Positions 1 through 64,000 of a stretch of DNA of 64,000 nucleotides are shown piece by piece. The stretch's first letter is position 1, and each line of letters begins with the position of its first letter. The DNA comes from Antedon mediterranea (Eukaryota; Animalia; Echinodermata). Both the position numbers and the translations under genes were made by a program. The DNA is taken from positions 14,852,948 through 14,916,947 of the forward strand of contig NC_092673.1 in the NCBI RefSeq assembly GCF_964355755.1, written 5' to 3'. The notes beneath the pieces are model-generated. The model searched no databases, was not told where the DNA came from, and saw nothing but the letters and a program-made list of their open reading frames with translations.

Positions 1-1097
1 AAATAAAAAAATAAAAAATAAAATAACGACCTCGCTCGTTTTCGCCGAGTCGCTCTTCGACGCTTTTGAAGTAATCTTTGCAAACGCTGACAGCGTTCTC
101 GTTGGTTTTCGCCAGCAAGTTTCTGTGAACGTCCAGTATCTGTTTAATCGAGGAGGCTCCGGTGATGTGAACGTCTTCTTGCATCTTCGGAAATCGCTGC
201 TTTAAAAGATTGCTTATTTGGTTCTTGAAAGCCCTGTCCGACGTGGCGTCGTCGACGAGTTCGTTGGCGGCCCTGAACGTAGCCGCCACGTCCACTTCCA
301 CGTGCTCGTTTTCGTTCGGGGCCGTCAACTTTTCGGTGAACTCTTCGAAGTCGCTCATCCTTTTCTTGTACTCCGGCCCCTGTTTGTCCTGCGCGATCTT
401 GTGTACGTTCAGAATGAAATCTCCGAACTGAACCCTCCAGAGATCCAACTTTTCTTTGAACGTGTCTAGCTTCTGTTTGTTGCACTCGTCCTTGCTCTTG
501 AGCATACACAGTATGGTGTTGAGATTGTCCTGCGAAACGGTGCTTGCAAGTTTTTCGATCGTCTCCACCTTTTTGCAGAATGTTCTCGTCAGACGCCATC
601 ACGTTCTCCGCAGGCCCGTTTTCTGCTCCACGCTTATACCCGAATCTCTCTCTGGCAACTCTAAGCGCCATTTCTTCGTCATCGCAGTAAACGGCCACCG
701 TTCCTTTCCTCTGGCCTGTCTCGACCAGAGAAACTTCTACGCACTTTGTGTGATCGGCTCGCCTGTAGCTGAGAGACAGGCAGTTCAGATTCCGAGAGAA
801 CGGGCTGTTGAGAAAGTTCTCGTCCTCGATCTCCAACAGGACGGCGACGGCCCCGCCGTTCTCCGTGTTGGATCCGGGGTACGTGCGATCTCTCCACCAT
901 TTCCGGACGGTGCCGATGCCGTCCGGGGAATGCACGCCTTTGCCGTTCTCGCGTCCCTTCACGTGCTTCCAACGAACCGGGAGCTTCTCGAGATTCCATC
1001 GTTTCACCACGTCGGGAGTCACGTCGTACTCTTCGTCCCGGGCCTCGAGTTTGACGTCCGTAACCACGTAGCCGACCGCGAACCTCTTTATCTTCAT
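1..1097 (-). CDS. Assemblin-like capsid maturation protease plus C-terminal scaffold-like region (1-nt frameshift at the T5 run 570-574; 3' end open at window edge)
   Basis: Motifs LPVRWKH, GIGTV, CLSLSYRR and EVSLVETGQRKGTVAVY parallel herpes protease LPLNINH, VGHV, GLSLSS and HVALCSVGRRRGTLAVY. Removing one base at 570-574 gives a stop-free, helix-rich continuation (QKVETIEKLASTVSQDNLNTILCMLKSKDECNKQKLDTFKEKLDLWR...) to position 1. Likely start is MKIKR at 1097. Confidence 0.78.
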
Positions 1098-1612
1098 CGC
1101 AGCCTCTTCAACTCCTTCTTTGCGTTCTTCTTTGCGTTCTTCTTTCTCCTGACGTATTTCATCGCTAAGGTACACCTTTCGGCTTTAAGGCGAGCGAGAT
1201 CCTCTTTGTCGTCTTCTTCTATCCTGCAAGGTCTGATGCTCAACGTTTTCTCCTTCAGGTCCACCAACGCCGTAATGTTTTCCGACATGCCGATGAGTAT
1301 CACAGTTAACCAGTCTATGTGTCTGACGTCGACGAACACCACTCCGTCTGCATGTTTCTTGTCGTCGACGATCGACCTGCAGAAAGACGACATGCGGCAA
1401 GCTATCAACGCCACGGTGGGATGGAGATCGGACCTCTGGAACGAAGAATGGTCGTTTGGGATTCCTAATCCGGCTATCTCGCAATTGCACCGAATGCCGC
1501 GAGAGAAGTGCACGGCTCCTGCAAGGAGAGAACAGTCGATGCAACAGCGCATGCCCCCTCGACACGAATCCAACAAAATCCGTAATTCAAGTTCCGATAT
1601 GGTACTCTCCAT
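1094..1612 (-). CDS. Cys-rich 172-aa viral hypothetical protein with basic C-terminal tail
   Basis: ATG at 1612 (MESTISEL); the longer ORF-track start lies in microsatellite; CRGGMRCCIDC..H..CNC cluster; RRKKNAKKNAKKELKRLR tail; its TGA overlaps the protease ATG. Confidence 0.65.
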   Translation of the reverse strand: MESTISELELRILLDSCRGGMRCCIDCSLLAGAVHFSRGIRCNCEIAGLGIPNDHSSFQRSDLHPTVALIACRMSSFCRSIVDDKKHADGVVFVDVRHIDWLTVILIGMSENITALVDLKEKTLSIRPCRIEEDDKEDLARLKAERCTLAMKYVRRKKNAKKNAKKELKRLR

Positions 1613-1634
1613 CGTGTGAAATTTTGTTTTTTTA

Positions 1635-1722
1635 CGTGTGTGTGCGGGTGTGTTTGTGTGTGCAGGGTGTGTTCGTGCGTGCAGGGTGTGTTTGTGTGGG
1701 TGTGGTGTGAGTGGGTGCCTGC

Positions 1723-1763
<41 letters not shown>

Positions 1764-1770
1764 GTGTGCA
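1635..1770. repeat. (TG)n/(TA)n microsatellite
   Basis: Visible dinucleotide runs in an intergenic spacer. Confidence 0.9.
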
Positions 1771-1984
1771 TATGAATTTTAAAGATTATGTTAGTAATTA
1801 ATATTTTTCGAAAAAAAAAATAAATAAACAGAAATTAATACAACAACAAAAAACGAGCCAAAGTTTCTTTGATTTTTATTCATTTATTTATTTTATATAA
1901 GTCTAATAATATTAATAGACTAAAATCATAGCATGCAATTACATTTTTTTTTTTTTTTTTTAGGTTTTCTTTCGTTGGGTGTTT

Positions 1985-3331
1985 TCATAGATAATTTCTG
2001 AGGTCGACAAACTCGTCTATCTTTATGTCGTATTCGCTCACCCGTAACCATCCGTGCAGAAGCATCAACTTCAGCATGACGCTGCGGTCATAGCGACATG
2101 TATCGATCTGAAGCGAAGAGAAATGAAATATCGACTGATGAGGTTCCACGGCGGCCACCAGCTTCCGTGATTCGAAATCCATGTTCTCGATGTGGAGAGT
2201 CCAGCGTGTTCTTTTTTTGCGGACGACGACGTCGTCGAATGACAGTTTCGTGCACCCCGTCAGCTTGACCAACCTCAAGTTTTCGTTCGAGTTCATGAGT
2301 TCGTCGAAGAAAGCGTCGGAAATTTCGGAATCGTGTATCTCTATCGTGGTCAGGTTCGTCAAACGTTCGAAAGGTAACGCGTCGACTTTGTCCAACGCGC
2401 CGTCTCTGACGTCCATCGCGAACCTTATTCCGGTCACTTGCGTAGGTTGGTTGGTGGAAGCAATTAACCTGGCCAGGCCCAGCTTGCTCAGTCGAGGTTT
2501 GGGCGAGAATTCTACGACTTCGAAATACGGCGTGATGTTGGTCGTGAGAAGGTACGAATCGTCCACCTCGCTCAGATCGAACGGTTCGGTCGTCTTCCAG
2601 CGATCGCTGACGGACGTCAAGTTCATGTGTCTCACCATGCACTTGGCCCTGTTGGTTCCGTCGTACTTTCGCAGCCACCTGTCGTAACCTTTGTCGTGAT
2701 GACGCGTAAGTTTGACGGAAACCGTGCAGCCGACGAACACCACGTAGCGTAAGTGAGGTCTTTCGTCGTATCCTGTTGGGCCTAAGGCCGAGACTAGCAT
2801 TTTCAGCGACACCCTCATGCCGACGCATCTCAACGTCCAGGGTCGCACCTTTCGGACAACTCTCGCATTTTCGTCGAACGGCAAACCGGAGCAATCGACC
2901 AACTCCACGTACTCTATGCTGTCGACGTCGTTCAGAACGTTCGTCAGGAAACGTGGTTCGAGATTGGCGTTGACGACCGTCAGCCACGTCAGGGTCGAGA
3001 AGGCCGACGGCGTAACCTCCGATGAAAATGTCGGATTTTCGTCTTTCTTGTTGGCTAGCGATATACGGATGCCTTCCGGTCTTTTATCGTGAGGCACGTG
3101 TTGCAGATCGTGAACGAGTAGGCGGTTCAGAGTCTCTCTCGAAATGTTCACTTCTTTACTTTCCATGTCTTTCAAGGCACCCGTCACCGTTTTCGTTCGA
3201 TTATACAATGCGTTACCAAAATGAGAATTCACATTGGCCACCTCCAAGAGGCTAAGATTATCGTCGCTCAGACAATTCACGATATCACACAACACTTCCA
3301 GCGGAATGTCTAAGACGTTGGTCGTTGACAT
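1985..3331 (-). CDS. F-box protein with a duplicated LRR-like domain (448 aa)
   Basis: N-terminal VLDIPLEVLCDIVNCLS..LLEVANVNSHF fits the F-box consensus; two similar blocks (GIRI..LTWLTV..VELVDCSGLPFD..WTL and GIRF..LTTIEI..VKLTGCTKLSFD..WTL). Confidence 0.75.
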   Translation of the reverse strand: MSTTNVLDIPLEVLCDIVNCLSDDNLSLLEVANVNSHFGNALYNRTKTVTGALKDMESKEVNISRETLNRLLVHDLQHVPHDKRPEGIRISLANKKDENPTFSSEVTPSAFSTLTWLTVVNANLEPRFLTNVLNDVDSIEYVELVDCSGLPFDENARVVRKVRPWTLRCVGMRVSLKMLVSALGPTGYDERPHLRYVVFVGCTVSVKLTRHHDKGYDRWLRKYDGTNRAKCMVRHMNLTSVSDRWKTTEPFDLSEVDDSYLLTTNITPYFEVVEFSPKPRLSKLGLARLIASTNQPTQVTGIRFAMDVRDGALDKVDALPFERLTNLTTIEIHDSEISDAFFDELMNSNENLRLVKLTGCTKLSFDDVVVRKKRTRWTLHIENMDFESRKLVAAVEPHQSIFHFSSLQIDTCRYDRSVMLKLMLLHGWLRVSEYDIKIDEFVDLRNYL

Positions 3332-3718
3332 TTTTGATTTTTCAAAAAAAAAAATATTCTCTCAAAAATTGGTTTGTTTTATTAAACAGTTTACTTGGTG
3401 ACATTTATATTGGTCAATTGCCTCTTTAATTTTTTTTTTTTTTTTAAATTTTGGTTTTTTTTTTCACCTCTGTTCAAGTGCAATAGTTGAATTAAAATTA
3501 AAAATCATCAAGTTTGCATGCATCCATCTTCAATTGTCCCAAACTACTTGTCTGATAAATCACATTGCTGTTTAAAGAAGAAGAAGAGAAAAAAAAAAGA
3601 AAACAAAAATCAGAAATAGATAATGGGAGGGGGTGGGGGGGGGGAGAAACTAAATAAAAGGGAAGAATACATCAACATCACACACACAAAAAAAAAAAAA
3701 ATAATAATAATCGTCTCT

Positions 3719-3907
3719 TTAACTTACATTAAACAACCTTTTTCTCTGCAAGCGAGGAGTAGGCTTGACGCATGGAGCACGAGGCGAACCGTCTTTAAAG
3801 CCTATGTACCCGTCCTTTGTCTTTTCAGCATCCTGCGTTCTTTTCGGTGTGACCAGTACGATTGACTTGTCTGAATAGTTTTTTAATCTTCTGAATCGAT
3901 ACATCAT
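3719..3907 (-). CDS. Small basic 62-aa protein with SP/TP sites and a C-terminal RKRLF motif
   Basis: GC-rich island between AT-rich spacers, same strand as neighbouring genes, ACAATG start context. Confidence 0.45.
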   Translation of the reverse strand: MMYRFRRLKNYSDKSIVLVTPKRTQDAEKTKDGYIGFKDGSPRAPCVKPTPRLQRKRLFNVS

Positions 3908-4077
3908 TGTTATGCGTCTCGAGTCTTGGGCAACTTTCGAAAAAAAAATTTTTTATTTTTTTTTTTTGGCCTGGCTAAAGGTTCTTGTGTCATATACTGC
4001 AGTGCAATAAACAGTTCGTGCAGTTTCCTTGGCCTCTTATAAACTCCTCACAAAAACAAAAAAATCGATGACGGTCG

Positions 4078-7000
4078 CTATCGTGAGAAAGCGACAGGAG
4101 TCGTGGGAGTGTAGTCTTCCGATCCGTAGAGATTGCGTCTTTCCGAAAGGAACGATCGGTCCTTCGAAGTCTTGAATGTCTTCGGAGGGTAATCCTCTTC
4201 ACGTGCATAACTCGTTTTATCGAGACGCGCACGTCGTTCATCGATCGTCTCGGTTTTGAGTTTGGCGATGAACTTGTCCACGTCCTCTTCGACATCGTCG
4301 CAGGTGTCGGTGTACCAGCTCAACGGGCTGATTTTGTAAGGTCTGTTGGTGGCGTCGGTCCTCGAGTTGCCGGCGTTCATGTCCTTTTGTTTCAAAAGTT
4401 TTCTGACCGATTCTTTCAAGCGATCGAGATCCTGTTGGCAAGACACAAGAAAGTGGACCGGTCGACCAAGTTCCGATTTGACGTCGAACACGTCGTCGTC
4501 AAATTCGTCTATGTTTCCCTCAAAGTTAGCTTTCACCAACTTCATTCGGATCACGTTCAAGGCGGCCGCATCGTGAGTGACCGTCCGACATTTCGGACAC
4601 TCGACAGAGTTCATTCGCGTGTCTTTGGCGCGATTCCTTATCATCTCCCGATAGCAGGACTTGTGAAAGATGTGCGCACCGTTCCAGTCCGCCTCTTCTC
4701 CTCGGCTGCGGTGATCGTTGGCGGCACGGATAAGCTCTTGAGCGTTCGGGGCGCTTTCGCCTAACGACTCGGCGAGTGCGATGGCCTTGCAAGGCAGGGC
4801 TTCTAGCGAACGACATCCGAACTCATACATGCATATGGCGCACGTTTCACGCTGGAATCGCATCACCTCTTCGGCGTACTCGCCAGAGGCGTTTGCAGCG
4901 TCGTCTTTGTCTAAACGATTGTACTCCATGGAAATCGTCAGTCCGCCGACCAGCGTCTCGTACGAATCTGCACCGTCCACGTCCACGACCCTCATGTACG
5001 GATCGGAGCGATCGTACCGTCTCTTCGCGAAAAGGTTGTTGAGTCGTCCGGTTTGGTTGGAATTGAAAAACCTGAAGACGTCGGAGAATACTTTGACGAC
5101 GGCCTGCCTGCGCTCGCGGTCTTTGCTCAGATCGAAAATGCCTCGCAACTGGCCGTAACAGTAGTCGAAGGCCGCTTTGCGACCGGCCTCCGACAGTTTG
5201 AATTTCGATCTAGTGAAATTCACTATGTTTTTTAAGACTTGACCAGCTGCCTCGTGGCCAAAGTTTACTCGCGGATCCATGACTTCGTCGACGATAGTTT
5301 TTATTCCTTTGAAAGCGTCGAGTCTGTGCACCCTGATAGCGGTCGGATTCATTACGGCCAAAGCGGTGCTTACTGCACCACCACCGCTGCTGTTTCCGCC
5401 ATCACCACCACCGCCACCGCCACCGCGGCCGCCACCAGGGCGACATTCGTTCGTTTCTTCCTCTCCTTCTTCTTCTTCTTCTTCTTCTTCTTCTTCTTTT
5501 TCTTCGTCCTCGGAAAACCTGTCGCCGCCGCCGTACTGTTCTCTAAGTCGTCTTTTAGCGTTCGTAACTGCGATTTCACCTTCTGGATCGAGTTTGGCGT
5601 TTATCAACCTAAAACTGTATTGGGCTGCCCTTCTCGCGTTCGCCTGCAAGATAGCGCCGTCGTAGCCCAGCGTTTTGTTAGTCAAAGCGCTCATGTCGTA
5701 TCCGTCGTTGTTGGAGACGGTCTGATCGAAGTCGGATTCGTTCATCCTCATGAGTTTTACCATCGGGTTATCCTCCACCGTTTTTTTCATGTTCGACAGG
5801 AAGTTCGTGTCGGTCCGGTTCTCGTCGATCCTCCTTCTGCTCACTGCCGTCGACATGGCCATGATCGCGTTGAACCTGTCGTCGTCGAGCACGAGTCTTT
5901 TCCCTTCCTCCAACATTTCTTCGCGCCAGCGTCTCTGAGCACGACACGCTTCGTCCATGTTCTTCACCTTCTTCCACATCACCAACTCGTTTTCGATGGT
6001 CGTCAGCCTGAAAAGATTCTCTGTGTGCACCTCGCAAAATTCGGTGGATCGTCTCGTAAAGTCCGGGTGGACGGCGGCGTCCGTCTCGTCTTCGAGGAAA
6101 GGGTACTGCCTCAGCAGCGTGTGCTCGTCCACTATCTGATACATTCGACTTCTTTCGGTGACGTCCACGTCCGTCACCTGCTTCACGTCCGCCATCGTGT
6201 ACAAGTGCTCCCGTTCCATGTGCTGCATACGATTGTAGTCGTTCTTGAAACGACGGTTGCACTTACGGACACGACAGCGCCGGCGCAGCAGGACTCTGAG
6301 CTGCGAATCATCGACTCCGGAAGCGACGGCCGTCCTGCGTTCGGGCGGTTGGTCGTCGTCGTCGATTTCCTTCTCCGTCAGCCGGGCTCCGATCTGTACG
6401 AGTCGCGCGGATCTCTCGCTCCAGTCGTACTCTCTCAGATACCTCTCGACACCAGTTCCCGCCTCCTGCATGTCTAAGCGTTTCAGAACGGTCTTGATCA
6501 GCTTGTCGAACTTCACGTTTCCGCCGCTCTCGTCTTCCAGCACCGAATCGACGGTAGACATTAGCCGAGCCGGAATCACGGCCACAGCTTTCGGCTCTTT
6601 ATCGAAAAAGTGGCACGAGTTGGCGCAGCATATGCGAGCGACCATCAGCACGGTCAGCTGTTTCGCTTGATTTCCTAAGGGGAACGCGTTGCCTTTGTTG
6701 ACTACGTTCTTGTTCAGAAAATGCCAATGCTGCTTGGCAATGCTGGTCAACGCTACCGCCACGGACGCGACGTTTCCGAAAGACGACCGAGACCTGAACC
6801 TGTCGATAGAACGCGGATCGTTGCCGACGTTCGAAAACTTCGCATCTCCGTTTGCGATCGCCTCTCTCATCTTCGGCATAGACCTGAGAGTGTAAAGCGT
6901 GTACGTTTCGTTATCGGCGGCAAGTTTCGACAGAGTTTCGACGATGCCGGCACCCATCGGTCGGTCTCCGGCCAGCCTCACCATCTGAGACAACGTTATG

Positions 7001-7284
7001 CAGTCCTTCTGCAACGTGTCGTCCAACCTGCTCTGAAACTCTCGCATGGACAGGATTTCGCCGCCTTTCACCTTTTCTTCGAGAAGCGGCAGTTCCGGTC
7101 GCGGTTCGTTACCGACCATGTACACTTTCAACTTCACGCTATTGATTTTGGGATAGCAGGGACCGTAACCTCCGACAGAAGGGAGTTGCACATCTTGGGC
7201 GGTGTAACGAGCGCGGGCAGCTTTCGATGTAGACGGGTAGTCCGTAGAACGAGGAAGGTACCTCTTTCGTTCGTATTTCGACAT
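4078..7284 (-). CDS. 1068-aa C2H2 zinc finger + RING-H2 protein (putative viral E3 ubiquitin ligase)
   Basis: C2H2 CRVRKC...HMEREH (~6205-6276); RING-H2 CAIC..LPC..HIFHKSC..CPKCR (~4585-4842); poly-E and poly-G linker; intronless. Confidence 0.8.
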   Translation of the reverse strand: MSKYERKRYLPRSTDYPSTSKAARARYTAQDVQLPSVGGYGPCYPKINSVKLKVYMVGNEPRPELPLLEEKVKGGEILSMREFQSRLDDTLQKDCITLSQMVRLAGDRPMGAGIVETLSKLAADNETYTLYTLRSMPKMREAIANGDAKFSNVGNDPRSIDRFRSRSSFGNVASVAVALTSIAKQHWHFLNKNVVNKGNAFPLGNQAKQLTVLMVARICCANSCHFFDKEPKAVAVIPARLMSTVDSVLEDESGGNVKFDKLIKTVLKRLDMQEAGTGVERYLREYDWSERSARLVQIGARLTEKEIDDDDQPPERRTAVASGVDDSQLRVLLRRRCRVRKCNRRFKNDYNRMQHMEREHLYTMADVKQVTDVDVTERSRMYQIVDEHTLLRQYPFLEDETDAAVHPDFTRRSTEFCEVHTENLFRLTTIENELVMWKKVKNMDEACRAQRRWREEMLEEGKRLVLDDDRFNAIMAMSTAVSRRRIDENRTDTNFLSNMKKTVEDNPMVKLMRMNESDFDQTVSNNDGYDMSALTNKTLGYDGAILQANARRAAQYSFRLINAKLDPEGEIAVTNAKRRLREQYGGGDRFSEDEEKEEEEEEEEEEGEEETNECRPGGGRGGGGGGGDGGNSSGGGAVSTALAVMNPTAIRVHRLDAFKGIKTIVDEVMDPRVNFGHEAAGQVLKNIVNFTRSKFKLSEAGRKAAFDYCYGQLRGIFDLSKDRERRQAVVKVFSDVFRFFNSNQTGRLNNLFAKRRYDRSDPYMRVVDVDGADSYETLVGGLTISMEYNRLDKDDAANASGEYAEEVMRFQRETCAICMYEFGCRSLEALPCKAIALAESLGESAPNAQELIRAANDHRSRGEEADWNGAHIFHKSCYREMIRNRAKDTRMNSVECPKCRTVTHDAAALNVIRMKLVKANFEGNIDEFDDDVFDVKSELGRPVHFLVSCQQDLDRLKESVRKLLKQKDMNAGNSRTDATNRPYKISPLSWYTDTCDDVEEDVDKFIAKLKTETIDERRARLDKTSYAREEDYPPKTFKTSKDRSFLSERRNLYGSEDYTPTTPVAFSR

Positions 7285-7517
7285 TACAATTTTGTTTGTT
7301 TTGTTTTTTGTGGTTTTTTTTGTGTTTTTTTTTTTCTGGTGATGATAATTTGCCGTATGTGTTTGGGTTTATTTCTTAAATTCTTATTTTTATTTTATTT
7401 ATTTTTAATAATTATTTTACATTGAAAATGTTCACATCGTTTCTTAAATATGATTTAAAAAAAGAAAAATAAATAAAAAGTAAAAGTAAAAAAACACTGT
7501 GTATACGTTTTTTTTTT

Positions 7518-8203
7518 TTAACGTCTGCTCGAGTGGCTTCTTCTGCCACCTAACAGATGGCGGTCGTCTGTGTTGTCCATCAATCTCGAGTATTCGTAAC
7601 CGTCGTCAAATTCGTCGTCATCGTTTCCTCCTCTTCCCCTGTTCCTGTCGCCCGAGTGCACGGTACTCGTGGACCACCAGTGGTGATAGACTCCGTATAT
7701 CATGTGGGCGACCGAAGCGATGACGGCGAGTATGAGGAGTACTCGGTTTGTGGTCGGAGTGAACGAGGAACTGCAAAACGGTTCGTGCACGTACTCCGTC
7801 GTCAAGTAACAGTACGGTATGCTGTACGCGAGGAGTCCTAACATGACAGCCGCGCCGACAGGTGCAGTGTGCAATATCATGCGTTCCCATACGGCCGGCT
7901 GTCTGTATCTTTTCAGATGTCTCTCAAACGAGAAACGAGTCATCAGGTACAAAAAGTTGACTATTATGGCAAAAACGTCAGCCTCTACCGCGTAAAGCAG
8001 AGGACGACTCACAAAAACAAAGTCGATCTTGCCGGGATGTCGATCGACTCGCTCGCTTTCGTTCACCAAGAAAACTGCGGAGATCAACACGCCCATCATG
8101 TAGAACAGCTTCTGGAGATGGAGCGCAAAGTGATCGTGCCTCTGTACTGGTGGACCACATAACCGTGGTACTTTATGGGCAGTTGGTCCTTTGTCCTTGT
8201 CGA
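7518..8203 (-). CDS. Multi-pass membrane protein (about 4 TM segments), possibly the last exon of a spliced gene
   Basis: Hydrophobic segments in the 193-aa ORF; frame stays open upstream of the ATG at 8099, through an AG acceptor-like site (TTTCATTAG) at ~8204. Confidence 0.6.
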
Positions 8204-9949
8204 CTAATGAAATTTTTAAGTTCCTACATTCCTAAAGCTAGGCATAATCTTTCTATAGCTATCTAAATTGGTTGTCCTAAGGTTTAATCTAAACAAAACA
8301 AAAAATAATAAAAAACAATAATAATAACAACAATTTAATAATAGTAATAATAATATTAATAATAATAGTATTACTATAAAATGGTAACGCTAGTAATAAA
8401 TTAATAGTGTAAAATAACTTATTTAAACTCACCTCTGTTAGAGCAGTAGGCCTAATTAAAAATATATGACCGTTCTAGCTACGGTATCTAAATTACATGG
8501 GTTGTCCTAAGGTTTAATCTAAACAAAACAAAAAATGATGATAATAATAATAATAATAATAATAAATAATAACTAATACTTAGATAATAATAATAAATAA
8601 TAATAACAGTAATAATAACAACTAATACTTAGATAATAATAATAATTATAACAATAATAATAATAGCTAATACTAAAATAGTAATAATATTAATTTATTT
8701 GAATTACCTTTGTTAAACCAATAATTAAAAAAAAATGACAACAGTCGTGATGAGCAGTTGGTTCTGTCGTCATTAAAATGATATTTCTTTTTGTTACAAT
8801 TACACAAACCACTAAAAAAGATGAATTCAATAACTTATTAAATTAATATAAATATGACCAATCTAAACTATTTAAAATATAGATTCACAAAAATTCATTT
8901 AAATAATAATTGAAAATAAATACATGACGTACTAAAAAACAATTACTGTATACTGTACTGAAAGCTATACTAGGCCTAGCATAGAGTGTCTATAAAAGTT
9001 ACAGGCCTAGCCATGGAGAAATTCTCCATGGCCTAGCTAAGGCTAGCTAGCTTATTATTAGTAGGGAGGCTAGGCCATACGGTTCACCTAGTCAATATTT
9101 AAAGCACAAACGTAGTCAATATTTGAAGCACATAAAATATATTGATGTTAGAGCTGGATATTTCTATCCATTCATCATTTTTAGCTTAAAATATACAAAT
9201 GTTGTATGTTGTTAGGGAGACCTGACTATGCACGCAGCAGCAGCAAATTCAGCGGAAAAGCAAGTGGGCCTAGAAAAAGCGGTCCCTACAAAAACACAGC
9301 AAACACACATAGTAATGCTAGAATCAATGTTTTGAGAAGCTACTATGATGCTATATGATTTATTAAGTTATTAATACTACTTTACAGATTGTAGTTATAT
9401 ATAAAATATTAATTAACAAAATTAAAAGATAGTCTTACAATTCAAGTTGAAATAGTCAGCAAATGACACAGCGAAAAATGTAAACGCACAAGTTTTGGAC
9501 TCTTCCATTATGAAAAATAGGGATGTATTAAACTAAAAAAGAACCTAGAGAATATTGAATAGCAGGTTCTTTTTATTTTGTTCTCATAATATTTGAAGTT
9601 TAAGCAACATTTAACAAGAAAACCTATCATGAAATAGAAGTGAAGATATAAAAATCTACAACCGGAAAAAAAAAATCATATTTTCCCCATTTTATAATGA
9701 TAAGTTACAAAAACTTTTTTAAACTACTTGTGGATTTTTTTCATAGAATAAAAAAGTGAGTTGTCTTTAAAGGGTTGTAATAAAAAATGCCATCAGTTTT
9801 GAAAGTGTCATCATACAGTTTCTGAAAGCCTATAAATTTATAAACATTTTGATATATAATTCAGCTTGTTAATTTGCCGGTTGCACTAACTCTTTAAATA
9901 AGCCACTTTTTGGGCATTGCTTCCTCTACTATTACCGATTTTTTTAAAT

Positions 9950-10590
9950 AGAATGCTTGTTTCAAGCAATATTTTTCTCAATTTATTTGATAGAATTCTT
10001 GATTCAAGCAATATTTTTCTTAAAGTAGGTAAGAATATTCCGATTTTGATTTTACAGAATTCTTGTTTCCAGTAATATTTTTCTTAAAATAGGTAAGAAT
10101 TTACCGAATTTCATTTTATAGAGTTCTTGTTTCAAGCAATATTTGTCTTAAAATAAGTAAGAATATTCCGATTTGTATTTTATAGAATTCTTGTTTCAAG
10201 CAAGATATTTCTTAAAATAAGTAATAATATTCCGATTTGTATTTTTTTGAATTCTTGTTTCAAGCAAGATATTTCTTAAAATAAGTCAGAATATTCCGAT
10301 TTGTATTTTTTGAATTCTTGTTTCAAGCAATATTTTTCTTAAAATAAGTAAGAATATTCCGATTTGTATTTTTTGAATTCTTGTTTCAAGCAATATTTTT
10401 CTTAATATTTTTCTTAATATTCCGATTTGTATTTTTTAGAATTCTTGTTTTAAGCAATATTTTTCTTAAAATAAGTAAAAATATTCCGATTTGTATTTTT
10501 TGAATTTTTGTTTCAAGCAATATATTTCTTAAAATAAGTAAGAATATTCCGATTTTTATTTGTAGAATTCTTGTTTCAAGCAATATTTTT
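9950..10590. repeat. ~61-bp tandem repeat, about 10 copies
   Basis: Recurring AATTCTTGTTTCAAGCAATATTTTTCTTAAAATAAGTAAGAATATTCCGATTTGTATTTT. Confidence 0.92.
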
Positions 10591-11139
10591 TTCTATAAAA
10601 TAAAAATTTGTAAATTCTTACTTATATTAAGAAAATATTGCTTAAATAGATTAAATAAAAATCATTAAAAATTAATTTTAAGAATGATACCAATAATTGT
10701 TATTAAAAACTCATTTTAAGTAATATTTTCGATAAACAAATAAATTTTATAATTTATACAAAATAATATTAACAATACCATTATTTTCATTTACTACAAT
10801 TTACCTAAAAAAATGACAATAATTAATAACAATAATATGTACAACTTCACATAAACTTGTTTTAATTAACAATAAAATGCCAGAATGACAGAAAAACGTA
10901 TAAAGTAAACGCTATTATACAGTATGCTGTATAAAAAAATATTTCTTATGCATATAGAAATTAAATACACTATATTGTGAAGTAAATCAAAGTATTTATT
11001 TTTCGAAAACGATAAAAAGAGGCCATAAATATAATCTAATGTACTTTACATGGGTTCAAGGTTGTATTCAAGCAAAACAACTGCATAAAAGGGTTTTTTC
11101 CGGATTGTGGGTTAAGAATTTGCACGTATAAGTAAATTA

Positions 11140-11535
11140 ATAAGCGGATACTAAAATTATGAAAATAAAAGTAATACTGTATATAGTAAATATTGAAGTA
11201 AAATGTATTAATCTGAAATGCTGAAAGTTTTAAATGAAATAAAACCACACCCTTCTGTTTTTACTAAACTAATTCGTTATCAATTAATCATTGATTTAAC
11301 ATTAAGTAACATACATTAAGCGGATACTAAAATTATGAAAATAAAAGTAATATATAGTAAATATTGAAGTAAAATGTATTATTCTGAAATGCTGAAAGTT
11401 TTAAATGAAATAAAACCACACCCTTCTGTTTTTACTAAACTAATTCATTATCAATTAATTATTGATTTAACATTAAGTAACATACATTAAGCGGATACTA
11501 AAATTATGAAAATAAAAGTAATATAGTAAATATTT
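11140..11535. repeat. ~173-bp tandem duplication (partial further copy at ~11693-11780)
   Basis: TAAGCGGATACTAAAATTATGAAAATAAAAG recurs at ~11141, ~11317 and ~11488. Confidence 0.85.
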
Positions 11536-11775
11536 TATTTTTATTTTATTCATTTCGGCAATAAACATAAAATAATAATTACAAAAAAAAAACCATAGAA
11601 ATATATATATATATATGAAATACAAGACACGAAGCCGAGGAAAGACAAAAGCATTAAACAAAACGCTGTCACCGGTAAGGTGTGTCTCTCCATATTGAAG
11701 TAAAATGTATTATTCTGAAATACTGAAAGTTTTAAATGAAATAAAACTACTGTACACCCTTCTGTTTTTACTAAA

Positions 11776-14700
11776 CTAATTGCTGGATTTGAACTTGTTG
11801 TAATCTACCAATGATAGTTCAACTGCCTTTGCTAAGTGAACAGGTGTTGATGTATCACCTAGCACTAGCTGTTGGAGTATTGTGAGGCCTACTTCTTGAG
11901 CTTTTGGATAGTCAATATCCAACAAGTAAAAGGTGGCGAGGAAAGTGACTAGAGCCTCATCTAATTTTGTTATTTCCATTGTAGCAACAATTGCTCTCCC
12001 AACTACAATGTACGACATTTCTTTGGTTAAAAGAAGTACAGGAACATTGCCGGATCGGCGTGAGGCCCAGGTCTCTGGATCTTCATGGTCCTAAACAATA
12101 AAAGAGATAAATATAGTTTATTTTATATTAGTCTATTATTTAAGTATTTTTTTACATCATTTAATAATTGGGTATGGTGTTTAGCGTCCTATATCTGGGG
12201 CGGTGACCTCAAAATTCTGACACGCTTGCAATATCAGAGCAGTGATAAGAAGAATTTTACATTATAAGACATCAGGGTGTGTGGATTTATATTTTTTAAT
12301 CACAAAACTTTATCTATTATTCTTATTGGTACTGTAGTTAAGTTAATAGGGTCTATCTAAATATATTTTTAATATGACTGTTTACTTTAAAAAGGACAAA
12401 TGTAAAACGGGTGCTTCATCCTGATTGATATGCTTTTATTCCGGATCAATATGTTTACAATAATAATCATACAATTAAATGATAGAAATGTAAATTTTCG
12501 TTTAATTGTATGATTTTAATTATTGCAAACATATTGGATACTTTAAATGTTAAGCTATGATAAATTTGACATTCAATGTTCAAAAAATATTAAAGAGACA
12601 ATTAAATAATATTTTTTGTATGTACAAAAATAATAAATGTTATTATTTAAAATTTTAAAAACACTAAATACCTTCAAGTTGTCGACAAGGTCGGCACACA
12701 TTTTAGTTGATTTATTTCCAACAAATATCGTTGAGAGATTTGTCAGAATATGGGTTATCTTTGAACCTAAACAAAAACAAATTGAGAACATAAATGAGTG
12801 TAATAATGTATGAACATAAATTTAGTAAAGCTCAAGTCTGTAATGTAGTCTACAGTATTAGGTAGCCAAGGTTACAGGGTGGGAGGTCCAGGAGAGCATT
12901 ATTCTGCCAAAAATAAAAGTAATTTCTAATTCAATTTTAGCTGTCAATAGGAGGAGTCAAACCTAGAATTAAGAAACATTTGCTTTGCAAATTGTTGATA
13001 CGTACACAGGTCAAACTGTACAAAATACTTATGAAAAAATTAAGGTGTGTAAAAACATATAAACTTACCAGATGGAGGACTGGTATTTTTTTTGGACATA
13101 CCAAAATATACAATACTGTCTTTTTCTTTAGACAGACTTGCCAAGCATTTTTTTAAAAAGCTTTCCCTCGCCTTTCCTTCTCCTATGCCTAAAATCCGTC
13201 TAACTTCTTCAATTATCTAAAAAATAAAACAATAAATTGAACATAACAATTTTAGTATGGAGTATAATGTTTTTAAATCCCTCATAGGGCCTGTTCGTAG
13301 GGGTTGAAAATACCAGCTTAATCCCGATTTCCGTTCGCGTGATCCAATTAACTTTTGCCTCAGGCTACAAAAAATTTGAGGCAAAATGTTCACCAAATTT
13401 GCAGGTTATTTCAGCGATAATCCAATTATACTCGGCCTTCGAGGATAATAAATCTCCGATAGAGGCAATGTGTCAAATTTTGACAAACGTTCGCTACCTA
13501 GGCCCGTCATTTCTCCTACGAAGCTCTTCCATACACGCTTCGAGAGCGATCGTCAGCTGGTGCTGTCCTCTCTGTTGGTGTAGACCGCTTAGGAATACAC
13601 CCCGTTTAGTAGGCCTAGCTGGTCGGTGGTGTTTCCGTCGTGTAACATTGGGCTCAAATTCTTCGTCAATGAGTAAAATAATGGTCGTCAGGAGAAGGCA
13701 TATTTCGGCAGGATTATCGGCGTTAAGAGGCATAAGGTTTGTCGCAAGGATAAGCAGTGTAAAAGGTAGCAAGTAATTGTTATTGTAAAGAAAGATCGCG
13801 AGTAAAAAATATACAACACGAAACTAGCGTGCGAAAATGGGGTAGTAGGTTGTAAAGACAACTGACCTTAAAACGTAATTTCCGGTTTGTGATTCGTCGA
13901 TTAAGCATTTAAGCGGTTAAATATTTCAAGTACGAACAACGCTCAATTTATAACCCGAGGCATGGGTGAAATTAAGCGCTTATTTTAACCACCGTACGAA
14001 CACGACCATAGATATTTCATGGTTACATTGCAAAATAATTGTTAAATTTTATTATTTTAAGTAATTTTTGGCTTAAAAATACCTCCACATGGTCCTTGAA
14101 GCAAGGATACTTCGTTAGCAATTGAGAACACCGGCTCTCTGCTGATGTCTCCGTAAGCCATGCACGCCTGGCTACGAATTCTTTATTTAGGTAGGAATTT
14201 ATAATTGCCACTGAGGGTTTGCTCTTGCCGCATTCTTTGAATAATGCATTATAATGCCTTTCCATCATGCCTTTGTTGTCCGGTTCTTCAATTCAATAAT
14301 AAAAATTGTTATCCATACGTGACAAAGCCAAAAGGAGGGATGTAAAAACTTTTTAATAACTGAAATATTTGTTTAGGACCCACATTTTAGAAACAAAAAT
14401 GTCAGTACATGATCATCTCATTTTCATCTCTCTTGTAAAGTCAACTTTTAAACTTGAAATGGAATTTAATATTTATACATTATATTTGAAAACAATTTAG
14501 AAATAATGTTTATATTTGAATGTAAATTTGATGCAATTCAGTTTTTTTTCAAAGCAAGAGACAAATAATTAATAATTTGACGAATTATACGTGATCATTT
14601 TATAAATTATAATGTAATTGTAATGACATTTAATTTAAAAAAACGATGGACTTACGTTAAAATACAAAATGTTGATGATGTACGCCATCCTACGACCTGA

Positions 14701-17700
14701 TGCATACGATTATAGTGCTAAGTTGTACCTCTTATATATCTCTATATACAGTGTAGCATTTTATTCTAAATGCTCACCTAATAAGCTCATTCAACCCCTG
14801 TGACAGTAGTAGCCAATTTTTGAACACTGTATTTCTTACCATAAATAAGCAGTGAATCGTCTGTATCTGTTTCTCTGTCTGTTTCCTTATCAACACGAAA
14901 AACATCTATCTTTGTCTGTGTTTGTGCACCAGATTCTAACTCCTCCGCTCCTCCGCTGAAACCATCATCAGTTTTGCTTGACTTTTTGGTTTTTTTTTTT
15001 GAACCCCTAACGTTATACATTCTTTTTTTCAATTGCTTATATATCAGGCCCTAAAATAATAGAAAACAAGCCTTGTTACAATTCGCTAATGTAGAAAACG
15101 CCTGCTATTGTCGTAATAACCGTTAATGTAGTAATAGATATACCTCTAGCTTAATGTAGAAACAGTAAATTTAGAAAATGTATACAGTATTTTACAAACC
15201 TATGTCTAAACTTGTGCAAATGCATCTCTTTACTTTATAGCTACTGTATCAGTATTAGTGGATATAGCTAAGTTGAGCTAAGCTAAGTTGAGCTAATCTA
15301 AGTTGATAACTAAGTAAAATACAGTAACTTTAAAAATCTTGATGACATTACATTTTTGCAAAATATATTAACATTTTATATTGTATTTATAATAATAATA
15401 AGTTTTGGAGTGGAGTTGTGCGGCCTGGTGGTTATGATGCTTGGCCGCCAATCCAAGGGTCCTGGGTTCAAGTCCTGTCATACAGTATGTCAGGATTTTT
15501 TCTAATGACAATTTACAACTCCACTCCCAAAGACTTGTAATAAAGACTTTGTTTTTGTAGAGCATTGTGTATACTGTATATGTTTGTCTCGTGAACGGAT
15601 TGCCACCTTTAAGAAGGATAGTGATTGAATTTGCTTATGGTTATCCTTGGCAATTTGCCTAAATATATAAAATAAATAAAAAAAAAAGTTTGGCTAGCCT
15701 CAATAACTTTCTTAACCAACCAATCACATGTGGATATAAAGCAAGACTAACCTTGATGAATGTAAATACTGTCTGTCAAATATTTCAAATATTTAACAAT
15801 GGGTTCTGGCTTGAAATTCACACTGGCAAACCATAGTAATTTGATATTTGATTAGTAGATTTTTCAGGATTTTAAAAATTCATTCAAAAAAAAAATTAAC
15901 TTTTTAGTTTACAAACTAATAACTGATACTGAGTGACAGTAATCTAATAATTATTAATTCATTTTTATAAATTTAGTGTTTATCCAGTTTACAGACAGAC
16001 ACATCAAAGCATTTAACTTGATTGATTGATTTATCAATTCTGCAACATGATAAATGCTTATTGATATTAGCGCCATAGAACAAAGTTACAAAAACACAAA
16101 GTGTTTCATTAGCAATGATAGATACACTTTTAAAGAAAAAAATAATGTTGTTTGTTGCCGCTTTTCTTATTTTTTTTGACTTAATTAAATGATTGTCTTG
16201 TTAATGTTATGGACAGACATAAAAAAATGCGTTATGTTTGTATGTCAGACACACAATCATTTAATTGGGTTAACAAAAATAATTATTTATTTTTAGTAGC
16301 TATTACTATTGTTGATGTTATTATTAAATGAGAGATTTAAATGTGTCATTGTCAGGATCATGATATAACAACTAATTGTTTTGTTTTTCAAACACAATTT
16401 CAGTATATAATTTTGCAATTTTCATTTTTATTCCTACTGATACACGAAATCTGAGTGTTTATTTATTTACTTATTTCAATTTAAAGTTCTTGTGAAATGT
16501 TCATCCAGAACGCTCTGATTTTAGAGAACTTAACTTTTTAATTTGGTATTAATTAGATAATTCCAGTAATTTACCAACAAATGTTCTTACTTATCGTTGG
16601 GTTGCTCATTTTGGTAGATTTGTACATAACATAAATACAAAACTATTTCTAGCCTAGTTAATTTTAAATAATAATGTTAAGATCTAAATGGCTAAAGCAA
16701 AAAAATATTTAAATGAAACTTACATGTTTTGTTTCCTGATCCTTCAAAGAGGGATAAGTAATTACCACACTTTTGGCCATTTCCATGATTTCATCATTGG
16801 TGGGCAATCTGTTCCACGGAGAATTGTGGGCAATTGAAATCATGTTATTGACAGTACCCCGTATTATCCTGTGGCGCAGCTCACTAGGAATTTGCCCAGA
16901 ATTTGAAGCGTTTGATACATCCTTATCCTGATAAACTGTATATTTAGGTGATTTCGCTTGAGACACCCATTCTCTTGTTCGAAATTCAGATGTAGATGAT
17001 CCAGGTAGTGATACTGAAAAATCACTTTTTTTTTCAGAGTATTCAACACTTTTCTCCTCATGAAATTCCTAAGAAAAATTATTTACAAAAATTCAATTAA
17101 AAAACCTAGAGAATAATGCTACTGTATGTACATGCAGTGACATGCCTCCTTTTACTGTTAGTAGTTACTGCAAATGTAACTAGGATTGTGTGTTCAAATG
17201 TTTTCTGCAGCTGTGATTTTCTTTTAGTTTTATTTTACATAGAAAATTAATATCACATGTGTGATGAGCGTTTCAAAATAACGTTTTTTTTCACCAGAAA
17301 AAAACTTAGCTCATTATTTTTTCCATAACATTAACAATAAACATTTTAGATTATTATAATACAATGCCTGTTATATAAATTATGTGTTACATAATTAAAA
17401 TCCATTTTTGTCATTGATTGTCAAATTGCATTGTATTTGTAATGAATAGCAATTTTGGTCAAGTGTCTGGATGTATTTAAACGCATTATTTTATGCAATG
17501 CATTTTAAAATAATTTCATACATAAGATTGTTTACCTTCTTACCACTAAAATGCCTATTCTTAAAACAATATTTCATAACAACTTATAATTCATTGCATT
17601 GACCAATTCTTTTGATTTCTTTCTTTTTTGAATTGCAAGTGATTTTCTGACTTTTTTGTGTATAATTTACTGTTTGAAAATTTGAATTTAAATACACAAT

Positions 17701-19774
17701 ACGAATAGGCGAAATATATATAAAACACATTTTTGACAGTACTTACGCTGGATAAAACTTTCCAAATTTTGGACCTTAAAAGGATGCCTTTTATTCCTGG
17801 CGTTGGGATTAGTTCGCCTAATGCCTCATAGCAGATGTCCTTCATGTCTTCGTTAGTCACACCACCATCTATGAAAAAAAACATTAAACATAAATATAGC
17901 GCCATGCTATTAGTAATAAAGTTAAATTAAATCAAATCTATTCTAGGCCTACGTAGGACCAACCCATTCATTTAATTTACAATGTACACCACAATACAAG
18001 TTCTAAATTAAATATATGAGCTACTACTAGCAGGGCCGTAGCCAGGATTTGTCAAGGGGGAGTTCGGACACTAAGTATTTGGGTCACCCCCTCCCCCTCC
18101 CCCTGGGGTGGGGCCTGAGGCGAAGCGAATTTTGTTAAATGACACCCCTAGATGGCCGGAAAAGACACTCTAATGCAGCATGCTACCAATGAGCAAAACG
18201 ATCGTACTTGGACTCATGGACTATTTAAACGATAACATTTGTTGCCGTATGTTAGATGCGCGTGCTCTGTGCGGAACCGCCGATTGTTTGATCATTTACT
18301 CGGTATTTTATTTTGCGTTCAAGTTCAATGCGAACGTACGTCTAGGAGAAGCCCCGAAAAAAGCACACTGGGTGAAGGCAAATGCAATTCTTATTATAGC
18401 TCTATCTATAATATTTATTTACAGCAATTTTGTTGAGGAAATTAATTATGCCAATGTAAATAGGTGATATTGATACATTTGAGTACGTATCGGCTGGTGG
18501 TCTAGAAAAAAATAATCGGATGCCATAATGTGAACTACAGTACATGATACCATAGATATTATAGTGTAAAATATTAATATTCACTATAATCCTCTGTGAT
18601 ACATTACACTTCATAGCCACACATAAATACTGATGTATGTCGGAAGGCTATATACTTTATGCATGCTGTCTGACTGCCAGTGATCTAAACAATTGGTACG
18701 CAGGTGTCTGGCGGTGTCCTTTGTACGAATCGTTCGTGCCTCAGCTCGCTGTGAGACGCGTCAATATCATGTTACATGCAGGGACCAAACATTTATTTTT
18801 CAGGTTAAAATCGGCAATTCATTTGCAACTCTTAGAAATTTACAGACACGTATCGCTCGAAGTACGCTCATACAGGGAAGAAGGTACTGTATGAGTTATT
18901 TCGAACAAGTTTACGAATTTTTCAATTTACGAACAACTTTTTGTACTGGGGGGCACGTATTTGGACGATTTTCGGAGATGAGGGTGAGGTATTGGGCATG
19001 TCGGGGATGGGGGTTCGCAGTCGGTTAAGGGGGGTTCGCTGTAAAGGGGGGGTTCGCCCGAACCATAAAACCCCCCCCTGGCTACGGGCCTGACTAGCCT
19101 ACCTAGGGCCTAGGCCTAGTACTACTACTACTACTTCTACTAACGCCACGTATTGTACACCCACATACAGTAGCCCCGACAATTTTTTCCTCTGCCAAAG
19201 GTTTGAACTAAAATAATAAAAAATGTAATGTTCTAGCAAGCCTATCTTATTCTTACACTCTGGATGGATTAGAGACAGACATAGGCTAACCTATTTTGTT
19301 AATCAAAAATCATATACTAACAGCGATGCCTAGCCTGGGATACTAGGCCTTGTACTAGTTTTAGTAGTACTAAATAGTAGCAGTAAGCTATTATTATAAC
19401 ATAATAGGCCTAGGCCTATAGCCTATTATACCTACTACTACTACTCCTAGCCTAGGCCTACTATCTATGTATCTATGTACTATCAACATTTCTATATTTA
19501 TGAAGACGAATATTACAGTTTCTTGAGTATCTTGTATTAGGCCTAGTTAGGCTTATTAGAGGCTAATGCCCTCCTCTAGCTAGAGCCTAGGCTCATTAGC
19601 CTTTATATTAGGCTATAATATTATAATACAATTAGACGTACCTACAAAAAATACACATTTTAATTAATAATAAATACTGTATAAATAGGCTATATATTAT
19701 TATTACGCACCTGTTAAAATGTTGGCCACATCTTCATCTATCTCTCGGATTTTCGACAACACGTCCTTCGACAT
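11776..19774 (-). CDS. Intact 8-exon SAM-domain / SAMD3-like gene (type often carried by EnSpm/CMC transposons)
   Basis: Exons ~19711-19774, 17747-17868, 16723-17068, 14839-15050, 14083-14286, 13069-13216, 12672-12766, 11776-12090 join in frame with GT-AG sites; N-terminal SAM-like segment; C-terminal FLATFYLLDIDYP..LTILQQLVLG motif. Confidence 0.78.
13287..14007. mobile_element. PIF/Harbinger-like non-autonomous TIR element in an intron
   Basis: Imperfect TIRs GGGCCTGTTCGTA..GGTTGAAAATA / TATTTTAACC..TACGAACACGACC; 3-bp TSD ATA. Confidence 0.6.
15410..15565 (+). mobile_element. tRNA-derived SINE fragment (second copy at ~34828-34952)
   Basis: A-box-like GGCCTGGTGG and B-box GGTTCAAGTCC; near-identical copy in a Ginger intron. 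Confidence 0.65.
18031..19092. mobile_element. Non-autonomous TIR element (hAT-like CAGGGCCG termini) in an intron
   Basis: TIRs CAGGGCCGTAGCCAG / CTGGCTACGGGCCTG; ACTAG on both flanks. Confidence 0.65.
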
Positions 19775-20312
19775 TATAATATTAGAACCATAAATTGCGA
19801 TGAAAAAATTGAACCTTTTGATTGAAACGAACTCTGGATTTTGAATGATTAGTTTAAAAAAAAACCCCGGTGGCCTATAAAATAATCATGACACCGTGAG
19901 TGGTGGGTCATCAACCGAGTGTTGTTTATTTTAAACAAAGATAGTGCAGTAGGAAGATGTTACACTTCCTATTCGTTCAATGCAAATAAAAGCGAGACAA
20001 CGTGGAGCTAAATTTAAAGGGCGCCTCGCACGTCGAGTAGGGATACGGAAAGTTATTGTATAGGAAATAGGCTATTATAACAGTAGAATAATATGATTGT
20101 AAAATTAAGATTTAATACGAATTAACATATAAAATGTAATGTTATCTTTATAGAAAGTGCAAATGAATCATATTTATATATTTTGGAATACAAATTTGTG
20201 TTTCAATTACCTGGAATTGTTTAGGTACCTGGAATTTCATTCATTCATTCATTCATCTTTTATTTCGGAAAAAAAAATTCTCCATAGTTCAGTAACAAAT
20301 TAGTGTACATTA

Positions 20313-21627
20313 TCTATATTATAAGTGAGAGAGTTTGTCTGTCTGTTTGTTTGTTTGTTCGTTATACAAATTTTTGTTACTGCACATAATCTTACATATG
20401 GGGTATCAAAATGACCGCAATTGTACCGGGAATGTTCTAAGCTATATTTCAACATCATCCGCCACCTAGGATCCAAGTTAGGGACCAAAATGTGGTCAAA
20501 ACCCCCACTTTCGATGTTTGTTCGTTATACAAATTTCTGTTTCTGCACGTAACCATACATATGGGGTATCAAAATGATGGCAATTGTACCCGGAAGGTTT
20601 TAAACTACATTAACAAAAATTCCCCCGACTCCTGGGGTTTTTGTGGGAGGGGTGGGTGGTGTGGTGGTTTGTGATGTCACATTTTTGCTAGGGCTCGGGG
20701 TTGTAGGCTATCGCATTGTAAAATATATACTACAAAAGTTTTACAGTATTTGAATTATCCTCAGCAAGGCGTATATAGATATACATATTTTATTCATTAA
20801 CCAATATGACACCTATTCAATTACACATTTAGCAAAGTACTTTAACCATATCCAGCTATGTATCGGTCTCTTGGATTTTCTCATTACAGACATCCATTCC
20901 TGTGTGAACATACACACGTTGTTTACCGTTACTGTGTTCAACTACATCACCATGCCTCCAAGGAAAAAAAGTATTTAATTATTCATGGGAAGGGGCTGGG
21001 AGTTTGGGGTGGGGATGTAGGCCTATGACCATGACCGAAACTGTATTTGGAATGTTTTAAACTACATTTGAAAACTGCCACTGAGGGATTATGGGTTGGA
21101 AGTGATAATAACATAATTTGTACTGGAACCGTCTTCAACAAATCACCCAGTGTATCTGGGGTGTGTTTGTAGGGGGAGGTGGAAGAGCAAAAAATATTGG
21201 CGTAATGAAGTAGCCTATATGCTTGGAATTGTACTAGGAAAAGTTACTATATTTGAACTATCTAGGGGAGGAGTTAAGGTTTGTTGATTGTGGCTGGGGT
21301 GGTGAGAGGAGAAAGAATGCTGGGGGCCCCGCAGTATCTAAATTAGATATTTTAATTATCAGCCAATATGACACCTATTCATTTACACAATTTACAACGT
21401 ACTTCAACCATTATTAGACCCATCATAGCTATGTATACTCCTCTCAATTTGAAGCTTACGTTGAATTGAATTTGTCCATCACTGGGAAGAATTTGTTTTT
21501 AAAAAAGAGTATGGGGTGGTATTGAAGAAGGGTGGAGATTGGTGAGTATAGACAGATACTGTCCTCGGGTGTTGAGAAGGCTTTAAACTAATTTTGAAAC
21601 CCGCCCTGGGGCGGGTATAATTGCTAG
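20313..21627 (+). mobile_element. Non-autonomous Helitron
   Basis: A|TC 5' end followed by a (GTCT/GTTT)n microsatellite; 3' hairpin CCCGCCC-TG-GGGCGGG just upstream of CTAG|T. Confidence 0.75.
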
Positions 21628-23305
21628 TTGCAAATATAACAAATACATATAAATATATATGTAGATATATATAAAAAAAAACCTATGCTACATAGTCACG
21701 GTTAGAACAATAGATTCATCCATCTACTATGTAGATTGGATGAAGGAAAAGCAAATTCATGAATACATTTTATGACAATATTGTCTGACCTCCCTAACCT
21801 GCACAACATTTATCTACCCGTATTTTATTTCTTTTATTTTAATGTTTTTATTTGCAAATCAACTTTTTAAAATTATTTACATTTAATTGTTTATCATTGG
21901 ACATAGAAAATTTAATACCTAGCTTTAGAAACACTTCTTCATCAGAGTGAATAAATATATTAGGAGCCTAGTTAAATAGGCCTACAATGTGTATGCCTAT
22001 ATAATAATCCATTACGTATGGTTTATTTCTAAGGGTAATAAAAGAGAATAGGTAGTATGGCATGTAATCAATAATCAATCAATCAATCAATATTTATTAT
22101 AATCAATAATATTATACAAATAGTCGATCTGCATAAACTGAATACGGTACCAGTAGGCTTGAACATTATAGGAATTTAGGACTACGAGTATGTTTTTTTA
22201 CTAAAAAAAAAACCAATTATTGTTAATTATCTATTAATTTTAATAATTTAATAATACTGTAACTAATTAATATATTATGCTTGTAACACTCCGAACTTTC
22301 GTGCATTCATCGTAATTGTAGCCCTGATTATGTAACGCCTAACATTATTGATAATATTAATTATAAGCCAATGAGTTCATTATTGGTAAGGTTATATCAA
22401 GGAAAAAATATCCGTGGGGAGGCCTACTTTACCCCCTTTCATTATACTACCCTTACAAAAAATGTTCTATCTATAGAAGTTTTAGAATTCTATGTTAATC
22501 TATAGAAACAGATAATTTCTATAGAAACGAATTTACAGATTCTACCCCTAGAGTTTTATAGAAATTGCAGAAGAATTGCTATAATTTATTCATAAATCAT
22601 ATATTGTTTGTCAACAACAATACTGTATACTGTAAAATTAGCATTATGACTTCAGACTTAATTGGGGTTTACCAAGATAGGTAAGAGTTTTTATGGGTAC
22701 GGGTTGGTTTGGGTACGGGTTGGTTTGGGTACGAGATGACACCATCCATTCATGAATGCGTCTACAGGCACGCGTAAGCCTCCTCCTGATCCTAGCTCAG
22801 TGTTTACAGTCATGTCATGACAAAACTCACTCCAAATAAATGTATTAACAATTAAAAAGATCCAAAAACAGTATGAAAACATCATATTAATTTTTAACTT
22901 TGTATAATAAAGACAAAAAAGAAGTTTTTGTTTGTTTTTTGTGGCTTATTTTTACAATTTATTGCCGAAAACACCATTTTCATTGGGCTTTGCCATTGCG
23001 CTCCTCATGTTTCAGATTCGTCTATCCCTACTCGTCGTGAGAGGCGCCCTATCTCGAGCGGTTCTCTAATTTTTGAGCGAAGTGTAACATCTTCCTACTA
23101 CACTATTCAAAAAGGTATCGCTAGCCTTGTACCCCAGAATGTATAAGGTCAGTACACGGCTCATTGTTAAAGCAAATCTATAAAACGTCTGGACCAACAG
23201 TATGTTAAGTTATCCCCTCATATATAATGCACCTTTGACGTGCCATACTGTCATTATTCGCGGGTCTCTTTTTTTTTGTGAAACCTCGTGAGATGATAAA
23301 TAAAA

Positions 23306-24476
23306 CGCCGTGGTTAGGATTCCGGCACCGGAACTCAACTACCCACTGTTAGGGAATCCGACACGCTATTGCGCATGCCCAGAGCTCTGGGAAGTGAATT
23401 ATAGCAAAGAACTTATAACACAAGAATCTCCTGTTCTTCAATTTGCATTCAAAACACAGTATCGGAAGTACAGGGTTAAAAGGTCAAACTGGGCGACGCC
23501 ATTTCACAGCATGGAGCAGCGCCCCCTCCAAACTAGGAAGTCAATTACTCTACCCCTCTAGAGTATTAGCAGATCCCCTCTATGATTTTGACTTTCTAAT
23601 TTGATGCGGGCGCCCTACTCCTCAGTCAATTACTCTATCCCCCCTAGAGCATTAGCAGATCCCCTCTATGATTTTGACTTTCTAATTTGATGCGGGCGCC
23701 CTACTCCATGGCTCACAATGGCGCCACCCATAGCTCTATTCTATCCCACAATGCCTTTCGAAATTGTTACGCGCTTCGGACGAACAGGAGATTCTTGTGT
23801 TATAAGTTCTTTGATTATAGCTTGCACTTTTTAGTGCCACACACACACCACTGAGAGTCGGAGTGTTAGGATTTACTGTAGCCCTAGATAGTCGTTGCAC
23901 GGGGGGAGCGAGCGATGGATGAAACTTGGCCTATGCCATACATGAATTAATAATTAAAATACGACTACGCCACGCGTTAAAATAATTATAATGATATTAA
24001 TAAGAATCAGTATCTATCTAAGAATCGTAATGCTAGCGTTGCGACCCTGACTTCCCGAACAGTTTTTTGACATCCACGCGGTGGCTGCCGTCAACAAATC
24101 AATTTGTGATTGCATGTTGTTATGTACAGTAAAATGCGTTATGAAAAATCATAAAACTAGTCATGTAATTATATAATTCATAATGATATGAAGTTTATAT
24201 ATGAATGAAGCAACCACTTTTTAATTACAAAATAAATAGGCCTACTGGTCACGTCTAACTGGTAGCCCTAGCCTAGATTAGTGGATCCCTTATTTACTAT
24301 TATAGTATTAGTAGGCACCTAGGCTAGTGTTCGCCGTGTGGCGCAGCTATGAAATGATCCATCGCTGTTGATAAGTATAGAGTCGCCGATTACCTCGCTC
24401 TGGGCATGCGCAATAGCGTGTCGGATTCCCTAACGCTGGGCAGTTGAGTTCCGGTGCCGGAATCCTAACCACGGCG
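23306..24476. mobile_element. MULE-like MITE inside the Copia 5' LTR
   Basis: ~80-bp TIRs (CGCCGTGGTTAGGATTCCGGCACCGG...); 9-bp TSD TAAATAAAA/TAAATCAAA. Confidence 0.82.
23405..23813. mobile_element. P-like MITE nested in the MULE-like MITE
   Basis: 32-bp TIRs CAAAGAACTTATAACACAAGAATCTCCTGTTC; 7-bp TSD ATTATAG; internal ~85-bp tandem duplication. Confidence 0.75.
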
Positions 24477-24554
24477 TAAATCAAACACACTTTGCTCTTT
24501 AATTTCCGTAGTTTCTATATTATTATTTCTATATATTCCCGATTCCAGGTTACA

Positions 24555-27500
24555 ATGGACTCAACAGGTTATGGGCCCAGCCGTTTTCAAAGATTGCTTT
24601 TTAACGGAGATGAAGAAAAATATGAACTTTGGGAAGTAAAATTTCTAGGGTACCTAAACACACTAAAACCAGCGTTAAAAAGCACGATTACGTCTACACA
24701 GCCGGAGCCAGCCACCGACGATGACAACCATAAAAATGAAAAGGCGTATTCGGAGCTGATACAATTCCTGACGACAAGTCATTATCGTTGATCATTAACG
24801 ATGCAACTGATGACGGGAGAAAAGCTCTGTCTATTTTAAGAACCGAATATTCTAGCAAATCTAAACCAAAAGTGGTGCAACTTTACACCAAACTAACAAC
24901 ACTCGAAATGGGTGAGGAGGACTGCACGTCGTTCATTATCAGAGTGGAAAAGATTATCACATCATTACAAAGAGGAAAAGAAACACCTAGTGACGCACTT
25001 CTAACAGCAATGGTATTAAAAGGTTTGCCTGGAGCATACGCTCCATTTAAAATATACATAAATACACAAGAAAAAGACATATCTTTTGTAGAATTTAAAA
25101 CATCCTTAAGAAAGTTCGCAGAATCAGAGAAACTAAATACACCAGAATCTAATAACGACAGAGTGATGAAAGTTGGAAACCCACAAAACTCCAGAAAATG
25201 CTACGAGTGCGGATCACCTAACCACTTGATAAAAGATTGCCCTACAAAAACCTGTAAATACCACAAGAATGCCAATCACCTTGACAATGACTGTTTCAGA
25301 AATAAACCAAAGGACCAAATAAAGAAAGCGGAGGATGGATTTGAACATTCCTTTTTCTTTCAAGTGTCAGAAAACATAACATGTCAAAATGGTATTTTAG
25401 TAGACACTGGCTGCACCTCACATGTAGTAAATGACCGAGAGAAATTCTCCAGTTTCGATCCAACCTTTAAAAGCCTTAATCATACTATTGAACTTGCGGA
25501 TGGTAGCGTAGCAAAAGGTGTTGCAGTAAAGAGAGGACATGCACACATAAACCTGATAGATGAAAACAACGAGAAAGTAGAAACTGTTTTAAAAAATGCC
25601 CTGTACATACCAACGTACCCACACAACATAATGAGCGTAAGAGTTGCAACGACAACAGGAGCAAGAGTAACCCTTAGTAAAGAAGAAAACACAATCACTA
25701 ATGCTGGAAGAACATTCAAAATGAGTATTATTGACAACCTATACTACTTACCAACCACAAGTGCACCTAGAGAAGTAGATAAATTAAGCCTTGTTAAAGA
25801 TTTACAATATTGGCATAGAGTCCTAGGACATTGTAACTTTGACGATGTACTAAAATTAGAAAAGGTAGTGGACGGCATGGAAATCAAAGGTAGTAAAGTT
25901 AAGGAAACATGTAACATATGCACTGAAGGTAAATTTGTTAATGTAAGAAATAGAGAACCAGACAAAAGGGCAAATTGTCCATTAGCCTTTGTACATTCTG
26001 ATCTGGCAGGGCCAATATCACCATTGGCTAAAGACGAATTCAAATACGCCATATCATTTACTGATGACCATTCTGGTTTTGTTTTTGTTTACTTCCTCAG
26101 AATGAAAAGTGATGCTGCAGCAGCTACCAAACAATTTCTTTCTGACTGTGCCCCAATAGGCAAAGTTAAGTGCTTGTGAACTGATAACGGTGGTGAATAT
26201 GTCAGTTCTGACTTCAAAAGCCTAATGACAGATAGAGGTATTAAACATGAGTTTTCATCTCCAAATTCACCCCATCAAAATGGAACCGCGGAACGTAATT
26301 GGCGCACTCTTTTTGAAATGGGTAGATGTCTTTTGCTGGAATCTTCACTGCCAAAGTCCTTATTCATCTAGTCCAGCATATTTAATCTATGACCCAAACA
26401 CTGGCAAAGTTCAGAAATTCAGATTTATAAAAATTATATCTGACCAAACATCTAACACCAACCAACAAACACAGACAGATGAAAGTGACGAAACAAATGT
26501 AAACTTGGAGGATAATGAGAACACAAATGAATCCCAAATTATTGAACATGAAAATACCCCAAATGTTAATAATTATGATAACTTAGAGGAAAATGACAAC
26601 AATGGGGTAGATATTGATGATGCCCACAGAAGGTACCCTCAAAGGGAGAGAAAGTATCCCAATTACCTACAGGAGTATGAGACTGAATTTGACAGTGATG
26701 ATTCGATCTATACATATGTCATGTCAAAATGTTCCCTTAACATATACAGAAGCTACAAATTCCCAATATTCAGAAAGTTGGAAAAGGGCAATGGATGAAG
26801 AATTACAATCATTGAAAGATAATAACACCTTTAAGATAGTCACATTACCCAATGACAAACACCTCATTGGCGGAAAATGGGTATTTGCTATAAAGGAATC
26901 GGCCGAGGGTAATCACACGTACAAGGCAAGATACGTTGCCAAGGGTTTTAACCAAATAAAAGGCATAGACTATCATGAGACATTCTCGCCCACAGCCAAT
27001 TTGACCTCAATTAGAACATTAATGCAAATATCTGTACAACATAACCTTATAGTCCACCAGATGGATGTGAAATCTGCATACTTAAATGCAGATATTGATA
27101 CCGAAATATACTTAAGCCAACCTGAAGGTTACGAAATTAAGTCTGAAAATGGGGAAAAATTAGTATTAAAATTGAACAAGTCATTATACGGGCTCAAACA
27201 GTCAGGTCGAAATTGGAATCAGCTGCTGCACAACCACTTGAAGAGTAATGATTTCAAAAGAAACCCAGCAGACTACTGTGTATATACAAAACGCAACAAA
27301 GATGACTTAGTAATTGTTGTAATATGGGTTGACGATATATTAATTGCAGCCACAAATGAGAATGTACTTAGTGATTTTAAGACAAATATGAAAAATGAGT
27401 TTAAAATGAAAGACCTTGGGGAAATCAGCTATTTCCTTGGAATTGATTTCAAACAAGAAGCCGATAAGATAACTATGAACCAAACACGATATACACTGAA

Positions 27501-28267
27501 AGTACTTGAAAAATTTAATATGTCTAACTGTAAGACAAGGTCAACCCCCTGTGAAGTACAGACTGGCACCGGTCCAAATAATGAGAAAGTACAATTAGAC
27601 AGATACAGGGAAATAGTTGGAAGTTTAATTTATCTAGCTACATGTACAAGACCAGATATCACATGGGTTGTCAGTAAACTCTCCAGAAGTTTAGCTGACC
27701 CCAAGTTAGAGGATTTAACCACAGCAAAACATGTATTAAGATACCTAAAAGGCACTGTAAATCATAAATTAGTTTATAGAAAATCTGGCTGATTCAATGA
27801 AATTAACCTCGTATTGTGATTCTGATTGGGCTAGTTCGGATGATAGGAAGAGTACCACTGGGTATATCTTTAGTTTGAATGAATGTAGTGCTCCAATATC
27901 TTGGAAAACCAGAAGACAGCCTACTGTGGCACTGTCCACCTGTGAGTCTGAATATATGGGTCTTGGGGCTGCAACACAGGAGGCCCTTTACCTACTGCAG
28001 TTGTTAAATGATATCTGTCCCAATGAGTTTAAATGTGCTCATATTTCATGTGATAACCAAGGTGCTATAGCATTAAGCAGAAACCCAGTGCAAAGACAAA
28101 GGTCTAAGCATATAGATATACGGTATCATTTCATAAGGGATGTCTTAAAAGATGGACAAATAGATATCCAGTATTGTCCAACAGAAGACATGGTGGCAGA
28201 TATTTTAACCAAACCAGCCACCAAGGTTAAACTAGAGAAATTCAAAATATTTCTATTTGGAGAATAG
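24555..28267 (+). pseudogene. Copia gag-PR-IN-RT-RH polyprotein, disrupted
   Basis: CCHC knuckle CYECGSPNHLIKDC, protease LVDTGC, HHCC, integrase CL*TDNGGEY (stop at 26177), RT YKARYVAKG/QMDVKSAYL/WVDD, RNase H DSDW..DILTK; several frameshifts and an apparent integrase deletion. Confidence 0.93.
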
Positions 28268-28966
28268 TTGATGTTAAAAATGTTACATTGTTGTATTGAA
28301 TTTTGTGTGTTATTTTTGTAGTGGTTTAAGATTATGAGGTGATGTGGGGGTGTTAAGTTATCCCCTCATATATAATGCACCTTTGACGTGCCATACTGTC
28401 ATTATTCGCGGGTCTCTTTTTTTTTTTGTGAAACCTCGTGAGATGATAAATAAAACACACTTTGCTCTTTAATTTCCGTAGTTTCTATATTATTATTTCT
28501 ATATATTCCCGATTCCAGGTTACAATGGACTCAACACAGTAAACAATGACACATGTTGCTGTTGCATGCATGCAGTGTTGGGAAATTTTCTTATAAACAG
28601 AAAATCAAGTGGTGTCACGCCAAATGAGGTACCACTGCCAAATGAGGTACCGCACTTAATTTGGCGTCTAAGGCGCCAAATTAGGTACTATTTATTGCAA
28701 AATTAAGTTCTATTGTCATTTTTTAAAATACAGTTTATATTAGGAAAATATATTGAAGCTTGTATTAAACAACAATATTAAATGTATCGATATCCCTGTA
28801 CGTCATTATTTGAAAAATAAAGCACAAAAGTAATCAGCTTATTTTGATTTTGTCGGATCGATCGAAAGCGCTTCGGTCTCGGTCCGCAAATCGTATGATA
28901 CGCGAACGATAGAAACAATTTAAGCCCTCTGTTGGCAAATAAATGAAACTTTTGAAATAATGCTTA

Positions 28967-29420
28967 CCGTAAATCTTCTAATTGTAACCCTGGGTTATTA
29001 TTCTTTTTTTTAGGTTGGTTACTATTAGAAGGGGGTTACTATTAGAGTAGTGGGTTACTAATTACTAATCTTAAATTAGGCACCTGAAAATAGTCCCACC
29101 TTTAACTTTTCCGGTCAGCAACTCATAACAAAATAATAAAACAGTATGAATAAACAAATTCGTTGAATTCTGACTTTATTTTATAAACTAAAAAACACTC
29201 AATCCTGCGCCACTCCCGAGATCAACATGCATTATCTCCTAATTTTCAAAAGACGGCTGCATCATCACGAGCAGTCATTTTGTCAACAGTTTTTGTAACT
29301 CTAATGGTCACCCCCATGGGTTACTAGAGTAGTTGGTTATTATTATAGATTGACTTATAAGGTGGGTTACTATTAGAAGGGGGTTACTATTAGAGTGTCG
29401 GTTACTATTAGAAGATTCGG
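28967..29420. mobile_element. Tc1/pogo-like MITE
   Basis: TA|CCGTAAATCTTCTAAT..ATTAGAAGATTCGG|TA; internal GGGTTACTATTAGA repeats. Confidence 0.6.
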
Positions 29421-30810
29421 TATTTTATTTACAGTAGTTAGTTATATGTTATTTAAGCTAATGTTAAATGTAACAGCTTCACTAGAATTTTTTCGTACCT
29501 CCTCCCCCTCCGACTTGCTACAATATGAACGATATGCCTATATATAGCGAGCCGATCAAGAACAAAAGATAACGTAACGTACTTTAATTTAACTCATGTT
29601 TATTGCAAAATTAGGTTTGAAAAAAAGTATTTACAAAAAATAATATAATTTAAAAAAAACAGATCAACCGGAAAACTCAACATTCGTAAGCTTAAAGGAA
29701 CTGATTTCATGCTTTATGCGATCTGATGAATTCCCGGCGACTGGATTCTGTGGCTCTACAGGCCGCGTCTGCTTCTTCGTAGCTGAAGAAATTTTTTTTT
29801 GTACAAGATAAATAATGCCTTCTTTCGCCGCAACACATCGCATATAAATTATAATTGCAGGTATTTCTATAAAAGAAAAAGTAAAAAAAAAAATATTTAT
29901 TATATTCCGTATTCCTTAAGGGTCGCACCAAAAAGTTGTATTGGACAATAATTTAGGTTAATGTGTTACAGAAAGATCTCCTGTATCTTTTTTTTATATA
30001 AACAATATTGGGATTAAATAAAAATGTGAACTTGTGACTTCTTTATTTTTCGGTCACACATTCCTTCACACCACCACCACGCAATTCAATGGTATACACA
30101 CATACAGTATTTCAACCGTCTTCTGAGGTAAATGACAAAAAATCGTTACTTACAGAATATCTTCACGACAATGATTGTCAAGTCTTGTGGCTGACAGTGG
30201 CAGATTGCGTATGCGGCTTATACGTTTGGTTGTATATGGTTTTCTGTTAAAATGTTAAACAAATGTGATTGGTAAACAGTTCAGTATCGAACGTAGATTG
30301 TAAACTAAAACAAAAATGAAATTGCCACCGATATTATTTATCATTTCCTGGTCGATATTGATATTACAATGATATTGGGTAATAGGCTTACGTTCTGATG
30401 ATAGGACGCCAATGGCACTTTCCCCGCATTCCCATTTCTGTATAACCACATACTATCTATTTCGAGGTATCATATGAATATTTGGTAATACACTACAGTA
30501 TCTCATTTATATCACATTTGGTGTCTGTTTCATGTAAGGTAAGGTTAAGGGTTAGGGGAATACTATGTAAAACACATGTGATGCCCTATACCCAAATATT
30601 TCTATAATAGATACTAACTGGCCGTTATTTTTTACCTTGGGTCTTGCCACGTGTTGTATGTCATTTTTTTTATATAATTCTACCATTAAATGATATAGAG
30701 CCTATATGTAAAACAGAGAAATATAAAAATTATTTAAACGTCGGACATAATCACATCACAATGCATTAAATTGTTTAATTGCTTTTCTTGAAAATATTAT
30801 GTTCACTTAC

Positions 30811-32944
30811 TTCATCATCCATGAACGTTGTTCCAAATCCCAATCGGTCTCGTTCTACGTTCAAACATCTTTCTGGATTACGGAAATATTTTCGGTGCCG
30901 TTTTCTTCAGAAAGAAATACCGTATACATTAGTTTGTAAAGTACTAATGAGTAATTCATGTAAGGTATACTTATAAGTTTAGATTTCCAAAAAGCATTTG
31001 ACAATGTGAATAGATCATTTTTAATAGAAGCCTTAAATAAATTCAATTTTGGTATTTCATTTGTGAACTGGGTAAAAGCACTGTATAACAATACAAATTG
31101 TATATTCACAAATAATGGTTGGCAATCAGAAAGTTTTGCAATGCACCAAGGTATTAGACAAGGATGTCCCTTGTCTGCTCTATTGTTTATTTTAGTAGCT
31201 GAAGTCCTAGCTACAAAAATAAGAGCATGTGATATGGTCAAAGGCCTGATTGTTCCTGCAGGCAATGGTATATTTAAAGATATTAAGATTGCACAGCTAG
31301 CAGATGACACTGTGCTTTTTCTAAAGGATATAAATAGTATAGATAACAGCATAAGTATTATTGAAAAGTTTGGAGAGGTTTCTGGATTAAAATTAAATAA
31401 GAATAAAACAAATGCTTTTTGGCTTGGCAGTTTAAGAGACTGCAAGGACACACATGGTAACATTTCTTGGACATCCACACCAATTCGGATATTAGGTATC
31501 TATGTTGGACATGATAAGGAATATTGTTATCAAAAGAACTGGAAAGAAAAAATAGACGCATTAGAAAATACCCTAAAAACATGGGAGAAAAGACACCTCA
31601 CTTTTTTTGGAAGAATTACTATTGTAAAAACATTAGCGCTCTCAAAAATTATATACAATTCCTGCATTTTGCTAGTACCAGAAAAAGTAATAAAAGAGGT
31701 GGATAAATTAATTTTTAAATTCATTTGGGAAACTAAGAAAGAGAAAATAAAAAGAAAAACCATGTGTGCCAATTACAGTCAAGGTGGTCTAAAAATGGTA
31801 GAATTCAGATCTCAGGTAATATCTTTCCAAGTTAAATGGTACAGGAGACTGTATGAAAACGATGATGCCAAATGGAAATATTTACCTACATTTTATATAG
31901 AAAAGATAGGCCCAAAATCATTAACCTCAAATTTATCAAAAGTTCCGTGTAATATATCCGTACCACCATTTTACCTCTCAGTTATTAAGTCTATAGCAGT
32001 AGCTAATGCTTGTAATAATAGATTAAATAAGGAACCAATAAGCTATGATGACATTATTAATCAATCATTATGGGGTAATGAGTTTATATGTATTAAAAAG
32101 AAGCCGTTATATAACTGTAACTGGATTTGTTCAGGGTTTTTAAAAATATATGATGTAATAAATAATAATGTGTTTAAGCCTGCGATAGAGATAAAAAGAA
32201 GGTTAAGATGTACACAAAATTGGATCAGTGAATATTCATGTATATTGAAAGCCATTCCAAAAGAATGGAAATGTATTTTAAAATCAACACATGACATTAA
32301 TGTAAATGATATACCTATTACAAACAATAAGGTCTTAAATATGACGTCTAGACAATTATATAGATTCATAATAGATGCTCAATATATTACACCTACGGCA
32401 CAGGTTAAGTGGGAATCCATATTTGGTAATATGCCATGGACAAAAATATGGGTTAAGAAAGTTTCTGGTCTTAAAGAAAAAAAACTGGCACATTTTAATT
32501 TTAAATTGTTGCACAGAATATTGCCAACAAATGAAAGATTACATAGGTGGAGACTTGTAAATTCCCCATGTTGTGACACATGCAATGTTATTGAGAATGA
32601 TAAACATATGTTAGTAGAGTGCATAACAGTAAAATGTTTATGGAGAGAGATAAACGAAATAATTAGAGCAGTAAGCATACATATTCCTGTTTTTTCTTTC
32701 AAAAGACTTTTATTTGAAACTGACAATAATTACGTAAATAAATTATACACTTTAGGAGCATTTTGTATTTATAAAGTAAAGATATTAAGTTTATTGGAAA
32801 AAGAAAAAAAAATCAATCTCCTACAAATGTTTAAATCTGAAAAAAAGATAAGAAATATGTAAATCTGCAGGTATACTGTATATGCTCAACCAGATTAAGG
32901 AAGAAAATATGTAAATGAGATACCATGAATGATGAATCTATTAT

Positions 32945-32980
<36 letters not shown>

Positions 32981-35900
32981 CTTGCTACTATACTGTATGT
33001 TTTGTAAACATGTATACCTTGATGATTTGAAAACAAAAAGACAAAATGTGAAAAGCTTTTTATAGATTGATGATAAAAAAAAAATGATGAAGGATAAGAA
33101 GGTTTAGGTTTAAGTGGGGAAGTGTTTTCATCAAAGCTTTCATATTATAGGTATATACCGTATATATGTAATTTGCACATTCTTACTGCATGTGGAATTT
33201 TGAAATGATAAAATGGTTAAAAAGAAAAAAAAGAATGTCTAATTTTTTTAATGGATCATTAAACACAAATGTTGTTAAATGATAATGTATGTATAAAAAA
33301 ATAATAGAATAAATAATAAGTAAAAAAAAATAATTGAATGAACCCACATAGGAAAAAAAAAAGTTAAATGAAACTTTGATGGGTTATACTGTAGATGCAA
33401 AAAAGGATAATCTGTTGGAAATAAATTTTGTAAACATTTAAAGATCAAAAAAATCAATGTTAAAGGATGAGGAAAATATAATGTTAACAGTAAAAAGTTA
33501 GTAAGTAATTAGTATAACAGAGAATATGCATTGTTTAAATGAAAATATGTTTGCCTAGATAAATCCAAAGAAAAATAAAATGGGACAAACCCATGGGATG
33601 GATTTATTAAACATAAACGTATTATAATTGTATGAAATAAATATGCATGTAGATGAAAAAAAAAACAAAAACAACTATGTAAGAAAAAATAAGCTTTGTT
33701 AATGAAAATGTGTTATAGATAATATGTATAAAAAGAGGAAACTATGTAATCAATGTGGTTAAATGATAATGTATGTATAAACAAAATAATATATGGAAAT
33801 AGTTTTTTTTTTTAAAGAAAATAAGTAAAAAAAAAAAAAAAAGTGGAATGAATCCACATAAGAGAAGAAAGTAAAAAAGTTAAATGAAAATTTAAGAAGT
33901 TATAGATGCAAAAAAGGATCTGCTGGTTTTGTAAACATTAAAGAACAAAAATATTAATATTAATGTTAAAGGATGAGAACAATATTATGTTAACAGTAAA
34001 CATGTAGTAAGTAATGAGTATAACAGAGAATATGCATTGTTAAATGAAAATGTGGTAGATGAAAAAATCAAAAACAACTATGTAAGAAAAAAAAATAAGC
34101 TTGTTAATGAAAATGTGTTACAGATAATATGTTTAAGCAATGTGATAATATGTAAACAAATGAATAAATAAGTATATGTATACAGATGATTAAACAAACA
34201 TTGTAACTATAATGATATGTGAAAAATATATGTAAAGAGAACAGTGGTTTGGAAATAAAAGTGGGATGAACCCACATAAGATAAAAAAAAAAAGTAATTC
34301 ATGTAACCCAGCTTATGTTGTTTCATTTATAATCATTATAATATAATGTGTGTAGATTTTGTATTTTGTATACTGTTTTAGAGTAATGGTTTTACTTACT
34401 TTGCATCAGGCACATTCTCTGCCATCACTTGCAAAAGGTATGCCGAAATATCATCAATCTATGTTTTAAAAAAATGTAAAAAGTATATGGATCAGCATGG
34501 ATTTATGACATAATAATTATTTTATATTTTCTGTATTGTGTGCGTGAGGATTAGCCTGACAGAGAAGCCTGATTCCCAACGGGCCAAAGGCCATGCACGC
34601 AAAGCTATATAGATAACCTTTGTGGGGTCGGGAAAGCTTCGATATTAGGATTTCAAAGGTACTATAGTGTAGTCATCCTGGGGAGTAGACAAACTCAGTT
34701 AGGTATTGTTTTATTTTTATCACAACATTTATTACTTTTTCTCCCCGATAATAATAAAAAGTGTATAATGAAATTAGTAGGCCTAATTACTGTAACCTTG
34801 GATTGAAAGGCAGGCTAAACCGAGGAGTTGAGTTGTGGCTTGGTGGTTATGATGCTTGGCTACCACTCCAAGGGTCCTGGGTTCAAGTCCCGTCACATGT
34901 CAGGATTTTTTCTAAAAAAGACTTGTAATAAGACTTTGTTTATGTAGAGCATCAGAAAATGAGTTGGTTTTTAATATTTTGTAGCTGAAATTACCTGTTC
35001 ATCAATGTCTTTGGTAGTTATTATGGTGTTGCCATTTTGTTGTTGTTGTGCATCCTAAAAAAAAACCGTATACATTATTTGTTATTGGTTAGTGTAGAGG
35101 AGGAGAATTTTATGCCACTGATGTAGTGATATTTCATTTGTTTCTTTCCATTTCGTCTTGTAGCCAACTTAACTGGCCATTATTGTCTTCAATTGTGTTC
35201 TCCCGTTTGTTTACGTGTGCTTCCTGGAAAAAAATGTTAGGACTTACTGTTTGCCCGACCTTTTCGGCTGCGGCGTAGTGCAGCCCTTCTATGTAGGCCA
35301 GATACATTTTTGGCAGTGTCTTGCCTATGGTACAAGGGGGCTCGATTGTTCTGGTCATAGAAGCTGAAACTATTTCAATGTTTGTCTGAAGCATCCAGGC
35401 TGCAGCTGTTAATGCAATCTGATCACCCCATACACCAGGAGTTTTCACTCGTTCGATATATGAATCCCAGCTAATGTTTAAATCATGGATGTCATGTGCT
35501 GCTCTTTCCTGTTAAAATGGGCAAAAGAACAAAATATAATAAACCAAAATTGTTGAATTGGATTCAGAATTTGATTTTAGTGCTGAGTGTTTTGTGATTA
35601 AGCTAATGTTGTTTTTAATGAACATAAGTAAAAATAACATAATTCCGCACCTCCCATTCTTCCCTATGTTCTACGAGGAAATCGGCAACTGCATTTCGTA
35701 TGTCTGCTTGCGTTATTCCATGCCAATTTAACACAGTGTTGCACTGATGTGCAAGGGCATGGTACAAGCAGTTTCCATCTCCAGGTGTTGGAGGTTCACA
35801 TAATTGAAGTTCGGCATTGTGTAATTTCTTAAGCAACAAGTTGTACCTTTGTTCTTGGTTATGAGACATTTCCATCGACTCATTTAATGCATCTAACAGT

Positions 35901-38900
35901 GTCAAAGATTCAGCGACGTATGCTTAAATAATTAATAATAATTAGACAAGGGAATTAATTGGTTGTCAAAGGTTACCTAAACTAAATTATTTCTCTTTTC
36001 AAAGTACATAACATTATATCAATCTAAATGCATTGTTATGAAAAAAGGCGAAAGCATCGATAAAGACATAATGTTTGTAAAGGTTGTAATTTAATGTTTA
36101 CGCCCATTGAATACATTAAATGTATTCAATGGGCGTCACATTGTTACTGAGAACAAGTATTATTCATTTACCTCTAAAAGTTACGATTATATTTTTTGTT
36201 ATAAATACAGTTACCAGTAAAAGGTTGGTTAAGAAACTATACAGACAAGACATACATACCATTCATTTCCTCTGTCCATTTTTCTGGGAGTAAGTGGACA
36301 ATTGGACGTGGTGAAGTGGTATTAAGACCTTTAAAATAAAATAAAAAATGAGAAAGTTTGTCTTACGCGTTGAACAGTCTATAATATACAGTATATTATA
36401 TCACCAGTCTCTCCCCCTTCCCCATCCGCCACCCAATGAGCCTTGACGATGTTTATGGGAGAAATAATGATACTTGCAGAAAACAATAAAACATCATACT
36501 GCGTGTGCTCAGTTAAGGATTGAAAGAGCCTACCTCAATATTAACCGTTACAACATTAAAAACAGTGTTGCAATTATTTATAATAGGTCTACGTTTTTTT
36601 ATATTGTACCTTCTTACCTTCATGCAAGCTCACTAAAATTTGGGCAATCTCTCTTTTTTTAGGCCTATCATCAGAATCTGTAAATGTGGGGATAAAAAAA
36701 CGTATACAAAAATATACATTGGAGTGGATTGGTGGGTATTAGAACACACGTGTACGCCTACCGTACCGTGCCGTTAATTTAAACAGATGACTATAAAAGT
36801 ATTACATATTCCTACCAGCTTCTGGCTGCATAAAAACATCCTCCTCTTCTGGGACATTGGAGACAGTTTCTTCAACAGTAGCCATATCGCTTGTATCTGC
36901 AAATGTGAGGATAAAAAAAACCATCACAACACGAAAGTATACACTCATTGGCGGCATTCACTAACTGCAATTTTTGCACAATAATTGTTATAAATAGTAA
37001 GTTTTTGACCGTATGTGGATTTGTGTGTAGTAATACGCCGCACATTTCATTTAAACGGATGACTATAAAAATACGTTTGCCCTACCATTTTATAGATTTA
37101 GAAGGGTTCTTCAAAAGTAATTTCGTCGGAAATTGATGTTTTTGAAACAAATAACTTACAAGCCACTGTAACTATCAAGAAACTAGTACTTTCACAGAAG
37201 GGCGGGTTAGTATAAAGTAAAGCATGATTTAAAATCCGAATAGTCTAATATTAAATGAAACATGTTAAATACCTGTATCAAACGCTCTTCTAACATAAGG
37301 CCTGATATGTGCAAGAGAGCATTTACTTGTTTTCCCATCCTTAGTTAGATGAGCAGATTGTTTTATAATCTCCGTTATTGTAAATGGTCCAATCCACTTT
37401 GGTTGTAGCGCATGACTCTTTCTGTGAATTCTTCTGCTATTTAATTTCAAAACTTTCATTCCTTTTGTGTACTCAATTTTTTTGATTTTTTTACCCATCC
37501 TTTTCTGGTATTGCTTCTTCTGGTTTTTTTTGCAACTTTGTTGTTTGTGTTTGCCTGTAAAAAGTAAAAAATGCATACCTTATTTTCCTAACAGTATGGT
37601 GAAACCATTAAAAATATTTGAATATTAATTTTAAAATGTTAATTACGATTTTGCTTAGCTCCTGTGTTTGTTTCCTCAGCCGTTCTAGGTGGTCGTTGGA
37701 ACAAGGATTTACAATGACATCAGTAGGCCTATCCTCATCGCGTATTTCGGAAAAAAAACGGGGTTCGCGTCCGAACAGTAACAAGTACGGGGACATTTTC
37801 GTCGACTCATTGAAACTGCACCTTAGTGCCCACAATGCTTTGTCAAGATGGTCATCCCAGTCTGATTGCTTGTCATTACAGAACTGGAAATTAATTGAAA
37901 AACATGATTATTGATTATAATTTAAAAATATCAACAACATTGCTAGGAAAGATGCAACAACTTGTATGTACGCTATCGTTCGTCTCTTGGGTATAGGACC
38001 TTGAAACAGTATAATTACCCACCCAGAAACGATGATGTTGATGATGATAATAATAATGATGACGATGATGATGATGTTGACGATAATGATGATGATGATT
38101 GATGATTATGATGTTGACGAGGATGATGATGGTGATGACGATGATGAGGATAATGAAGATAATGATGGTGATGATGATGAGGGCGATGATGATGATGATT
38201 ATTGTTACTTGCCTTCGTCAATGTCCGCTTTAAACTTCCGTTCGTTCGTTCGTCCTGGCCATTTGTTTGTGGATGGTACGCTGCTGTGACTGAGTGCTTA
38301 ACTTTCCATTTTTGGAACAACAGGTCATTCAGCAACTGTAATAATTAAAACTGATTAGTACTCCTTTGTTAGATTTTTTCTTACTACCAATGAAGACTAT
38401 AAATAATGAAATGCCTTATTTCAAAAATATTGTTACAGGATAATTACAGAATTTTAATTTTTTATTTCGTTCCTTTATAAACAGGTAATAATTAGGCATA
38501 TGAAACGAACCTTGTTGTTAAATTCTTTCCCCTGGTCTGTAATTATCCTTACCGGGGCACCATGCCGGTAGTACCATTTTTCAATGGCCTTAAATACAGA
38601 TTTCGCTGATTTATCTTTAACTGGCTCTGCTTCTGTCCATTTCGTAAACAGGTCTGTCGACGTGACAACATATTTGTTACCATGTTCGGTTGTAGACATT
38701 GGCCCAAACAGGTCTATCCCCCAGACCTTCATTGCCTCCTCAACCTATCATTTCAATCATTGAATAAGATATTGGTAATTGATATTGACAATAATTCAAA
38801 AAGCGTATACCAAATAAAATGTGGTTTTTTTTTGTGAAAAATTCTCTGTTAATAAAAAAACAAAACAGAACCGTATAATTGTATAAATTTCAATACGGTA

Positions 38901-41388
38901 GTACTTACAACTATAGGTTTTAATTCTGGCACAACTGTTGTCAGTTTAGTGGTCTTCTGGCATGAATGACATGAAGTGATCTATAATGTTAATAAAGTGA
39001 TAAAATCGCATGTCGTAACGATTCTGGTTAAATTATTCTCTTTAGATTACAATATCCAACAGTATATATGTAACCCGAGTTTCTAGCAAGAAACTAAAAT
39101 TTCCAAGAAGTATTAAATAATCAAATCAAGGAAAACGCCTTATAAATTAAAAGGTAGATTTATTCCTTTGACATCAACTTGTCGGAATTTACATAAAACC
39201 AATATTATTTGTTCACAAGATAAAACATTAAAGTGTCCACAAAACTAAAAGTTTATATTAAAATTGAGTCTTCAGTTGAAACAATTCCGACTTGAAAGTT
39301 TCCACAGTAGAGTAAATGTTATCAACGAAATGTTCCGACCAATGGTGTAATAATTGCAATAATGATTCGTAAATTTCAAAAGTAGTGTTTTCTCATCTAA
39401 GAAAAGAGAAAATATATACATAATACTATATTATAACTATAAAACAATTTAAATCAAATATCATTTGGTACATAATTAAAATACCACAATGTTTGCAAAA
39501 TAACCTAGGCTGTGATAGACAATTAAACAAAATAAAACATAATCCGTCAATACCGCCAGGTTCGATTAACACTGATTGGTATATGATTATTCACACTACT
39601 CATTAAAACAATAGTTACATTTTATAGTTAGAGGTACTTCGTTTGGTAAGTATGCTAATACTTGATACCAATATAACTACATTGCAACGCAATGGATAAT
39701 AGCAATAGCTATTCAAACGTGTGTCTATCAACATATTAACCTGACTATTATAAACTCAGGATGGTTAATGCATCCATTCAATAAACTAAATTATAAACTA
39801 AAAGGTAATTAAATGTATAAAAATAAATGTCGCATAAAGCGGAAATCAAAAATAAGTGTAAAATACAATAGTCTCAATTCTACAATCACACTCCAATTGT
39901 CTCTAGGTCAATCAATACCGAGAGTGTACTGCCATCTAGTAAATGACCCACATTTACCAGAATCGTCCTGATACACTCATAAAATTAAAAGTATTTTAGC
40001 AAAAGCAAGTTAATCACTTCAAGACCCTTTAACTTAAAACAGGAGAGAACAATGTGTGATTGCAGAACCTTACTTTACAGTAACATAAATTACCAAGCGC
40101 AATTGCAAATGGTATCACAAAAGTTATAAAATATAATCAAAGTTAAGTATCACATAACTAATCTAAAGCATTGAGCCAATGCAAACATAATGCATAAACC
40201 TATCTTCATAAGCTTAAATCTCAAATTAAGTTATATTAACAAACTTGTTAAACATAAAATAATATAATTGATAGTTCTTACCTAAGAAAAGAGCCAAAAT
40301 ATGAAAAAGTGACTTCCTTTAAAGTTGTTAAAAATGTATAGATGTTTCTTGTGAGCAGGCACAAGTGGAAGTGAGGTATAATCATCAGAAATGAAGATAA
40401 TCACCTTAGTTGCCTAGCAACTTGGCAAAACACATTCCTTACTTCCCAAACAGTGGTCACTTTGACCCACTTGGGGTAACCTTTGTTGCAATTAAGCTGC
40501 ATTCTTTTCTACTGACCTATAAACTATATTTATATACATTGTAAAAACAGATACATTCAAATAAATAAAATCAAACAGAAAGATATAAGAAAGATATAAA
40601 TGGTAAAAATATATTCATAAAAATCATAGGGTTACATATATATATTTACCCATTCATTAACATCCTTGGTAATAGACAACCAGTAGAATCTACTGCTAAT
40701 GTTTTTAAGTGCACGACGAATTCCTATATGTGGCCCACCTTCCTCATCTCCATGCACCTCTTTTAGCACGCCTGACACCTCTTCTTGAGTCATAAGAACC
40801 TTTCTTTTTTTTTCATTCCCAAGCGTGTACCACATTGTGTCGCCTAAAACATAAAACAGGGTGAAGCTATAGGCTATGTACAACAACAGAATTTAAACAA
40901 TATTTCGCATGCAGATAGATTTTGTTTAAAAATGTCAAATCGACCGTTAATCTATTATACTAAATCAAATCAAATTAAAATTGTGCACGGGAAAACGCTA
41001 TACAAAATAAACGCACGCACGCGCGAATTATTTGACACAAAAATGGATTCTGTCATTCATTGCGTAACTCTTTATTGTGGCTTTGCTTTTTTGCCACGTG
41101 CAAGTTCAGTGATATTGGCGAACGTTCAACTAATATTATTACAATTTTTACTGTTCTTGTATTGTGTAATTAACAGTGCAAAGTGGTCTAACTTATATTA
41201 AAGTAAACAAGTAAAAAACACATAGGCCTACCGTCTAATGTGAACGCTTTTGCTTTGCGTTTTAATGATTTTATCCTGTTCGTCATTTTTCGTTTTTCAC
41301 TAAAACAGTCTATCAAGAAATCAGGAGATATTTTTCCGCTTTTTAAATATTCCTTTATGTACACAAGTTGAATCCCTTCCTTGACCAT
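30811..41388 (-). CDS. Multi-exon Ginger transposase (Gypsy-like integrase + GPF + OTU protease domain); 3' end unresolved
   Basis: Exons encode EVH..GGPHIG..FYW / CHSCQ (HHCC), WGIDLFGP, IITDQGKEF, YHPQTNGQDERTN, SPYLLLFGREPR, PKWIGPF, then OTU PGDGNCLYHALAHQ..WGDQI..LHY; GT-AG junctions checked mostly in phase. Confidence 0.85.
30964..34293 (+). mobile_element. 5'-truncated L1/Tx1-clade LINE (ORF2 fragment 31006-32862) in a Ginger intron
   Basis: LDFQKAFD, GIRQGCPLS, QLADD, GRITIVK, GGL, C-terminal C..C..E...H....C; poly-A tail; 13-bp TSD GTAATTCATGTAA at 30951 and 34294. Confidence 0.93.
38030..38200. repeat. (GAT)n degenerate microsatellite in an integrase intron
   Basis: Visible; starts just after the splice donor following SLKRTLTK. 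Confidence 0.9.
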
Positions 41389-42249
41389 GATGAATTATAT
41401 TAAAGTATTAGTACAAAAACAAATGATTTTAAGAAATTTAAGAAACCACGTCAGCCTTCATCTCTTTCTTCCAACACGTGTGGGTGCCAGCGGAGAAATT
41501 AATATGAACGAGAGCGCATGTGCGAAAGTTCTTTGCAAGTTTATATTAATTTTCAAAAATTTTACTAGAAGATATATTTTATTTTCATCCAATACTGTTT
41601 CCAACATCTCTCGGCATCTAATGTCAGTTGTACTGTATGTTGAAATGAAGTGATTGCCACTATAATACCAGACCTCATATTTTTTAGACATACCACCGTA
41701 CCTATCATACATTTATTTTCATACAGTTTAATATTTCTGAAACTGTCGCTGTTTCCAACACCTACTACACTAGACCAATAAAAGAATATTTAATATTAGC
41801 TTTATTGTGACTGTTGAAGCACCATGTATTAATTAATTTGTTAAATGTACTTATTGCATGCTGTATTTTTAATGATAATATTAATAATGCCCATTACAGA
41901 TGTCGTTTAAACCAGTTGCTACGTAGCCATGCACTTAAGTCAATCAAACAATTCCAAGAGGGTTACGTGTATATAACCTCTAGACCTTTTGCATCGTAAA
42001 AAAAACTAAGATGACAGCTTTTAGCTACTGATTTGACAGAAATATCTTTTAAAACATCAACCTCAACTTTAATGCGATAGCCAAATTGTTCATGTCAATT
42101 ACCTAATTAGGTTTCGTTACTGTGTAGGCCTATTTATATTATTACAATATGATCAAGAACACTCAATAATGTAACGCACGCGAATATAACTCATTGTTAT
42201 TTTGCAAAATTAGATTCCATTGCTGTGTATTTATGTTATATTGTTATTT

Positions 42250-45200
42250 AATAATAATAATAAATGAAGACTTATATAGCGCCGGTATCCTCCACCCATG
42301 TGGCGCTCATGGCGCTTTGTGCATTAACAACGTGCGAGAACATCAGCGAATAGCGACGTCTTTAGGTTGGTCTTGAAACTGTTTTGACTAGTTGAGCATT
42401 TAACTGTTGCTGGTAAGCTGTTCCATACACTTGCGGCCGCAACGTAAAAAGATCTCTGACCCCACTGATTTTTCGCTCTACGCTCTTGAAGAAGGTTTTG
42501 TGACAATGATCGTAGGCCTCTGCGGGATGATTCGTAACGATCCACAAGGTCAGATAAATAATCAGGAGCACTGTCATTTAGGATCTTGAATACAAACAAC
42601 GCAAGTTTGTACTTAATACGTTGTTGAACAGGCAACCAATGCAAATCCATCAGGACAGGAGTTATGTGAGCGTTTGATTTTGTATAAGTTACAATTCTAG
42701 CTGCCATATTTTGCAAGCGCTGCAAACGTTGTATTTGAGATTTTGGTATGCCAAACAACAAGGCATTACCAATGTCAATTTTAGAAGTGACAAATGAGTG
42801 TACAATCAATTCAGCTGTTTTCTTGTTAAGATTACCGCGAATACGACCAAGGTTCCTAATCGATATGCATGCTGCTTTGGATACAGTTGTTATTTGTGCT
42901 TCCATAGTGAGATTACTATCCAGCATGATTCCCAGATTCCGGACCACCGATGAGGGAGCGATGTTAGAGTTTCCGATTCTGATATGTGTGATGTTGATTT
43001 TGGAGATGTTACATTTAGACCCGACGATAATAAACTCTGTCTTTCCATCATTCAACTTTAGGTAATTTGTTGTCATCCAATTGCGAACATCTTCTATACA
43101 GGCTTCCATCTTACTGATTGCTGCAGCAACATCCCTTTGCACTGGATTTACTGACACATAAATCTGTGTATCATCTGCATAGAAATGGAAATGTAGACTG
43201 TGTTTGCGAATAATGTCACCAAGGGGAAGCGTATAAATGGAAAACTGGCCAGGCCCAATTACTGACCCCTGTGGTACACCATATTCCAGGCAAACTTCAT
43301 CTGAGAATGCATCATTGATACAGACTAGCTGACGTCTTCCTGTAAGATATGACTGGAACCAGTTAAGAGCAACACCATTTATGCCAATGCGATTTCTCAG
43401 ACGGGTTATCAGTCTTTGGTGATCAACTGTATCAAACGCTGCTGACAAATCCAACAACACCAATAGCGTTATTTTCCCATCATTCATTCCTTGTAACAAA
43501 TCATTCTGTACCTTTAAAAGGGAACTCTCCGTGCTATGACATGCACGATATGCCGACTGGTAATTCTCATTTAAATTATGCTTTTGAAGATATGGAGTAA
43601 TGCGTGATGTCACTACACGCTCCAGAGTCTTTCCAAGAAAAGAAAGATTCGACACCGGGCGGTAATTTTTCAGCGTGTTATGATCCAAGTTTTGCTTTTT
43701 TATTAAAGGACGAACGTGAGCAATTTTCAGTTCATCTGGCACTATGCCGGTATTAAGAGAATGGTTAATGATTTCCGTTATTATTGGAACGACTGCGTCT
43801 ATACACTTCTTCAGTATAGAAGTAGGAACTGGATCTAACCTGCATGATTTTGTTGGTGATTTCATCAGAATGTTGCGGATCTCATCTTGAGATGCTGGTG
43901 TAAATGTTGTGAGATGCTGATGAACAGCTGTCACAGGCTCATTTAATGACATGTCATCAATCTTGAAGTCGTCTCTGATGATCTTGATCTTGTCTGTGAA
44001 AAACTGACAGAACCTGTTCGCAAGATCTAAGTCAGAAAGACTATCTGGGAGAGGTGATACCTGGCGATGATGAAGGAGTTGGTTAACAATTTTAAAAAGT
44101 CCTTTCTGATCTGCTGCATGTTCTTCACACAAGCCAATGTAGTAGTTGGCCTTTGCCTTTCTTACCATGGAATTTACATTCCTCTTCTGTGCAATGTAAG
44201 CTTGACGATCTATTTCCAGATGAGAGATTCTCCATTTCTTTTCAAGCTTACGCTTTGTTCTTTTCTCAGCATAGATGTCACTGTTATACCAACTAGTGTT
44301 TGGTCGGACCTTTACTGTTCTCTTTTTCGGTGGTGCGTGTTTGTCAAGAAGTTCACTCAAAGTGGTGACATATAGTCGTACTTTACTTGATAAATCAAGA
44401 TTTGAGAGCGAAGTTCCGAGATCAGACTGTGTGATATCTTTACATAATGTCTCAAAATTTATAGCATTCCAATGACGAGTTTCGATGGATTTAGTGATTA
44501 CGGGTGGCTTCTTGATAAGGAGATTACATGTGATTGCATAGTGATCTGATATACCATCAATGACATTAAGGTTTGAGAAAACAGGAGGATCAGATGAACG
44601 AGTGATCAGCAAGTCTAATGTATGACCATGTCGGTGTGTAGGTGTAGACACATGCTGTTGAAGACTGCTTGCTACAAGTAGATTCCGAAAATGAATTGCA
44701 TCTGCATCATTTGGCATATCCACATGGATGTTAAAGTCTCCAACAAATAGTATGGGAGCCGGCTTCAATACATAGTGATCAACCAAAGTTGAGAATTCTT
44801 CAGTGAAAACATTTAGACTGCAACCCGTTGATTTGCTTTGAGGACGATATACTGCTACGAGGAAAACTGAGGATGCATTGCTGACTATTTCCACATTTAG
44901 CAGTTCAAATGATTTTGGTAATAATCCCGTGTCATAACATTTAACCGCTATGCTTTCTTTGTAAAGAAGTGCAACTCCACCACCTCTTTTAGTACCAGCA
45001 CGGGGAGCATGTTTGAGAGAGTATCCGTTGGGTGTAATATTTCCTATAACTGATGTGTCTTCTGGTTTAAGCCACGTTTCCGAAAGGGCAACAACATCCA
45101 GATTATGTTCGATAACGAAATCCACAAATTCTGTTGTTTTGTTCCGAACGGATCTTGTATTAATACTGCAAAATTTAATATTGTTTTTAGATAAGAGAGA

Positions 45201-45430
45201 GTTTGATGATAAGTCCGGAAATGATAGATTGTTTTTAGTGTGTTTGTCACGCCCAGCTCTTGTACCACGCCTGGTTTTTCTTTTTGGCCTCCTTGGTAAT
45301 AGGTGGATACTACAGCTACTGGAGTTCAACTTAAAAGATTGTATAATTAAGCAAGATTCTTCAGGAAGTTCACAACTGTTATTGTTGTTGGTTACACAGC
45401 CCTGTAAACCATGAAGAAACTCAGAGCTAT
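42250..45430 (-). mobile_element. L2-clade LINE with an intact 1001-aa APE+RT ORF (42324-45329)
   Basis: SETWL, GDFN, SDH (APE); LDLSAAFDTVDH, GVPQGS, YADD (RT); HWLPV..RI; short 3' UTR ending GCGCTATATAAG and a (TTA)n tail. Confidence 0.93.
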
Positions 45431-46320
45431 AAGCTATAATGTTAAATGTAACAGCTTGAATTGTTTCTTACCTCCTCCCCCTACTTGCCACAGTTTAGGC
45501 CTAAACCAAATACGAACTATAATTATGTATAGCGAGACGATCAAGAACAAAAGATAACGTAACGTACTTTAACATAACTCATGTTTATTGCAAAATTAGG
45601 TTCCATTTCTGTGTATTTATGTTATATTGATAATAAATTTTATGTATTGGCCAGCTTCACTAAACTTTTTCTATACCCCTAACCTTCTAAATTTATTAAG
45701 TTTGCATCATATATAGACAAACAACATGATCAAGAACACTCGATATAATGGTCGCACAATATAACTCATCATGGTAATTGCAAAATTAGGTTCCATTCCT
45801 GTGTATTTATGTAATGTTGGTAATGAATGTTATGCATTGAACAGCTTGACTAACTTATCCCTTACCCCTCTCCAACCCTCCTAACATTAATTAACTTTGC
45901 ATCATAATATAGACAAATGATCAAGAACACTCGATATGTAACGCACGCGAATATAACTCATTGTTATTTTGCAAAATTAGGTTCCATTACTGTGTATTAT
46001 GTTATATTGTTATTTAAGCTAATGTTAAATGTAACAGCTTGACTAGAATTTTTCTTACCTCCTCCCCCCACTTGCTACAGTTTATACCAAATACGAACTA
46101 TGTATAGCGAGACGATCAAGAACAAAAGGTAACGTAACGTACTTTAACATAACTCATGTTTATTGCAAAATTGGTTCTTTTACTGTTTATGTTTATTTTT
46201 TATACAGTATGTAACAACTAGACTTTCCATTACCCCTCCACCTTTGACTTGCTACAGTTTGTACCATATAAACAAGATGATAAAGAACAAAAGATGTTAA
46301 CGTAACGCACGTGAATATAA
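45430..46320. repeat. Degenerate ~180-200-bp tandem repeat; related copies at 42140-42250 and 29440-29620
   Basis: GATCAAGAACA..TAACGT..ACTCATGTTTATTGCAAAATTAGGTT recurs. Confidence 0.8.
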
Positions 46321-46349
46321 CTAATTATTAAAAGGTTTAATGTATTATT

Positions 46350-46610
46350 AATGGTTCTCAAGTTTAACTGGAAACTGAGGAAATTCGAATCCAGCAGTGC
46401 AGCGTCTACCAGATCGGCACACCGGGAGATCCCCTACTCTTTTCGAATAGTGGACTGTAGCAAGTTCTGTTAAGTACACGGGACCAACGGCTTTACATCC
46501 CATCCTAAAGACGAGGCAATGAGAGTAGCGCGTCTTGCCTAAGGATGCAATTAGTATGGTACAGATAACCTCGACCCATGCCTATCACATTCTAGTCCGA
46601 TATTATTAGT
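46350..46610 (-). mobile_element. SINE fragment resembling the Meta-SINE central domain
   Basis: Reverse complement GGGATGTAAAGCCGTTGGTCC..CACTATTCGAAAAGAGTAGGGG; recognised from memory only. Confidence 0.4.
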
Positions 46611-48479
46611 ACACCATCACTCTCCAGTATATACAGCACCCGCCGCTAGGAAATAAAATCCATCGGTGAATATTGAAGATCTTGACCAAAAAATTCCCTT
46701 CTTGCTAAATTTGCACTGTGCGAACAAAAATTCAAACAGAGGATTACTGTACTAAACGGTACTGTAAGATGTAACGTATAGGCCTCCAACCATAATCTAT
46801 ATTTAAATAAAAAAAAAGTTTAAATAAGTTATACATTAACAATAAATTACATTGAAAACACATAAAATAAAATGAAACGGAACTGACATCAAAATAAAGT
46901 TTATAAACAATGAATCACTAAACCAAAATACCACAACAATGACAGGTAAATGATGGTGGTCTAGATATCTTACAACTGGAAAAACTACATGTCATGCTGA
47001 TTAATGGGTGTAAATGCTTTCGGACAATTCAATCGGGCACTTGTTTAGCTCGATTAGGAATTTGTATCTATCATGCCAGTTCACTATACTTTTAGGTTAA
47101 ATGTCACCATCATTCAAAAAGGGTACTCAGGGAAACAACCCGTATTATTATTATATATAAAACTAGGCAACAGGCTACATAGATGTTCGAAAGATTGACA
47201 GTGACCTATTTTGCTTTTCCATCCCTTCCTAACCAATTTTTAATCAGTGACTCTCGTGTAATATTGGAGTGGCATAGTTCAACAATTTTACCCCAATAAC
47301 AATGGTTACAGTGCACACACACAGTATGCATTTAAGATTATACACACTCAACGAGATTAATTCCCTATGCTAGCGCCACACATGCACATGTTGATAGGAT
47401 CTCAAAAATAAGACGAATTACATTGTACAGTATAACCTAAAGGTTTTATTTATGTAATATATATTGCAGAATAACGTCACCTATATACAATGTTCTGCAG
47501 TGTTATAATATAAATGTAGACATTAAATATAAAAATACAAAGCAAAGAGATGGATAGTAAATTTGACCCGCGGGAATTCCAAAAAATGTCTCGGCAAAAT
47601 AAATGAGTAAAACCATTCGGCTAAAACATTTATTTTAGGGCGTATATAATTAAAAACAGACAAAAAGATGTAAATCATAAAAACAGGAAATAATTGAAAT
47701 ATTACGTTTAAGTTTGCGCGTCAGGCAGATTTTAAAAATTATTTGGGTTCGAATCTAACCACTAGCCATCAGCACAAGCTAGTTCGGTGGAAATTACAAA
47801 GTACAAATTACGTGAGAGTAGGGCAAAACATAAAACACAATATACCAACTTATTCGAATACAACTACACTAGGCTTATAATTATAAATTAATGTCAAATA
47901 ATTATCTTGGAGGACTCGAGTATGAACATATTTGGAGTCTAAAAACACGTCCGCATATAAAAAACTATTCGTTCTATAGTGTCAAAGGTTAAATGTGCGG
48001 ACGTGTCTTCAGTGAATATATTCCTAACACATAACCCTTGGCCATAGTTGCCATTTCTGGCATTATTATGCTTTTTGGCATTATTTGGAGGCCCACGGCA
48101 TCTGGCATAATGCCGCGGCATTATTTAGCCGTTTTTAGCATAATCTGGCATAATTTTGTGTTTTTTGAACAACCAAAAAAATAATATACCACAGAACAAA
48201 AATAAAATATTTAGTTTATAAATCTTGCAATTTAATACATATTATCACCTTAGGCTTATACAATATCATATCGTACAAAACAGATCTGTTCGGGTTTTCC
48301 GTACAATAGTTCTTCCATCCTTTAGTTTCGGACTTAATCGACTCTTCGGATAGGAAGGCTGCTTGAAAACTACCGTGTGTGCGATATAGGCAGTACAACA
48401 AATCCGAAGAGGCTAGCTATTGGCCAATTATGTTGCTCTATTTCAGAGATCATGCAGGTTATTGGATCCCCACGGGTGT

Positions 48480-51400
48480 ATGATATTTATTCACCTTAAT
48501 GTTAGAAGTTTACGTAACAAAATCGATCAAATTCGAGATATTGCAAAAATACGAACGCATCAGTCATTGCAATAAGTGAGACGTGGCTCGATGATTCAAT
48601 CAATGATGCTGAAATAAAAATTGAAAATTTCTCAATAGAAAGGAAAGACAGAAATGGAAAAGGGGGTGGAGTGTGTTTATATATACGCAATACTATTTCA
48701 TACTCAGTCAGAAATGATTTGGACAGCGAGGATATCGAATGCAAATGGATTGATATAATTTTGCCAAAGTCGAAGCCAATTTTAACCGGTGTTTGCTATC
48801 GCCCACCAAAACAAGGTACATTTTTTAACTGTTTAGAAAACCTGCTTATGACTGTTGGAAACTTCATTGCTCAAGAAATTATTATTCTTGGAGACTTTAA
48901 TGTAAATGTTTTAAATTGTAATCGTAACAACTATGAGTCGGTGACTAACTTCTGTAATATTTTCGGTCTTGAACAACTTATCACTGAACCAACTAGGATC
49001 AGTGATAACAATAGCTCAGCAATAGATTTGATCTTTGCCAGTGATCCTTTAAAAATTAAGGCCAGTGGAGTAATTCCTATTGGACTAAGTGATCACTTTT
49101 TAACGTTTTGTAGACGAAAACGGACTAATATCATTTCTGGCATACACAGAACAATTGATGTTAGATCAATGAAAAATTACAGTTCTGATTCACTGACTCA
49201 TATGCTTAATAGTATTGACTGGTCAGATTGTATTAGTTTAACTTGTGTTCAATCTTCATGGGATACATTTAAAGATAAGTTTCTGCGTATAATTGATTTA
49301 ATTGCTCCTAAAAAAAAAGTTAGGGTTAAAGTAAAAGATCAACCATGGTTTGACTCCGAATTAAGAGATCTTATTAGGCAAAGAGACAAAATGTTAATTA
49401 GATATCGTAGTACAAAGGATGTGATGCATCTCAAAGGTTTTAGAAAACTCCGAAATAGTGTAAATTATAAAATTAAAAAAGCTAAAGTAAATTTTTATTC
49501 TGAACAACTTCAAGAAAATAAATACAAACCAAAACAATTATGGAAAGTTCTTAAAGGTCTTGGAACCTCTAAATCAAATAATAATGAAAAGAAACAGGTT
49601 TGTCTTGAGATCAACAATGAATATGTTCATGATAAGAAAGAAGTTGCTGAAGAGTTTAATTCGTACTTCACCAACGTTGCTGGAGAGCTAGTAAACAAAC
49701 TTGACCCTCCTAGTAATACTTATAACTTGGAACATGTCAATGTCTTTTACAGTAGCAAAGGTGTCTTTCCTAATGATTTTTCTTTCATAGAATTATCTGA
49801 AGATAATGTTCTTAAAGCTTTGACACAATTATCGACGAGTAAAGCTACCGGAATAGATACTCTACCAGCCAAATTCTTCAAAGATGGGGCTTCTGCAATA
49901 GCAAAACCATTAACTCATATTATTAAGTTGTCCTTCACATCCGGTATTGTACCCAAAGAATGGAAATTAGCGAGAGTCATCCCAATTCACAAAAAGGGTA
50001 GTAAAATGGTGGTAGGTAACTATCGTCCGGTGTCTATACTCTCGGCTTTTTCTAAAGTTGTTGAAAGACTAGTACATGACCAATTGATGGAATACCTTAA
50101 TTCTAAATCACTTATCTATGATTTCCAATGTGGGTTCCGAGCAAATTTTTCGACAGATCTTTGTTTAATTCACCTAACTGACCATATTAAAAAGAATTGG
50201 GATAAAGGTAATTTAACAGGTATGATAGTCTTAGACCTACAAAAGGCTTTCGATACTGTAGACCATCAGATTTTACTAGGCAAAATGAGAGCATTAGGAT
50301 TGTCCCAAACAGTAATAGGTTGGTTTAAATCATATTTAACAGATAGATGGCAGGTAGTTGATAATTGTGGTACTCTTTCAACGTGGAAAAAAATAACATG
50401 TGGGGTCCCTCAGGGGTCAATATTGGGCCCACTGTTGTTCTTAATGTATGTGAATGATATGGAATCTGCATTGAGTTGTAAACTGCTCCTTTATGCCGAT
50501 GATTCAGCTATAGTTGTATCTGATAAAAGTGTCGCCAATATACAAAATGTATTGTCAAAAGAATTAAAATCTATTAATTCTTGGTTATTAGATAATAGAT
50601 TGTCATTGCATCTAGGCAAAACGTATTCAATTCTATTTGGATCTAAACGTAAACTCAGAAATCAACAAGAATTGAAAGTTACATGCAATGATTATATAAT
50701 CACAAACAAACCTACAGTAAGTTATCTAGGACTTGAACTCGATAACAATCTAACTGGAGATTATATAGGTAAATCAGTTATAAAGAAAGTAAACTCAAGG
50801 GTAAAATTTTTATATAGAAATAGAAAGTACTTAACTTTCAGAGATCTTAAGTTACTAGCAAATAGTTTGGTGTTATGCCTTTATGATTATGCTTGTAGCG
50901 TGTGGTACTCTGGATTAAAAAAAACATTAAAAGTTAAATTGCAAACTGCACAAAATAAGACGGTCAGATGTATTCTTGGTCTTGAACCAAGAGATCACAT
51001 TGGGGCTAATGAATTAAACAAACTGAATTGGCTCCCAGTAGACTTAAGAGTTAAACAGATAAAACTTTGTCACATGTATCGTATTATTAATGGATTAAGC
51101 CCTACGTTTATGAATGATGGTATTAGTAGAGCAAATGTAATTCACCAGTACAATACTAGATTTGCAACTCAATCAATTTATAGACCATATATAGGTAACC
51201 ACTCCCAAACAACCTTTGTTAACACGGCAATAACGTCATGGAATCACCTGCCAAAATTGATACAGTGTTCAGAAACCATCAATCAATTCAAAAGAAATAT
51301 CAGGAAACATCTCAAAGAGGTTATGCTTGAAAGATTATAATTTATATTTATATTGTTACTACATGTGTTATTGTTTATTGTAAATGTTTATTCTTATGGT

Positions 51401-51536
51401 GTTTTTATCCTTAAGGGCCACAATGGAAATAAGTTTGACCTTTGGTTACTTTTTTGTGTTACCCTGAATTCATTCTTTGTATTTTGTTTTATGTTGTGTT
51501 TTTTTATGAATTCGAATAAAGAAATGAAATGAAATG
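48480..51536 (+). mobile_element. CR1/L2-group (Crack/Daphne-like) LINE, near-intact APE+RT ORF
   Basis: ATG at 48480 (IHLNVRSL), 1-nt shift at the A5 run ~48545, then SETWL..GDFN..SDH, LDLQKAFDTVDH, GVPQGS, YADD to the stop at 51340; AATAAA + (GAAAT)n tail. Confidence 0.92.
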
Positions 51537-52185
51537 TAGAGACAGCTGAACGAAAACATTATGAAAGGGGTTTTGTTTTTTCAGTTCATAATTATAAGTG
51601 GCCGCACCCCTACCACAACCCTTAAAATGGCAATTTCCGATAACTTGGAAGCTCTAATTTTAAAAAGAAATTCTTCTAGAGAATTTGTTTTCCATATTAG
51701 GCCTATTTCAAATTATGTTCCATTTGCATCGTCGTAGCAACCCTATTTTCCCAAATGTTCTTCACCTCTCAGCCCCAGTAGTGACCATAGTGTGCGAGGT
51801 AATTTTTATTTCAAATTAAGTGCCATTTCCGCCCATCGAGCAGCTCTATTTTTCCATTTTTTTTTTTACCACAGCCCCAACCATGGTGGGGCTGAGGTCC
51901 TGGAGACACTTAATATATATTTTTATTTCCTATTTTAAATTTTAATTGCCATTTTCAAAACTATAATGGGCTAAGATCCTGAAGGTACTAATAAATATAT
52001 TTTTATTTCATATTTGAAATTAAGTGCCATTTCCGGCCATCAGCATTTTCCCCAAATTTTCTTATCAACCATGGTGGGGCTGAGGTCCTGGAGACACAAT
52101 TAATAAATATATATTTTCATTTCCTATTTTAAATTATAATTGCCATTTTCTAATTATGGTGGGTTAAGATCCTTTCATATTTGAA

Positions 52186-54590
52186 ATTCAATTCAATTCA
52201 ATTCAACGTAAACATTTATTTTCTTTCTTTCAATCAATAATAAAACAAATGAATAAGGTATTAAAAAAAAGTAAGTACGAGTTACAAATAATACATTTCA
52301 TTAATATAATATATAAACACGACAGGCAAAGAACATTAGTTCTAAACCGCCCGGTGATATACTGAAATTTTAATTAATTAATTTGAAACGATAAAGATGA
52401 GGAAATATAATATAAATATATAGCCTATATAGACTATTTTTAGTTACACACATATATAAATATACATATTTATATATATAAACAAATCAGGCAAAGAACA
52501 TTAACATTAATTTAATTATTTTATCTATTTATATATATATGTATATATGTACACACACACATATATGTATATATATATATATATATACATACACATACAC
52601 ACATATACATATATACATACATACATACACACAAACTCATAAGACAATAGACATTAATTCTAAACAGCCCGGCGATATACTGAAATGTTAATTAATTAAT
52701 TTGAAACGATAAAGATGAGGAAATATAATATAAATATATAGCCTATATAGACTATTTTCAGTTACATATATATATATAAATATACAATATTTATATATAA
52801 ACAAATCAGGCAAAGAACATATAAATATATATATACAAATATATATAAATCCAAAGGCAAATTACAGAAAAAATGACAATGCTGTGGGTATCAGTGGCTG
52901 GATCTCAATGGAGATACAAAAAAAGCGAAAAACTAAATCAAAACGATAAAGTAAACAGCCAGAAAAGTAAGCAGAGCTATATACATACACACACATACAT
53001 ATATACAAATCAATTGTGTTGCATAGCACTGTGTAAATTATATATAAATAAATAAATAATTTAATTTTTTTTAATATATTGATAGCATCAAATAATACCT
53101 TATATAAAAAGAACAGCAACATGTGGAAAAAAAGATGGCAATCCACGAAAGGCAAGCCTGTGATGTGGAAGCCCACACAATGAAGTAATAAATAAGTTAG
53201 ACAGAACAACAAACACACAGGTACAGAACAAACTTACAGGACACGAATCACAACACAAACAGACATCAACAAACAGAACATGCACAGACACACCCGAACA
53301 CACATCACCAGGGGAAAACATTAATATTTAGAAATGAGGAAAGATTTGAATGTTTTATTAAATAAAAATTTAGTAGCCGAATGTTTAATTTGAAAAGGAA
53401 TTTTATTCCAATTCATGGGACCAGTATATCTGATTGAATGTTTAAAGGCAGTGAGTCTTGGTTTTGGCAAATGTAGGTCTTGTGCAATACGAGTATTATA
53501 ATTATGAACTTCGTGATTAAATTTGAAAAGATGAGATGAAGGAGAATCAGCTGTCAAAGAGTCATAAATAAATGACATTTGTTGAAAAAGATTGATATCA
53601 GCTAATTTAAGAAAATTATGTACGGAAAAAATAGGGGAAGTATGAGAAAGACGATTCGAATGGGTAATAAGCCTAATGGCCTTTTTTTTGTAAAATAATA
53701 AGTCTATCAATAGATGTCTTGTAATTATTAGCCCAAACAATATTGCAATAATTTAGGTAGGGCAAAATAAGAGAGCAATATAATAAACGCAAAATTGTTA
53801 AAGGGATATAGTGAGAAAGCCTATAGATAATTCCTATATTTTTTTAAACCTTCGAAGCAACCGAATCAATATGACATTTCCATGTTAATTTAGAGTCAAG
53901 AAAAACTCCAAGAAACTGGACGGTATCAGTGAGCGGAATATTAATATTATTTAACAAAATTAAGTTATTTCCAAGAATGAAGGATTTGTTAGGACTGTGA
54001 AAAATAATAGCACTGCATTTTTTAAAGTTTACCGAAAGTTTATTAGCTGAAAAATATTTTAAAACAGACTTAAGTTCGTTGTTAACAACATCAAATAGTG
54101 TATTAATGTCACTATGCGAATATAAAATAGTGGTGTCATCAGCATATAAGAAAGACGAGAGAATGGAGGAATTATAAAAATCATTAATATATATTATGAA
54201 TAATAGAGGGCCAAGCAATGACCCTTGTGGAACGCCACACGAGATGGATCGGAAATCCGATGTATTATTATTGAATTTTTTGCACTGAGTGCGGTCAAGA
54301 AGATAGCTCTTGAATAAATCAAGTGAAATCCCTCTAACGCCATAGTGAGAAAGCTTAGATAACAAGATGTTGTGGTCAATGGTGTCAAAAGCTTTCGATA
54401 AATCAATCAAAATTCCCATGGATAATTTATTTTCTTCAAAAGAATCTAAAATATAGTTAGTCAGCTCAATAAGTGCCATTGAGGTGGAGTAGCCTTTTCT
54501 AAATCCAAACTGATGCTGAAAGAAGAGGACATTATTCTTTTGAAGAAAGGAATAAGTTCGATCATATAATGCGTTCAAATAATTTCGAAA
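52186..54590 (-). mobile_element. 5'-truncated, frameshifted CR1/L2-group LINE
   Basis: IDLSKAFDTIDH, GVPQGS, YADD in fragments 53844-54632 and 53321-53740; long 3' UTR; AATAAA + (TGAAT)n tail. Confidence 0.85.
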
Positions 54591-55587
54591 AAATAGGGGG
54601 TGGTGGGGGACGTGGGTTGGTGTTGGTTTCATTTGAAATTTGGGGTTTTACAAACGTTTATAAGACATACAACCGTTGGTGGCGCTGTTTAGGGCCACAT
54701 TTTGGAGATCTGGCATTATTTTTCCCAATCTGGCATTATTTGAGACAGGATACGGCATAATTTAAATTTTATCGCTGGCAACGCTGCCCTTGGCACTATA
54801 GGACGAATAGTCTTTTTTCCAGCTGCTAAAAGGTAGTTTTAGTCTTCCCATCATGCATGTCGAGTTTTCCATATTTTTCCTCAGAAGTGCATTCGTTTTT
54901 TGTAACATTAAACTGGAGTTTTACGTAAATTTATAACTTTAAATAGTTTGATTTTAAATCCTGAGTAAAGATTATTAGGTTAGAAATATTCTGGTGTTAC
55001 AATTTGCATTATGTGTTTATTTGGAAATAAATAATATCAACATTTTAATAATTTTATTAACTCGTAAGAACGTGCTGCCAAATTAAGTGACCTAGCCTTG
55101 TGCGATACAGACCACGCGCACCTCATTTGGCAATGTCACTTCATTTGGCGTTACAGGGCCTGTCACGCCAAACCGGATCGATTTTGGTCGCCAAAACTGG
55201 TCCGGTCGGATCGATTTTGGCGTTGAACAGCCGCTAAAACAGGTCCGGCTAGGCCAAAACTGGTCCGGCCTTTAAAATCGCTTATTTATTCTTTAAAATG
55301 TGTCAAGAAGCCTGCAAACAGTTCAAATGGTTAAAGTAAACTATGCTTAAAGTAAATATACTAAATATTACCGTACAAACGAAAAGAAATTTTCGAAACA
55401 CTAATTAAAGTAACTCTAATCGGATTTTGGGATATTCTATTGTTCAGTTCGTTTGAAACTAATAGCGCCCTCTAGTAATTTTATATTATGTCCAAAGATC
55501 TTATAAGTATATAAGATCTTTGTTATGTCTTAGATATTATGTACAAACTGAATACGTCTTGGTCGTATTCAATAATGAAAATATAAA

Positions 55588-56489
55588 CCCTAAAAACATG
55601 GAAGAAAAGACACCTCACTTTTTTTGGAAGAATTACTATTGTAAAAACATTAGCGCTCTCAAAAATTATATACAATTCCAGCATTTTGCTAGTACCAGAA
55701 AAAGTAATAAAAGAGATGGATAAATTAATTTTTAAATTCATTTGGGAAACTAAGAAAGAGAAAATAAAAAGAAAAACCATGTGTGCCAATTACAGTCAAG
55801 GTGGTCTAAAAATGGTAGAATTCAGATCTCAGGTAATATCTTTTCCAAGTTAAATGGTACAGGAGACTGTATGAAAACGATGATGCCAAATGGAAATATT
55901 TACCTACATTTTATATAGAAAAAATAGGCCCAAAATCATTAACCTCAAATTTATCAAAAGTTCCGTGTAATATATCCGTACCACCATTTTACCTCTCAGT
56001 TATTAAGTCTATAGCAGTAGCTAATGCTTGTAATAATAGATTAAATAAGGAACCAATAAGCTATGATGACATTATTAATCAATCATTATGGGGTAATGAG
56101 TTTATATGTATTAAAAAGAAGCCGTTATATAACTGTAACTGGATTAGATCAGGGTTTTTAAAAATATATGATGTAATAAATAATATGTGTTTAAGCCTGC
56201 GATAGAGATAAAAAGAAGGTTAAGATGTACACAAAATTGGATCAGTGAATATTCATGTATATTGAAAGCCATTCCAAAAGAATGGAAATGTATTTTAAAA
56301 TCAACACATGACATTAATGTAAATGATATACCTATTACAAACAATAAGGTCTTAAATATGACGTCTAGACAATTATACAGATTCATAATAGATGCTCAAT
56401 ATATTACACCTACGGAACAGGTTAAGTGGGAATCCATATTTGGTAATATGCCATGGACAAAAATATGGGTTAAGAAAGTTTCTGGTCTT
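55588..56489 (+). pseudogene. Internal duplicate of the Tx1 ORF2 segment at ~31571-32472
   Basis: Near base-for-base match with a few indels; no tail or TSD. Confidence 0.9.
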
Positions 56490-57266
56490 GAAAGCATTCA
56501 ATATTTGAAACAACTAATTAATGAACATTTATCTAACTTCAAAGTGTTATTTCCAGATGTAAATATTACACCAAAACAACATTATCTTATCCATATTCCT
56601 TCCGCAATAAAAGCTTTAGGACCAATGGTTCGTTCATCTTGTTTCAGTTTTGAATCTGCGCATAACTATTTTAAAATAGTAGCTAGAAAACAAAATTTTA
56701 AAAATTTGACAATGTCACTGGCTAAACGACACCAATTAAACGACTGTTGTATATTTTGGGTGTAATGAACCTGCTGACTTGCACCCACTGTTTTCAAGTG
56801 AGATTGCATATGGAGTTGTAACGACACTAGATAAAGTAAGCACTGATAGCTTGCAGAATATGTTTAACGAATCAGGACTGTTACCTGGAATCAAGTTGGA
56901 AAACGTTTTCGAAACAAGTTGGCTAAAATTGTATTGCACAACCTACAAAAAGAGAGCCGTAATTGCTGTTGGAACTGTTGGAAATCCAGATAAGTTTTTG
57001 GTTTTATATCAAAAATATGGTCAATAAGTGAATACGTGTATTTTGGAGTAGATTTATTGAAATCTGTCAACTTTGATTATACCCATCAAGCCTACCTGGT
57101 TAGATTTATTGATCATTTTTCAATTTACTCAACTGAAAGGTTAGTTGACTACAACGTATTCCATGTAAAAAAGGATAGATTTGAAAATAAATATGTTCCT
57201 GTAAAGAAAGACATTGATGACATCATGGAAGAGTATGCCGAGGGAAGGAGTTATATGAACATATAA
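56490..57266 (+). pseudogene. EnSpm/CMC-type transposase C-terminal fragment
   Basis: ITPKQHYLIHIP..IKALGPM..FSFESAHNYFK..NFKNLTMSLAKRHQ; frameshifted downstream. Confidence 0.75.
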
Positions 57267-57772
57267 ACTTTTGTGTAAATTGCAACATTGTAAAAAGTAG
57301 GAATGCAATATTTTAATATTTATTTAATATTTATTTTATATTTAAAAATATTTCACACTGATTTATTTTTACTGTCATAATTGTGTACATTGAACATTTC
57401 TTTACATTGAAAATTGTGTTCATACATGATTATGTATTGTAATAATAATTTAAATTTGTAGCATATTGCATTGGTTTTTCAAGACTATTCCATAACCTAG
57501 CGCCACGGTTTGGGTTTTATTATCCAATTTTAATATCCTTTGATAGTCTATTGTATGTATCTATTTTGGGTGTAGTTATATAATATTGTGGCACTCAAGG
57601 TTTATTCAGTTTAAGTTTTGCAGGGCTTGTGTATTGGAGTCATATTTCCTTGTTTATGTAAATATTTTGGCTACTCTGTTTTGTAGCATTTGTAGTGTAT
57701 TTTTTTATTTTTGATCTGCCCCACACAATATTACAATTAGTTAAACTGTGGGGAGATAAATCTATTATACAT

Positions 57773-57896
57773 TAGAACAAGGCCAACAGCCATAAGTCGC
57801 GTGCTAAAAGGCATAGTGATACCGGACCGACAGACAGACCGACAGACCGACCAACCGACATAGTGAACTATTGAGTCGCGTCCACGCGACAAAAAA
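57773..57896 (+). mobile_element. DINE/HINE-like (Helentron-derived) short element
   Basis: (GACA/GACC)n microsatellite, hairpin GTCGCGT-CC-ACGCGAC, then an A-run. Confidence 0.55.
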
Positions 57897-58327
57897 TACA
57901 TGTTTTGGAACAAGACTTTTTTAAAAGTAGTACAAGCCTGGCAATACTTTATTTTAACATTATCTATTTGTTTATCACAAAGATTTATCTACTGTAGATT
58001 TTTAATTTTTGCAGCCGAACAGAATTGTCTATGTTTAATAATAACAATTTATTTGGAAGTTACAATTTTGAAACAGTGAATTTAGATCAAGCCTTTATTG
58101 GGTTGTTGTGTTTTATTAGGCTATGTTTTTTAATTGCTAGACATGTTTTGATAAGGATATTATGATATTAACATCTTATTTTAAGTAAAATATTTCTCAA
58201 AATAAGTATTTACAAGAATATCGTGATTCTTGATTCTCAAACTATTATATATATTTATCGCAACAATACTGGTGACAATATGAAGATTAATAAAATATCT
58301 ACTGGTTTTGTGCAATATTGTATATAT

Positions 58328-61300
58328 GGGGAACTAGCTCAGATGGTAGAGCGCTCGCTTCGCATGTGAGAGGTACAGGGATCAATGCCCGGGTTCTCCA
58401 ATAATGGTGGTTAAAGTTTATTTCCGGTACTGTCAAATTTTTTGAGATTTTAAACTATTTTATATATTTTATCGCAACAATACTGGTGACAATATGAAAA
58501 TTAATAAAATATCTACTGGTTTCGTGCAATTGTATAGAAGGGGAACTAGCTCAGATGGTAGAGCGCTCGCTTTGCACGTGAGAGGTACCGGGATCAATGC
58601 CCGGGTTCTCCAATAATGTTGGTTAAAGTTTATTTCCTGTATTGTTACATTTTTTGCTGAGATTTTTAACTATACTATATATATTTTATCGCAACAATAC
58701 TGGTGACAACATGAACAGTAACAAAATAGCTACTGGATTCGTATAATTGTATAGATGGGGAACTAGCTCAGATGGTAGAGCGCTCGCTTAGCATGTGAGA
58801 GGTACCGGGATCAATGCCCGGGTTCTCCAATAATGTTGGTTAAAGTTTATTTCAGGTACTGTCAAATTTTTTGAGATTTTAAACTAGTGTATATATTTTA
58901 TCGCAACAATACTGGTGAAAATATGAACAGTAATAAAATAGTTACTGGTTTCTTGTAATTCTACATACGGGAAACTAGCTCAGACGGTAGAGCGTTCGCT
59001 TAGCATATGAGAGGTACCGTGATCAATGCCCGGGTTCTCCAATAACGTTGGTTAAAGTTTATTTTCGGTACCGTTCCATTTTTTGAGATTTCAAACTACT
59101 GTATATATTTTATCTAAAAAATACTGGTGACAATATGAAGATTAATAAAATATCTACTGGTTTCGTGCAATTGTATATAAATTATGGGGAACTAGCTCAG
59201 ATGGTAGAGCGCTCGCTTCGCATGTGAGAGGTACCGGGATCAATGCCCGGGTTCTCAAATATGTTGGTTAAAGTGTATTATCGGTACCGTTACATTTTTT
59301 TTGATGAGATTTTTAACTAATGTATATATTTCATCGTAATAATACTGGTGACAATATGAACAGTAATAAAATAGTTACTGGTTTCTTGTAATTCTACATA
59401 CGGGGAAATAGCTCAGAGGGTAGAGCGCTCGATTAGAATGTGAGAGGTACCGGGATCAATGCCCGTGTTCTCCAATAATGTTGGTTAAAGTTTATTTCCG
59501 GTACTGTGAGATTTTAAACTACTGTATATATTTTATCGCATCAATACTGGTGACAATATGAAGATTAATAAAATATCTACTGGTTTCGTGCAATTGTATA
59601 TATTGGGAACTAGCTCAGATGGTAGAGCGCTCGCTTCGCATTTGAGAGGTACCGGAATGAATGCCCGGGTTCTCCAATAATGTTGGTTAAAGTTTGTTAT
59701 CGTTACCGTTACATTTTTTTGATGAGATTTTTAACTAATGTATATATTTCATCGTAATAATACTGGTGACAATATGAACAGTAACAAAATAGCTACTGGA
59801 TTCGTGTAATTGTATAGATGGGGAACTAGCTCAGATGGTAGAGCGCTCGCTTTGCATGAGAGAGGTACCGGGATCAATGCCCGGGTTCTCCAATAATGTT
59901 GGTTAAAGTTTATTACCGGTATTGTTACATTTTTTTGATGAGATTTTTAACTAATGTATATATTTCATCGTAATAATACTGGTGACAATATGAACAGTAA
60001 TGAAATAGTTACTGGTTTCTTGTAACTCTACATACGGGGAACTAGCTCAGATGGTAGAGCGCTCGATTAGCATGTGAGAGGTACCGGGATCAATGCCCGT
60101 GTTCTCCAACAATGTTGGTTAAAGTTTATTTCCGGTATTGTTACATTTTTTTGATGAGATTTTTAACTACTAAATATATTTTTTCGCAACAATACTGGTG
60201 ACAATATGAACAGTAACAAAATAGCTACTGGAATCGTGTAATTGTCTAGATGTGGAACTAGCTCAGATGGTAGAGCGCTCGCTTAGCATGTGAGAGGTAC
60301 CGAGATCAATGCCGGGGTTCTCCAATAATGTTGGTTAAAGTTTATTCCCGGTACTGTAAAATTGTTTGAGATTTTAAACTACTGTATATATTTTATCGCA
60401 TCAATACTGGTGAAAATATGAAGATTAATAAAATATCTACTGGTTTCGTGCAATTGTATATATGGGGAACTAGCTCAGATGGTAGAGCGCTCGCTTCGCA
60501 TTTGAGAGGTACCTGGATAAATGCCCGGGTTCTCCAATAATGTTGGTTAAAGTTTATTATCGGTACCGTTACATTTTTTTGATGAGATTTTTAAATAATG
60601 TATATATTTCATCGTAATAATACTGGTGACAATATGAACAGTAATAAAATAGTTACTGGTTTCTTGTAAATCTACATACGGGGAACTAGCTCAGATGGTA
60701 GAGCGCTCGCTTCGCATGTGAGAGGTACCGGGATCAATGCCCGGGTTCTCCAATAATGTTGGTTAAAGTTTATTATCGGTACTGTCAAATTTTTTGAGAT
60801 TTTAAACTACTGTATATATTTTATCGCATCAATACCGGTGACAATATGAAGATTAATAAAATATCTACTGGTTTCGTGCAATTGTATATATGGGGAACTA
60901 GCTCAGATGGTAGAGCGCTCGCTTTGCATGTGAGAGGTACCGGGATCAATGCTGGGGTTCTCCAATAATGTTGGTTAAAGTTTATTTTATTTTTTTAAAT
61001 TTTATTTCATCATCACCCTACAGTGACCAAACGTCACCATTAACAGGGCTGAAAGTCGTAAAATATAACATATAATATACAAGCAAAAATCAACAGATAA
61101 CAAGACAACATTTAAATATTACTGACATTAGACAAAACCTTGTGACGGAAACAAGCAAGGGAATCAAAAAAAATATCAACAGATCCATCAATTTTACATA
61201 GTGAATGGTATAACTTAGGCAAACGATTAACAAAACCATTTTTATTACCGGTACTGTTACATTTTTTTGATGAGATTTTTAACTACTAAATATATTTTAT

Positions 61301-62086
61301 CGCAACAATACTGGTGACAATATGAACAGTAACAAAATAGCTACTGGATTCGTGTAATTGTATAGATGGGGAACTAGCTCAGATGGTAGAGTGCTCGCTT
61401 AGCATGTGAGAGGTACCGGGATCAATGCCCGGGTTCTCCAATAATGTTGGTTAAAGTTTATTTCCGGTACTGTCAAATTTTTTGAGATTTTAAACTACTG
61501 TATATATTTTATCGCATCAATACTGGTGACAATATGAAGATTAATAAAATATCTACTGGTTTCGTGCAATTGTATATATTGGGAACTAGCTCAGATGGTA
61601 GAGCGCTCGCTTCGCATTTGAGAGGTACCGGGATAAATGTCCGGGTTCTCCAGTAATGTTGGTTAAAGTTTATTATCGTTACCGTTACATTTTTTTGATG
61701 AGATTTTTAACTAATGTATATATTTCATCGTAATAATACTGGTGACAATATGAACAGTAACAAAATAGCTACTGGATTCGTGTAATTGTATAGATGGGGA
61801 ACTAGCTCAGATGGTAGAGCGCTCGCTTTGCATGTGAGAGGTACCGGGATCAATGCCCGGGTTCTCCAATAATGTTGGTTAAAGTTTATTACCGGTACTG
61901 TCAAATTTTTTGAGATTTTAAACTACTGTATATATTTTATCGCATCAATACCGGTGACAATATGAAGATTAATAAAATATCTACTGGTTTCGTGCAATTG
62001 TAGGCCTATATATGGGGAACTAGCTCAGATGGTAGAGCGCTCGCTTTGCATGTGAGAGGTACCGGGATCAATGCCCGGGTTCTCCA
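58328..62086 (+). tRNA. Tandem array of 17 tRNA-Ala genes/pseudogenes (~215-bp period; 6 CGC, 5 TGC, 5 AGC, 1 AGA)
   Basis: 73-nt cloverleaf GGGGAAC..GTTCTCCA with G3:U70; starts at ~58328, 58540, 58757, 58969, 59186, 59402, 59604, 59820, 60036, 60252, 60464, 60680, 60892, 61368, 61580, 61796, 62014; downstream oligo-T runs. Confidence 0.95.
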
Positions 62087-62196
62087 ATAATGTCGGTTAA
62101 AGTTTATTACCGGTATCGTTACATTTTTTTGCTGAGATTTTTAACTAATGTATATATTTCATTGTAATAATACTGGTTACAATATGAACAGTAACA

Positions 62197-64000
62197 CTAG
62201 ACATGTAACTCGTCACTTTGACGAGTTTGGTTATCCGCCGCGCAAGTGGTGCAACATTAACATTAAGGGGATAGGTTGAGGACAAAAGGAAGTGTTCACG
62301 TTGGCATTATGACCTGAACTGAAGAATATGATATGTTGTTATTGCTGAATTTTATTATTTAAATTCATATATAGTATACACAGTCTAATCTGTATCCATA
62401 TCACATACAGTGTAGAATAGGTGAAATTACGGGACCCGCTATTTATTGCAATTTTTAACATGTTGACGGTTTTAAAATGAAACGCGAAGGTAGCAATTCT
62501 GAAAGTAAATTATCTCAGCAACAACGTATTAGCGTGTAGAAGAAATTTGAATACGTGAAATATTGATGCGCGCTCTTTTAAATGTAATGAATTATGACGC
62601 AAAAGATGAAAATACGACCTTTTTTATTTAACTGGCCATATGATGACGTCACAACATCCGATTGGCAACATTTTAACATAATTTCGTATCTACAATCCAA
62701 TAGCTTCCAGAAAAAGTTTTAATCGTGATTATCACATTTTATTCTTACGAGCTATAACAGATTAAAATTTACTGTAAAGATGAAATTGATGCCACACGTG
62801 ATTTCAATTTTTAGGCATGATGACGTCATAAAAATTAAAATATTTTTCACTCATGCGAAAGATAGTTGATTGACCTAGACAATATCAAAATCGGGGTGAA
62901 AATGGAAAACGGATAAGTGGAGATGCGCTCTATTCAATGTGATGAGCTATGACGAAAGATACAAAAATCCTAAATTTTATATTCGCGTGGCCATACGATG
63001 ACGTCACAATGTCCGGTTAGCCATATTAATACCTGATCCGATATCTACAACTCATCTACTTCCAGAATATGCCATCCACAAAAAGTTGACCGTTTAGTTT
63101 AGAAATTACGACTGTTTAAAAAAAGGCATATTTTAAACGAATTTTTTAACCTTTTCATAAAAAACGCGCGCAAATTGTCCAATTCGACGTGCTCGTATGA
63201 CGTATCTTTAAGTCGAAATTGTTAAAAATTTGGTAAAATTACATGAAAAGGCTGGAAAAACATAAATCACGCGAAAAAAATACGTTTTCAATGCTACGTG
63301 CGCACCGCACACGTAAAAATGTGCGCACGCGTGGGAATTTTTTACATGCTTAAAACGACATGAAACGCGTAGAAAGTTGATTATAAATTAGTTTCGCGCA
63401 TTTTGAAATTTTAAATGCACGTGCGCGCGTAACTTTGTGTAAAACACGCAATTTTTTTTCAACAGAAAGTTAGCGCATGATATAAATTAAACTTTTGCAA
63501 AGTTTCAAGTTGAAATGTTATTTGGTTTTCGACATATGTTAAATACGAGAAAATCGTTAAATCGCGCGTACGTCACGTTGCGCAATTGTAAACATCATGA
63601 AAAGCTTCGCTTGACGACGTTACATAAATGTCAAAATGTTAACATAGTTAACAAAATGTTATGTTTGCAAGTTTCAGAGAAAAGCGTTACACAAAAATCA
63701 TACAGAAAGAAAGAAGAACTAGACATGTAACTCGTCACTTTGACGAGTTTGGTTATCCGCCGCGCAAGTGGTGCAACATTAACATTAAGGGGATAGGTTG
63801 AGGACAAAAGGAAGTGTTCACGTTGGCATTATGACCTGAACTGAAGAATATGATCTGTTGTTATTGCTGAATTTTATTATTTAAATTCATATATAGTATA
63901 CACAGTATAATCTGTATCCATATCACATACAGTGTAGAATAGGTGAAATTACGGGACCCGCTATTTATTGCAATTTTTAACATGTTGACGGTTTTAAAAT
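62197..64000 (-). mobile_element. Tandem non-autonomous Helitron (1522-bp unit) inserted in a tRNA spacer
   Basis: CTAG followed by hairpin AACTCGTCA-CTT-TGACGAGTT at 62197 and again at 63719; second unit is near-identical and runs off the window. Confidence 0.72.

Follow-up and report, generated by a model that had tools for sequence, protein, structure and literature searches.

The left end of the window (the whole stretch of 64,000 nucleotides that was analysed) raises the question of what its compact block of genes is, from which group of viruses it could derive, and how it came to adjoin animal DNA. The reading preferred here is that the genes in positions 1-8140 are viral and adjoin a host repeat, and that they probably belong to an unclassified lineage of Herpesvirales integrated in a chromosome of a marine invertebrate, most likely an echinoderm.

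The sequence-only reading of this locus had described co-oriented, GC- and CpG-rich genes with AT-rich spacers beside intron-rich, transposon-bearing DNA, and composition, strand and flank frames agree with that description. GC content is 0.487 in 1-8200 versus 0.331 in 8201-64000, the observed/expected ratio of CpG is 1.44 versus 0.81, and each large viral ORF has a GC content of 0.51-0.54 and a CpG ratio of 1.26-1.53. The viral genes in 1-8140 (Table 1) are intronless and all lie on the minus strand; about 86% of this region is coding, and the spacers of 170-390 bases between the genes are made of A/T runs. By trinucleotide content, 12 of the 127 500-base intervals score virus-like, every one inside 1-8000 and none beyond. 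Poly(A) signals are found 3' of the F-box, RING and membrane genes. A tailed phage (Caudoviricetes) as a contaminant is contradicted by this eukaryotic layout, in which poly(A) signals accompany genes of RING and F-box-like type, and by the lack of phage-family matches: the viral-block proteins gave no match below E 0.01 in PHROGs, and tblastn against 50,697 phage records gave none. Genes for capsid, triplex, portal, terminase, polymerase and helicase-primase are absent from the 64-kb window, so that the assignment to Herpesvirales rests on one gene.

Table 1. Features of the viral block and its joint with host DNA (positions in the window)
Feature	Position	Strand	Basis or remark
Scaffold part of protease-scaffold gene, in a different frame from the protease	29..571	-	46% identity to matching part of P0001
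Capsid maturation protease, predicted assemblin fold, ~165 aa	573..1097	-	Predicted model, Foldseek/VIA, Pfam, conserved residues
172-aa Cys-rich ORF, unknown family	1094..1612	-	Stop overlaps protease start codon
448-aa ORF, likely N-terminal F-box, leucine-rich-repeat-like rest	1985..3331	-	Weak Pfam match; repeats by eye
62-aa basic ORF, doubtful gene	3719..3907	-	Third-position GC 0.44 vs 0.60-0.72 in other ORFs
1068-aa ORF, split RING finger near C-terminus, C2H2-like motif at ~residue 340	4078..7284	-	
Multi-pass membrane protein gene, 5' end cut by joint	7518..8140	-	Stop at 7518
Virus-host joint, without inserted bases	8140..8141	.	Contigs of public runs
Multi-copy host repeat, interior	8141..8292	.	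Right end unmapped

The flank to the right is AT-rich and contains introns, LINEs, LTR elements, copia and integrase frames, exons with canonical splice sites and a tRNA array. The spliced exons, LINEs, copia frames and tRNA array identify the host as an animal, to whose DNA the block is joined in run X1; together with the poly(A) signals they bear out the earlier proposal of a eukaryotic gene layout in an animal host. The motif TAGGCCTA occurs 20 times to the right of 8200 (0.5 expected) and not once in the viral block; we take this motif to be linked to echinoderms, and the host group rests on it. A spliced gene at ~11,776-19,770 has no Pfam match and looks, on inspection by eye, like the accessory genes that CACTA elements carry in animals.

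Eight of the 12 public runs listed (four samples, three studies, two organism labels) contain at least half the words of 1-9900; the other four, with word shares of 0.05-0.11, were excluded, and no RNA run carrying these words is among those listed. The joint was examined in the contigs of X1, X5, X6 and X7, of which X5 yielded no matching contig, a result that may be false. A junction at 8.2 kb had been anticipated, and a joint does exist in X1, at 8140/8141 rather than at 8200. It is crossed there by a 60-base piece (8111-8170, depth 10) with 30 letters per side, one below the 31 that a bridge requires. The window may have been assembled from the sample of X1 itself, and the joint was seen in no independent sample. 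In X1, X6 and X7, viral contigs cease to fit at 8140 and host contigs begin to fit at 8141. Contigs of the membrane gene extend beyond 8140 in three of the four runs with other letters that are identical among them, and host-repeat contigs, of 2146 and 3050 bases and 4-5 times as deep as the viral contig, extend leftwards in three runs with shared non-viral letters. Because both a viral gene and the interior of a host repeat are cut, the joint is a break-and-join scar, and the earlier view of it as the flank of a whole integrated genome is not borne out. A Helitron end at 8141, considered since the host side begins with TC, was rejected: in two runs the repeat continues leftwards for 2-2.9 kb with identical letters, and the window does not contain the viral continuation. 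The viral block contains no transposase, the joint is not bordered by a terminal repeat, and tandem TTAGGG, TTAGGC or TTAGG does not occur within the window.

Presence and absence across samples, which the sequence-only reading had pointed to, could be followed in part: X1 holds the joint piece together with an uncut viral copy (a 7702-base contig, depth 5.7), and X6 and X7, two other samples, showed only the uncut copy, which is 98.9% identical; both also gave 36-base pieces at 7590-7625, read as low-complexity chance matches. The integration is therefore likely to be real, and the joint is not a genome end. The same data bear on an alternative without inherited insertion, in which the viral DNA comes from a free or episomal infection and the joint arose somatically or as a chimera of library or assembly. 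Such an origin would agree with the uncut copies in all three samples, with the shortness and possible source of the joint piece, and with a frame break (see below) that lies in a short homopolymer stretch and might be an error of long-read sequencing. However, the joint piece is deeper than the uncut contig in X1, and the similar host-repeat/viral depth ratios in X6 and X7 (4.1 and 5.1) would be unexpected in a lytic infection, with the caveat that copy number cannot be read from contig depth; we regard this alternative as unlikely.

Integration of viral DNA being the preferred reading, the identity of the virus depends on the first gene, which, on its predicted fold, is a herpesvirus-type maturation protease plus scaffold. 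The protease model has middling confidence (pLDDT 65, pTM 0.66); a poor single-sequence model (pLDDT 44) was left out of the fold search. Foldseek against the PDB found 51 chains at E<=0.001, and all 28 rows listed are herpesvirus proteases. VIA, a re-ranking of these Foldseek matches and not a separate match set, placed 37 herpesvirus entries at Z 8.1-10.2, the best being 4v08_A (Z 10.2, rmsd 3.5, 132 aligned), with the next unrelated fold at Z 5.9. The putative catalytic and conserved residues are His45, Ser108, Glu121 and Arg130; His/Ser/Glu/Gly/Arg are conserved in 24 of 25 aligned protease rows, with Glu121 as the third catalytic residue likewise in 24 of 25. The assemblin-type protease proposed from the bare sequence thus finds agreement in fold and residues, the fold being predicted. 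Pfam Herpes_ORF28 matched at E 2.3e-5 and 24.2 bits, below its curated cut-off of 40, and Peptidase_S21 (PF00716) at 13.7 bits, below its cut-off of 27. PDB sequence searches with the protease alone or with its profiles gave nothing significant.

The protease frame starts at 1097, the scaffold frame is open from 598 to 2, and the gene switches between them near 565-575; at 1-28 the scaffold enters an A/T tract, through which it leaves the window. In P0001 protease and scaffold share a single 456-aa frame, and they form one frame in all eight of the first relatives, which argues against programmed frameshifting at the break; if the break is real, the window copy is likely damaged. Each of these eight proteins has FNYW at the end and, 21-41 residues before it, a [VIL]-x-A-[SGAC] motif, which 4-12% of shuffled sequences would also show; 15 of 16 later relatives have the motif near the C-terminus as well. 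The motif resembles the self-cleavage consensus of herpesvirus protease-scaffold proteins, in which a fused protease and scaffold with a C-terminal cleavage-like motif is the typical layout. This layout is read from the relatives, since the window copy is frame-broken and its end lies beyond the window. The reading frames, thought at first to be nearly intact, are largely open, with the exceptions of this frame change and of the membrane gene cut by the joint.

Ten near relatives of the window protease (39-76% identity) were found in public assemblies and form with it a group of 11, next to a sister group of 14; scans of IMG/VR and JGI metagenome contigs found no related locus. One relative sits on a contig of 144,009 bases, and a contig of 23,348 bases also carries a relative. 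HHalign aligned the two groups at 99.7% over 317 columns spanning protease and scaffold. The protease tree, which contains no named herpesvirus sequence, left out P0031 (an RRM protein, a false match) and the fragments P0012, P0014, P0015 and P0025. All 14 sister rows match Herpes_ORF28 at 27-45 bits, one of them above the cut-off, and this alloherpesvirus domain is the only family profile matched by both the window protease and the sister group. Identity to named herpesvirus proteases is only 14-22%, in line with the divergent herpes-like lineage postulated earlier.

That low identity would also suit a block derived from a duplodnavirus outside Herpesvirales, either mirusvirus-like or of a wholly separate eukaryotic lineage. 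In BFVD the top match, abalone herpesvirus K4JX75 (16% identity, E 7.5e-6), leads by a narrow margin over rows from orthoherpesviruses, alloherpesviruses and phages, with prohead proteases of phages standing among the herpesvirus entries at ranks 5, 13 and 17. The Atlas gave no match for the window protease, and the clusters nearest to P0001 are phage proteins (0.92-0.94). Mirusviruses, too, are described as encoding a maturation protease (PMC10827195). The window contains neither a capsid module of mirusvirus type nor nucleocytovirus-like informational genes. The five other ORFs of the block match no herpesvirus family. Against such an origin stand the ORF28 domain as sole matching profile, the abalone herpesvirus at the top of BFVD, the herpesviral fused layout and the animal host, and we consider it very unlikely.

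Among the five remaining ORFs, the 172-aa one has no match in Pfam, PHROGs or NCBIfam, and the 62-aa one has none in PHROGs or NCBIfam. The F-box and RING genes named by the sequence-only reading do have Pfam matches, all of them weak and below the curated cut-offs: F-box-like at residues 7-39 of the 448-aa ORF (E 0.022), which has a single weak match among PDB sequences (E 0.47), and RING in the 1068-aa ORF (E 0.025-0.8). The latter has two full-length relatives (51% and 47% identity), its Cys/His residues are kept in all three rows, and its product is likely a ubiquitin ligase, judging from these motifs; an MCM3 match of the RING profile was an acidic low-complexity match. For the membrane ORF, a weak Sdh_cyt match (E 2e-5) and a MprF match were read as hydrophobic helices.

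Least probable of all is a fusion in which the host repeat is a DNA transposon that now mobilises the virus, as in Teratorn: viral DNA does adjoin a multi-copy repeat, a gene resembling by eye a CACTA accessory gene lies to the right of the joint and mobility genes are reported in deep-branching endogenous Herpesvirales (see below). Against it, the joint disrupts a viral gene and does not appear among the contigs listed for the two further samples that carry the virus, most copies of the repeat occur without viral DNA, and neither transposase nor terminal repeat lies beside the joint.

In a live virus of the Herpesvirales lineage favoured here, the protease-scaffold protein would occupy the interior of the procapsid and free its scaffold by self-cleavage at V/I-x-A-S/G sites; host ubiquitination would be redirected by the F-box-like and RING proteins. 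Since the joint falls within a viral gene and within a host repeat, it would have arisen through non-homologous break repair, either on integration or in a subsequent deletion. Five of seven differences between the window and the other-sample copies are silent, versus 33% expected for transitions (P 0.043, on seven changes). The virus may still circulate or have integrated recently, since the copies elsewhere are so nearly identical and differ mostly at silent sites. More tentatively, the lineage could be an undescribed family-level branch of Herpesvirales with genomes of ~140 kb, circulating and repeatedly entering the germ line by break repair without transposase or telomeric repeats. The branch so conceived consists of the two sister groups (11 and 14 protease-scaffold genes), with marine invertebrates such as echinoderms as hosts.

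Herpesvirales comprises three named families with only a handful of invertebrate members. If true, a deep branch known from some two dozen genes, of which one lies on a 144-kb contig, would bridge the herpesviruses of fish, molluscs and amniotes, and the protease profile would serve as a marker for finding the lineage. With joined and uncut copies coexisting and varying between samples, herpesvirus entry into the germ line without transposase or telomeric repeats becomes testable. The surprise is lowered because Herpesvirales have already been reported in lancelet (PMC12373286) and, in a preprint, in starfish and ribbon-worm genomes (bioRxiv 10.1101/2025.04.19.649669).

Compared with known systems, the locus shares with Herpesvirales the predicted assemblin fold and catalytic triad, a protease and scaffold in one protein (in the relatives) and an animal host. 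Like the assemblins of orthoherpesviruses (HCMV, HSV, KSHV, PRV), the window protease has their fold (Z up to 10.2), their order of catalytic motifs and, through its relatives, the fusion to a scaffold. Unlike His157 of HCMV, its third catalytic residue is Glu, which aligns to the H157E mutant; the His-Ser-His triad and a Peptidase_S21 match at cut-off, typical of Orthoherpesviridae, were not found. In Alloherpesviridae the ORF28 protease (PF25720) is described with the same His-Ser-Glu triad and an oxyanion Arg nine residues after the Glu, although identity to alloherpesvirus proteases is 14-21% and the curated Herpes_ORF28 cut-off is not reached. This spacing of nine recurs in AciHV-3 of lake sturgeon (E240, R249), reported as integrated in chromosomes beside transposon clusters, as is likely here; AciHV-3 joins at its own terminal repeats near telomere-like repeats, whereas the window has none (PMC12031113), and the telomeric repeats of telomere-integrating herpesviruses (HHV-6, MDV, AciHV-3) do not occur at the joint. 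Teratorn and Teratorn-like viruses, described as teleost alloherpesviruses fused to piggyBac (PMC5822658, PMC10175614), are likewise endogenous herpesviruses with largely open frames; the analogy drawn earlier finds no support on the visible flank, which has neither transposase nor terminal repeat, the left part of the element lying beyond the window. Five peptide motifs of both protease groups were absent from the 12 Teratorn-related supplementary files searched, which gives no support to Teratorn being the sister group.

BelcheriHV-1, a malacoherpes-like genome integrated in the lancelet Branchiostoma belcheri, has a similar setting: its description also has a GC-richer block flanked by host repeats, copies in some individuals and few differences between copies. 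Its genome is visible over 150 kb, and malacoherpesvirus matches are reported for 27 of 62 ORFs (PMC12373286), whereas in the window only the protease matches, by fold, and the viral block terminates at a break within a gene. Rosani et al. 2023 (Front Mar Sci) or Mushegian et al. 2018 may have listed members of the lineage earlier. The endogenous herpesviruses of starfish and ribbon worm were placed by their DNA polymerase between Orthoherpesviridae and Malacoherpesviridae, in a preprint that also reports mobility genes in deep-branching endogenous Herpesvirales (bioRxiv 10.1101/2025.04.19.649669). A polymerase is missing from the window, and the profile matches of its protease point towards alloherpesvirus ORF28; like the viral block, the starfish and ribbon-worm viruses are divergent, embedded in marine invertebrate genomes and outside the named families. 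If the host is an echinoderm, the two lineages, compared by description, are possibly the same.

The feature is real and behaves like an endogenous herpesvirus segment. The first 8.1 kb of the window have a GC content of 0.487 and a CpG o/e of 1.44, against 0.331 and 0.81 in the rest, and their frames, all on the minus strand and without introns, are separated by short A/T spacers and occupy ~86% of the block; the GC- and CpG-rich, co-oriented genes of the sequence-only reading are thus confirmed. AATAAA or ATTAAA is found 93-121 bases past the F-box-like, RING and membrane genes. Of 127 windows of 500 bases, 12 resemble viral coding DNA in their trinucleotides, every one left of 8000. The DNA to the right is contiguous, intron-rich and transposon-bearing, as that reading also held: it contains spliced exons and a tRNA-Ala array, and 14 of the 51 frames scanned have a Pfam match (copia, LINE, integrase, DUF4218). 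Its CpG loss is mild at 33% GC. The motif TAGGCCTA, over-represented in echinoderms, hemichordates and some fishes, occurs 20 times in this part (0.5 expected) and is absent from the viral block; together with the GC content and the mild CpG loss, it makes an echinoderm-like host somewhat more likely than not.

The junction proposed at 8.2 kb lies at 8140/8141, with no inserted bases. Contigs from four of twelve public sequencing runs were examined over 7500-8292. Viral contigs in runs X1, X6 and X7 cease to fit at 8140 and continue with identical other letters, in X1 on a contig of 7702 bases; this continuation was searched for in the window and is absent there. Because the 30 letters past 8140, inspected by eye, contain no stop in the membrane-gene frame, the joint cuts this gene. 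Host contigs fit from 8141 on and continue leftward with the same non-viral letters; with lengths of 2146 and 3050 bases and depths exceeding that of the viral contigs by factors of 4.1 and 5.1, they place the host side inside a multi-copy repeat. Contigs of X5 gave no match to 7500-8292, possibly a false negative. A frame is open over the joint (7518-8231, minus strand), with 30 host-repeat codons in frame with the cut gene, and acceptor-like sites lie at ~8238-8289; a chimeric host-virus transcript is conceivable, and the arrangement may be due to chance.

A piece spanning the joint was found in X1 only. Its 60 bases, at depth 10, are identical to the window and extend 30 letters to each side, one letter too few for the bridge rule, and X1 may be the same sample as the window source; within these limits, it places the junction in the data of a public run. 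That the virus is free and the joint somatic or chimeric is unlikely. Among the twelve runs listed for window 1-9900, eight (four samples, three studies, two organism labels) contain at least half of the 1027 words, and since the host part makes up less than one fifth of this query, such shares require viral words. Over 633 bases, the viral copy of X6 and X7 shows 7 differences from the window, and five of these are silent (33% expected, P 0.043), a weak sign that the copies may have diverged under selection, i.e., in replicating virus.

In Pfam, protease residues 1-165 (frame start 1097) score 24 bits against Herpes_ORF28 (E 2.3e-5), whose cut-off is 40, and give a faint match to Peptidase_S21. 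A structure model built from nine sequences (pLDDT 65, pTM 0.66) has 51 PDB matches at E<=0.001, the best 28 of which are all herpesvirus proteases (TM 0.42-0.51); after re-ranking, 37 herpesvirus entries have Z 8.1-10.2 and the next fold 5.9. His45, Ser108, Glu121, Gly128 and Arg130 are conserved in 24 of 25 aligned rows, which, with the predicted fold, upholds the proposed assemblin-type protease. In BFVD, abalone herpesvirus is the top row (16% identity), and the proteases of ortho- and alloherpesviruses (14-21%) follow without a gap, as do phage prohead proteases; judged from the model, therefore, the fold is clear and the family is not. A duplodnavirus outside Herpesvirales is quite improbable as the source. 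Glu121 aligns to position 157 of the HCMV enzyme. For the alloherpesvirus AciHV-3, the same His-Ser-Glu-Arg residues are described, with Arg likewise nine residues after Glu (PMC12031113). One relative alone, P0011, which is on a long branch, shares with orthoherpesviruses a His instead of Glu as the third catalytic residue.

Single-domain and profile searches gave two and eight protease relatives, respectively, and a third search gave 22 matches among 1.84 billion representatives (one false, P0031, and four fragments); none of the relatives carries a name. In all eight first relatives, the protease runs into a helical domain in a single frame of 447-515 aa, ending in FNYW, with a [VIL]-x-A-[SGAC] motif 21-41 residues before the end; shuffles give one in 4-12%. 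Among the 16 relatives found later, 15 share the motif and a 274-aa fragment lacks it. It resembles the herpesvirus maturation-site consensus, and would be consistent with such a site. In the window, protease and scaffold are in different frames, and the change near 565-575 may be a sequence error or a mutation. Of the nearly intact ORFs first described, the largely open frames stand, except for this change and the cut membrane gene. The scaffold frame meets an A/T tract at 1-28, ~110 residues short of the end of P0001, the closest relative; this may be an intron, a second break or an insertion.

A midpoint-rooted protease tree, without outgroup, separates 11 near rows, including the window copy, from 14 far rows (support 100/100). 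The far group (P0016-P0024, P0026-P0030) consists of 14 unnamed protease-scaffold proteins with 28-36% identity to the window protease, and its homology with the near group extends across 317 columns, scaffold included; 13 of the proteins have V/I-x-A-S followed by 8-18 residues at the terminus. They score 27-45 bits against Herpes_ORF28, and by profile the alloherpesvirus ORF28 is nearer to them than to the near group. The Herpesvirales features tested are present; the tests for Orthoherpesviridae were negative, and the alloherpesvirus profile cut-off was not reached.

Two full-length relatives of the 1068-aa frame (51% and 47% identical) conserve the RING Cys/His residues and a C2H2-like motif, and the 448-aa frame begins with a region weakly matching the F-box; from these weak RING and F-box matches, ubiquitin-ligase roles may be suggested. 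The 172-aa, 62-aa and membrane frames gave no informative match in databases including Pfam, PHROGs and NCBIfam. For both P0001 and P0003, the latter closest to the RING protein, the longest contig listed has 23,348 bases, which makes linkage of the two genes in another virus probable. Another relative, P0007, is on a 144,009-base contig.

Repeats and other features of the host part are given in the table. By eye, the spliced gene resembles the accessory genes of animal CACTA transposons, and the integrase-OTU layout is Ginger-like. A 1.2-kb insert splits the left LTR of the copia element and carries inverted repeats of 81 bases (23305-23385, 24397-24477). A copy of LINE sequence precedes the DUF4218 fragment, and anticodons AGC, CGC and TGC are intermixed in the tRNA-Ala array.

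Features of the host part, in window coordinates
Feature	Position	Strand	Details
64-base tandem repeats	9984-10590		
171-base tandem repeats	11141-11534		
Spliced gene	11776-19770	-	canonical splice sites; 0 Pfam matches
Copia element	23203-28536		two LTR parts 99% identical
Four LINE reverse-transcriptase frames and a CACTA-type DUF4218 fragment	30964-32862, 42324-45467, 48518-51340, 53321-54647, 56184-56765		two LINE frames near-whole
Decayed integrase frames (rve, H2C2, SH3), then OTU protease frames	35137-40892	-	
Tandem array of a 216-base unit	58246-62194		18 copies, each tRNA-Ala-like; 10 by ARAGORN, 15 by Rfam

The joint probably arose when non-homologous repair linked a herpesvirus genome, or part of one, to the host chromosome, either during integration or through a deletion that came later; a single flank fits both. 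Four matching bases, noticed by eye two bases away from the joint, weakly hint at microhomology, and telomeric repeats are absent at the joint. The Teratorn-type analogy first drawn is not supported on this flank, where neither transposase nor terminal repeats occur at the joint, and a Teratorn-like fusion is improbable. In a narrow test on parts of the endogenous-herpesvirus literature, with PMC10827195 and 10.1101/2023.11.03.565523 as background only, the window protease family is not described; the herpesvirus DNA already reported there includes an integrated malacoherpes-like genome in lancelet (PMC12373286), herpes-like scaffolds in lancelets and Capitella (PMC5552708), AciHV-3 integrated in sturgeon (PMC12031113) and Teratorn in teleosts (PMC5822658; PMC10175614).
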